Below the pieces are notes generated by a model. That model did not search any database. It saw nothing but the letters and a program-made list of their open reading frames with translations, and was not told the DNA's origin. Below are positions 1 to 32,000 of a DNA stretch of 32,000 nucleotides, in pieces. The translations under genes were made by a program, and so were the position numbers. The stretch is taken from assembly GCF_000179635.2 (NCBI RefSeq), contig NC_014833.1, positions 2,160,001-2,192,000 on the forward strand. Reading direction: 5' to 3'. Position 1 is the first letter of the stretch. Each line of letters starts with the position of its first letter. This DNA comes from Ruminococcus albus 7 = DSM 20455. Lineage in GTDB: Bacteria > Bacillota > Clostridia > Oscillospirales > Ruminococcaceae.

Positions 1-83
1 TTACAATCATTTCAATGTGCTGGACTCCGATAGTTTTGTCGGATATAATGGATTCACGATAAAACTTATGGAGGTACACAACT

Positions 84-293
84 ATGTTGAAAACACCTGA
101 ACTGGCAATGCCGAGAACGAACAAGGTCACTACCGTCTGCAACGGAAAGCGTGAGGTCTGGACAGACTATGAGGAAGCAAAAGTATATTTCCTGGAACTT
201 ATGATGTCCACGGACGGTGAGGAGCACGAACGTGCGGAGTGCGTATACATTCAGCTCATGCACGTACTTGACGATTGCAGTGACGTGGACTGA
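84..293 (+). CDS. Small acidic hypothetical protein (69 aa, roughly 15 D/E vs 7 K/R)
   Basis: ORF with GGAGG about 9 nt upstream of the ATG at 84. It ends 15 nt before the SSB-like gene. No recognisable family. Confidence 0.5.
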   Translation: MLKTPELAMPRTNKVTTVCNGKREVWTDYEEAKVYFLELMMSTDGEEHERAECVYIQLMHVLDDCSDVD

Positions 294-308
294 AAGGAGT
301 AGTAAACT

Positions 309-638
309 ATGCTGAACAAAATAATGATGACAGGACGTATCACCACCGATCTGACCGTTGTAACCGAGGATAATTACAGCTACTGCAAATTTTGCATTGC
401 AGTAGACAAGCAAAAACAAAATAGCATTGATACCATTGAGACAGATACGTTCACCTGCATTGCCTTTGATGATAATGCTAAATCAGTAAGTTTTCTCTAC
501 TCAAAAGGTGGGATTATTACATTTGTTGGTTCGCTCAGGAAGGCACCTGACAAGTCAGTAGTTATCATCGTGGAGAAACTGCACTTCCAGAATAGGTTTG
601 CAGTCAAAGTAGACGTTGATTCGGGACAGCTTTTCTGA
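309..638 (+). CDS. ssb: Single-stranded DNA-binding (OB-fold) protein-like, short form
   Basis: The N-terminus MLNKIMMTGRITTDL matches the typical SSB start (MNKVxLIGRLTxDP). Length is about one OB fold. AAGGAG RBS at 294-299. Confidence 0.55.
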   Translation: MLNKIMMTGRITTDLTVVTEDNYSYCKFCIAVDKQKQNSIDTIETDTFTCIAFDDNAKSVSFLYSKGGIITFVGSLRKAPDKSVVIIVEKLHFQNRFAVKVDVDSGQLF

Positions 639-671
639 CTAAACAGACGATCTACTAACATATAGCTGAAA

Positions 672-704
672 CAAGGCTCTCAGAGTGTTCTGGGGGCCTT
701 GCTT
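672..704 (+). terminator. Possible hairpin terminator after the SSB-like gene
   Basis: CAAGGCTCTCAGA-gtgt-TCTGGGGGCCTTG forms a 13-bp stem with two G-U wobbles. No clear T-run follows. Confidence 0.35.
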
Positions 705-751
705 CATATGGAGATTTTACTGAAACAACTGGAATTATAGCTTTTTATTCA

Positions 752-780
752 TTGACATACGGTATGTAAAATGGTATAAT
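752..780 (+). promoter_or_regulatory. Consensus sigma-A promoter for the MazG-like/helicase pair
   Basis: TTGACA (752-757), a 17-nt spacer, then TATAAT (775-780) with an extended -10 TG (TGgTATAAT). It sits 40 nt upstream of the ATG at 820. Confidence 0.65.
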
Positions 781-819
781 TTAAACAAATAATAGCTTTT
801 GCTTTGGGAGCGTGATAAA

Positions 820-1143
820 ATGAGAGCAGTACATAACAAACTCGTCCGTGACAAGATACCCGAGATAATCGAAAAAGCAAGCAAGACAGCCTACACACAT
901 ATCCTCTCCGACGAAGAATATATCTCCGAGCTAGACAAAAAGCTTGGCGAGGAATTTGCCGAGTATCAGGCTGACAAGAACATAGAAGAACTTGCCGATA
1001 TGTTGGAAGTTATGTATGCTATCGCCGAAGCAAGAGGATGGTCGGTATCTGAGCTTGAAGCTGTCCGTAAGTCTAAGGCTGAAAAGCGTGGTGGCTTCAA
1101 AAAGAAAATATACCTTGAGTATGTGGAGGAAGGAAATGAGTGA
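820..1143 (+). CDS. MazG-like all-alpha NTP pyrophosphohydrolase (PRA-PH-like / COG4997-type), 107 aa
   Basis: Hallmark N-terminus NKLVRDKIPEII, an acidic EExxE/EELADMLEV metal-binding helix pattern, and a C-terminal KxxKRGGF motif. GGGAG RBS at 806-810. The start was trimmed from the track TTG at 799 to the ATG at 820. Confidence 0.75.
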   Translation: MRAVHNKLVRDKIPEIIEKASKTAYTHILSDEEYISELDKKLGEEFAEYQADKNIEELADMLEVMYAIAEARGWSVSELEAVRKSKAEKRGGFKKKIYLEYVEEGNE

Positions 1144-3403
1144 AAGACTTGTAACGCCAAGTGGGAGCGCTCCCGAAAACCTGTTCATAGAACTTTTTTC
1201 GGACGCTTTCGGCGCTGAAAAAGCTGCGTTTCTTTATCCGCAGTACCACTTCACCGACATTTATCAGAATGACCGCTATGCTGATTTCTTCCTTGAAAAC
1301 GGCGGAAAGCGTATCGCTATTGAGATAGACGATGAAGCAAGTCATAACCCGTCGGTCGTGTCACGCAACAAGTTCTATGACGACCTGCTGAAACAAAACA
1401 GCATGATATTCAAAGGTTGGGACGTTTACCGCTGGGCAGTGCGTCAGTTGCAGGTACAGCCCGATACTGTCAAGGACGAACTGCGTATATTTCTCGGTTC
1501 GCACCCGCTGTTCCGTGAGATAGCAGATTATCTTCCCACACAGCGTTCCAAGACGATCAATGCCGAGAATTTGCAGCTGAAAGAGCATCAGCTTGCAGCT
1601 TTGAAGTCTCTTGAAGAAATGCGTGAACGTCATGAAACTATCGCTCTGTTATATCACGCAACAGGAACGGGAAAGACCGTTACCGCAGTCAGCGATGCAA
1701 AGCGGTTCGGCAAACGCACACTGTTCCTCGCACATACGATAGAGCTTGTAAATCAGGCTTATGAAACTTTCAATACTCTGTGGGATGGCGTTTATGTCGG
1801 TAAGTTCGGCGATGCTGTAAAGGAGAGAGATGCATATATCGTCTGCGGAAGTATCCAAAGTGTTGCACTCAATCTTGAAATGTTCCGTAAGGACGAGTTC
1901 GAGTATCTCATAATTGACGAGGCTCACCACGCTTCTGCCGATACATACCAGAAAGTGCTTGCGTATTTCAAGCCCAAGTTCACGCTGGGTCTTACAGCTA
2001 CTCCCGAACGTGCAGATGATAAGGACATCATAGAAATATTTAAGAACACCGCACACAAGCTGGATATACAGACAGCCGTTGAGATAGGCGAACTTGTGCC
2101 TGTTCGCTGTATCCGTATTCATACAAATATCGACCTGACAAAGGTGCGATTCAACAGTGTGCAGTACAATATCCGTGACCTCGAAAGCAAAATATTCGTT
2201 CCCGAGCGCAACACGCTTATAGTCGATACTTTCATGGAATACGTCAGCGACAAGCGAACGGTCATTTTCTGCGCAAGCGTAAAACACGCCGAGCAGATCG
2301 CGGCGATGATAAGAGAGCACGGAGTTGCCGCAGCCGCAGTCAGCGGAAGCATGAAGTCATCGGAACGCAAGGAGATGCTTGCAAAGTTCCAGAAGGGCGA
2401 GATCAAGGCGATGTGTGCCTGTGATCTGCTCAATGAGGGCTGGGACTGTCCCGAAACAGAAGTGCTGTTCATGGCTCGTCCCACTATGTCTAAAGTGCTG
2501 TACACTCAGCAGCTCGGGCGAGGTATGAGACTTGCAGACGGCAAGGATTTTCTAATGGTATTTGACTTCGTGGACAACGCAAGTCAGTACAATATGCCAT
2601 ATTCTCTGCACAGGTTATTCAAGCTGAAAAAGTACCGTCCCGGTCAGACAGTTCTCGGAAAAGACCGTGCTGCCGAAGAAGCATTATACGAACGAGGCGA
2701 AAAGCCGGAAGCGCTGATAGACTACCCCGTGAGCGTTACAGACTACGAAGCTGTTGATGTTTTCAACTGGCAGGAGGAAGCGGCTGGCATGATATCTCAG
2801 ATGGAGTTTATCCGCCGTGTTGATGTGCAGTCCGAAACAGTTGAAAGATATATCCGTGAGGGGAAGATCATCCCCAATCTGATAGTACCCATGAGCGAGC
2901 ATAAGCAGCTTAAATACTTCACCGAGGAAACGCTCGAAGCTGCCGCAAAAGCCAACGGATGGAAGCTTATAAACGACAGCAACCGCAAGGAGCTGTTTAT
3001 GGAAATGGTCGGGCAGATGGATATGAGCTATTCATATAAGCCTGTCCTGCTGAAAGCGATATTCGCCAATGCAGACAACAAAGGTCGCGTAAAGCTCGAT
3101 GATATCTCCGCATATTTCCGCTGTTTTTATGAGGAACGCAGAAGTTCGGGACTTGTAGTAGAGAAGCCAAACAGCATATTTGCAAAAGGAGGCTACACCG
3201 ACAAGGACGCTCAGCGGAATATCCTTTCCAATCCGTTCAAACGCTTTGAAGATATGCAGATGCTCAGGCACACAAAAACGCTCGGTATCATCGAGGTAGA
3301 ACCGACTGTGTGGAAAAATCTTACCGATGACGAGATCAGGCGTATACTGGATATTTGTGATGAGAAGCTGGAGAGGTATTATGGGAGGTTTGATAAGAAA
3401 TGA
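1136..3403 (+). CDS. Fusion protein (755 aa): N-terminal Vsr/DUF559-like endonuclease, SF2 (ResIII/DEAH) helicase, HTH, and an uncharacterised C-terminal domain
   Basis: N-terminus: DRYADFFLENGGKRIAIEIDDEASH ... GWDVYRW resembles the DUF559/Vsr pattern (D..(A)IE.DG..H ... GW.V.R). Helicase motifs: I ATGTGKT, II DEAHH, III LTATPER, VI QQLGRGMR. HTH-like segment: ISQMEFIRRVDVQSETVERYIREGKI. The C-terminal roughly 150 aa start at MSYSYKPVLLKAIF. The ATG at 1136 has a GGAGGA RBS at 1124-1129 and overlaps the MazG-like stop by 8 nt. Confidence 0.8.
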   Translation: MSERLVTPSGSAPENLFIELFSDAFGAEKAAFLYPQYHFTDIYQNDRYADFFLENGGKRIAIEIDDEASHNPSVVSRNKFYDDLLKQNSMIFKGWDVYRWAVRQLQVQPDTVKDELRIFLGSHPLFREIADYLPTQRSKTINAENLQLKEHQLAALKSLEEMRERHETIALLYHATGTGKTVTAVSDAKRFGKRTLFLAHTIELVNQAYETFNTLWDGVYVGKFGDAVKERDAYIVCGSIQSVALNLEMFRKDEFEYLIIDEAHHASADTYQKVLAYFKPKFTLGLTATPERADDKDIIEIFKNTAHKLDIQTAVEIGELVPVRCIRIHTNIDLTKVRFNSVQYNIRDLESKIFVPERNTLIVDTFMEYVSDKRTVIFCASVKHAEQIAAMIREHGVAAAAVSGSMKSSERKEMLAKFQKGEIKAMCACDLLNEGWDCPETEVLFMARPTMSKVLYTQQLGRGMRLADGKDFLMVFDFVDNASQYNMPYSLHRLFKLKKYRPGQTVLGKDRAAEEALYERGEKPEALIDYPVSVTDYEAVDVFNWQEEAAGMISQMEFIRRVDVQSETVERYIREGKIIPNLIVPMSEHKQLKYFTEETLEAAAKANGWKLINDSNRKELFMEMVGQMDMSYSYKPVLLKAIFANADNKGRVKLDDISAYFRCFYEERRSSGLVVEKPNSIFAKGGYTDKDAQRNILSNPFKRFEDMQMLRHTKTLGIIEVEPTVWKNLTDDEIRRILDICDEKLERYYGRFDKK

Positions 3404-3443
3404 GATTATCATTTGATAACTCTTTATCAGAACAATATTATAG

Positions 3444-3560
3444 AAAAAGCATATCAATAACAATAATGTGGAAGCAAAGATCAGACAGCAACTACAATTC
3501 TTACGAGATAAGGGATTTATTGAATTCTTAGGTAAGGGACAATATAGGAAAGCGTTATAA
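3444..3560 (+). pseudogene. Start-less remnant of a winged-helix-like C-terminus (..VEAKIRQQLQFLRDKGFIEFLGKGQYRKAL*)
   Basis: The open frame runs from the stop at 3441 to the TAA at 3558-3560, with no ATG and no RBS. The peptide resembles wHTH tails of the form LRDxGxIEFxGxGxY. Family not identified. Confidence 0.3.
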
Positions 3561-3591
3561 CTGAAGTATAACAACTATTTTACTAAGCATC

Positions 3592-3630
3592 AAAAAGGCT
3601 CTCACAGCCGAAAACTGTGAGAGCCTTTTT
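3592..3630. terminator. Bidirectional rho-independent terminator
   Basis: Perfect 16-bp stem AAAAAGGCTCTCACAG / CTGTGAGAGCCTTTTT with a 7-nt loop. A-run and T-run flanks allow function on both strands, and it lies between convergent genes. Confidence 0.75.
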
Positions 3631-3631
3631 G

Positions 3632-4099
3632 TTACAGACAGATAGTCATATAAGGCGGTATGCAAACAATATCCTCCTTGAAACAGAGGTTGCGTGGGTG
3701 TATCACATAGCACTCACCTATACGAGCCTTGTACTTCTCTTTAAAGCGTTTGAGCGACTCTATCGAATACTTCTTCCTCGACTTGACCTCTATCGGGAAC
3801 ATCTTGTATTTAAGCTTGCTATTGTTGGATATGAGGAAGTCTATTTCGATGTCGTTGCGGTGCTTCTCGGTGTTGTACTGCGTATAGAAATACAGCTTGT
3901 GACCGTTCACTGTCAGCATCTGAGCGATAGCGTTCTCATAGAGCATTCCCTCGTTCATGTTCAGCTTGTCACCGAGTATCTGCTTGTATACCTCATCTTC
4001 GAGCAGTTCGTTCTCGTCAAAGGCATGGCTGACAAGCAGTCCTGTATCGCCGAGGTAACACTTCACATACGCTCTGTTCTCTTTGATCGACAGTCCCAC
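3632..4099 (-). pseudogene. N-terminally truncated AAA-ATPase (DUF4143-type C-terminal domain only)
   Basis: KCYLGDTGLLVSHAF ... EIDFLI ... PIEVKS is the C-terminal DUF4143/restriction-fold half of ATPases that are normally about 400 aa. No Walker A/B region is present. The frame stays open upstream only to about 4192. Confidence 0.6.
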
Positions 4100-4106
4100 A
4101 TTAGGG

Positions 4107-4286
4107 TCATTGCACAGGAAGCATTCGCTGGAGATAATATCCAGTAAATATGCCGAGAAACAGCGGTCTGCCTTTCTTCCATCCGTAGTTAGTCACTGTG
4201 TTCAGTTCAAGGATATTGCCCAATCCCGGTGTAGACGCATTGATTACACAATATAAAACAAAATTACCTATCACATAAGCCGGCAT
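4107..4286 (-). pseudogene. N-terminal fragment of a LysE/EamB(YfiK)-family amino-acid exporter (about 50 codons)
   Basis: MPAYVIGNFVLYCVINASTPGLGNILELNTVTNYGWKKGRPLFLGIFTGY aligns by eye with the E. coli YfiK N-terminus (..TPGPNNILALSSATSHGFRQSTRVLAGMSLGF). AAGGAGG RBS and TGGTATAAT lie upstream. The frame breaks after about 51 residues, where it meets the ATPase remnant. Confidence 0.45.
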
Positions 4287-4404
4287 ATTTATGCCTCCTT
4301 CCGTAGTTTTATTATACCACGGAATGCTTTGCGATAGGTAGTACTTTCATACTGTGCGTTTGCATAGGTTCAGCCTAGAAGTTTTATTGCTTTTTACAAG
4401 TTTT

Positions 4405-5139
4405 TTATTCATCTAGCAGATTATATATGCCGTCCTCTGAAAGAACTCCACGTTTCAGTTCTTTTGGTAGAAGTCCGGCTTCATCGGCTGCATAGTCTCG
4501 TTTCCATGCATCGCTGCCATAATACACAGACAATGATTTCACTAGCTCATCTGAACCTTCTTTTGCCTGCTTCATAATATCTTCATAATAAATGATACGC
4601 CTGATCTGTGCCTCTATGGATTCCGGTGTTGAAGGCAGTATTTTTTCAAAGCGGAACATATCAAATAATTCGCCTTCTGTATCATCCGGCGCACAGTGAT
4701 GTTCATTAAAATATTCGACAATATGGAATCCGCAGCGATTGATATAGAAATGGATATTACGTTTTTCAAAATAAGGGGTGACAGTTTCCCAGACTGTGAC
4801 CTCAGGATGCTTTTTTTCGATCTCACACCACGTCACATATCCGATTCCTTTGCTGTGAACAGAAGGGGACACAAAGAGCAGTTCCAGCTCTCCATGATCG
4901 TATTCGGTTCTGATCACAACTCCGCCGACAGGTTTATTGTCCTTCATGATCCGGAATGCTGTTCCTTCGTCGATTGAATGTGAAATCGTATCACGGGAAA
5001 TGATCTCGCCGTCTTCTTCAAAATGATCGTCACGTTGACCGAATTCTTCGAGAGCACCATAATTGAAGGCTTCCTGATTGTCCTTTATGAATTGCTCTCT
5101 GTCAGACGGTTCAAGCGGTATGAGCTGTACTTCTGTCAT
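4405..5139 (-). CDS. GNAT-family N-acetyltransferase with a C-terminal DUF4298-like tail (244 aa)
   Basis: Acetyl-CoA binding region LELLFVSPSVHSKGIGY. The C-terminus ..DAWKRDYAADEAGLLPKELKRGVLSEDGIYNLLDE is typical of DUF4298. GGAGG RBS lies before the ATG at 5139. The track ORF extension to 5397 was rejected. Confidence 0.7.
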   Translation of the reverse strand: MTEVQLIPLEPSDREQFIKDNQEAFNYGALEEFGQRDDHFEEDGEIISRDTISHSIDEGTAFRIMKDNKPVGGVVIRTEYDHGELELLFVSPSVHSKGIGYVTWCEIEKKHPEVTVWETVTPYFEKRNIHFYINRCGFHIVEYFNEHHCAPDDTEGELFDMFRFEKILPSTPESIEAQIRRIIYYEDIMKQAKEGSDELVKSLSVYYGSDAWKRDYAADEAGLLPKELKRGVLSEDGIYNLLDE

Positions 5140-5489
5140 ATCTATTCCTCCACTGTGTATTGAGGGATTTGGGGCAAACCAGTATATTATAATTATACCA
5201 TAGTTGGAACTGATTTTCAATTGGATATATGAAAAATGTATCTCAAACCTCACTGTATAATTCGGAGATAAAATAATGAAGCATCTCTCTTTGTCTATAA
5301 TAGCCTGATGTACAAGTTTTTCATATTTTTCTCTCGGAAAACTTCTAAATAAATACCGATCAACTGATATCAGGTCTTTTTTTGATCTCAGTATCACTTA
5401 TTTACTAGCAAATAAACGAATTTCAAGCCTTCCAAACCTACTGTTTCATTTAGAATTTACATTATTTTTATGAAATTTAAAGAAAACTC

Positions 5490-5518
5490 TTGACAAATTG
5501 ACGAAAATTGTTTATAAT
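5490..5518 (+). promoter_or_regulatory. Consensus sigma-A promoter of the LacI-family gene
   Basis: TTGACA (5490-5495), a 17-nt spacer, then TATAAT (5513-5518). Confidence 0.6.
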
Positions 5519-5559
5519 AAAGTTAATATTAAGTTATAGAACCAAAAGGAGTGATAACA

Positions 5560-6561
5560 GTGAAAAAACCCGTTACATTGATCGATATCGCTAAAGCCTG
5601 CAACACCAGCAACGTTACTGTTTCAAAAGCCCTTGCTGATAAAAGTGGAGTTAGTGATGAACTCAGAGCAAAGATCAAACAAGTGGCAGAAGAAATGGGC
5701 TATGTTCCATCCAAAACCGTAACATCACGTAAGAAGAGCAATATCGGAGTTCTTATTCCCGAAAAGTATGTTGGGCTCAGCGGTTCTTTCTACTGGACAC
5801 TGTATAACAGCCTTGTCCAGAGATTGAAAAGAGAGAATCTATACTGTGTTATAGAAAATCTTGAGTACAAAGACGAAGAAAAACTGATACTGCCTAATAT
5901 TGTTACTGACCGAAAGATATCTGCGCTCATATCTCTCGGTGAGATATCTCATGTTTATGCACAGAAGCTTTCTGAAAATGTAGAACATCTGATCCTGCTT
6001 GATTATTATGTACCAGGTCTGAAGGTTGATTCGATCGTTACAAATGGCTATAATGGTGGATATAAGCTTGCAAATTATTTAATCAGCTTAGGGCACAGAC
6101 GAATAGGCTTTATCGGTTCCAAAAAAGCTACATCCAGTATATTTGACAGATATATGGGTTATATGAAAGCGCTTATAGAACATGATCTGGAAATACGTGA
6201 TGATTGGATAATAGATGACAGGGATAAGTATTCCGATCCGATCGATCTTGTATTCCCGAAGGATATGCCAACTGCTTTTGTATGCAACTGTGATGAAGTG
6301 GCATTCCAGACTATCAAACAGCTGAGGGAACATGGTTATTCTGTTCCTGATGATGTATCTGTTGTGGGATATGACAACTATCTTATCTCTGAAGTCAGTG
6401 ATCCCACTATTACAACTATCAGTATTGATGCGGAATATATGGCGGAGCTGACTGTAAACACTCTGATCCAGCGTCTTAATGATCCAAGTACCATCTATCG
6501 AATGCGTACGATTGAAGGTGACCTTGTTATCAAAAATTCAGTTCTCCCGCTGAACAGATAA
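5560..6561 (+). CDS. LacI-family transcriptional regulator
   Basis: N-terminal HTH: TLIDIAKACNTSNVTVSKALADKSGVSDELRAKIKQVAEEMGYVP. The C-terminal periplasmic-binding-like fold includes ..DVSVVGYDN.. GTG start at 5560, 8 nt after AAAGGAG. Confidence 0.9.
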   Translation: MKKPVTLIDIAKACNTSNVTVSKALADKSGVSDELRAKIKQVAEEMGYVPSKTVTSRKKSNIGVLIPEKYVGLSGSFYWTLYNSLVQRLKRENLYCVIENLEYKDEEKLILPNIVTDRKISALISLGEISHVYAQKLSENVEHLILLDYYVPGLKVDSIVTNGYNGGYKLANYLISLGHRRIGFIGSKKATSSIFDRYMGYMKALIEHDLEIRDDWIIDDRDKYSDPIDLVFPKDMPTAFVCNCDEVAFQTIKQLREHGYSVPDDVSVVGYDNYLISEVSDPTITTISIDAEYMAELTVNTLIQRLNDPSTIYRMRTIEGDLVIKNSVLPLNR

Positions 6562-6618
6562 TTGATACAACTATACGACCGCAGTCCAAGTGCTGCGGTC
6601 TTTACATGGAGGAAAGTA

Positions 6619-6990
6619 ATGGGTAATAAAAGTGAACAGGCAATATATAACCATAAAAACGGTCATACTTGTTCGGGCGCGATAATGTGTGCTTTTGCAG
6701 ATGAAGCAAACATGACTTCTGAACAAGCTCGGAAAGATTCAATGCCCTATGCCGGAGGTAAAATGGGAAAATGTGGTGCTGTGCTTGCAGCTGAGCATAT
6801 TCTGAGAATGATGTTTAGTGGGAAAGAAGCATCAGAAAAGATAGATGAACTTGAAGCTAGATTTATGCGTATGAACTCCTCTGTAATATGCCGTGAGTTG
6901 AAAGGGTTAGATACCGGTAAAGTCCTGCGAAATTGCCGCGGCTGTGTTTCAGATGCAGCTGTCATACTTGAAGATCTGATAGGAAATTAA
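6619..6990 (+). CDS. C_GCAxxG_C_C family (putative redox-active) protein
   Basis: CSGAIMCAF and GKCGAVLAA motifs plus C-terminal CRELKG...CRGCV cysteines. GGAGGA RBS before the ATG at 6619. Confidence 0.7.
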   Translation: MGNKSEQAIYNHKNGHTCSGAIMCAFADEANMTSEQARKDSMPYAGGKMGKCGAVLAAEHILRMMFSGKEASEKIDELEARFMRMNSSVICRELKGLDTGKVLRNCRGCVSDAAVILEDLIGN

Positions 6991-6994
6991 AAGT

Positions 6995-7031
6995 AAAAGC
7001 TACCACTGTTTTAAAGTCAATGGTAGCTTTT
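6995..7031. terminator. Bidirectional terminator between convergent genes
   Basis: AAAAGCTACCA / TGGTAGCTTTT forms an 11-bp stem with a 15-nt loop and has A/T runs at both ends. Confidence 0.6.
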
Positions 7032-7038
7032 ATCATTT

Positions 7039-7779
7039 TTATGAATTTATTGAATCTGCGATTTCTATTGCTATTTCAGAACGTAACGTAGGCGGGAACC
7101 AATGACCCAGACCGCTTATAATCTTCAATTCGCATTTTTCATAATTTTTGACCAGTTTAAGAGAATAGGCTGGATCCACAATCGGATCTGCTGCTCCATG
7201 CCATATCTTTACCGGATTGCTGAAATTGGTAGCTTTTGCAAAAACATCATACCGTGGAACACCATAGTAATATGTCTTTGAGAGCTTAACATCCATAAAT
7301 TCAAATTCGTCAGGAAGAGTATCTTCATCCTTTCCAAGCCAATCATGAGGTATGACAAACGCGGGATAAACAAGGAACAGTCCTGCAATATCAGCAATAT
7401 CAGGAGCAGTTATAGCGGATACAAACCCACCCTGGCTTTCACCGTAAAGATAGATCTTATCAAATTGATACCGATCTTTTATGAAGTTTACCAAATCTTT
7501 AAGATCATCCTGTTCGCTCGATACACTCATATCTGTAGTCTTTCCTGTGCTCCTGACCTTATTTCCGCCACCGTTAAAATCGTAGCAAACTGCATATATC
7601 CCGTTTTGAGCAAGTATTTTAGCAATATCATGAAGTTCTGCAGCACAGGAATTAAAACCGTGACTCATTATAACGCAAGCAGCTCTTTCGTTGTTTTCAG
7701 GAATGAATTCATCCAAAAATATGTTTCCACGAGCTGTTGAAAGGGAAGTTGTGTTGGAAGTGAAGCTTGCATTCTTCAT
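7039..7779 (-). CDS. Alpha/beta hydrolase, feruloyl/cinnamoyl-esterase-like
   Basis: HGF oxyanion region (IMSHGFNS), nucleophile elbow GESQGG, and C-terminal GLGHWF His. Size and layout resemble Butyrivibrio/Lactobacillus cinnamoyl esterases. GGAGGA RBS. Confidence 0.7.
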   Translation of the reverse strand: MKNASFTSNTTSLSTARGNIFLDEFIPENNERAACVIMSHGFNSCAAELHDIAKILAQNGIYAVCYDFNGGGNKVRSTGKTTDMSVSSEQDDLKDLVNFIKDRYQFDKIYLYGESQGGFVSAITAPDIADIAGLFLVYPAFVIPHDWLGKDEDTLPDEFEFMDVKLSKTYYYGVPRYDVFAKATNFSNPVKIWHGAADPIVDPAYSLKLVKNYEKCELKIISGLGHWFPPTLRSEIAIEIADSINS

Positions 7780-7900
7780 TATTCTGTCCTCCTGATAAAA
7801 TAATTCAATATAATATCTCTATTATAACATATGATCGATCATTTGTCTACTGATAAATCCTAGTTATTAAAAGATCAAATTTTTAACACTATATCATGTC

Positions 7901-7944
7901 TCAAAAAGATCCCCCGTTTTCAGCATACACTGTGAAAACGGGGG
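7901..7944 (-). terminator. Rho-independent terminator of the GH43 gene
   Basis: CCCCCGTTTTCA / TGAAAACGGGGG forms a 12-bp stem with a 10-nt loop. A T-run follows on the minus strand (the A-run at 7903-7907). Confidence 0.75.
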
Positions 7945-7964
7945 TATATAGGGAAAGTTGAAAT

Positions 7965-10511
7965 TTAAATAAGTTTTTGTTTCAGGTAAACAAAATCAGC
8001 CATACTGATCTTTCCATCCATGTTTACATCGCCTTGTGACGTATCCTTAAGACTACAAAGCTTTAGAAGGTAACACTGCAGCATATATGCATCTGCATCA
8101 TTTACTATGCCGTTTGCATCAACATCACCGATTATCTTTGCGTAAGTCGGTCCTGATACCTTGGCTGCAACAGGTTCAAATATGTAACTGGATTCTTTGT
8201 TATCTGATGTTACGAGCTTGTAGCTTCCATCAGCGTTGCACTTTATAGTGTAAGTTCCGCTCTTTCCGTCATCTTCGGTGAGAGTATACCTGCCGTCTTC
8301 AAGTCGTTTTATGGTACGGTTTCCTGTGACCTTTCCATCACTAACACGGCGGAAGCTGTATACGCCGTCATTAACTGCAGGACAAACAGGTGTTACCGAG
8401 AATAGCTGACAATCAAAAGAGTTGTACGGGTATTGAGAAATATTTCCACCGTTTTCCTTTGACCATTCAAAAACATCAAGAGAACTCTTCGCACCTGAGC
8501 ACTTCGTTAAGAATGCATAGTAGCCATTGTTTTCAACGACTTTGAATAGCTGGTTATCAGCACCTGTATATTCAGCAAGTTCAACATTAGTGCCATCAGC
8601 TCCTGTATTATATGCTACAGAGATGACTTTTGATTCATCACCGACCGAAGCTATACGACACCAACCATCCTGCTCAGAAATAAGACGGAACTGCTGAGCA
8701 AAAGAACCATTGAATGCCCACTGCTGGATATTGGTTCCATTAGCTGTTTTACCCTCCGGGAGGTCAAGGCACAGACCACTGTTTTTATTCGTGATATAGT
8801 AGCTTACACCGGACAGAAGACTTGTATTTCCTATCTTCATTGAAACACCCGGATCTTCATTCTTTACAGAATCCCAGTTAAACACAAGGTCATATTCCGA
8901 ATTTGTAAAGTCACCGGTCCATGCGCGTTCATTACCGTTGAACTGATCATTTTTCGCACCCCAGACTGTCTGGTTGTTACTTCCTACGGCAGTAAAACTC
9001 ATGACTTTTTTGTTCTTTTCATTTTTGCCTGCATAGAAGTAGCCCTTATAGGTATTTCCGTCAATAACAAGTGTAGCATCAGCTGTTGATGATGATTGCT
9101 TCCATGTACCGCTCACATCACCCGAAATAGTTCCGTCTGAATTAAGATAGATAGTTTTATAACCTATTATATTGCCGTTTGTAGCATTTCCGTGATTTAT
9201 ATATTCGTATTTGCCGACAATATCGCTGTCATAATATCCGTCTTTTGAAAGCTGATCTCCTACATATTCAAAAGGTGTAACTACAGGCCAGCCGTCAGCA
9301 TTGAAATACATTTGATGAACACGTACCTGATGGAACTCGCTGCCGTCATCAAATCTAGCGTGATATATGAGATACCACTGTCCGTCATCATCACGCAGTA
9401 CAGAGTTATGACCGCAAGCCATGTATGCCCTGTCAAGAGTAGAGAACTTGTAGTTACCCATTACTTTAAGTCCAACCGAATCAAGATTTGTATTTGAACT
9501 CAGGACAGCCTGTCTTCCTGCAGCATCAACGAAAGGTCCCTGCGGTGACTTTGAACGGAAAACACGCATATTGTAGCCGCCTGTAGAGAACAGTCCGCCG
9601 TAGGTCGTCCATAGGTAGTAATAGCCTGTTTCGGCATTGTATTCTATAAAAGGTCCTTCGCCTGATTTGCCATAGCCACCTGCTATCTTTGTTCCGAAAT
9701 AGCTGTCAACCATTCGTCCGTCCGAAGTTGTGCCTGTTTTTGGGTGTATAACTTTGCCAGTTTTTGGATTTATCTCAAGTGAGAATATACCGCCTGACCA
9801 GGAACCGTATGTCATGTACATCTTGCCGTCAGTTCCGTAATAAATGGTGGGATCAATAGCATTTGGAAACAGCTGATTATTGAAATCATGGTTGTTGAAC
9901 CAGCTGTTGTTATAAGTAACTTCACCTTTTGAGATAAGTTCATCAACGTTGGTGGTTGTATATTTTCTATTGACGCTCTTTGTCGAACTTTTTACATAAC
10001 TGTCATTATCATAGAATCCGGAATAAATAAGTGTATCACCAAAGGTATATGTACCCTTGATGTTCTTTGACCACGCATAGCATATAACTGATCGTTTGTA
10101 TGTAGAGCTTGTGCAGAAATACATTACATATGCACCTGTGCTGCCGTCCGGACATTTGAATTCAGGGTTCCAGATAACATCAGGAGCCCATACAGAAAAG
10201 CCGCCTTCGCAATCCTCAAGGTCTTCACCTGCCCATGCAAATGCCTTCTTTAGATTCTGGGAAAGGTTACCAAATTCAACATTATTTGTACGCGCATAAC
10301 CATTAGTGAAACTATCCCAGTCGATGAGATTATTTGACTGCGCAGCATCTATATGCGAACCGAATACGTAGTAAGTACCGTTATTATCCTTTATTATTGA
10401 CGGATCATGAACGGAAACCCTGCGTCCTGCAGCATCGGCAAATATAGTATTCATACCGGCAGCACTCATACTAAGTGCGATCAAAAGAGCACCTATCCTG
10501 CTTTTTTTCAT
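7965..10511 (-). CDS. Secreted GH43 arabinanase/arabinofuranosidase-like enzyme with a CBM13 (ricin-type) module and a C-terminal dockerin
   Basis: Signal peptide MKKSRIGALLIALSMSAAG. GH43 signature VHDPSIIKDNNGTYYVFGSH. Ricin-B-like QxW-type repeats (QQWAF, QQFRL, NQLFKV, CQLFSV). Duplicated dockerin Ca-binding segments GDVDANGIVNDADA and GDVNMDGKISMADF. GGGAGGA RBS. Confidence 0.85.
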   Translation of the reverse strand: MKKSRIGALLIALSMSAAGMNTIFADAAGRRVSVHDPSIIKDNNGTYYVFGSHIDAAQSNNLIDWDSFTNGYARTNNVEFGNLSQNLKKAFAWAGEDLEDCEGGFSVWAPDVIWNPEFKCPDGSTGAYVMYFCTSSTYKRSVICYAWSKNIKGTYTFGDTLIYSGFYDNDSYVKSSTKSVNRKYTTTNVDELISKGEVTYNNSWFNNHDFNNQLFPNAIDPTIYYGTDGKMYMTYGSWSGGIFSLEINPKTGKVIHPKTGTTSDGRMVDSYFGTKIAGGYGKSGEGPFIEYNAETGYYYLWTTYGGLFSTGGYNMRVFRSKSPQGPFVDAAGRQAVLSSNTNLDSVGLKVMGNYKFSTLDRAYMACGHNSVLRDDDGQWYLIYHARFDDGSEFHQVRVHQMYFNADGWPVVTPFEYVGDQLSKDGYYDSDIVGKYEYINHGNATNGNIIGYKTIYLNSDGTISGDVSGTWKQSSSTADATLVIDGNTYKGYFYAGKNEKNKKVMSFTAVGSNNQTVWGAKNDQFNGNERAWTGDFTNSEYDLVFNWDSVKNEDPGVSMKIGNTSLLSGVSYYITNKNSGLCLDLPEGKTANGTNIQQWAFNGSFAQQFRLISEQDGWCRIASVGDESKVISVAYNTGADGTNVELAEYTGADNQLFKVVENNGYYAFLTKCSGAKSSLDVFEWSKENGGNISQYPYNSFDCQLFSVTPVCPAVNDGVYSFRRVSDGKVTGNRTIKRLEDGRYTLTEDDGKSGTYTIKCNADGSYKLVTSDNKESSYIFEPVAAKVSGPTYAKIIGDVDANGIVNDADAYMLQCYLLKLCSLKDTSQGDVNMDGKISMADFVYLKQKLI

Positions 10512-10630
10512 AATGATTCCTCCCTTTTACCATATTGGGCCTTATATAAATTTTTATTGTAAAAACATTATATCAAATCATAACGCTGTCTACAATGACA
10601 TATCTGATCATTTTGCTGACATATTCACTC

Positions 10631-10665
10631 AAAAAACAGTGCAGAATGCACGTGTCACTCTGCAC
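10631..10665 (-). terminator. Rho-independent terminator after the hybrid AraC regulator
   Basis: GTGCAGA / TCTGCAC forms a 7-bp stem. TGTTTTTT follows on the minus strand. Confidence 0.55.
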
Positions 10666-10672
10666 CGTATCA

Positions 10673-12868
10673 CTATTTTAATTCACGAAACTGCGTAGGC
10701 GTCAAATTTGTGCGTTTTTTGAACTGACGCATAAAATGAGTTTCGTTATTATAGCCGCATTCAGCTGCTATCTCTGTTATACGAAGATCTGTATGAGTGA
10801 GCAGATATTCTGCTTTTTCTATACGCATAGTAATTAGATCTTCTGTGAAAGTTCTGCCGAACATCTCCCTGTAAAGACGCTGCATATGACTCTGGCTTAT
10901 ACCGATCTCTTTGGTAATATCAGTGACGTTCCAATCTTTCTGCGGTTGTCTGATAAGTTTATGCCTAAGCTGCTCCAAAGCCTGACGATAATCGGAGATA
11001 TCTGAAATATTATACATTATCATATTCATCATCTCACCCATTAGCTCTTTTATTTCCGAAATATGTTCACTAAGGTTTCTGCTAATGAACATATGCGATA
11101 TTATCAGGATACTGGGAGATCTCAGTTGTGTACCTAACAGGTCAGTCATTGAATTCTGTATATCTTCTTTAAGTGTTGGAAGAGGTTTATCTGAAAGGAC
11201 CATATATATCTGTTCACTGCCACGGCATATGATCATATTATCACTGACTGTACTGCGAAGTCCGTTTGCAAGAAGAAGGGAAGTATCATATCCTGCGGAT
11301 ATTTCTTCCGAACATCCGATTATAGTTATATAAGAATTACAATGAGCCTTTCTGCATCTTGCGATAAAATCAGGTAATGATTCTTCAAGGCCTCGTTGAT
11401 TAAGAAAACCTGTTACAGGGTCACGGACAGCAAGGTGTTCAAGGCGTTCACGCTGCCATCGCTGATAGTCCTTGTTCTGAAGAACACGAAGTCCGTTGGC
11501 TGCGGCATTACACCAGTTGACGTATGAATCATCAAGCTGTATATCGTCAGCATCTTCATAATAACAAGCAATATAACCCATTACCTGACTTCCAAGCGAA
11601 AGGGCAGTCAGAACTGCCAGTAAAGGTTCGTGTTTCTGAGAAAGGGCGGGAAGCATATCTTTTACATGAAATTTATACTGATCTTTTGCATTATTTCCTT
11701 GTCGTTTTGATAATGCAAGAAACATGATCTCAGAATAACCGCACTTACGAAAAACATCAGTATCTTCAAAATCTATTTCCCAATCTTCACAAAGACAAAT
11801 ATCTGCACCCTTTACACCATCCATGATATGCAGTGATTGATCAGCCTGCACTATCCAATCCTCCATAGTATCAACAGCAGAAAAACGCTCTATAAGGTCG
11901 GATATCAGAAATTGCTGCCTGTACATCAGATGATTGATCTTCTTTTCAAAACGCTTTTCAAGTGAAAGATCATTTTTCCAATTAACTTTCTGTGGCGAAC
12001 AACCGCAGCTGGTGCGAATGTTCACCTTTTGAGGGAGATCTGATCGTTCTAATGTCTGTACGCCCATCATGCATGATAAACGACATACAGCGTCTGCACC
12101 GAGCTGCATATCTCTGCCGGAGATAGTTGTTAGTCCGCGGAAAAGTGTATACCACCCCCCGTCATAGCCTGTAACTGCTATATCCTCAGGAACGTGTATA
12201 CCGCCGCTCTCCAATGTTTCGATCAGTGCAACAGCCATAACATCACTAGCACAAGCAATTGCATCCGGACGTTCTAATTCTCCGTCTACTATTTTCTGTG
12301 CTATCTGTGAAGGAACAGCCTTCCAGTAATCGCCATAAAAAATGCGATCTTCACGTACTGACAAACCTGATTCTTTCATAGCACTAAGATATCCGGCTGT
12401 GCGTTCAGATGAGGAATAACTGTCAGGCCTGCCTGTGATAAACCATATATCACGGTATCCATGAACATCTATCAGGTGCTTGATGATACAGTAAATGTAT
12501 TCACGCTGCCTGGAATGTATTACCGGAAGGGAACCGCAGTTGTCACCAAGAGCCAAACAGGGTATATCCAACTTGACAAGATGCTCGATTATCCGGCTTA
12601 TCAGCGATTGCTTTCTGAAACGCTCAGATGCGAATATTATTCCGTCCAGTTCAGCGTATTCAGGAATAGTATAAATATTTTCCAATGCACTTATGTATTC
12701 ATCTTGCTGCAATTCATTCTGGGAATTATAAATACCGGTTATGACAATGGTATCCATTCCAAGCTTTTTAGCCTGCATATTAACGCCTTTGATCAGTTCA
12801 TGATCTGAGGGATCAATTATCTCAGGCATTATCAGTGCTATGCGTTTTCTTCGCTCAGTCATATCCAT
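10673..12868 (-). CDS. Hybrid regulator: LacI/PBP-type sugar-binding domain, degenerate GGDEF-like domain, AraC-family HTH (731 aa)
   Basis: The N-terminal PBP-like fold (IALIMPEI.. , AVTGYDGG) has no N-terminal HTH. The middle region RDPVTGFLNQRGLEE ... RGSEQIYMVL follows the GGDEF layout, but the signature reads GSEQI. The C-terminus ITEIAAECGYNNETHFMRQFKKRTNLTPTQFR is a classic AraC HTH. Confidence 0.8.
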   Translation of the reverse strand: MDMTERRKRIALIMPEIIDPSDHELIKGVNMQAKKLGMDTIVITGIYNSQNELQQDEYISALENIYTIPEYAELDGIIFASERFRKQSLISRIIEHLVKLDIPCLALGDNCGSLPVIHSRQREYIYCIIKHLIDVHGYRDIWFITGRPDSYSSSERTAGYLSAMKESGLSVREDRIFYGDYWKAVPSQIAQKIVDGELERPDAIACASDVMAVALIETLESGGIHVPEDIAVTGYDGGWYTLFRGLTTISGRDMQLGADAVCRLSCMMGVQTLERSDLPQKVNIRTSCGCSPQKVNWKNDLSLEKRFEKKINHLMYRQQFLISDLIERFSAVDTMEDWIVQADQSLHIMDGVKGADICLCEDWEIDFEDTDVFRKCGYSEIMFLALSKRQGNNAKDQYKFHVKDMLPALSQKHEPLLAVLTALSLGSQVMGYIACYYEDADDIQLDDSYVNWCNAAANGLRVLQNKDYQRWQRERLEHLAVRDPVTGFLNQRGLEESLPDFIARCRKAHCNSYITIIGCSEEISAGYDTSLLLANGLRSTVSDNMIICRGSEQIYMVLSDKPLPTLKEDIQNSMTDLLGTQLRSPSILIISHMFISRNLSEHISEIKELMGEMMNMIMYNISDISDYRQALEQLRHKLIRQPQKDWNVTDITKEIGISQSHMQRLYREMFGRTFTEDLITMRIEKAEYLLTHTDLRITEIAAECGYNNETHFMRQFKKRTNLTPTQFRELK

Positions 12869-12901
12869 ATTATTCCCCCCCTGTATTACTGTCTTTTCCC
12901 T

Positions 12902-12930
12902 ATTATATATGATTTACAAGACTATGTCAA
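12902..12930 (-). promoter_or_regulatory. Consensus sigma-A promoter of the hybrid regulator gene
   Basis: On the minus strand: TTGACA (12930-12925), a 17-nt spacer, then TATAAT (12907-12902). Confidence 0.55.
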
Positions 12931-13221
12931 GTATAAAACAAGGGATCTATATTCAATTTATAGAAAAGAAAAAGCCGCACCCTCTCACAAGTGCAGCCCG
13001 CTGAATTACAGCAAAACAAGAACAAAGAAATGTATTATTATGAGTACACACGAACGGAAGACAACTCCGTTTATGCTGATGCATTTATTATATCACTTTT
13101 TATTTTGTTTGTGGGGAAATTTATTGTACATTTGATATAAATATATGAAATCAAAACAAAATACATTTCCTAATTCCGCGAATGTCACGAATACTTTGTA
13201 TGCAGTTTCCGTGTTTATTAG

Positions 13222-13986
13222 TTACTGTCTTTTGATACTGTAGATAAGCATCTGAAAATAATCTTTTCCTGCAGGGGTATCACTGTAACCAGCATAAGAA
13301 CCAATTACTTCCATACCTCGACTGCACATAATCTCATTGATCTCCTTTATTGTGTAAACTCTTGTAGGGTCACCCGCAGGTATCTCAGGATATTTCATCG
13401 TATCGCCATATGCTATATCGCAATTTCCAAAAAGCATTATACGTTTTTCTTTATCCCAATCAAATTCTGATAAAGATATGGTTTTATCACCTGCATCCCA
13501 CAATCTGACAGGAAAGTGGGCATCGGCATAATCACCGCATACAAGATCACAGATGTGATTACCACCGATCTTTAAAGCCTTTGAAACGATATCGAAGATC
13601 TTAAGGTTTTCTTCATCGTTCTCGAGATATCCGATAGCACCGTCGGCAAGATTTAGTACCAGATCAAACTCAGAATCAAAGTCTACATCTCTGATGTCAC
13701 AGCATAAGAATTTTGCATTATCAAGACCATTTCCGTGTGCATTTTTTACTGCATCATCAATGTAGATCTTTGTTATATCAATACCGACGACTTCATATCC
13801 GCGTCTTGCAAACTCTAGCGAATGTCTGCCATAGCCGCAGGCTAAGTCAAGTATTCTCTCGTTTCCATGCAGTCCGCACTGTTTGATGATATAGTCAACT
13901 TCACTTTCAGTGTTTTCTACCCAGGACATATTTTTTATATCAAGTCCCCAGTTATACTTGTACCAATCAGGTGATTTTGCTTTCAT
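13222..13986 (-). CDS. Class I SAM-dependent methyltransferase
   Basis: Motif I ILDLACGYGRHSLEFARRGYEVVGIDI and a post-I acidic residue. The start was moved to the ATG at 13986, which has GGAG 7 nt upstream. Confidence 0.8.
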   Translation of the reverse strand: MKAKSPDWYKYNWGLDIKNMSWVENTESEVDYIIKQCGLHGNERILDLACGYGRHSLEFARRGYEVVGIDITKIYIDDAVKNAHGNGLDNAKFLCCDIRDVDFDSEFDLVLNLADGAIGYLENDEENLKIFDIVSKALKIGGNHICDLVCGDYADAHFPVRLWDAGDKTISLSEFDWDKEKRIMLFGNCDIAYGDTMKYPEIPAGDPTRVYTIKEINEIMCSRGMEVIGSYAGYSDTPAGKDYFQMLIYSIKRQ

Positions 13987-14075
13987 AATTGTACTCCATT
14001 TCGTAAATATCTGTGATTTCAATGATTACAGCATCAATAATATAATACTTCAAAACGATTATTTTGTCAACTAAA

Positions 14076-14111
14076 CAGCGGTATTTCCACATATTTTTGG
14101 AAATACCGCTG
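14076..14111 (-). terminator. Hairpin terminator after the permease gene
   Basis: Perfect 14-bp stem CAGCGGTATTTCCA / TGGAAATACCGCTG with an 8-nt loop, directly after the stop at 14115. The T-run is weak. Confidence 0.55.
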
Positions 14112-14114
14112 TTC

Positions 14115-15287
14115 TTATATAAGAAATATTGCGTTTTGTAAAATAAGCAGCAATATCAGCATACCAAAATTTACGGCTGAAAATACTGCTATATATTTTA
14201 AAGTATCGGCGCCCTTGGATTTTCTGTAAAACTGAAATGAGATAAGACTTGCCAAAGATGCTATTAGCGTACCTAAGCCTCCAAGATTTACACCTAGCAG
14301 AAGCTTTGTACCATTTGAAGTAAAACCCGAAAGCATCATGGCAGCCGGTACATTGCTGATCACTTGTGAAAGTGCAGCTGATATCAATATCTCTCTGCCT
14401 TCCATAATTCCTGAGAAAAACTCATTAACTGTACTTATTCTAGCAATGTTCCCGACAAATATAAAAAAGCAGAGAAACGTCGCCAGTAGGGAATAGTCGA
14501 CCTTCATAAGAAGTTTACGATTGAAAATCAATGCACATACCAAAGCAGATATAAGACATACTGTATCCGGGATCACTCTGAAAACCGTAAGCAAGCATAC
14601 AGTAAACAAAACTATATAACCACACAACGGTGCTATTTGAAGTTTCTCGTATACATCGCTACCTGTATGAGGGCATTTGTCAGCAGGCAGCAATAATGTC
14701 AGCAGCATAAGTATAATAAGACTTGCAATTCCTGCGGGAGCCATAGTTTTTATTAATATTCCAGCGTTCATATTGTAATTTGCATATATAAAAAGGTTCT
14801 GAGGATTACCAACAGGTGTCAGCATACTTCCCAGATTTGCTGCGGCAGTTTCAAGTACGATCGTAAGTATAACGCTCTTTTTATCCGCATCTTTCAAAGC
14901 TATTAGCGTCAGAGGAATAAATGTCAGCAGTGCAACATCGTTCGTAACCAGCATAGAACTAAAAAAGCATATAAGGACAAATATTTGTCCGAGTTTACGG
15001 AAAGTACCGGCTTTCTCCAGCATTACGTCAGTTACACGCTCAAATATTCCGATGCTTCTCAGTCCTGCAACGGCTGTCATAAGCGAAAATAGCTGTATCA
15101 GTACTGTACTGTTGACATATCCCGCGTATCCTTTATCTGGAGGAACAATGAATAACGTTATAAAAGCCGCTAAAAAAGCTGCGGCAAGCACAGGCGAGTC
15201 AATCCCAAATTCTGTGTAAACTACAAATAGTGTAATAAAAGAGTATATGATGAGACCGATTGTGAAAGCAGTCGGTCTTATCAGCAT
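14115..15287 (-). CDS. ArsB/NhaD (YbiR-like) anion permease superfamily membrane transporter
   Basis: About 10-12 hydrophobic segments. GNPQNLFIY and TNDVALLTFIPL motifs are typical of this permease superfamily. There is no RBS upstream of the ATG (see the IS finding). Confidence 0.7.
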   Translation of the reverse strand: MLIRPTAFTIGLIIYSFITLFVVYTEFGIDSPVLAAAFLAAFITLFIVPPDKGYAGYVNSTVLIQLFSLMTAVAGLRSIGIFERVTDVMLEKAGTFRKLGQIFVLICFFSSMLVTNDVALLTFIPLTLIALKDADKKSVILTIVLETAAANLGSMLTPVGNPQNLFIYANYNMNAGILIKTMAPAGIASLIILMLLTLLLPADKCPHTGSDVYEKLQIAPLCGYIVLFTVCLLTVFRVIPDTVCLISALVCALIFNRKLLMKVDYSLLATFLCFFIFVGNIARISTVNEFFSGIMEGREILISAALSQVISNVPAAMMLSGFTSNGTKLLLGVNLGGLGTLIASLASLISFQFYRKSKGADTLKYIAVFSAVNFGMLILLLILQNAIFLI

Positions 15288-15288
15288 A

Positions 15289-16668
15289 TTAGCACATGAT
15301 TATATGATTGTCAAGATAAAAGTATTATTCGGGTATTCTGTCTCCGTAATAGATCACAAGCTGAGCATAGATACTGCTCCAGTCCTGACGACGCCCCGTC
15401 CACTTTTTCGTGATGTCCTTCATAGCCAGATACAGCATCTTGAAAAGGCTGTCATCTGTAGGAAATACGGATTTTGTTTTGGTCACTTTCCTAAGCTGAC
15501 GGTTGAATCCTTCAATGGTATTGGTAGTATAGATCAGCTTCCGAAGCTCCTGCGGGAACTTGAAATATGTGCTGAGATTAGGCCAGTTTTCGTACCATGA
15601 CTTTGAGATCTTGGGATATTTGCTGTCCCAGACAGCGGCAAATTCGTCCAGAGCGTCCAGAGCAGCTTCTTCAGTGGCGGCAGTATAGACCTTTTTCAGG
15701 TCGGTCATAAGCGCCTTGATATCCTTGTAGGAGACATATTTGCTTGAATTCCTGAGCTGATGAATGATACAGTTCTGGATATCAGTTTTCGGAAATACAG
15801 CCTCTATCGCCTGAGAAAAACCTGTCAGGTTATCAGTGCAGGCGATAAGAATATCATCAACGCCTCTGTTACGCAGACTATTCAGAACGCCTGCCCAGAA
15901 TTTGGCACTTTCATTTTCACCTACCCACATACCGAGAACGTCCTTCCTGCCGTCCATATTAACGCCTATCGCTATGTAGACAGCCTTTTTGATGATCTGT
16001 CCCTCGCTGCGGACGTGGTAGTGGATAGCATCAAGAAATACGACTGCATAGATGCTTTCAAGCGGTCTTTGCTGCCATTCCTTGGCTGCGGGAAGCACTT
16101 TATCGGTTATGCGGCTGACAGTAGTATCGGATATCTCAAGACCGTAAATGTCACGAATATGATCCTCAATATCAGACGTTGACATACCTTTGGCGTACAT
16201 TGAGATGATCTTGTTCTCCATATCCTGAGATATGCTTGTCTGATTCTTGGGCAGTATCTTAGGCTCGAATTCGCCGTTTCTGTCACGAGGAACTTCAATA
16301 TCAACCTTACCCATACTGGTACGAAGAGTTTTCTTGCTGTGACCGTTACGACTGTTGTCGGTAGCCTTGTTCTTAACGTCATACGGCTCGTATCCAAGCT
16401 CGGAATCAAGCTCTGATTCAAGGCTACCTTCCATAAATCCGGCAAGTGCCTCCTTGAAAAGTTCCTGAATATCGTCCATGCTCTGAATATTCGCTGCCGA
16501 AAGAAAATCACTTATTAGCTCTCTTCTTGCTCGCTGCTCTTCTGTTTCATTTCTTCGTCTTCTGCTCATAATTAAAACCTCCAAAGTAGTGTCTCTTCTA
16601 TTATACACTACTTTAGAGGTTTACACAAATTTTAGGATAGACTCGCACAGGCTGTGATTTTATAAATT
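15289..16668 (-). mobile_element. IS256-family insertion sequence (about 1.38 kb; ends approximate)
   Basis: A single mutator-type transposase ORF fills the element. TCAGCAT is present on both flanks (15281-15287 and 16669-16675). Terminal inverted repeats could not be defined confidently by eye. Confidence 0.7.
15325..16569 (-). CDS. IS256-family (mutator-type) transposase, 414 aa
   Basis: Typical features: a basic N-terminus (MSRRRRNETEEQRARR), ELDSELGYEPYD, DAIHYHVR (DDE D1 region), ACTDNLTGF (D2), and a C-terminal TTNTIEGFNRQLRKVTK (E region). GGAGG RBS before the ATG at 16569. Confidence 0.9.
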   Translation of the reverse strand: MSRRRRNETEEQRARRELISDFLSAANIQSMDDIQELFKEALAGFMEGSLESELDSELGYEPYDVKNKATDNSRNGHSKKTLRTSMGKVDIEVPRDRNGEFEPKILPKNQTSISQDMENKIISMYAKGMSTSDIEDHIRDIYGLEISDTTVSRITDKVLPAAKEWQQRPLESIYAVVFLDAIHYHVRSEGQIIKKAVYIAIGVNMDGRKDVLGMWVGENESAKFWAGVLNSLRNRGVDDILIACTDNLTGFSQAIEAVFPKTDIQNCIIHQLRNSSKYVSYKDIKALMTDLKKVYTAATEEAALDALDEFAAVWDSKYPKISKSWYENWPNLSTYFKFPQELRKLIYTTNTIEGFNRQLRKVTKTKSVFPTDDSLFKMLYLAMKDITKKWTGRRQDWSSIYAQLVIYYGDRIPE

Positions 16669-16899
16669 TCAGCATTTCTATTATCCTTTGTGATATATTC
16701 ATATAATTATAAATATTATACCACTGTTAAGTTTACTGCTCAATACTGATTTTGTCAAGATTTGTGAGATATTTTTTTAATACAGATGGAACTTCTTTGA
16801 TTCATTTTGATGGATAGCTGTCATTCAAACCAATAGGGAATACCTGTTATATGTGAAAGAAAGTATGTTTGCAAATATAATATGTTTAAAAAGTGAAGT

Positions 16900-17718
16900 T
16901 CACTCTTTTCTTTGATAGTACTTCCCATTCACACTGCCGCCGTCTACTAGAATATCAACTCCTGTAAGATAACCATTACGCTCGTCAGCCGCCATAGCTA
17001 TTGCAAATCCTAGTTCTTCCGGAGTTCCCATCCGTTTTTCAGCAGTGTATCTTAGCATAGATGAGCCCTCATTTTTCTCACATTCACCCATATCCGTAGC
17101 GATCAGTCCCGGGCTTAGTGAACATATCCGTATTCCACAACTACCATATTCAAAAGCTGATTTTTTTGCGTACCATATAACAAAATTCTTAGATAGGGCA
17201 TACGCAAGTCCTGAACTCTTGTAGCTGTCCTTTACAAAGCGGCACATTCTTAGTAGTTTGACAAGAAATTTCGCCTCATCCTTTTCGGCAAGTGTATATA
17301 TGCCTTTTGGGACCATAAATTTAGGGAGCTGATAAGCTGAGTTTGATGAAATGTCAACAATAACGCCTTTTTTCATTACCTTTGCAAACTCACTATTTAC
17401 ATATACCGTTCCGAGAGCATTTACTCTCAGTAACTTTTCAGGTTCAGCTATTGATGGTGAAAGACCTGCAGAATGGATCACATTTGTAACTTCGCCGAGG
17501 GATGCCGCATATCTCGCTAGTTCGTGTACCTGCTTTCTGTCAGATGTATCACAGGGCATGATATAAGTTTGCTTATCGTCGGCTTTCAATAATCTAGCTG
17601 CATTGTCGAGCTTTTGTATCGTTCTGCCGGAGAGCAGGAATATTCTGTCATTTGGCATAGCTTTTGCGGCTTCTAACCCCATTCCACTGCCACCGCCTGT
17701 TATCACACATACTTTCAT
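16900..17718 (-). CDS. SDR-family oxidoreductase (classical short-chain dehydrogenase)
   Basis: Cofactor motif TGGGSGMG and the YALSK catalytic Yxxx(K) motif. Confidence 0.85.
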   Translation of the reverse strand: MKVCVITGGGSGMGLEAAKAMPNDRIFLLSGRTIQKLDNAARLLKADDKQTYIMPCDTSDRKQVHELARYAASLGEVTNVIHSAGLSPSIAEPEKLLRVNALGTVYVNSEFAKVMKKGVIVDISSNSAYQLPKFMVPKGIYTLAEKDEAKFLVKLLRMCRFVKDSYKSSGLAYALSKNFVIWYAKKSAFEYGSCGIRICSLSPGLIATDMGECEKNEGSSMLRYTAEKRMGTPEELGFAIAMAADERNGYLTGVDILVDGGSVNGKYYQRKE

Positions 17719-17726
17719 ATTTTAAC

Positions 17727-18740
17727 TCATGCGATTTTCCCACTTGCTTTGAGCCATTTGATCTCATCGTGAATCGTTTCTCTGTATGATCTAGTTCGAT
17801 ATCCTAGCTCACGCTTTGCCTTTGAAGAATCAAAGTCGTTGTTCCTTGCAAGATTGTACACTGAAAATGTCTTCATAAGAGGCTTAACGCCTTTTCTTTT
17901 CGCACGCATTTCAGAGAGCCTTGCGATCATATTTGCGATTTGTATAGGCAGAAATGCCTTCGGCGCTTTGCAATTTGCTTCCTCGGAAACCAGTCGGCAA
18001 AACTCCTTGAAGCTGATCGCTTCGTTGCCTAAGATATAGCATTCACCCTGCCTTCCATTGTCAGCGGCTGCGATCATTCCTTCAGCAAGATCACGTACAT
18101 CGCAGAGATTAAATGTTCCGCTGATACCCATTGGCATTTCACCGCCGATTATCTTAATGAGCGTTCCGGTTGTTTCTCCAACTGCAAAATCTTCCGGTCC
18201 CATGATTCCGCTCGGATGAACAACGCATGCATTCAGTCCTCGCTCTTTTACGGCATCCAGCACCGCCTGCGTCGCCATAGCCTTTGACATAGAATAGCAG
18301 CCTTCGACTTTGTCCTTGTCAAAAAAATCTACCTCGGTGATTTTCTTGCCTTTTGGTGTTTCTGGGATAGCGCCTGTACTGCTGCAATAGACGAGTTTAT
18401 TACATTCGGGGTGTGCAAGACACATATCTATAATATTCTTCGTACCGCCAACGTTCACATCAATGACCTTCTGATTGAATGTCGGATCAACGGTCACGAT
18501 ACTTGCGATATGAAGCACTATGCTTTTCATGCCTTCGGGTACAGTAAAAAGCTTTTCGAGAGTTTCCCTGTCACAGAGGTCGCCTTGAACCACCTCTGCA
18601 CTGTCAGGTATATATTTTGCAGCCGGATCATTTTGCGGGACGAGAGCTCTTACTTTTTCTCCACGCTCTATAAGCTTACGGCATACTGTACCGCCTAAAA
18701 AACCTGCTGCACCTGTAACAATATAGATCATTTTGCTCAT
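17727..18740 (-). CDS. NAD-dependent epimerase/dehydratase family (extended SDR, dihydroflavonol/cinnamoyl-CoA-reductase-like)
   Basis: TGAAGFLGG Rossmann motif and YSMSK catalytic motif. AAGGAG RBS. Confidence 0.85.
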   Translation of the reverse strand: MSKMIYIVTGAAGFLGGTVCRKLIERGEKVRALVPQNDPAAKYIPDSAEVVQGDLCDRETLEKLFTVPEGMKSIVLHIASIVTVDPTFNQKVIDVNVGGTKNIIDMCLAHPECNKLVYCSSTGAIPETPKGKKITEVDFFDKDKVEGCYSMSKAMATQAVLDAVKERGLNACVVHPSGIMGPEDFAVGETTGTLIKIIGGEMPMGISGTFNLCDVRDLAEGMIAAADNGRQGECYILGNEAISFKEFCRLVSEEANCKAPKAFLPIQIANMIARLSEMRAKRKGVKPLMKTFSVYNLARNNDFDSSKAKRELGYRTRSYRETIHDEIKWLKASGKIA

Positions 18741-18785
18741 AGCTATTTCTCCTTGAATATTTCTCAGGTTTTGTATTGATTTATA

Positions 18786-19013
18786 TTAATCCTTCTCAGT
18801 CATACAGCTCGTGATACGGTGTTTGGCTTCATCGACAGTCTCTCCGTCTTTTGCGAGAAACGTGTCAACAAAGCCGTTCTCGATCTTCTTATAACCACCA
18901 ACGACTGCTTTCTCAACAGCTTGGTATCCGCCTACTACTGTATTTTCTACCGACTTGTAGCCCTTAGTCACTGCTATTGCGATCTTATCATTGGTATCTG
19001 CTATCTTTGACAT
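18786..19013 (-). CDS. Small protein (75 aa) with three tandem 11-residue repeats (xVVGGYxxxEx)
   Basis: AVTKGYKSVEN / TVVGGYQAVEK / AVVGGYKKIEN, encoded at about 18876-18974. GGAGG RBS. It is the first gene of the minus-strand operon. Confidence 0.7.
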   Translation of the reverse strand: MSKIADTNDKIAIAVTKGYKSVENTVVGGYQAVEKAVVGGYKKIENGFVDTFLAKDGETVDEAKHRITSCMTEKD

Positions 19014-19070
19014 TGTAATTACCTCCGTTTAATTACATAGTTTTCTTTTTTATATCCGAATTTTACATCC

Positions 19071-19102
19071 GTTTTGTTGCTGTATGGTTTGAGTTTTGTT
19101 GC
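19071..19102. promoter_or_regulatory. Two exact 10-bp direct repeats GTTTTGTTGC spaced 22 bp apart: a candidate OmpR-family response-regulator binding site
   Basis: Copies lie at 19071-19080 and 19093-19102. On the minus strand the proximal copy ends 16 nt upstream of a TATAAA -10 element for the small-protein operon, so it replaces the -35. Confidence 0.5.
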
Positions 19103-19129
19103 AGTAGTATTAAATTACGCCGATGTATC

Positions 19130-19158
19130 TTGAAAGACGCTTTGATATTTGGTATAAT
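19130..19158 (+). promoter_or_regulatory. Sigma-A promoter of the two-component operon
   Basis: TTGAAA (19130-19135), a 17-nt spacer, then TATAAT (19153-19158) with an extended -10 TG. Confidence 0.55.
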
Positions 19159-19234
19159 TACAAAAAGAAGATTTATGGAATGCCTTATCCATGAGTATCA
19201 GGGCACAGAAAAGTTACAAAAAGGAGGAATTACA

Positions 19235-19906
19235 ATGATACATATTTTAGTAGTTGATGATGACAAAGATCTGAACCGTCTTGTTTGCAGTTATCTGAAT
19301 GACAGCGGATTTTCGGCAAAGGGCTGTCTTTCTGTGGGTGATGCTTACAACGAGATGTATGCTAATCTCTACGACCTCATCATTTCAGATATTATGATGC
19401 CGAAAATGGACGGCTTTGAGTTTGCTGAAACGATCCGAAGACTGAATGCGAATATCCCGATAATATTTCTATCGGCAAGGTACGATCTGTCCGCAAAGGA
19501 TAAAGGGTTCAGACTCGGCATCGACGATTATATGGTGAAGCCGGTGGAACTTGCAGAGCTGGATATGCGTGTTCGTGCACTTCTGCGACGTGCCAATATT
19601 GCAGAAGCGAAAAAGCTGACAGTGGGTGACCTGACACTGGACAGTGATGCTATGACAGGCACAGTAAACAGCGAGGAAATGCCATTATCTACAAGAGAAT
19701 TCAATATACTGTTCAAGCTGCTCTCGTATCCGAACAAGACCTTTTCGAGAGCGCAGCTCATGGATGAATTCTGGGGCGTTGATTCTGATGCAAGTCTGCG
19801 GTCTGTTGATGTGTATATAACAAGGCTGCGTGATAAAACGGCAGCTTGCACAGGATTTGAGATCAAGACAATTCGTGGTATCGGCTACAAGGCGGTGCTG
19901 AAATGA
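19235..19906 (+). CDS. OmpR/PhoB-family response regulator
   Basis: Receiver domain (ILVVDDD, DLIISDIMMPKMDG) plus a winged-helix Trans_reg_C domain (LSTREFNILFKLL, VDVYITRLRDK, IRGIGYK). AAGGAGG RBS before the ATG at 19235. Confidence 0.9.
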   Translation: MIHILVVDDDKDLNRLVCSYLNDSGFSAKGCLSVGDAYNEMYANLYDLIISDIMMPKMDGFEFAETIRRLNANIPIIFLSARYDLSAKDKGFRLGIDDYMVKPVELAELDMRVRALLRRANIAEAKKLTVGDLTLDSDAMTGTVNSEEMPLSTREFNILFKLLSYPNKTFSRAQLMDEFWGVDSDASLRSVDVYITRLRDKTAACTGFEIKTIRGIGYKAVLK

Positions 19907-20964
19907 AATATCAGAATATAGCAAAGACAGCGAGAAGCAGTCGTTTTCCGAAATCCATATTTTTCGGCTACTATGTTGCTTTGCTTTTGCTTTCGGGAGT
20001 GCATATCGGTATACTTGTGGGTATGCAGAAAGCATATTTTAACGAGATCATTGAAATTATCGTTCTTATGAGCTATTGGGCAATGGTGGCAGGAGGACTT
20101 ACGCTGTATACTCGTCATCAGGTGCGAAAGACCTATGAACTGCCGATGATAAGGCTTGCAGATGCAGCAGCAAAAATAGCAAAGGGTGATTTTTCGGTTC
20201 GTGTCGAACCGATCAATGAACGTGAGAAATTTGACTATCTTGATTATATGATAGAGGATTTCAACAAAATGGCTTTGGAACTTGGTAGTATTGAAACGCT
20301 CCGTGTAGATTTTTTCTCAAATGTTTCCCATGAGATCAAAACGCCTATAGCTGTTATTCAGAATTCTGCAGAAATGCTGAAAAAGCCCGAACTGTCAGAA
20401 GAAAAACGACAGGAATATATTGACACTGTCACAAATGCTGCCAAACGCCTTAACAAACTTATCACTAACATCCTGAAACTCAACAAGCTTGAAAAGCAAA
20501 GCATAACCCCTAATGTCAGTGAGTTTGATCTTTGCGATCAGCTTGTGCAGTCGGCACTGCTGTTTGAATCGGTGTGGGAGGAAAAGAGCATCGAATTTGA
20601 AGTAGATATTTCAGACGAACGCAGAATCATCACCGCAGATGCGGAGTTACTTCCGATAGTATGGAACAATCTTCTTTCCAATGCATTCAAGTTTACAGAA
20701 AAGGGCGGAACGGTCACACTTAGGGAATACTCCGTAAGCGGAAAGATCATTGTCGAGGTTGAGGATACAGGCTGCGGCATGGACGAACAGTCGAAAAAGC
20801 ACGTCTTTGATAAATTTTATCAGGAAGATACCTCACATTCTACTGAAGGAAATGGTTTGGGGCTTGCACTTGCCCTGCGTGTTTTGCAGCTCACAGGCGG
20901 TGAAATTGATGTAGTAAGTAAGAAAGGCAAAGGAACAAAATTTATCGTAACTCTGGTTGAATAA
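19903..20964 (+). CDS. Sensor histidine kinase (two TM helices with a minimal loop, HAMP, HisKA, HATPase_c)
   Basis: H-box FFSNVSHEIKTP, N-box NLLSNAFKFT, G-boxes EDTGCGM and GNGLGLAL. ATGA overlap with the regulator stop. Confidence 0.9.
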   Translation: MKYQNIAKTARSSRFPKSIFFGYYVALLLLSGVHIGILVGMQKAYFNEIIEIIVLMSYWAMVAGGLTLYTRHQVRKTYELPMIRLADAAAKIAKGDFSVRVEPINEREKFDYLDYMIEDFNKMALELGSIETLRVDFFSNVSHEIKTPIAVIQNSAEMLKKPELSEEKRQEYIDTVTNAAKRLNKLITNILKLNKLEKQSITPNVSEFDLCDQLVQSALLFESVWEEKSIEFEVDISDERRIITADAELLPIVWNNLLSNAFKFTEKGGTVTLREYSVSGKIIVEVEDTGCGMDEQSKKHVFDKFYQEDTSHSTEGNGLGLALALRVLQLTGGEIDVVSKKGKGTKFIVTLVE

Positions 20965-21029
20965 CACAAAAGTGTATTTATTCTCAGGTGATTCGATGCG
21001 TAAAATTTTCTGCATATAGAATTAGGCTA

Positions 21030-21071
21030 TGCCTTCCGTTCCACGTTCACGGAGGACATTGCTTTTTTTCT
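21030..21071 (+). terminator. Rho-independent terminator of the two-component operon
   Basis: ATGCCTTCCGT / ACGGAGGACAT forms an 11-bp stem with one mismatch. TGCTTTTTTT follows. Confidence 0.7.
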
Positions 21072-21160
21072 ATTATAGAAAATCTTTATAGTCACTTGAT
21101 TAAAACACAGTTAAATCGGGAAGAATCGAGAAAGTTTACAATCGAACTCATATAATGGAG

Positions 21161-21189
21161 TAGACAAATGCATGATTTTATGTTATAAT
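21161..21189 (+). promoter_or_regulatory. Sigma-A promoter of the folate operon
   Basis: TAGACA (21161-21166), a 17-nt spacer, then TATAAT (21184-21189) with an extended -10 TG. Confidence 0.5.
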
Positions 21190-21209
21190 AATTAATTGTA
21201 AATCTATTT

Positions 21210-21713
21210 ATGGGACCGGTCAATGAAATGAAACTAGAATTTACCAACCGCATACTAAAAAATGAATATTATCAGGATCAGCTCCACATATTGTGTGAGC
21301 TTGAAAAAGACAGGATCTTCTGTCGTCACAATATTGAGCATTTTCTTAATGTTGCCCGAATAGCAATGATACTTTGCGGACGCAAACGCATCAAGATCTC
21401 TGCTGACATTATCTATTCGGCTGCACTTTTACATGATATCGGAAGAGTGCAGGAGTATACCGAGGGCATTGAACATGATGTGGCAAGTCAGTCAACAGCT
21501 GCTAAGATTCTCGACAGCATAGAATGTCCGCGTGATATACGCGAAAAGATCATCCGTCTTATTGCAAGCCATCGTAATACGAAAGCAGATCCCGATACAC
21601 CTGAAGCTATGTTCAATAAGGCAGACAAGCTCTCACGGAACTGCTTTGAATGTAATGCCAGGTCGCTGTGTAAATGGCAGAAAGATAAAATGAATTTGGA
21701 AATAGAGGTATAA
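21210..21713 (+). CDS. HD-domain phosphohydrolase (first gene of the folate operon)
   Basis: H..(NIEHFLNV).. and LLHDIGR motifs of the HD superfamily. It ends 2 nt before folP. The start codon is uncertain (21210 or 21228). Confidence 0.7.
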   Translation: MGPVNEMKLEFTNRILKNEYYQDQLHILCELEKDRIFCRHNIEHFLNVARIAMILCGRKRIKISADIIYSAALLHDIGRVQEYTEGIEHDVASQSTAAKILDSIECPRDIREKIIRLIASHRNTKADPDTPEAMFNKADKLSRNCFECNARSLCKWQKDKMNLEIEV

Positions 21714-21715
21714 TT

Positions 21716-22540
21716 ATGAAAATCGGCAACAGAGAATTTGATACTGAAAACGAATGCTATATTATGGGCATACTCAATGTGACACCTGACTCTTTTTCAG
21801 ACGGAGGTAAATTCAATAACATAGACAGTGCCCTTTCTCATGCAGAGGCAATGATATCAGAGGGTGTTGATATCATTGATGTCGGAGGAGAATCCACAAG
21901 ACCGGGGTTTACACGTATCAGTGACGATGAGGAGATAAGCAGGATCGTACCTGTAATTGAAGCTTTAAAGGAAAGATTCGATGTTCCTGTTTCAATTGAC
22001 ACATACAAATATAAAGTCGCTTCAGCGGCAGCAGAAGCCGGTGCAGATCTTTTCAATGATATTTACGGGCTTAAATACGACAATGGCGAAATGGCTGCAT
22101 TTATTGCAAAAAGCGGTCTGCCTTGCTGCCTGATGCATAACAGGAATAATATGGACTACGTCTGCTTTATGGACGATCTTATAAATGATATGCGAGAAAC
22201 AGTCGATATTGCTAAAAAAGCCGGTATCACCGACGATTCCATTATTCTTGATCCGGGTGTTGGATTTGCAAAGTCCTTGGAAAACAATCTTGAAGCTATC
22301 GACCGTCTGGATATGCTTAAAAATGAACTGGGATATCCAGTACTGCTCGGTACCTCCAGAAAATCAGTGATAGGCCTTACTCTTGATCTACCAAGTGATC
22401 AGCGTGTTGAGGGAACTATTGCAACAACTGTTATCGGAGTTATGCGAGGTGCTGCGTTTGTACGTGTTCACGACGTCAAAGAAAACCTAAGGGCGGTTAA
22501 AATGACACAGGCTATAATGAGAGGTTACAAACGTGGATAA
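21716..22540 (+). CDS. folP: Dihydropteroate synthase
   Basis: IMGILNVTPDSFSDGG, DIIDVGGESTRPG and ILDPGVGFAK are canonical DHPS motifs. Confidence 0.95.
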   Translation: MKIGNREFDTENECYIMGILNVTPDSFSDGGKFNNIDSALSHAEAMISEGVDIIDVGGESTRPGFTRISDDEEISRIVPVIEALKERFDVPVSIDTYKYKVASAAAEAGADLFNDIYGLKYDNGEMAAFIAKSGLPCCLMHNRNNMDYVCFMDDLINDMRETVDIAKKAGITDDSIILDPGVGFAKSLENNLEAIDRLDMLKNELGYPVLLGTSRKSVIGLTLDLPSDQRVEGTIATTVIGVMRGAAFVRVHDVKENLRAVKMTQAIMRGYKRG

Positions 22541-23351
22541 GATATGTATTGAAGAACTGAGAATATTTGCGCATCACGGAGTATTTGAACATGAAAATAT
22601 AAACGGACAGAATTTCTATGTCAACTCCGCGCTGTATGTAGATACAGAAAAAGCCGGGATGAACGATGATCTGGAAAGCTCCGTGGATTACAGCAAAGTA
22701 TGCGAACTTCTTGAAAAGGTAATGACAGAAAATACCTTCAAGCTGATTGAAACTGTCGCACAGAAAGCCGCTGAAACTATTCTCATGGAATATCCGATCG
22801 TCAGTGCTGTTGATTTGGAGATACGCAAACCTGAAGCTCCTATAGATATGGATTTCAGCTCAGTATCAGTTAAGATACACAGAGGATGGCATAGAGTTCT
22901 TCTCTCTCTCGGGTCAAATATGGGTGACAGCAGGGGATACCTTGAAAATGCTTTTGAAAAGCTGCGTGAGTGTCCTTATATACGAAATGTAAAATGCTCC
23001 GAGCTTATTATAACCAAGCCTTATGGTTATACAGAACAAGCTGATTTTGTTAATGGTGCAGTGATATGTGAGACAATGCTCAGCCCTCACGGATTGCTTG
23101 AATTGACGCAGTCCTTAGAAAATTCAGCTGACCGCAGACGTGAGATACACTGGGGACCGCGCACCCTTGATGTGGATATTGTGTTCTATGACGATGAAGT
23201 TATATCTGATCCTGATCTGATAATACCGCATCCTGATATGCATAACCGTGAATTTGTACTCGCACCGGCAGCTGAGATAGCATCCTATTACCGCCACCCA
23301 ATATCAGGTAAAACAGTTTCACAGCTCCTTGCTGAGTTGGCAAAACAATGA
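22533..23351 (+). CDS. folBK: Bifunctional dihydroneopterin aldolase / 6-hydroxymethyl-dihydropterin pyrophosphokinase
   Basis: N-terminal FolB region (LRIFAHHGVFEHENINGQNF). C-terminal HPPK region (VLLSLGSNMGD, WGPRTLDVDIV, IPHPDMHNREFVL). GTG start overlaps the folP stop. Confidence 0.9.
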   Translation: MDKICIEELRIFAHHGVFEHENINGQNFYVNSALYVDTEKAGMNDDLESSVDYSKVCELLEKVMTENTFKLIETVAQKAAETILMEYPIVSAVDLEIRKPEAPIDMDFSSVSVKIHRGWHRVLLSLGSNMGDSRGYLENAFEKLRECPYIRNVKCSELIITKPYGYTEQADFVNGAVICETMLSPHGLLELTQSLENSADRRREIHWGPRTLDVDIVFYDDEVISDPDLIIPHPDMHNREFVLAPAAEIASYYRHPISGKTVSQLLAELAKQ

Positions 23352-23839
23352 TATGCATTATCGCGGCAGTAGCCGCTAACGGTATAATTGGCTCAAATGG
23401 AGGTATCCCCTGGGATATTCCTGAAGACAGACATTATTTCAGAAATATCACTGAGGATGGTGTCTTGATTATGGGCAGACGTACCTATGAGAGCATCGGC
23501 AGACCGCTGCCCGGAAGGTACAATATTGTTATTTCACGCAATACAGACTACACAGGCAGTATGCTCAGAACAGTAGCGAACCTTGAAGAGGCTATCAAAG
23601 CAGCAGAAAGATATGTTCAACGCAAAAGGAAAGGGGATATATTCCTCTGTGGAGGTGCTGAGATATACCGTCAGGGACTTGCTTTTACGAAAAAATTGTA
23701 TCTGACCGAACTTTATGACGAATATGAAGGCGATGTGTATTTCCCAGAGTTCAATCGTGACGAGTTCGGCTGTGTGAGCTGTGATGAACACCATGAGCTC
23801 GGACTACGGTTTTGTGTCTATGAGCGTTTAAATAAATAG
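23348..23839 (+). CDS. folA: Dihydrofolate reductase
   Basis: IIAAVAANGIIGSNGGIPW, LIMGRRTYESIG and CGGAEIY are classic DHFR motifs. ATGA overlap with the upstream gene. Confidence 0.95.
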   Translation: MICIIAAVAANGIIGSNGGIPWDIPEDRHYFRNITEDGVLIMGRRTYESIGRPLPGRYNIVISRNTDYTGSMLRTVANLEEAIKAAERYVQRKRKGDIFLCGGAEIYRQGLAFTKKLYLTELYDEYEGDVYFPEFNRDEFGCVSCDEHHELGLRFCVYERLNK

Positions 23840-23903
23840 TATACAGCGGCTAATTTACACAACTTGTTGATATGTGTAAATAGTAAAATTCTATAATTTA
23901 TAT

Positions 23904-23931
23904 TAAACGTCTCTTCATCGAGGCGTTTTTT
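23904..23931 (+). terminator. Rho-independent terminator of the folate operon
   Basis: AAACGTCTC / GAGGCGTTT forms a 9-bp stem with one G-U. It runs into a T7 tract. Confidence 0.7.
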
Positions 23932-23986
23932 TCAATTAAATATTACTATTATGAAGCAGGAAATTAAGTTTATATTTCAAAAGAAC

Positions 23987-24020
23987 ACTCCGACAAGCAG
24001 GAAGACTGTTGGAGTTTTTT
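23987..24020 (+). terminator. Second, orphan terminator-like hairpin
   Basis: ACTCCGACA / TGTTGGAGT forms a 9-bp stem with one G-U and an 11-nt loop, followed by T6. It lies 56 nt after the first terminator. Confidence 0.45.
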
Positions 24021-24420
24021 GTTATACTCAAATCTTCCTGTGTAAAATAGTGAATACAAGAGGAGCATATATTAATCAAAAAATATAAATATCATATATA
24101 TTCAAGTTTTTGGGATATATGAGCGTATATATGAACAAAAAACGAAGATTTTAGAAAAATAATCATCAAACATCACTGAATTATTTTTACAATCTTAGCT
24201 AATTTTAGCATAGCTGACGAAACCATTGGATTTTAAGATTTTTACTTTACTTTTCAGAGAAAAAATGGTATTATAAATTAAAGATATGTCATTTATGGAT
24301 ACGAAAATGGATATTTCAGTTCTGATATGCTGGTTTATATACTGATTCAATTTTCGTATTAATACAATGAACTGCATTAATTACCGTACTTGTGTTATAT
24401 AATTGTCTGGAGACTGAGAA

Positions 24421-25317
24421 ATGTATAAAAGAGTTTTTTTATTTAATGGTATTGGTCCAAGCTATGAAAAACTGCTTGCAAAACTAACACCTGAACTTAT
24501 GGATAAATATTCATACTATTACGAAACCGCCTGTTCAAGACTTGGACTTAATAAGGATATCGGAAAAAATCTGGGATATGACTCAAAGATAGCGCAGTGG
24601 CTAGTACCATTTGTTTGTGACAGAGTGATATATGAGTACTGCATCAGCAAAGGCATAACTCCTGATATCGGCATTGGTTACAGTTCCGGCATAGTAAGTG
24701 CAAGTGCCTGCTTCAATGCGATACCTCATGAGGCTGCATGGGATATAGTTAAATCTCACAGGTCTATGCTAATTGCGTTGGACGATGCTCATGAGGAGCT
24801 TGATACCGGAATAATCGTAGGATTCTCTTATGATGACCTTTCAGAACTGCTCAACAAGGAATTCTCACCTGACGATCTTGTTATCGGCAGCGGTAACTCT
24901 ACATTCCACGCTATGATTAGCGGTAAAGCAAGCGCGGTCGAAAAGGCTATAGAAATCTGCACCAACGAAGGAGCACTGAAAGCTTTCCGCCTGAATACCG
25001 GCACAGCTTTCCACCATTCAATAATGAAGAAGTATTCACTGGAATACATCAAGTACTGTAATGACCTGAAATACAATGATCCTGATTATCCGATGATGTC
25101 TGTTTTCGATTTAACCGTACTGACTACAGCCGAGCAGGTGGCTCGTGAAAATCAGCTTAATGTGTATACGCAGATGCGATGGGATCTTGCACTGAAAGAA
25201 CTGGAAAAGCTTGGAGTGACAGAGTTTTTCGACATAAGTGCGAACGGTTCGCTCAGTAAACTGTCAAGAGTTGGCAGAAAGTGTAAAATGTACACTTTCG
25301 ATGATATATGTTCATAA
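24421..25317 (+). CDS. Free-standing acyltransferase (FabD / trans-AT-like, malonyl-CoA:ACP transacylase fold)
   Basis: N-terminal FLFNGIGPSY (compare FabD FLFPGQGSQ). Nucleophile elbow GIGYSSG (GxSxG). The R of HRSML is a candidate carboxylate-binding Arg. TGTAFHHS resembles the FabD AFHS His. GGAG RBS. Confidence 0.75.
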   Translation: MYKRVFLFNGIGPSYEKLLAKLTPELMDKYSYYYETACSRLGLNKDIGKNLGYDSKIAQWLVPFVCDRVIYEYCISKGITPDIGIGYSSGIVSASACFNAIPHEAAWDIVKSHRSMLIALDDAHEELDTGIIVGFSYDDLSELLNKEFSPDDLVIGSGNSTFHAMISGKASAVEKAIEICTNEGALKAFRLNTGTAFHHSIMKKYSLEYIKYCNDLKYNDPDYPMMSVFDLTVLTTAEQVARENQLNVYTQMRWDLALKELEKLGVTEFFDISANGSLSKLSRVGRKCKMYTFDDICS

Positions 25318-25496
25318 TCAGAATTTGTATCTGCGTATAATTGCAGCTAGGTTTGTTAAATATTTATCAATTTAGCACAGTAAGATCTTTACTGTACTAA
25401 AAAGCTGTCGGGTGTGGCTTTCAGTTTTCAATGGAAAGCTCTGAAGGCTGAAAGCTGTACCTAACAGCTATAAAGCTTTATTTGGAGGTAAACATA

Positions 25497-25799
25497 ATGA
25501 GAGAAATTACAAATGAGATCAAAGCTGAGATCAAGGACATGATATTTGATTATTATGCAGAGGAATGCGAAGTTGACAAAACATCCATAAATGAAAATAC
25601 CAATCTTCAGGATGACCTGGAAAGCGATTCCCTGATGCTGGTAGAGCTGATCGAGATGACCGCTGATAAGTTCGACATGGACATAAAGTTACAGAGTATC
25701 GGTAAATATATGCTGAAAACACCCATGAACACCATGAGTGACGTTATTGATATGTTCTGCAAAGTATATCAGTACGGTAATGATATCGTTGATCAGTAA
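25497..25799 (+). CDS. Acyl carrier protein
   Basis: LQDDLESDSLMLVELIEM contains the DSL phosphopantetheine attachment motif. 100 aa and acidic. GGAGG RBS. Confidence 0.85.
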   Translation: MREITNEIKAEIKDMIFDYYAEECEVDKTSINENTNLQDDLESDSLMLVELIEMTADKFDMDIKLQSIGKYMLKTPMNTMSDVIDMFCKVYQYGNDIVDQ

Positions 25800-25810
25800 G
25801 AGGATAAGCA

Positions 25811-26527
25811 GTGAAATCAGTTTTATCAGAGATACATTCCGAAGGCAGTATTGCAGTGCTCACCATCGAAAACGGTCCGAAAAACCTGATATCCGAACCG
25901 GAATTCATCGAGCGTGAGAAGCTGATAGCGTGGCTGGAGGAGAATCCACAGACTAAGGCACTGATCATAACAGGGAATGGAAAGCATTTCTCGCACGGTG
26001 CCGATGTTTCGCTATTTGATGCGGATAATGTAAATAGCATTTCTGACAAGCTCAAAAAGGGCAGGGAACTGCTGAACACAATCGAGCACCTGCCTATATT
26101 AACTGTAGCAGCTGTTAACGGAGGCTGCTTCGGCGGCGGACTTGAAATTGCAATGAGTTGTCAGTTTCGTATTGCCTCATCCAAAGCGCGTATGGGACTT
26201 ACTGAGGTCATGCATGGAGTAGTTCCGGGCATGGGTGGAATGGAACGACTTTCCCGTATTGTTGGCAGGGATAAGGCTCTGCAAATGATATTGCAGGGCG
26301 AAATGCTATCAGCTGATAAGGCGTTCTCTATCGGACTTGTTACAAAAGTAACCGAGGAAAAGGACGCTCTCCCCGAGGCACTGAGATTTGCTGAGGATAT
26401 TGTATCATCAGCAAGCATAACCGTGATAAATTCGGTAATAAATACGTTGAACAGGGCTGTTGACGGTGATGCTGATCCTTCATCCGGTGCTTTTGAAGCG
26501 GCACTTGAGGAGGCTTTCAGAAAATGA
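25811..26527 (+). CDS. Enoyl-CoA hydratase/isomerase (crotonase) family protein 1
   Basis: TGNGKHFSHGADV oxyanion-hole segment, NGGCFGGGLEIAMSC and GLTEVMHGVVPGMGG. GTG start. Confidence 0.85.
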   Translation: MKSVLSEIHSEGSIAVLTIENGPKNLISEPEFIEREKLIAWLEENPQTKALIITGNGKHFSHGADVSLFDADNVNSISDKLKKGRELLNTIEHLPILTVAAVNGGCFGGGLEIAMSCQFRIASSKARMGLTEVMHGVVPGMGGMERLSRIVGRDKALQMILQGEMLSADKAFSIGLVTKVTEEKDALPEALRFAEDIVSSASITVINSVINTLNRAVDGDADPSSGAFEAALEEAFRK

Positions 26528-26940
26528 GAAAATGTGTATACAACTTGACAGTCAGAGGTTATGAACTTGACTCTTTTGGTCATGTGAACAATGCAGTTTA
26601 TTTACAGTACGCAGAAGCCGCACTCTGGAACTTTTTCAAAATAAACCAACTTATGGAGTATACTCTTGACAGGGGTATATTCCCTGTGCTTATGGAGTGT
26701 TCGCAGAGGTATATACACGAATTGAAACTGCTTGATGAGGTGCGTATTGAATCTGAGTTTACAGCCAAGGGTGAAATGATGCTCTACAAGCACAACATAA
26801 TTAACAACACCACGGGTCTGATATCCTGTAAAATAAAGGGCAGACTTATTTTCGTAAACCATGAGCGAGTGATCCACAGTATCCCTGATGAAGTCAAGGA
26901 AATATTAGAAAGTGAGACAAATGAAGATCATAATAAATGA
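26524..26940 (+). CDS. Hotdog-fold (4HBT/YbgC-like) acyl thioesterase
   Basis: VRGYELDSFGHVNNAVYLQYAEAA is the typical 4HBT class N-terminal motif. ATGA overlap with the upstream crotonase. Confidence 0.8.
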   Translation: MRKCVYNLTVRGYELDSFGHVNNAVYLQYAEAALWNFFKINQLMEYTLDRGIFPVLMECSQRYIHELKLLDEVRIESEFTAKGEMMLYKHNIINNTTGLISCKIKGRLIFVNHERVIHSIPDEVKEILESETNEDHNK

Positions 26941-27328
26941 ATTATATACAGAAGTTAGCGATGTTGATTTGCTTTCAGAACTTATATGCGCAGAACCAGG
27001 TGAGCCGTGCCTGCTCATTATCCATGATAATGGAAATATGCAGATAGGAGACGAAGCGAAGGTTTGCGATTTTTTCGCTGATCTGCCGTATATCACAGCG
27101 CTTGCTTCTGATGACCCTGATGCAGATATAGCTAAATACTTCGATATAGTTATACCTGCCGAGAATGCTGACAAATACGCAGAAATCTTGTTCAAGGAAA
27201 AGACTGAATTTCAGATCAGGGAAATAACAAGTTGCTTCGTAACTGCAAGAAACGGCTCCAGAAATGATATTCTTGATGCTGAATCAAGGTCATTTTACCG
27301 ACTTATAAAACAGATCAGCAGGAGGTGA
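26921..27328 (+). CDS. Hypothetical protein, possibly a truncated or degenerate crotonase-fold protein (135 aa)
   Basis: LPYITALASDDPDADIAKYFDIVIPAENA loosely mirrors the crotonase kPvIAAvnG.a.GGG.elal.cD..iA.e.A segment, but acidic residues sit where the glycines would be. There is no GxGxxFxxGxD segment. It overlaps the thioesterase by 20 nt. Confidence 0.45.
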   Translation: MKIIINELYTEVSDVDLLSELICAEPGEPCLLIIHDNGNMQIGDEAKVCDFFADLPYITALASDDPDADIAKYFDIVIPAENADKYAEILFKEKTEFQIREITSCFVTARNGSRNDILDAESRSFYRLIKQISRR

Positions 27329-27333
27329 GCATT

Positions 27334-28026
27334 ATGGGTGATATCCTGCTTAATAAAGAAAACGATATACTCACAGTTGTGATGAATGCACCAAAAAATA
27401 ACCTTATGACTACTCAGTTCCACAAGGAATTTGAGGCTGTTATGGAAAAAGTACGTGTGATTGCAAAGAGTGACAGTATAAGAGGTATGATAATATACGG
27501 CGGTGGAAGACATTTCTGTGTCGGTGCTGATGTTGATGCCCTTATGGAACGCTCAGCTTCGGAAGTATACGACGATACTTCCGGAGATCTTCCCGAAAGT
27601 CACATTGAGGAGAAGCATCACTTCACATTTCTGCGTGACCTTCCATTCCCGGTGATAAGCGTAGTTACAGGATTCTGTATAGGCTCAGGCAGCGAGATCG
27701 CTCTCAATTGTCACTACAGGATCGTCGAGAAGGGCGCACGTATAGGTCAGCCTGAATCTACTTTCGGCATACTTCCCGGACTTGGAGGAATTGCCGGGAC
27801 TATCGAACTTTGTGGTATGAAGAACGCCTATGAGCTTGTTATGACAGGAAGACTTTTCCCTTCTGAGGAGGCTTGCGAGCTCGGCTGGGGAGATATTCTC
27901 ACCGATAAAAAGCATGGACTTGCTGAGGCATATTCATTGATAGACTTTATATCAGAAGAATACGGTGAATTCTCACCTGAAGACTACCGCAGATATATCA
28001 GATTATACAAGATCAGGGGTGACTGA
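27334..28026 (+). CDS. Enoyl-CoA hydratase/isomerase (crotonase) family protein 2
   Basis: YGGGRHFCVGADVDAL, TGFCIGSGSEIALNC and GQPESTFGILPGLGG. GGAGG RBS 8 nt before the ATG. Confidence 0.85.
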   Translation: MGDILLNKENDILTVVMNAPKNNLMTTQFHKEFEAVMEKVRVIAKSDSIRGMIIYGGGRHFCVGADVDALMERSASEVYDDTSGDLPESHIEEKHHFTFLRDLPFPVISVVTGFCIGSGSEIALNCHYRIVEKGARIGQPESTFGILPGLGGIAGTIELCGMKNAYELVMTGRLFPSEEACELGWGDILTDKKHGLAEAYSLIDFISEEYGEFSPEDYRRYIRLYKIRGD

Positions 28027-28027
28027 C

Positions 28028-29152
28028 ATGAATATCGGAATTGCAGGGTACGGAAAAATGGGAAAAGACATTTTCTCCCTTTTCCTCGATAATCTGGATA
28101 ATGCTGTATTTACTGTACTTGTCCGTTCCGGTGCAGAAGAGTATACTGCCTCTGTATTAAAGACTCTTGATAAACAGCTTCGACGGAAGAAACTGACTCA
28201 GGATGAATACAAATCTAAGAAAGCTGCCTTCAGATTTACTTGTGACCCTGCTGACTTTAAAGACTGTGATGCAGTGATCGAGACTATTTCTGAGAAACTT
28301 GAGTCTAAAAATTCGCTTTTCAGAAATATTGCAGATATAGTTTCTGATAATTGCCTGCTTATGACAAATACTTCGTCGCTGAATATAGAGAACGTTTTCA
28401 CGGGCGTTTCAGGCACTCAGCGCTGCATGGGTATGCACTTTTTCTACCCTGTCAAACTTGCAGAATTCGTAGAACTTAACCTTATGGATAATACTTCCGA
28501 AGAAGCTCTGCAACTGGCAGAAAACCTTGTGCATGACTGCGGACGCAGGAGTATTCGTTTTCGCGGGAATTATCATTTGTATCTTAATCAGATACTTTCT
28601 GCTATGGTATCACATGGCATATATCTTTGTGATTTTTTAAACACTTCTATTCCGGATCTTTCAGCTTCTTTGGAAAAGATGTATTCCGTCGCTGGTGTAT
28701 TCGATATACTTGACAGCGTTGGACTTGGACTTATGGCTGAAAATCAGACAAATTTCCGATTGGAACGCAATAAGCAGCTTCTGGAATATGGCTGTGATCA
28801 AATGAAGTACTGGCTGAGTCAGGGCTGTGCGGATAGTCCGCGTAGTTTCATTGACTTTATCAAGTGTCAGGAGCAGGAGAGCGATAATGTAGAAAACTGT
28901 GACGATGCTCCTATTTATATGGCTGCATTTATCCTTGCTGAAACATCTTTCGCGCTTGAAGAATCTTGTATCAATCCTGATATTCTCCTTGAAGGTGTAA
29001 GATGTACTCTCGGCACAGTTGATACACTACCGGAAATGTACAGAAAATATGGTGCAGAAAAGCTCATGTCTGCACTCGATGAACTCTATGAAAAGAGCGG
29101 ATTTTCGTCTTACAGATACGATCCTGATCTATTTGATAAATATTATACGTGA
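28028..29152 (+). CDS. 3-hydroxyacyl-CoA dehydrogenase family protein (NAD-binding plus C-terminal domain, with a C-terminal extension)
   Basis: IGIAGYGKMGKDI Rossmann motif and GMHFFYPVKLAEFVEL (compare the HFFNP signature). The start is 1 nt after the upstream stop. Confidence 0.8.
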   Translation: MNIGIAGYGKMGKDIFSLFLDNLDNAVFTVLVRSGAEEYTASVLKTLDKQLRRKKLTQDEYKSKKAAFRFTCDPADFKDCDAVIETISEKLESKNSLFRNIADIVSDNCLLMTNTSSLNIENVFTGVSGTQRCMGMHFFYPVKLAEFVELNLMDNTSEEALQLAENLVHDCGRRSIRFRGNYHLYLNQILSAMVSHGIYLCDFLNTSIPDLSASLEKMYSVAGVFDILDSVGLGLMAENQTNFRLERNKQLLEYGCDQMKYWLSQGCADSPRSFIDFIKCQEQESDNVENCDDAPIYMAAFILAETSFALEESCINPDILLEGVRCTLGTVDTLPEMYRKYGAEKLMSALDELYEKSGFSSYRYDPDLFDKYYT

Positions 29153-29187
29153 TCCCGCAGGGGAGTGCTAACAGAGAGGTACGTGAA

Positions 29188-30396
29188 ATGAAAAAAGTAG
29201 TTATAACAGGGCTAGGTGCTGTAACAGCACTGGGTAATAATGTCCAGGATTACTGGAATGCGCTGATAGAAGGCAAAAGCGGTATGCGTACTATAACCCG
29301 TGTACCTGCTGAAAATCATGATACAACAGTAGCAGCCGAGGTAGATGACTCATTTGAGCAGGAAGCTTCAAAATACTGGAAAAAACGAATGCTAAGCGCA
29401 ACTACCAAAGCAGTAAGAATGGGCCTAGCTTCTGCTGGCGAAGCTATTGAGGACTGCGGCGCGGACTTCGCTTCTCTTGACCGTTCAAGGATAGGCATTA
29501 TCTATGGACTTGCGGATAATACTTACGAGGGTGTGGAGCTGGAGAATAAGTCCCATATAACACTGAAGCGTATGCAGAGCGAAATACCCGCAATGATTGC
29601 GATCAAGCATAATATCACAGGACCATCATTTAATATGAGTACTGCCTGTGCTTCATCAGGATATGCTATGGCTCTGGGTAAGCATCTGATCCAGTCAGGT
29701 CTATGTGATATGATAATAGTGGGCGGACTTTCTTATGTGGTGAACGATGCCGTACTTGACGGATTCAACCAACTTCTTGCAATGTCTGTAAACCCCGATC
29801 CGAATAAGGCAAGCCGACCTTTCACAAAAAACCGTGACGGCTTTATCATGGGCGAAGGCGGCGGAACAGTGGTTCTGGAATCTGAGGAACACGCCAGGTC
29901 AAGGGAAGCAAAGATATACTGCGAACTTGCAGGCGCATCTATAAGCTGTGAAGCTAGTAGTCTTACTGCACCTCAGGCAGATGGCGCCGGTATGGCATAC
30001 TCCATGAGATGTGCTCTTGAAGATGCCGGTATAACTCCCGATGAAGTGGGTTATATCAATGCCCATGGCACTTCTACTACGTTAAATGATCTCTATGAGA
30101 CTATGGCGATAAAGCAGATCTTTGGTGAAAAAGCCTATGACATCCCGGTTTCTTCCATAAAGGCAGCTATCGGTCATACCCTTGCCGGATGCGGCGTAAT
30201 TGAGGCTATCGCATGCGTCAAAGCTATCGAGGAAGGCATATTACCGCCTACAGTTCATTTCGATGAACCTGATCCGGAGCTTGATCTGAACTACATACCC
30301 AATTCAGCACTTAAAAAGGATATCAATGTTGCTGTATCTAATGCTTTTGGCTTTGGCGGGCATGATGCGACACTAGTTTTCAGAAAATATAACTGA
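29188..30396 (+). CDS. Beta-ketoacyl-ACP synthase, FabF/KAS-II type (Cys-His-His)
   Basis: VVITGLGAVTALG, active-site TACASSG, NAHGTSTTLND, KAAIGHTLAGCG and the C-terminal FGFGGHDATLVF. Confidence 0.9.
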   Translation: MKKVVITGLGAVTALGNNVQDYWNALIEGKSGMRTITRVPAENHDTTVAAEVDDSFEQEASKYWKKRMLSATTKAVRMGLASAGEAIEDCGADFASLDRSRIGIIYGLADNTYEGVELENKSHITLKRMQSEIPAMIAIKHNITGPSFNMSTACASSGYAMALGKHLIQSGLCDMIIVGGLSYVVNDAVLDGFNQLLAMSVNPDPNKASRPFTKNRDGFIMGEGGGTVVLESEEHARSREAKIYCELAGASISCEASSLTAPQADGAGMAYSMRCALEDAGITPDEVGYINAHGTSTTLNDLYETMAIKQIFGEKAYDIPVSSIKAAIGHTLAGCGVIEAIACVKAIEEGILPPTVHFDEPDPELDLNYIPNSALKKDINVAVSNAFGFGGHDATLVFRKYN

Positions 30397-30412
30397 GAGA
30401 GGAATGGAAAAA

Positions 30413-30766
30413 ATGCCTATCGCACAGATGAAAACCAACTTCAAAATGAACGACGTTTCTAAAAAGGAATTTCTGGATGATATTGCAGGGGAAATGGCAA
30501 AGCTTCTGAAAAAGCCCATTCCGGCTGTAATGGTCATGCTGGACAACTGCTATATGGACATGAATAGATCTGAGGATACCGTTTTTTTCTCTGAATTCCG
30601 CTACGTTATGCCACAGGAATTTGACGGCGATAAAAGTGGATTTATGAAAAAGTTTGCAGATACAATGCTGGCAGTCATCCAAAAACACACAAAAGTTGAT
30701 CCCTACCGCATATATATGCAGTTTACAGAGATGGACAGACAGAGCGCTTGGCACTATACAGAATGA
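30413..30766 (+). CDS. MIF / D-dopachrome-tautomerase-like tautomerase superfamily protein (117 aa) with predicted catalytic Pro1
   Basis: MPIAQMKTNF...ISxxLAKLLKKPIPAVMV...DPYRIYMQFTEMDRQSAWHY parallels MIF (MPMFIVNTNV...ATGKPPQYIAV...[20 protein letters not shown]). The chosen ATG leaves Pro directly after Met. Confidence 0.65.
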   Translation: MPIAQMKTNFKMNDVSKKEFLDDIAGEMAKLLKKPIPAVMVMLDNCYMDMNRSEDTVFFSEFRYVMPQEFDGDKSGFMKKFADTMLAVIQKHTKVDPYRIYMQFTEMDRQSAWHYTE

Positions 30767-30781
30767 GAAAGGAATGATAAT

Positions 30782-31906
30782 ATGAAATGGTCAATAAGAG
30801 AACTTCTTAACCCGGTGGTCACCAGATCAATGCTTTACGGAAGTGATCCATTTGATACAGAATACGTTTTGAAAAGAGTAGACGAGATAGACGTCATGAG
30901 CGGTAAGAAAATACAGGCTGTATGGCTTGGTGAATGGGGCAAGAAGATCGCTCATTACGCAGAACTTCGTGATCAGAACGAGGCTAAGGAAAACCGTATC
31001 TCTGCAAGAGCATACGCTAAAATGGTCGCTCAGTGCTGGTACGCTTGCTATATGGTTAATATTCAGGACTTGGAGCAGAAGGTCTCCATTTATAATAACC
31101 TGGCTGAAAGCTACAGAAAGTATACTGAACTATGCGATAACAAGATAGAGTACGTTGAGATAGATACAGCTTTCGGAAAGCTTCCTGCTTATATCCACTA
31201 TCCCGATGACGGCAGCAAGGAAAGCTATCCTATCGCTATAACCTACTCGGGCATCGGTAGCTGTAAAGAGGAACTTGATATGCTGGCAATGCCACTTAAT
31301 GAGCGTGGAGTTGCAGTTATAACCCCTGATATGCCCGGAACAGGCGGCGCTGTTATATGGAATAACGTGAAGTGCGGCGGTGACGAACTGGAAGCCGCTT
31401 TCGATGGTATTTACAAGTTCATTGACAGCCGCAGTGAACTGGACAGCACCCGTATAGCTAACTTTGGTCTGTGCATGGGCGGCGGTTATGCTATCAGAGC
31501 AACAGCAAAGAATCCTGCTGTTAAATGCTGCGTAGCACTTTTCCCGCTTATGATATGCTATTGCAAGCTTGATTCCGTACCGATATGGATGAAGAAGGGC
31601 AAGTGGACTTCCTACCAGACAAATGATGACTATATGGAAACGATGAATGTTCTCTCCGAGGGTACTCTCAGCTCCGATTTCTTCCTTGTTCACAGCGATT
31701 ACGATAACTGGATGACCCACGAGGCAAATGATATCCTCTACAGCAAGGCTACAGGTTACAAGGAGAGACTTGAAGTTACTGAAAGACCTGCCTATGTTTC
31801 CGAGGAAACTATCATGCACGCAATGCCGGTAGGTGAGCAGTTCCATTGGGTAAAGCATATAACTGCTGATTTCATTGCACAGAGACTTACAGGAGAAACC
31901 AAATGA
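30782..31906 (+). CDS. Alpha/beta hydrolase (DUF1100/FrsA-like architecture) with Cys at the nucleophile elbow
   Basis: The nucleophile elbow reads FGLCMGGGYA (G-x-C-x-G, as in dienelactone hydrolase GYCLGG). An N-terminal helical lid region precedes the hydrolase core. Candidate acid (HSDYDNW) and His (IMHAMP) follow. Confidence 0.7.
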   Translation: MKWSIRELLNPVVTRSMLYGSDPFDTEYVLKRVDEIDVMSGKKIQAVWLGEWGKKIAHYAELRDQNEAKENRISARAYAKMVAQCWYACYMVNIQDLEQKVSIYNNLAESYRKYTELCDNKIEYVEIDTAFGKLPAYIHYPDDGSKESYPIAITYSGIGSCKEELDMLAMPLNERGVAVITPDMPGTGGAVIWNNVKCGGDELEAAFDGIYKFIDSRSELDSTRIANFGLCMGGGYAIRATAKNPAVKCCVALFPLMICYCKLDSVPIWMKKGKWTSYQTNDDYMETMNVLSEGTLSSDFFLVHSDYDNWMTHEANDILYSKATGYKERLEVTERPAYVSEETIMHAMPVGEQFHWVKHITADFIAQRLTGETK

Positions 31907-32000
31907 GCATGAATTTCTTTGATTATTACAGCAAATACGCTCAGGAGACACCTGACAAGATCCTTCTGAGAATAGATGAGAATACACTGACATACAGTCA
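31903..32000 (+). CDS. AMP-dependent synthetase/ligase (acyl-CoA/acyl-ACP ligase), 5' end only, truncated by the window edge
   Basis: MSMNFFDYYSKYAQETPDKILLRIDENTLTYS matches the usual N-terminus of adenylate-forming ligases (..A...PDK.AL......LTY). ATGA overlap with the upstream stop. Confidence 0.5.
   Translation, partial: MSMNFFDYYSKYAQETPDKILLRIDENTLTYS

Follow-up and report, generated by a model that had tools for sequence, protein, structure and literature searches.

The window analysed here, a stretch of 32,000 nt from the genome of Ruminococcus albus 7, contains two genes which form one operon with a consensus promoter upstream (Table 1). The preliminary description had pointed out a perfect promoter with an extended -10 element and an 8-nt overlap of the two genes, and both are present: the promoter reaches a score of 12/12 in a promoter scan including the extended -10 TG, and the reading frames overlap at positions 1136-1143. 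The exact arrangement TTGACA-N17-TATAAT occurs three times in the window versus none in 100 shuffles. In six related loci a promoter scoring 12/12 likewise precedes gene 1 by 33-40 nt, and in three others gene 1 is preceded by a promoter scoring 11/12. The unit is closed by a strong bidirectional hairpin terminator located 190 nt downstream of the gene 2 stop codon and adjoining the stop codon of a minus-strand DUF4143 fragment. The flanks described earlier, with an SSB-like and an acidic ORF on the left and decayed fragments on the right, were all recovered.

Table 1. Features of the gene 1-gene 2 locus and its flanks (positions within the window).
Feature	Position	Strand	Remarks
Acidic 69-aa ORF	84-293		left flank
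SSB-like ORF	309-638		left flank; Pfam SSB 1.3e-9
Sigma-70-type promoter	752-780	+	TTGACA 752-757, 17-nt spacer, TGgTATAAT (extended -10) 772-780
Shine-Dalgarno GGGAG of gene 1	806-810	+	9 nt 5' of ATG; read from sequence
Gene 1	820-1143	+	107 aa; ATG at 820, stop ends 1143; WP_013498565.1
Shine-Dalgarno GGAGG of gene 2	1125-1129	+	within 3' end of gene 1
Gene 2	1136-3403	+	755 aa; ATG at 1136, stop ends 3403; WP_028504190.1
Vsr-like PD-(D/E)XK nuclease domain, REase_MTES_1575/DUF559 type	1136-1510	+	residues 1-125
SF2 helicase/translocase core	1571-2605	+	residues 146-490; Walker A GTGKT, DEAH, TAT, QQLGRGMR
MerR/excisionase-type helix-turn-helix	2789-2956	+	residues 552-607
Winged-helix-like C-terminal domain (predicted), SYSYKPV motif	3008-3400	+	residues 625-755
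Bidirectional hairpin terminator	3592-3633	both	A5-GGCTCTCACAG ... CTGTGAGAGCC-T5; RNAfold -25.2 kcal/mol
Truncated DUF4143 ORF	3632-4099	-	right flank, one of several decayed fragments

Gene 1 is predicted to encode an all-alpha NTP pyrophosphohydrolase of the MazG/PRA-PH superfamily, as proposed before, the similarity being weak but concordant. The window protein, which carries the motifs NKLVRDKIPEII, EELADMLEV and KRGGF, matched the Pfam MazG-like profile at 1.5e-3, under the gathering score. Among 20 diverse relatives, five matched MazG-like (best 7.8e-7), three PRA-PH (best 7.6e-6) and one dUTPase_2, and the best three PDB profile matches all belong to the MazG/PRA-PH superfamily (E 0.13-0.26). 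Six acidic residues (E44, E45, E48, E57, D60, E63) are invariant, and NCBI and IMG annotate the product as NTP pyrophosphohydrolase or house-cleaning NTP pyrophosphatase. In sequence, invariant acidic residues and annotation the protein resembles the house-cleaning hydrolases (MazG, DCTPP1/RS21-C6, HisE/PRA-PH and dimeric dUTPases, with MutT and NudG on the NUDIX side). A preference for 5-modified dCTP is shared by two of these hydrolases, the MazG-like human DCTPP1 and the NUDIX enzyme NudG of E. coli. However, the gene 1 protein is short, has a characteristic N-terminal KLVRDxIPEII segment, and its gene lies in defence islands, where it is coupled to a nuclease-helicase instead of metabolic genes. 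Small nucleotide-metabolising enzymes in defence islands are also represented by dGTPase, dCTP deaminase and the PADLOC candidate PDC-S07; those enzymes would act on their own, by draining canonical dNTPs, whereas the gene 1 product has another fold and is operon-coupled to a putative DNA-targeting effector.

Gene 2 is annotated merely as encoding a DEAD/DEAH box helicase, and the 120 homologues listed for it are all of equal length with an identity of at least 77%. The domain composition read from it previously is confirmed by profile and structure matches: the nuclease is of the Vsr/DUF559 type, the SF2 helicase is complete, and an HTH segment follows. The motifs IAIEIDD, GWDVYRW, ATGTGKT, DEAHH, TATPER, QQLGRGMR, MISQMEF and MSYSYKP are located at residues 60, 94, 175, 261, 287, 458, 552 and 630, respectively. 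In 11 diverse family members the nuclease domain matched the Pfam family MTES_1575 in all cases (best 6.6e-8) and DUF559 in four, all under the gathering score, and precomputed matches to PF18741 or PF04480 were present in most listed proteins of the Planctomycete clade. Its AlphaFold2 model (pLDDT 80) retrieved I-Bth0305I as the best Foldseek match (3r3p_B; E 2.6e-3, probability 1.0), followed by R2 endonuclease domains, the endonuclease-like NGO0050 (3hrl) and AbaSI; XPB-Bax1 nuclease complexes were also among the structural matches. The invariant residues are D50, E63, D65, H70 and D82, with K79 at least close to invariant. The nuclease domain alone matched no PADLOC model up to an E value of 1 (PADLOC-DB 2.0, 2023).

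The SF2 core matched ResIII (3.8e-35) and Helicase_C (7.7e-17) in Pfam. Compared with PDB sequences it was closest to SauUSI (7clg_A; 1.7e-51, residues 152-491) and then to RadD (4.2e-33), and the best PADLOC match of gene 2, mREase_IV (2.6e-53), is confined to the SF2 stretch. Nuclease and ATPase motor are both intact. In NCBIfam the motor came closest to RadD, a repair helicase (8.4e-43), an observation which counts against a restriction reading.

The HTH segment was modelled with a pLDDT of about 80-90. Weak MerR_1 matches were found on this segment in two relatives, and the BFVD structural matches include MerR-like HTH proteins. The C-terminal domain, which had been reported as unplaceable, likewise found no Pfam match in the present analysis and no PDB sequence match with E <0.06, and it has no detectable kinship to any known modification reader; the module matched no PADLOC model (PADLOC-DB 2.0, 2023). 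The domain was modelled with a pLDDT >90 across most of its length, and its best Foldseek PDB matches are winged-helix proteins at E >=0.04. It is a winged-helix-like domain of an undescribed family and presumably acts as a target-recognition module. The C-terminal module has 696 representatives at 50% clustering. Together with the HTH it is also fused to GmrSD, AAA ATPase, DUF6339, HAD and sigma-like proteins and to a helicase with an S24 peptidase; six GmrSD (DUF262 + DUF1524) representatives of the Type IV type carry it, and on one viral contig its fusion partners are a DUF262 protein and an AAA ATPase.

Among solved structures, the Type IV enzyme SauUSI is the one most closely related to the gene 2 motor. 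Both combine an N-terminal nuclease, an SF2 translocase and a C-terminal DNA-recognition module in one polypeptide without a partner methyltransferase. However, SauUSI (953 aa) employs a phospholipase-D type nuclease and a DUF3427/SRA-like C-terminal module in place of the Vsr-like nuclease and the HTH plus winged-helix-like domain of the shorter gene 2 protein, which in addition usually has a nucleotide-hydrolase partner gene. A further parallel had been drawn to Hhe, which reportedly combines a helicase with a Vsr endonuclease (Gao et al. 2020) and which we take to have the MTES_1575 architecture. Proteins of the MTES_1575 type comprise an SF1 helicase, a Vsr REase and two wHTH domains (PMC3710099). 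The parallel holds for the inventory of domain types (helicase, Vsr REase of the MTES_1575 kind, winged helix) and for the presence of one large effector protein in a defence setting, but the Hhe/MTES_1575-type proteins are much larger and have an SF1 helicase with a C-terminal nuclease and wHTH (DUF3320), whereas gene 2 encodes an SF2 motor behind an N-terminal nuclease. Moreover, Hhe is not represented among the 25 families that PADLOC listed for gene 2, and no Hhe model matches the nuclease domain. The third relative is a subset of the GmrSD/BrxU-type enzymes (DUF262 + DUF1524), which carry the gene 2-type HTH and C-terminal module at their C-terminus with 29-48% identity to residues 545-755, and whose genes lie directly upstream of the gene 1-gene 2 pair in several contigs. 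Their catalytic parts, a ParB-like NTPase and an HNH-type nuclease, are unrelated to those of gene 2, and a MazG-like neighbour is usually lacking where GmrSD carries the C-terminal module. Gene 1, too, matched no PADLOC model (PADLOC-DB 2.0, 2023). In agreement with the preliminary description, the pairing corresponds to no named defence system in this database, the models of which miss gene 1, the nuclease domain and the C-terminal module; a newer catalogue may name the family.

The gene 2 family is large and patchy in its distribution; it has spread horizontally, and its members sit in defence islands. A total of 7640 homologues were retrieved at E <=1e-10, and 80 species-level loci were found in Clostridia, Planctomycetes, Chloroflexi, Spirochaetes, Bacteroides and a Proteobacteria MAG, members in unrelated phyla sharing 51-80% identity. 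Homology between the window and its sister loci covers the two genes only (L001) or ends exactly at the gene 2 stop codon (L005). The flanks vary between loci and are dominated by defence genes, as expected from the defence-island setting suggested earlier. SauUSI-like PLD-helicase-DUF3427 genes adjoin gene 2 family members in 10 loci, and other neighbours are predicted to encode JetC/JetD (Wadjet), YhcG, a Schlafen-type helicase, GmrSD, a dGTPase (1.9e-54) and a NUDIX protein corresponding to PDC-S07 (1.2e-48). TerY-P-like genes occur in the vicinity of L001 and RloB/AAA_21, DndB and NERD genes in that of L005, where a dGTPase gene lies downstream of the pair. Three-gene arrays of GmrSD, gene 1 and gene 2 were detected in at least five metagenome contigs. 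No methyltransferase was found among the neighbour clusters recurring in at least four loci; one Dam-like methyltransferase cluster, identified by eye, occurs in three. Taking this context into account, a function in defence appears likely.

Homologues of the two genes occur linked in different genomes, as the proposed module implied. Among the 75 loci with upstream DNA, gene 1 lies upstream of gene 2 in 55 and downstream in two; in 38 loci they are immediate neighbours in the same orientation, with a spacing of -14 to +36 nt, and in 17 loci small genes (DUF6998, Mrr-like and others) are inserted between them. Where both flanks are available (65 species-level loci), a MazG-like gene was found no more than 1.6 kb away and in the same orientation in 47 loci, a NUDIX gene in nine and a HIT gene in five; at least one of the three is near gene 2 in 52 loci, and 13 have none. 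The PDC-S07 NUDIX gene accompanies the pair in 10 loci. Gene 1 is not required, since 18 of the 75 loci and all three Planctomycete-clade members examined lack it, and since it also occurs in one locus (L183) without gene 2, where its neighbours are a GmrSD fusion and a Macro-containing protein. It is therefore a frequent and not an obligatory partner, and gene 2 is able to stand alone. The earlier notion of a two-gene module with a MazG-like partner holds insofar as the linkage is frequent and MazG-like proteins are the commonest partner, but not for the quarter or so of the loci and the examined members of the Planctomycete clade that lack gene 1, nor for those loci where NUDIX (PDC-S07) or HIT genes take the partner position. 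MazG-like, NUDIX and HIT hydrolases differ in chemistry, which counts against the helper model presented below; the substrates of HIT enzymes are phosphoramidates or dinucleotides, not dNTPs.

The two genes may also be independent single-gene defence or accessory functions travelling together, with a self-sufficient nuclease-helicase and a MazG-like protein acting alone on nucleotide pools like PDC-S07. Such independence would fit the solitary gene 2 in approximately 20-25% of the loci and in the Planctomycete-clade loci examined, the occurrence of gene 1 in L183, the status of the NUDIX neighbour as a single-gene candidate in PADLOC, and the tight packing of unrelated systems in defence islands. 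However, the reading frames overlap by 8 nt with the gene 2 ribosome-binding site inside gene 1, and a strong consensus promoter directly precedes gene 1 in several independent loci, the scan having covered the region upstream of gene 1. The linkage, abutting and on the same strand in 38 loci, is furthermore kept upon rearrangement, both where gene 1 has moved downstream and where small genes are inserted, and the same position is recurrently filled by three unrelated hydrolase folds. The pairwise identities of the two proteins also co-vary (Mantel r 0.78, reached by 0 of 2000 permutations), for which shared descent may partly account. We regard independent functions as rather unlikely.

An abortive-infection or toxin-antitoxin-like module, in which the hydrolase would destroy a nucleotide signal or alarmone controlling a self-toxic nuclease-helicase, or deplete nucleotides once triggered, is less probable still. 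The small upstream gene and the overlapping frames resemble an antitoxin-toxin order, and small molecules derived from nucleotides are the substrates of MazG, NUDIX and HIT enzymes alike. A PsyrT-type helicase toxin is among the weak PADLOC helicase matches (3e-10), but this match is limited to the generic helicase C-terminal domain. In some family variants a LexA-like S24 peptidase follows the C-terminal domain, which suggests signal-controlled activation. However, no nucleotide cyclase or other signal-generating enzyme was found among the recurrent neighbour clusters, and gene 2 is evidently tolerated alone, since 13 of the 65 both-flank loci encode no hydrolase.

It is very unlikely that the pair serves a mobile element, either in DNA processing during replication or transfer or in counter-defence by removing host-made nucleotides, as supposed for phage MazG. 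Both in the window and in L005, an SSB-like gene (phrog_44) and a 69-aa gene (phrog_34775) with matches to phage protein families precede the pair, L005 also contains serine recombinase and IS21/Mu-type transposase genes, and the motor resembles phage SF2 "DNA helicases" (phrog_16, 2e-89). These helicases, however, have only the motor core in common and lack the nuclease and the C-terminal module, and gene 1 has no match in a PHROG search. Merely two family members were found among 2.9 million viral contigs (IMG/VR), one distant member among 50,697 phage records and no full-length member on 72,556 plasmids. The neighbours in most loci are defence genes and not replication or transfer genes; the patchy loci resemble neither a phage replication module nor a core housekeeping locus, either of which would have refuted the preliminary description.

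Housekeeping genome maintenance by a RadD/XPB-like repair helicase-nuclease and a house-cleaning NTP pyrophosphatase removing damaged dNTPs, to which the RadD and XPB matches of the motor (XPB in the PDB), the XPB-Bax1 matches of the nuclease domain, the repair nuclease Vsr and the classic pool sanitisers MazG and MutT-type NUDIX could point, is highly improbable, because the RadD score of 146 bits lies far under the family cut-off of 720, the family is patchy at 51-80% identity across unrelated phyla, and the homology blocks stop at gene borders within locus-specific flanks of mostly defence genes.

The gene 2 protein is probably a new methylase-less restriction-type enzyme. For the operon as a whole we see an even chance that it provides a Type IV-like, ATP-dependent restriction-type enzyme with an optional nucleotide-hydrolase helper, directed against phages or other incoming DNA. 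According to this restriction model the HTH and C-terminal module would recognise some feature of the foreign DNA, the most plausible one being a modified base or backbone, the SF2 motor would then translocate along the DNA, and the Vsr-like domain would cut it. Modification-dependent enzymes are modular and lack a methylase; they combine a sensor with a nuclease, and one described sensor is a winged helix (PMC12191111). By this analogy a modification-dependent, Type IV-like targeting by the gene 2 protein is conceivable, with a chance somewhat short of even; it is an analogy, since winged helices bind many things. A role of the small hydrolase in the sanitation of modified dNTPs is more doubtful. 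As an optional helper it would hydrolyse non-canonical (modified) dNTPs, and thereby either starve modified-base phages of their precursors or keep modified nucleotides recycled from degraded phage DNA out of the host chromosome, which would avert self-restriction.

In Ruminococcus albus 7 the genes encoding the MazG-like protein (gene 1, 107 aa) and the nuclease-helicase protein (gene 2, 755 aa), together referred to as the pair, form an operon whose features are listed in the table. The promoter claimed in the preliminary description was recovered in a promoter scan, with a 17-nt spacer between TTGACA and TGgTATAAT and a 12/12 match including the extended -10. The exact pattern TTGACA-N17-TATAAT was found three times in the window and in none of 100 shuffles; its further perfect copies lie 5' of a LacI-type regulator ORF and of an ORF on the minus strand. 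The overlap of the two genes by 8 nt was likewise confirmed, the Shine-Dalgarno sequence of gene 2 being situated within gene 1. The full set of features named in that description is present, and every quoted motif of both proteins was found at the expected residues. A bidirectional hairpin terminator (16-bp stem, 5' A-run, 3' T-run, -25 kcal/mol) closes the unit; it was absent from the list of a simple terminator scan. In related loci in which gene 1 comes first, a strong consensus promoter was also detected 33-40 nt 5' of gene 1.

Features of the pair, its flanks and selected related loci (L numbers denote loci of other genomes or contigs)
Feature	Sequence	Position	Strand	Identifier or match	Remark
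Acidic 69-aa ORF	window	84-293		phrog_34775, 4.8e-13	
SSB-like ORF	window	309-638		phrog_44, 1.2e-6	
TTGACA	window	752-757	+		promoter of the pair
TGgTATAAT	window	772-780	+		extended -10
Gene 1	window	820-1143	+	WP_013498565.1	database name 'nucleoside triphosphate pyrophosphohydrolase'
Gene 2	window	1136-3403	+	WP_028504190.1	database name only 'DEAD/DEAH box helicase'
Decayed pieces	window	3400-4290			3' of gene 2
Hairpin terminator	window	3592-3633	both		
Perfect TTGACA-N17-TATAAT	window	5490-5518	+		
LacI-type regulator ORF	window	5551-6561			
Perfect TTGACA-N17-TATAAT	window	12902-12930	-		5' of ORF ending at 12868
dGTPase defence gene	L005	12312-13565		PADLOC, 1.9e-54	immediately 3' of the pair
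GmrSD fusion to 724-aa protein	L183	5001-10651			four genes
Gene 2 to DndB-like gene	L212	4171-10080			Planctomycete clade
C-terminal module, proteins and loci				P0251, P0262, P0279, P0286, P0305, P0360; L168-L207; BFVD A0A8S5PWP8, A0A8S5PWA5	

A near-identical protein in the 90% cluster of gene 1 carries the IMG name 'house-cleaning noncanonical NTP pyrophosphatase (MazG superfamily)'. The protein encoded in the window matched the Pfam MazG-like family at 1.5e-3 and 19.1 bits (gathering cut-off 27), and among 20 relatives from related loci (39-76% identity) five matched MazG-like (best 7.8e-7), three PRA-PH (best 7.6e-6) and one dUTPase_2. The three top PDB matches of the gene 1 profile, the HisIE PRA-PH domain, a dimeric dUTPase-family protein and a nucleotide pyrophosphohydrolase, were weak (E 0.13-0.26 each) and belong throughout to one all-alpha superfamily; a single-sequence search of PDB sequences returned noise only. 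The metal-binding acidic motif of this superfamily (ExxE ... ExxD) is conserved, residues E44, E45, E48, E57, D60 and E63 being invariant in the 20 sequences, and its acidic clusters lie closer together than the textbook spacing of the MazG/PRA-PH motif. On the basis of its sequence, gene 1 is accepted as encoding a putative member of the all-alpha NTP pyrophosphohydrolase (MazG/PRA-PH) superfamily. A search of viral contigs revealed no close relatives of gene 1. One 90%-identity cluster mixes 106-aa MazG-like and 127-aa NUDIX proteins encoded by adjacent genes of Pseudoflavonifractor, possibly as a clustering artefact.

When 11 diverse members were compared, the N-terminal approximately 125 residues of gene 2 matched REase_MTES_1575 in every case (best 6.6e-8) and DUF559 in four; the window protein itself reached 20.6 bits at a curated cut-off of 38.2 when tested against the Vsr/DUF559/REase_MTES_1575 profiles. 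Precomputed matches to PF18741 or PF04480 are recorded for most of the Planctomycete-clade proteins among those listed. REase_MTES_1575 was described by its defining authors as a novel Vsr-family REase (PMC3710099). A profile of the nuclease domain found no match among PDB sequences, and structural relatives came from the fold search only. According to a Foldseek search of the PDB with the AlphaFold2 model (pLDDT 80), the best hit was 3r3p_B (E 2.6e-3, probability 1.0), the Vsr-like homing endonuclease I-Bth0305I, followed by R2 restriction-like endonuclease domains, the endonuclease-like protein NGO0050 (3hrl), Bax1 and AbaSI. The modelled N-terminus has a Vsr-like PD-(D/E)XK fold in which acidic and histidine residues are conserved. 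Residues D50, E63, D65, H70 and D82 do not vary between Clostridia and Planctomycetes in any of the alignments made, and the nuclease is therefore predicted to be active; K79 is invariant or almost so in these alignments.

Residues 146-490 comprise a complete SF2 motor (ResIII 3.8e-35, Helicase_C 7.7e-17) in which all helicase motifs were found. Among solved structures, that of the Type IV restriction enzyme SauUSI comes closest to it (7clg_A, E 1.7e-51, residues 152-491), with RadD next (4.2e-33), and the best PADLOC model, mREase_IV (2.6e-53), covers the motor portion only.

For residues 552-607 the AlphaFold2 model predicts a MerR/excisionase-type HTH, and for residues 625-755 a helical, winged-helix-like domain with pLDDT >90 across most of its length. 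The C-terminal domain had been reported as impossible to place, which agrees with our results: residues 625-755 of the window protein had no Pfam match, 30 diverse C-terminal domains scanned one at a time against Pfam gave no consistent match, and a profile built from them found nothing significant among PDB sequences. Foldseek against the PDB yielded weak winged-helix matches to FOXN1, JetB/MukE, Cdc6/ORC and MarR, all at E >= 0.04. A known modification reader was considered for this module and dropped, as no SRA, PUA, DpnI-like or sulphur-binding domain was among the 50 Foldseek matches listed.

The HTH and the C-terminal domain together are a shuffled C-terminal module. Of 1.84 billion representatives, 696 matched residues 545-755. 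Outside the gene 2 family the module was found at the C-terminus of six GmrSD (DUF262 plus DUF1524) proteins, of which one also has a Macro domain, in combination with DUF6339, with a HAD hydrolase and with a sigma-70-like protein, and in helicases to which an S24 peptidase is added. In BFVD two proteins encoded on one viral contig end in it, an 'AAA ATPase' and a DUF262 protein (E 4.5e-23 and 2.7e-19). A homologue search with residues 491-755 detected truncated copies of the gene 2 family only and no new architectures. Module-less GmrSD genes were observed directly 5' of the pair in several contigs, which suggests that the GmrSD-module fusions arose by deletion between neighbours. The idea that the MazG-like gene is tied to the module and not to the helicase was rejected, since module-bearing GmrSD fusions mostly occur without a MazG-like gene.

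Compared with SauUSI, gene 2 possesses a homologous counterpart of the SF2 helicase-like ATPase motor, whereas the N-terminal PLD (HKD) nuclease has no match and is represented instead by the MTES_1575/DUF559 type. The SRA-like DUF3427 reader of SauUSI likewise has no match in the window protein, where the module is helical and winged-helix-like; among the 30 diverse C-terminal domains it was matched by one (E 0.0097). Gene 2 appears to work most like SauUSI, yet it lacks two of the three architectural features of that enzyme, the PLD nuclease and DUF3427. The pair agrees with Type IV restriction in that the unit holds no cognate methyltransferase. By analogy with SauUSI, whose motor it resembles, and with GmrSD, with which it has the module in common, gene 2 may require modified DNA for cleavage. 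The comparison with Hhe made in the preliminary description stands with respect to shared domain types but not as a profile match, since HheA was not among the 25 PADLOC families listed for gene 2, five weaker matches lying beyond that list; Hhe and MTES_1575-type proteins differ from gene 2 in helicase superfamily and domain order. The pair had not been recognised as a named system, and PADLOC (2023) indeed gave no match at E <= 1 for gene 1, for the nuclease domain alone or for the C-terminal module alone. No account of this pair was found in literature searches covering its accessions, COG4997, MTES_1575 and defence systems that combine MazG with a helicase. In the DefensePredictor paper, which is based on machine learning, MazG is listed as a defence domain that is predicted but awaits validation (PMC13092281). 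We rate the pair as putative ATP-dependent, methylase-less restriction, a known type, with a new accessory theme.

Homologues of gene 2 are numerous (7640 at E <= 1e-10); the best 120 are either fragments or 750-770 aa long and share at least 77% identity. When a single genome per species was scanned, 80 gene 2 loci were recovered (51-96% identity), with full-length matches in Oscillospiraceae, Ruminococcus, Clostridium, Faecalibacterium, Christensenellaceae, Planctomycetes, Flexilinea, Brachyspira, Sphaerochaetaceae, a Bacteroides bin and a Proteobacteria MAG. A second large clade at 45% identity is mainly Planctomycete and environmental.

The least unlikely of the rival explanations is that the two genes are independent and co-located. 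Among 75 loci with upstream sequence gene 1 lies upstream of gene 2 in 55 (38 abutting, 17 with a gap of 100-550 nt) and downstream in two, which bears out linkage across genomes; it is absent from 18. The pairwise identities of the two proteins co-vary over 54 loci (Mantel r 0.78, 0/2000 permutations), to which shared descent contributes. In 17 loci the two genes are separated by small inserted genes. These inserts include DUF6998 proteins (L019, L023, L031, L060) with weak PADLOC likeness to methyl-directed Type II enzymes (6.7e-5), 155-aa Mrr_cat_2-like PD-(D/E)XK proteins (L022, L024, L025) and a 121-aa protein (L032, L056); JetD-like and/or NUDIX genes were found 5' of gene 1 in four insert-bearing loci.

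Gene 1 is dispensable, and its position may be taken by other nucleotide hydrolases. A MutT-like NUDIX protein corresponding to the PADLOC candidate PDC-S07 (1.2e-48) accompanies the pair in 10 loci, and in L044 a NUDIX gene is located directly 5' of gene 2 while gene 1 is missing. In distant clades (L062, L070, L080, L212, L213) a HIT hydrolase gene is present at the 3' end of gene 2, either overlapping it or coming after it. Within 1.6 kb on the same strand, the 65 loci with both flanks contain MazG-like genes in 47, NUDIX in nine and HIT in five cases, and at least one of the three in 52 (80%). That three unrelated nucleotide-hydrolase folds share the operon position argues that selection acts on hydrolase activity and not on one particular protein. 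L183 has a gene 1-type gene without gene 2, beside a module-bearing GmrSD fusion and a Macro-containing protein. Its gene order is the module-bearing GmrSD fusion, a 117-aa ORF, the MazG-like gene and a 724-aa protein, with no helicase gene; by eye, the 724-aa protein consists of Macro, NADAR-like and ADP-ribosylglycohydrolase-like parts. A connection with the ADP-ribosylation of DNA or protein may be suspected from this arrangement.

A further, unlikely rival is that the two genes form a regulatory pair of the toxin-antitoxin or abortive-infection-like kind.

The proposed defence-island context was upheld, as the recurrent neighbours are defence genes, and the listing of neighbours places known defence genes in variable genomic context. 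A SauUSI-like PLD-ResIII-DUF3427 protein was found near gene 2 in 10 loci, and Wadjet JetC and JetD, YhcG nuclease, a Schlafen-type helicase and GmrSD also recur. L005 carries, besides the dGTPase gene, RloB/AAA_21, DndB and NERD genes, and a TerY-P-like triad lies nearby in L001. A search with GmrSD proteins revealed three-gene GmrSD-gene 1-gene 2 arrays in at least five metagenome contigs. No methyltransferase was detected among the neighbour clusters recurring in at least four of 82 loci, and a Dam-like cluster recognised by eye is confined to three loci. In the Planctomycete clade the HIT hydrolase gene of L212 overlaps gene 2 on its 3' side, and a DndB-like gene also follows; DUF4007 genes are nearby in L212 and L213 and a PAPS-reductase-like gene in L215. 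These DndB-like, DUF4007 and PAPS-reductase-like genes point to DNA-backbone-modification loci as neighbours of gene 2 in this clade.

DNA homology between the window and L001 is limited to the two genes, and that with L005 ends exactly at the gene 2 stop, so that the pair behaves as a mobile cassette. The 69-aa and SSB-like ORFs are common to the window and L005 (78% nucleotide identity); because of this sharing and their phrog matches the left flank resembles the remains of a prophage or mobile element, at the border of which the pair would be cargo. The decayed pieces 3' of gene 2 include a 43-aa ORF overlapping the gene 2 stop, a wHTH-like tail 'QLQFLRDKGFIEFLGKGQYRKAL' in a different frame and a truncated DUF4143 ORF on the minus strand. 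A function of the pair in a mobile element is an unlikely rival. The gene 2 family has two members in IMG/VR and no full-length member among the PLSDB plasmids; in phage records there is one distant copy, on a faecal 'phage' contig that lacks annotation. What phage 'DNA helicases' have in common with gene 2 is the motor alone. Gene 2 as a phage replication helicase was rejected: tblastn aligned Streptococcus prophage 'DNA helicases' to residue 689, and the BLASTP alignments are gappy and meaningless past approximately 490. The defence neighbours, the near-absence from mobile-element collections and the motor-only phage likeness make both a phage replication module and a core housekeeping locus, which would have spoken against the original proposal, unlikely; the same applies to housekeeping repair.

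The operon structure, the catalytic motifs, which are intact in all three enzymatic domains, the SauUSI-like motor, the shared DNA-binding-type module, the defence islands, the lack of a conserved methyltransferase and the frequent nucleotide-hydrolase linkage form the observed basis of a model of restriction. The gene 2 protein would be a restriction endonuclease of a Type IV-like, ATP-dependent kind; its HTH and C-terminal module would recognise some feature of foreign DNA, and the protein would then translocate and cut. The hydrolase may remove non-canonical dNTPs, which would either deprive modified-base phages of precursors or keep recycled modified nucleotides off the host chromosome. 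Such chemistry is plausible, since the MazG-like DCTPP1 and the NUDIX protein NudG prefer 5-modified dCTP. Taken as a whole, the pair may represent an unnamed, widespread modification-sensing restriction family in which the nuclease is Vsr-like, the motor SauUSI-like and the winged-helix reader, shared with GmrSD, new; its interchangeable MazG-like, NUDIX or HIT partners would destroy phage-made or recycled modified nucleotides and so couple DNA restriction to precursor-pool sanitation. We regard this full reading as tentative and rather doubtful.

If true, it would define a large new family of ATP-dependent, methylase-less restriction enzymes, the gene 2 family having thousands of members and being common in gut and rumen Clostridia. 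A new DNA-recognition domain would then be common to Type IV enzymes built on unrelated chassis, those with an SF2 motor and GmrSD, and the reader might serve as a reagent for mapping DNA modifications. The pair would also provide the first concrete, testable case of MazG-type pyrophosphohydrolases in bacterial immunity. The coupling would starve modified-base phages and avert self-restriction, and the shared operon position of three unrelated hydrolase folds points to a general design principle in which the restriction of modified DNA would be coupled to control of the modified-nucleotide pool.

Follow-up and report, generated by a model that had tools for sequence, protein, structure and literature searches.

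A conserved, uncharacterised operon of Ruminococcus combining a FAS/type-II-PKS-like gene set with beta-oxidation-family enzymes and a separable ligase-hydrolase cassette

The 3' end of the window (the whole stretch of DNA analysed, 32,000 nt) carries genes resembling those of fatty-acid synthesis (FAS), which raises the question of whether they serve primary metabolism or a dedicated pathway. Between positions 24421 and 32000, eleven co-directional ORFs were found on the + strand where an initial annotation had placed them, almost abutting and with intact catalytic motifs (Table 1). Their spacings are, in order, +179, +11, -4, -29, +5, +1, -4, +16, +15, and -4 nt; the spacer between the acyltransferase (AT) and the first carrier protein (ACP1) is thus the sole large gap, as had been noted. 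The cluster end, expected past position 32000, was located on a public contig (L001) identical to window positions 24421-32000 (0 mismatches in 7580 nt). This contig adds the rest of an adenylate-forming ligase (519 aa in full), an 83-aa carrier protein (CP2), and a 236-aa PF00975 thioesterase, after which convergent ABC-transporter genes follow. The complete operon comprises 13 genes over ~10 kb, 11 of them inside the window, and no PPTase, regulator, or exporter is encoded within this unit. Gene families were assigned with Pfam and NCBIfam profiles. Start sites were refined for ACP1 (25497), crotonase 2 (27334), the dehydrogenase (28028), and the MIF-like protein (30413). The true start of the ketosynthase (KS) is probably the ATG at 29188, since the 13 residues before it are unconserved and several orthologues are 402-403 aa long.

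Table 1. Features of the operon and its non-coding surroundings (window positions unless marked L001)
Feature	Position	Strand	Assignment or basis
Terminator-like hairpin and T-run	23905..23928 (= L001 3124-3147)	+	3' of the DHFR gene; consensus scan only
Upstream intergenic region, two sigma-70-like promoter matches	24019..24274	+	Consensus scan
Free-standing acyltransferase (AT), divergent FabD-like, 298 aa	24421..25317	+	Acyl_transf_1/TIGR00128
Long hairpin within AT-ACP1 spacer	25403..25469	+	Folding of spacer
Carrier protein 1 (ACP1), 100 aa, DSL serine	25497..25799	+	PP-binding, 26 bits
Crotonase 1 (ECH1), 238 aa	25811..26527	+	ECH_1, 4e-39
Hotdog thioesterase, 4HBT_2/YbgC-FadM type, 138 aa	26524..26940	+	Pfam/NCBIfam
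Unknown-family conserved protein (UNK), 138 aa	26912..27328	+	Conserved across loci, no family match
Crotonase 2 (ECH2), 230 aa, divergent C-terminus	27334..28026	+	ECH_1, 8e-29
3-Hydroxyacyl-CoA-dehydrogenase-family oxidoreductase (HADH), 374 aa	28028..29152	+	3HCDH_N, 1e-33
FabF-type ketosynthase (KS), Cys-His-His triad	29149..30396	+	TIGR03150/PRK07314
MIF-family tautomerase-superfamily protein, 117 aa	30413..30766	+	Pfam MIF, family profile
Cys-nucleophile alpha/beta hydrolase, 374 aa	30782..31906	+	DHPON-hydrolase/AntI/Ayg1/FrsA fold
Adenylate-forming AMP-binding ligase, 5' end	31903..32000	+	519 aa, complete on L001 11122-12681
Carrier protein 2 (CP2), 83 aa, DSLG	L001 12684-12935		After ligase
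PF00975 type II thioesterase, 236 aa, GHSMG	L001 12937-13647		After CP2

The same gene order is shared by about 50 of 57 Ruminococcus/Oscillospiraceae loci (species-level genomes), among them R. flavefaciens isolates, R. champanellensis, and 'R. albus' SY3/AR67, with protein identities of 33-98%. Additional metagenome contigs hold the operon in this order as well, and loci departing from it are either cut at contig ends or are rearranged or truncated copies. This co-conservation rules out a chance arrangement. The motifs quoted there (GYSSG, AFHH, DSL, the KS Cys-His-His triad, HFFYP, and GLCMGGG) proved genuine, being kept in 47-61 orthologues per family. The supposed range of gut and rumen Clostridia was narrowed: the operon belongs to Ruminococcus sensu stricto, a fibre-associated gut genus. 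No characterised cluster matching it was found in the full-text literature searched for this genus and gene set, as the annotation had surmised, and the operon is both real and uncharacterised.

With a FabF-type KS, a FabD-like AT, and an ACP, the operon could be taken for a housekeeping fatty-acid synthase, or for a FabM/FabF-type module making unsaturated fatty acids anaerobically; FabM, a crotonase-family enzyme, isomerises enoyl-ACP in streptococcal FAS. However, the AT reached 74 bits with the fabD model (TIGR00128), whose cut-off is 261, and remained under the gathering score of Pfam Acyl_transf_1. ACP1 scored 27-35 bits with ACP models whose cut-offs are 66-106. The KS fell below the fabF equivalog cut-off (TIGR03150, 413 bits against 494) while passing the subfamily model PRK07314 (401 against 387). 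Moreover, FabG, FabZ, FabI/K, FabH, and ACC are absent from the gene list of every locus, as are an enoyl reductase, HMG-CoA synthase (HMGS), and CLF; the annotation's statement on the last three holds over the full 13-gene unit. A fatty-acid synthase has no use for a ligase, a second carrier protein, two thioesterases, a tautomerase, or a C-C hydrolase. The position of the operon also differs among species, with unrelated neighbours: in the window these are folate genes, whereas R. champanellensis has pyruvate kinase/PFOR and R. flavefaciens has ECF/ABC2 genes at the flanks. Truncated copies adjoin a MobA/MobL relaxase. A housekeeping role is consequently extremely unlikely, and the locus stands as the orphan carrier-protein-dependent biosynthetic operon, separate from primary FAS, that had been described.

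The AT shows conservation of 95% or more at GySSG and His198/199 across orthologues. The AT is presumed to charge ACP1 with malonyl, although this specificity is uncertain because the GQGSQ motif of FabD is missing and R114, which corresponds to the Arg, varies among orthologues (conservation at least 70%). ACP1 (64-95% identity across loci) has an unusually long, strongly conserved C-terminal extension. The KS retains STACASS, INAHGTST, and GHTL. Pfam and PDB matches agree with the earlier proposal that Hbd/Crt-like enzymes of beta-oxidation families occupy the FabG and FabZ roles. The first ~200 residues of the HADH are covered by Hbd/FadB structures, with NTSS, HFFYP, and the Glu conserved, and the protein is a putative ketoreductase. 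ECH1 best matches the short-chain enoyl-CoA hydratase Crt in the PDB (1.5e-36) with both catalytic Glu positions kept, and is the putative dehydratase of the loop. ECH2 aligns with positions 2-168 of the 251-position ECH_1 profile, has the FadB hydratase domain as its top PDB match (3.5e-22), and conserves Glu at both positions. The hotdog thioesterase conserves its YELDSFGHVNN motif, including the Asp.

The co-occurrence of crotonases and an acyl ligase had suggested a parallel with DSF-family cis-2-enoic acid signals, the crotonase being RpfF-like and the ligase RpfB-like. Against this, neither crotonase had a chain named RpfF or DSF synthase among its top 60 PDB matches, Crt and FadB hydratases being the best, and no RpfF-type model appeared among the 25 best NCBIfam matches of each. 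The ligase is, furthermore, fixed beside a carrier protein and a thioesterase rather than placed for signal turnover. Both crotonases best match ordinary enoyl-CoA hydratases; the parallel was not borne out and a DSF-type signal is very unlikely. Co-location of AT, ACP, KS, and two crotonases also recalls the trans-AT PKS beta-branching cassette (AT, ACP, KS0, HMGS, ECH1, ECH2), of which the operon might be a remnant or variant. Yet HMGS is missing from all loci, the KS retains its active-site Cys where KS0 has Ser, the crotonase PDB matches are unlike PksH/PksI/CurE/CurF, and no modular PKS lies nearby, making this the least probable origin of all.

UNK, initially called a degenerate crotonase-like protein, was found to have no match in Pfam, NCBIfam, or the PDB. 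Alignment with ECH1 by hhalign gave 21% probability over 33 columns, and the crotonase assignment was not supported. UNK reaches 199 aa in other loci, and its AF2 model (pLDDT 40) was unusable. It lies immediately 5' of ECH2 in all loci examined, and the two are retained or lost jointly in rearranged loci.

Downstream of the KS, the genes for the tautomerase, Cys hydrolase, ligase, CP2, and PF00975 thioesterase make up a cassette that is separable from the extension set and that has one or two ligases depending on the locus. The MIF-like protein begins with Met-Pro, and MPI[AC]Q.KTN and a KP motif are invariant or almost so. Its Pfam MIF score is weak (21.4 bits; 40.9 in the L068 orthologue), but the family profile matched MIF/L-dopachrome isomerases in the PDB at 2e-13 with Pro1 aligned, which supports the MIF-type tautomerase assignment made earlier. 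The hydrolase belongs to the FrsA-like family (formerly DUF1100), and its profile matched 2jbw (4e-69), AntI (2e-42), and an Ayg1-like chain (2e-34). Its triad aligns as Cys231/Asp/His, with Cys in place of Ser; GLCMGGG is at least 95% conserved, and the ~20 closest 50%-identity clusters all have Cys while remoter ones have Ser. The AF2 model (pLDDT 92) gave 2jbw, FrsA, AntI (TM 0.80), and Wdyg1p/Ayg1p as best Foldseek matches. The Cys-nucleophile FrsA/DUF1100 assignment was upheld. The protein is a full-length relative of retro-Claisen C-C (beta-diketone) hydrolases, which describes it better than a general esterase or lactonase for product release. The ligase is the most conserved protein of the set (67-93% identity) and has an acyl/aryl-acid-type A4 motif, LYHQGG.

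More distant Cys hydrolases (29-38% identity) also adjoin AMP-ligases and a carrier protein, and twice lie directly 3' of a tautomerase, MIF-like in L070 and of the 4-OT type in L071. In Lachnospiraceae the order is hydrolase-ligase-CP-TE-ligase2, without FAS-like genes. Free-standing cassettes mostly contain two ligases, whereas Ruminococcus has one ligase plus the FAS-like set, a contrast consistent with supply of the second acyl partner by the FAS-like arm. In L068 the FAS-like set coexists with a second ligase, so replacement of ligase 2 by the FAS arm is not a strict rule.

Somewhat better than evenly supported, in our judgement, is the reading of the locus as a dedicated secondary-metabolite operon templated on carrier proteins, in which a FAS/type-II-PKS-like extension set has been joined to the separable cassette. 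Its product would most likely be an unsaturated polyketide-like small molecule, built by enzymes of fatty-acid-breakdown families. The AT would charge ACP1 with malonyl, the KS would carry out condensation, the HADH would reduce the 3-keto group, and a Crt-like crotonase would dehydrate the product. Because there is no enoyl reductase, the 2-enoyl chain would be retained, and iteration of the loop may give a conjugated polyenoyl chain. The ligase would place a free carboxylic acid on CP2. The hydrolase, acting via an acyl-S-Cys intermediate, may form or cleave a C-C bond and so couple or trim the two arms, assisted by the tautomerase, which would control whether a 1,3-dicarbonyl or alpha-keto-acid intermediate is in its keto or its enol form. 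This coupling role is suggested by homology and synteny; the characterised relatives (DHPON hydrolase, AntI, Ayg1) differ in that they cleave C-C bonds and do not form them. The PF00975 thioesterase would release the product, and the hotdog thioesterase may edit or off-load ACP1. The route drawn in the initial annotation, from a ligase-loaded starter through KS extension, reduction, dehydration, and tautomerisation to release, is plausible; its observation was confirmed, and its interpretation as a whole partly supported. A simple loop does not account for a single KS without a CLF, or for two crotonases with a UNK partner.

Hbd/Crt-type enzymes usually act on CoA thioesters and are reversible, and they could work oxidatively on the thioester made by the ligase. 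Here the ligase would activate an unsaturated or aryl plant acid, such as a fibre-released hydroxycinnamate/phenylpropanoid, for beta-oxidative shortening on carrier protein or CoA: a crotonase hydrates, oxidation by the dehydrogenase gives a 3-keto thioester, and retro-Claisen cleavage by the C-C hydrolase follows, after which KS, AT, and ACP1 add one extension to the shortened unit. Beta-oxidation enzymes are indeed the best matches of the crotonases and HADH, and characterised hydrolase relatives split beta-diketones. In two short loci (L013, L016; AT-UNK-ECH2-KS-hydrolase-ligase) the dehydrogenase is lacking, so ECH2 is not dehydrating a ketoreductase product there. The hosts carry fibre-degrading machinery, and a dockerin-bearing GH43 is encoded in the window. 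PDB matches of the ligase include 4-coumarate-CoA and feruloyl-CoA ligases (~1e-36), but these are ANL-generic, with salicylate-AMP ligase, fatty-acyl ligases, and NRPS A domains scoring alike. Free-standing cassettes contain neither hydratase nor dehydrogenase, and a malonyl-type AT, dedicated ACP, and decarboxylating KS are anabolic hallmarks. Such an oxidative pathway is unlikely, and the biosynthetic operon is preferred. Speculatively, the latter could account for the yellow colour of R. flavefaciens, a pigment so far unexplained.

Upstream, the terminator-like hairpin separates the folate operon from the cluster. Two candidate promoters, one at 24019-24048 and a TG-extended one at 24246-24274, are no more than suggestive, the match count not being above that of shuffled sequence. 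The entire 179-nt AT-ACP1 spacer folds with an MFE of -58.3 kcal/mol (z = -5.1). Its hairpin occurs once in the window, is present in L009 and L010 and missing in L012, and is lineage-specific.

The R. albus 7 operon is a type II FAS/PKS-like gene set with a previously undescribed cassette of tautomerase, Cys hydrolase, ligase and carrier protein. ORF listing and Pfam/NCBIfam matches confirmed the eleven co-directional open reading frames described in the initial annotation, with families as claimed for all but one. In order, these encode a divergent FabD-like acyltransferase (AT), a carrier protein (ACP1), a crotonase (ECH1), a 4HBT_2 hotdog thioesterase, a 138-aa protein (UNK), a second crotonase (ECH2), a 3HCDH_N dehydrogenase, a FabF-type ketosynthase (KS), a protein with a weak MIF match, an FrsA-like (formerly DUF1100) hydrolase, and an AMP-binding ligase of which the window holds only the first 32 codons. 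With starts taken from public gene calls, the gaps between them are +179, +11, -4, -29, +5, +1, -4, +16, +15 and -4 nt. A public contig (L001), identical to the window across all 7580 bases of the operon stretch, continues with the full ligase (519 aa), a carrier protein (83 aa, DSLG; hereafter CP2) and a PF00975 thioesterase (236 aa, GHSMG), 3' of which the genes switch to the opposite strand. Based on this strand switch and on a terminator-like hairpin upstream, 3' of the DHFR gene, the operon was delimited as a unit of 13 genes and ~10 kb. No PPTase, regulator or transporter was found inside the unit, and the window as a whole gave no match in scans with Rfam (gathering threshold) or for tRNAs.

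Coordinates of features in the window and in related public loci
Feature	Sequence	Position	Strand	Details
Restriction- or defence-type helicase	window	992-3403	+	ResIII/Helicase_C/SWI2-SNF2, 803 aa
GH43 enzyme	window	7965-10511	-	GH43_C, two ricin-B lectin domains, C-terminal type I dockerin
Mutator/IS256-family transposase	window	15325-16608	-	intact (Transposase_mut, 1.7e-119)
SDR and adjoining epimerase	window	16900-18740	-	adh_short/adh_short_C2; NAD-dependent epimerase/dehydratase
Folate operon	window	21210-23839	same as operon	HD-domain protein, folP, fused folB-folK, DHFR
Terminator-like hairpin	window	23905-23928
Operon (part in window)	window	24421-32000
AT-ACP1 spacer	window	25318-25496		179 nt
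Spacer hairpin	window	25403-25469		~27 bp, near-perfect, without T-run
ACP1	window	25497-25799		100 aa
UNK	window	26912-27328		138 aa
Start of MIF-like gene	window	30413		gives protein with N-terminal Met-Pro
Truncated copy	L014	10001-18300		AT-UNK-ECH2-KS only
Second AMP-binding ligase	L067	12538-14133		~530 aa, 3' of thioesterase
Second AMP-binding ligase	L068	12676-14256		~530 aa, 3' of thioesterase
Second AMP-binding ligase	L069	12561-14156		~530 aa, 3' of thioesterase
ECF-type transporter genes	L067	4554-8652	same as cassette	directly upstream of cassette
ECF-type transporter genes	L069	1683-5796	same as cassette	directly upstream of cassette
ECF-type transporter genes	L006/L007	8525-9712	same as cassette	directly upstream of cassette

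The folate operon lies directly upstream of the unit, and this synteny is kept in 'R. albus' AR67 but not in other species. A functional tie between the two was rejected, since the terminator-like hairpin lies between them and the flanks differ in other species. The AT-ACP1 spacer as a whole has an MFE of -58.3 kcal/mol (z = -5.1). Its long hairpin is single-copy in the window and kept only in the two closest relatives (AR67 and contig L010); more distant loci have spacers of 40-70 nt without it. The hairpin could be an inserted palindromic element, or it could serve in mRNA processing or stability.

The operon is real and strongly conserved. A scan of species-level genomes revealed 57 related loci, and tblastn with all 13 proteins found the same gene order in about 50 of them; the gene set is co-conserved in other genomes. 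The remaining loci were cut by contig ends or were rearranged or truncated copies. Identities in this search were at their extremes for the dehydrogenase (33-78%) and the ligase (67-93%). Because the flanks vary among lineages, the 13 genes behave as one cassette. In all, species-level genomes with the operon number more than 50. The genome-scan matches included nine R. flavefaciens isolates with names (ATCC 19208, FD-1, 007c and others), all of which have the operon, as does AR67, also matched in the scan; 'R. albus' SY3 was added by a ligase search (93% identity). R. champanellensis has the operon too, yet was not returned by the scan, in which its nearest match (L052) has only 84% DNA identity; absences from the scan are therefore unreliable. 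AT homologues were confined to Ruminococcus/Oscillospiraceae in the homologue search, and in the public contig collection the AT of R. champanellensis was indexed in 297 blocks and that of R. flavefaciens in 179. AR67 and the window share ~85% DNA identity both over the operon and over the syntenic folate genes, and judged by DNA comparison the window organism is a species separate from AR67.

Alignments of 47-61 orthologues per family showed that all expected catalytic residues are kept. These include GySSG and His of AT, the Ser of both carrier proteins, both Glu of both crotonases, the hotdog Asp, the NTSS, HFFYP and Glu of the dehydrogenase, the KS Cys-His-His triad, Pro1 of the tautomerase, GLCMGGG, DNWM and His of the hydrolase, and GHSMG of the thioesterase. 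ACP1 carries a ~35-residue C-terminal extension (KLQSIGKYMLK.PM.TM.DV..MFCK.YQYGNDIV) which is better conserved than the ACP core and is unusual among acyl carrier proteins. Full-text literature searches aimed at the genus and the gene set found no description of the operon. R. flavefaciens, R. champanellensis and related bacteria play a key part in degrading fibre in the rumen and human colon, and very few small molecules are known from them.

The operon is very probably not a primary FAS cluster, in agreement with the initial reading. AT scored 74 bits against the fabD model (cut-off 261), ACP1 27-35 bits against ACP models (cut-offs 66-106), and KS 413 bits against the fabF equivalog (cut-off 494), passing only the subfamily model PRK07314. 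Moreover, no FabG, FabZ/FabA, FabI/K/L, FabH or ACC gene was found in the 13-gene unit at any of the loci with gene lists examined. The initial exclusion of a beta-branching cassette and of an aromatic type II PKS held as well. The unit has a single KS with its active-site Cys and no second KS-like gene, CLF or cyclase family, while HMG-CoA synthase is absent from all locus gene lists read; as the KS Cys is conserved, there is no Cys-to-Ser KS0. What the unit contains is a KS, presumed ketoreductase (KR), presumed dehydratase (DH) and ACP without an enoyl reductase (ER), the KR and DH drawn from non-orthologous families (HADH and ECH). This would be an uncommon route to polyketide-type chemistry, in which beta-oxidation-family enzymes stand in place of FabG and FabZ. 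An SDR gene, of a Pfam family named for enoyl-ACP reductases, is located 6-7 kb upstream of the operon on the opposite strand, next to an epimerase gene; it was not counted as the missing ER because it is absent from the locus gene lists of other lineages.

Other parts of the initial reading fared less well; its observations stood with one descriptive claim excepted, and its interpretation did so only in part. The suggested analogy with the RpfF/RpfB enzymes of DSF signalling was not supported: the best PDB matches of the crotonases are ordinary hydratases (Crt 1.5e-36, FadB 3.5e-22), and among the top 60 PDB matches of either crotonase no chain was named as RpfF/DSF synthase, PksH/I, CurE/F or MenB. 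The one descriptive claim to fail, the label of degenerate crotonase for UNK, was dropped. UNK has no Pfam, NCBIfam or PDB match, its hhalign comparison with ECH1 gave 21% probability over 33 columns, and none of the 12 other operon families exceeded that value. Only 10 close homologues of UNK were found, and its AF2 model (pLDDT 40) is unusable. For the ligase, PDB and NCBIfam matches were generic for the ANL superfamily.

The weak MIF match could be strengthened. The profile of the MIF-like family matched MIF/L-dopachrome isomerases in the PDB over its full length (2e-13) with Pro1 and the Lys-Pro motif aligned; within the family MP is invariant and KP is at least 90% conserved, and the orthologue in one related locus (L068) passes the Pfam MIF gathering score. 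The MIF family is marked by a Pro1 exposed after Met removal, a beta-alpha-beta fold of ~115 aa and a Lys-Pro motif, and by these matches the protein is a predicted MIF-family tautomerase.

The profile of the hydrolase aligned over the full length with three characterised C-C hydrolases, namely 2,6-dihydroxy-pseudo-oxynicotine (DHPON) hydrolase (4e-69), AntI (2e-42) and fungal Ayg1/Wdyg1 (2e-34), with the triad aligned as Cys/Asp/His. An AF2 model (pLDDT 92) found DHPON hydrolase/AntI/Ayg1-type structures first (TM 0.72-0.80). The protein thus shows the alpha/beta-hydrolase core, N-terminal helical domain and aligned nucleophile-Asp-His triad of the FrsA-like family (PF06500), and shares this fold, N-terminal helical domain included, with AntI, Ayg1p/Wdyg1p and DHPON hydrolase. 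It does not have their Ser nucleophile; Cys is found in the window protein and in its ~20 nearest representative clusters, throughout the hydrolase clade, whereas Ser occupies the position in 90 of 118 aligned matches, mostly more distant ones. The family is small, with only 22 clusters at E 1e-30 or better when 1.84 billion representative proteins were searched exhaustively. AntI shortens the polyketide in the type II PKS system for Photorhabdus anthraquinones and Ayg1p/Wdyg1p act in fungal DHN-melanin synthesis; both cleave C-C bonds of polyketide 1,3-dicarbonyl systems by retro-Claisen reaction. The hydrolase of the operon has genes for ligases and a carrier protein as its neighbours rather than an aromatic PKS.

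Outside Ruminococcus, ligase relatives of 53-58% identity occur in two settings. One locus (L068) has another ligase in addition to the complete set; in [Clostridium] polysaccharolyticum and a relative, the set is limited to hydrolase, ligase, carrier protein, thioesterase and a second ligase, without the FAS-like genes. This second AMP-binding ligase of the outgroup loci is absent from the window lineage. Distant Cys-hydrolases (29-38% identity) also adjoin AMP-ligases, a pair of them on contigs of sufficient length, and a carrier protein is present in three of the four lineages concerned. The gene sets are MIF-like gene, hydrolase, two ligases, carrier protein and alpha/beta hydrolase (contig L070); 4-OT-type tautomerase, hydrolase and ligase (L071); hydrolase and two ligases (L072, L073); hydrolase, two ligases and carrier protein (L074, L075); and ligase, carrier protein, hydrolase and ligase (L076). 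From these neighbourhoods, the conserved core consists of the Cys-hydrolase, ligase(s) and carrier protein, often with a tautomerase and thioesterase, and Ruminococcus has joined this core to an AT/ACP/KS/dehydrogenase/crotonase set. A recurrent cassette of tautomerase, Cys C-C-hydrolase-fold enzyme, ligase and carrier protein is thereby brought to light. ECF-type transporter genes (DUF4430, double ABC ATPase and CbiQ, or an ECF_trnsprt S-component) directly precede the cassette in Lachnospiraceae and R. flavefaciens, an association that the window does not show; substrate import is a possible role for them.

Rearrangements within the genus were also observed. Two Ruminococcus MAGs have, in place of one 13-gene unit, two complementary and partly duplicated versions, AT-UNK-ECH2-KS-hydrolase-ligase (L013, L016) and AT-ACP1-ECH1-hotdog-dehydrogenase-KS-MIF-hydrolase (L036, L041). 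UNK and ECH2 are confined to one locus type and ACP1, ECH1, hotdog, dehydrogenase and MIF to the other. Judging by such partial second copies, UNK and ECH2 move together, as do ACP1, ECH1 and hotdog, which hints at sub-modules. Two further contigs (L014 and L025) have only AT-UNK-ECH2-KS. These were rejected as a functional minimal version, being truncated copies. In L014 the next genes encode an ABC-F ATPase and a MobA/MobL relaxase, which suggests that a mobile element has either transported or interrupted part of the operon there.

Aryl polyene (APE) and related FAS-like polyene clusters, such as the cyl (granadaene) operon of Group B Streptococcus, encode discrete AT, ACP, KS, ketoreductase and dehydratase without an enoyl reductase; APE clusters also contain two carrier proteins, an adenylating enzyme and a 4HBT hotdog thioesterase. 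The operon resembles them in all of these components. However, where APE clusters have a FabG-type KR, a FabZ-type DH and a KS/CLF pair, the operon has a KR of the 3-hydroxyacyl-CoA-dehydrogenase family (3HCDH_N), a crotonase (ECH_1) as DH and no CLF partner. It also lacks LolA/MMPL export and glycosyl- or acyl-transfer genes, and has a tautomerase and a C-C-hydrolase-fold enzyme in addition. A second likeness is to the aspulvinone, atromentin and ralfuranone synthetases, NRPS-like A-T-TE enzymes which condense aryl alpha-keto acids; MIF-family enzymes tautomerise arylpyruvates, the substrates of synthetases of this type. The ligase, carrier protein and PF00975 thioesterase correspond, as separate proteins, to the A-T-TE domain set; a difference is that the ligase is of the acyl/aryl-CoA-ligase type. 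The Cys hydrolase is extra here, as is the second ligase in most of the free-standing cassettes seen.

In the proposed pathway, AT would place malonyl on ACP1, KS would carry out the condensation, the Hbd-like dehydrogenase would reduce the 3-keto group and the Crt-like crotonase would dehydrate the product. With no enoyl reductase the chain would stay unsaturated, and a conjugated polyene is possible if the loop iterates. The ligase would load a second acid onto CP2. Coupling or trimming of the two arms may then fall to the Cys hydrolase, which would form or cleave a C-C bond of an intermediate, either a 1,3-dicarbonyl or an alpha-keto acid, whose keto/enol state would be set by the tautomerase. 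The PF00975 thioesterase would release the product and hotdog would edit ACP1. Most free-standing cassettes have two ligases and Ruminococcus has one plus the FAS-like arm, which suggests that the second acyl partner comes from this arm. The chief alternative runs in the oxidative direction, with a ligase-activated plant acid being hydrated, oxidised and cleaved by retro-Claisen reaction. The dehydrogenase and both crotonases do have clostridial Hbd/Crt (butyrate) and FadB-type enzymes as best matches, with catalytic residues kept. Their scores are all far under equivalog cut-offs, the C-terminal half of the dehydrogenase (~170 residues) is divergent, and the operon embeds them with AT, ACP and KS, in contrast to the thiolase and acyl-CoA dehydrogenase of a beta-oxidation context. 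The oxidative route is considered improbable, and the biosynthetic pathway is preferred.

R. flavefaciens is characterised by, and takes its name from, a yellow pigment; this is reported to be distinct from celluxanthenes, its genes not assigned. The 'yellow affinity substance' of C. thermocellum was solved in 2025 as aryl-polyene tetronates (PMC12144888, PMC11839114). Their celluxanthene/flavoaffinin (cex/faf) genes encode an iterative type I PKS (CexF), ligase, ACP, two KASIII and an alpha/beta hydrolase, and indole-3-pyruvate, which as an alpha-keto acid can enolise, was put forward as the second acid (PMC12144888, PMC11839114). According to one of the two papers, R. flavefaciens DSM 25089 lacks a cex-like cluster and does not make celluxanthenes. 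In gene content, cex/faf and the operon share an AMP-ligase, a free-standing carrier protein and an alpha/beta hydrolase, and both are found in cellulolytic anaerobes. The presumed logic is also alike, a KS/KR/DH polyene without ER being coupled to a second thiotemplated acid. However, cex/faf uses one iterative type I PKS and two KASIII for fusion, whereas the unit contains discrete enzymes and no type I PKS or KASIII, leaving the Cys hydrolase and tautomerase as candidates for the coupling step. With its predicted ER-less extension loop and second thiotemplated acid, the operon has a logic suited to such a pigment, and it is a specific candidate for the locus behind the R. flavefaciens pigment, the question left by the celluxanthene work. 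In this scheme the ER-less KS/Hbd-like/Crt-like loop would give a polyenoyl-ACP, which a new type of Cys-nucleophile C-C-hydrolase-fold enzyme and the MIF-type tautomerase would fuse to an enolisable alpha-keto acid on CP2. If so, the cassette would represent an undescribed system for thiotemplated C-C coupling. That the operon supplies the genes wanted for the yellow pigment associated with cellulose, as a discrete-enzyme and non-orthologous celluxanthene/flavoaffinin counterpart, is nonetheless speculative and on balance unlikely, since SY3 and AR67, both named R. albus, have the operon too and the genome-scan absences are unusable. For the same reasons, a correlation of the operon with yellow R. 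flavefaciens against white R. albus was weakened. Literature searches found no pigment data for carrier strains, including SY3, AR67, 007c and R. champanellensis.

Elsewhere in the window, an intact transposase and a helicase of restriction or defence type are encoded. The GH43 enzyme, with its dockerin, is of cellulosome type, which fits a fibre-degrading Ruminococcus host.
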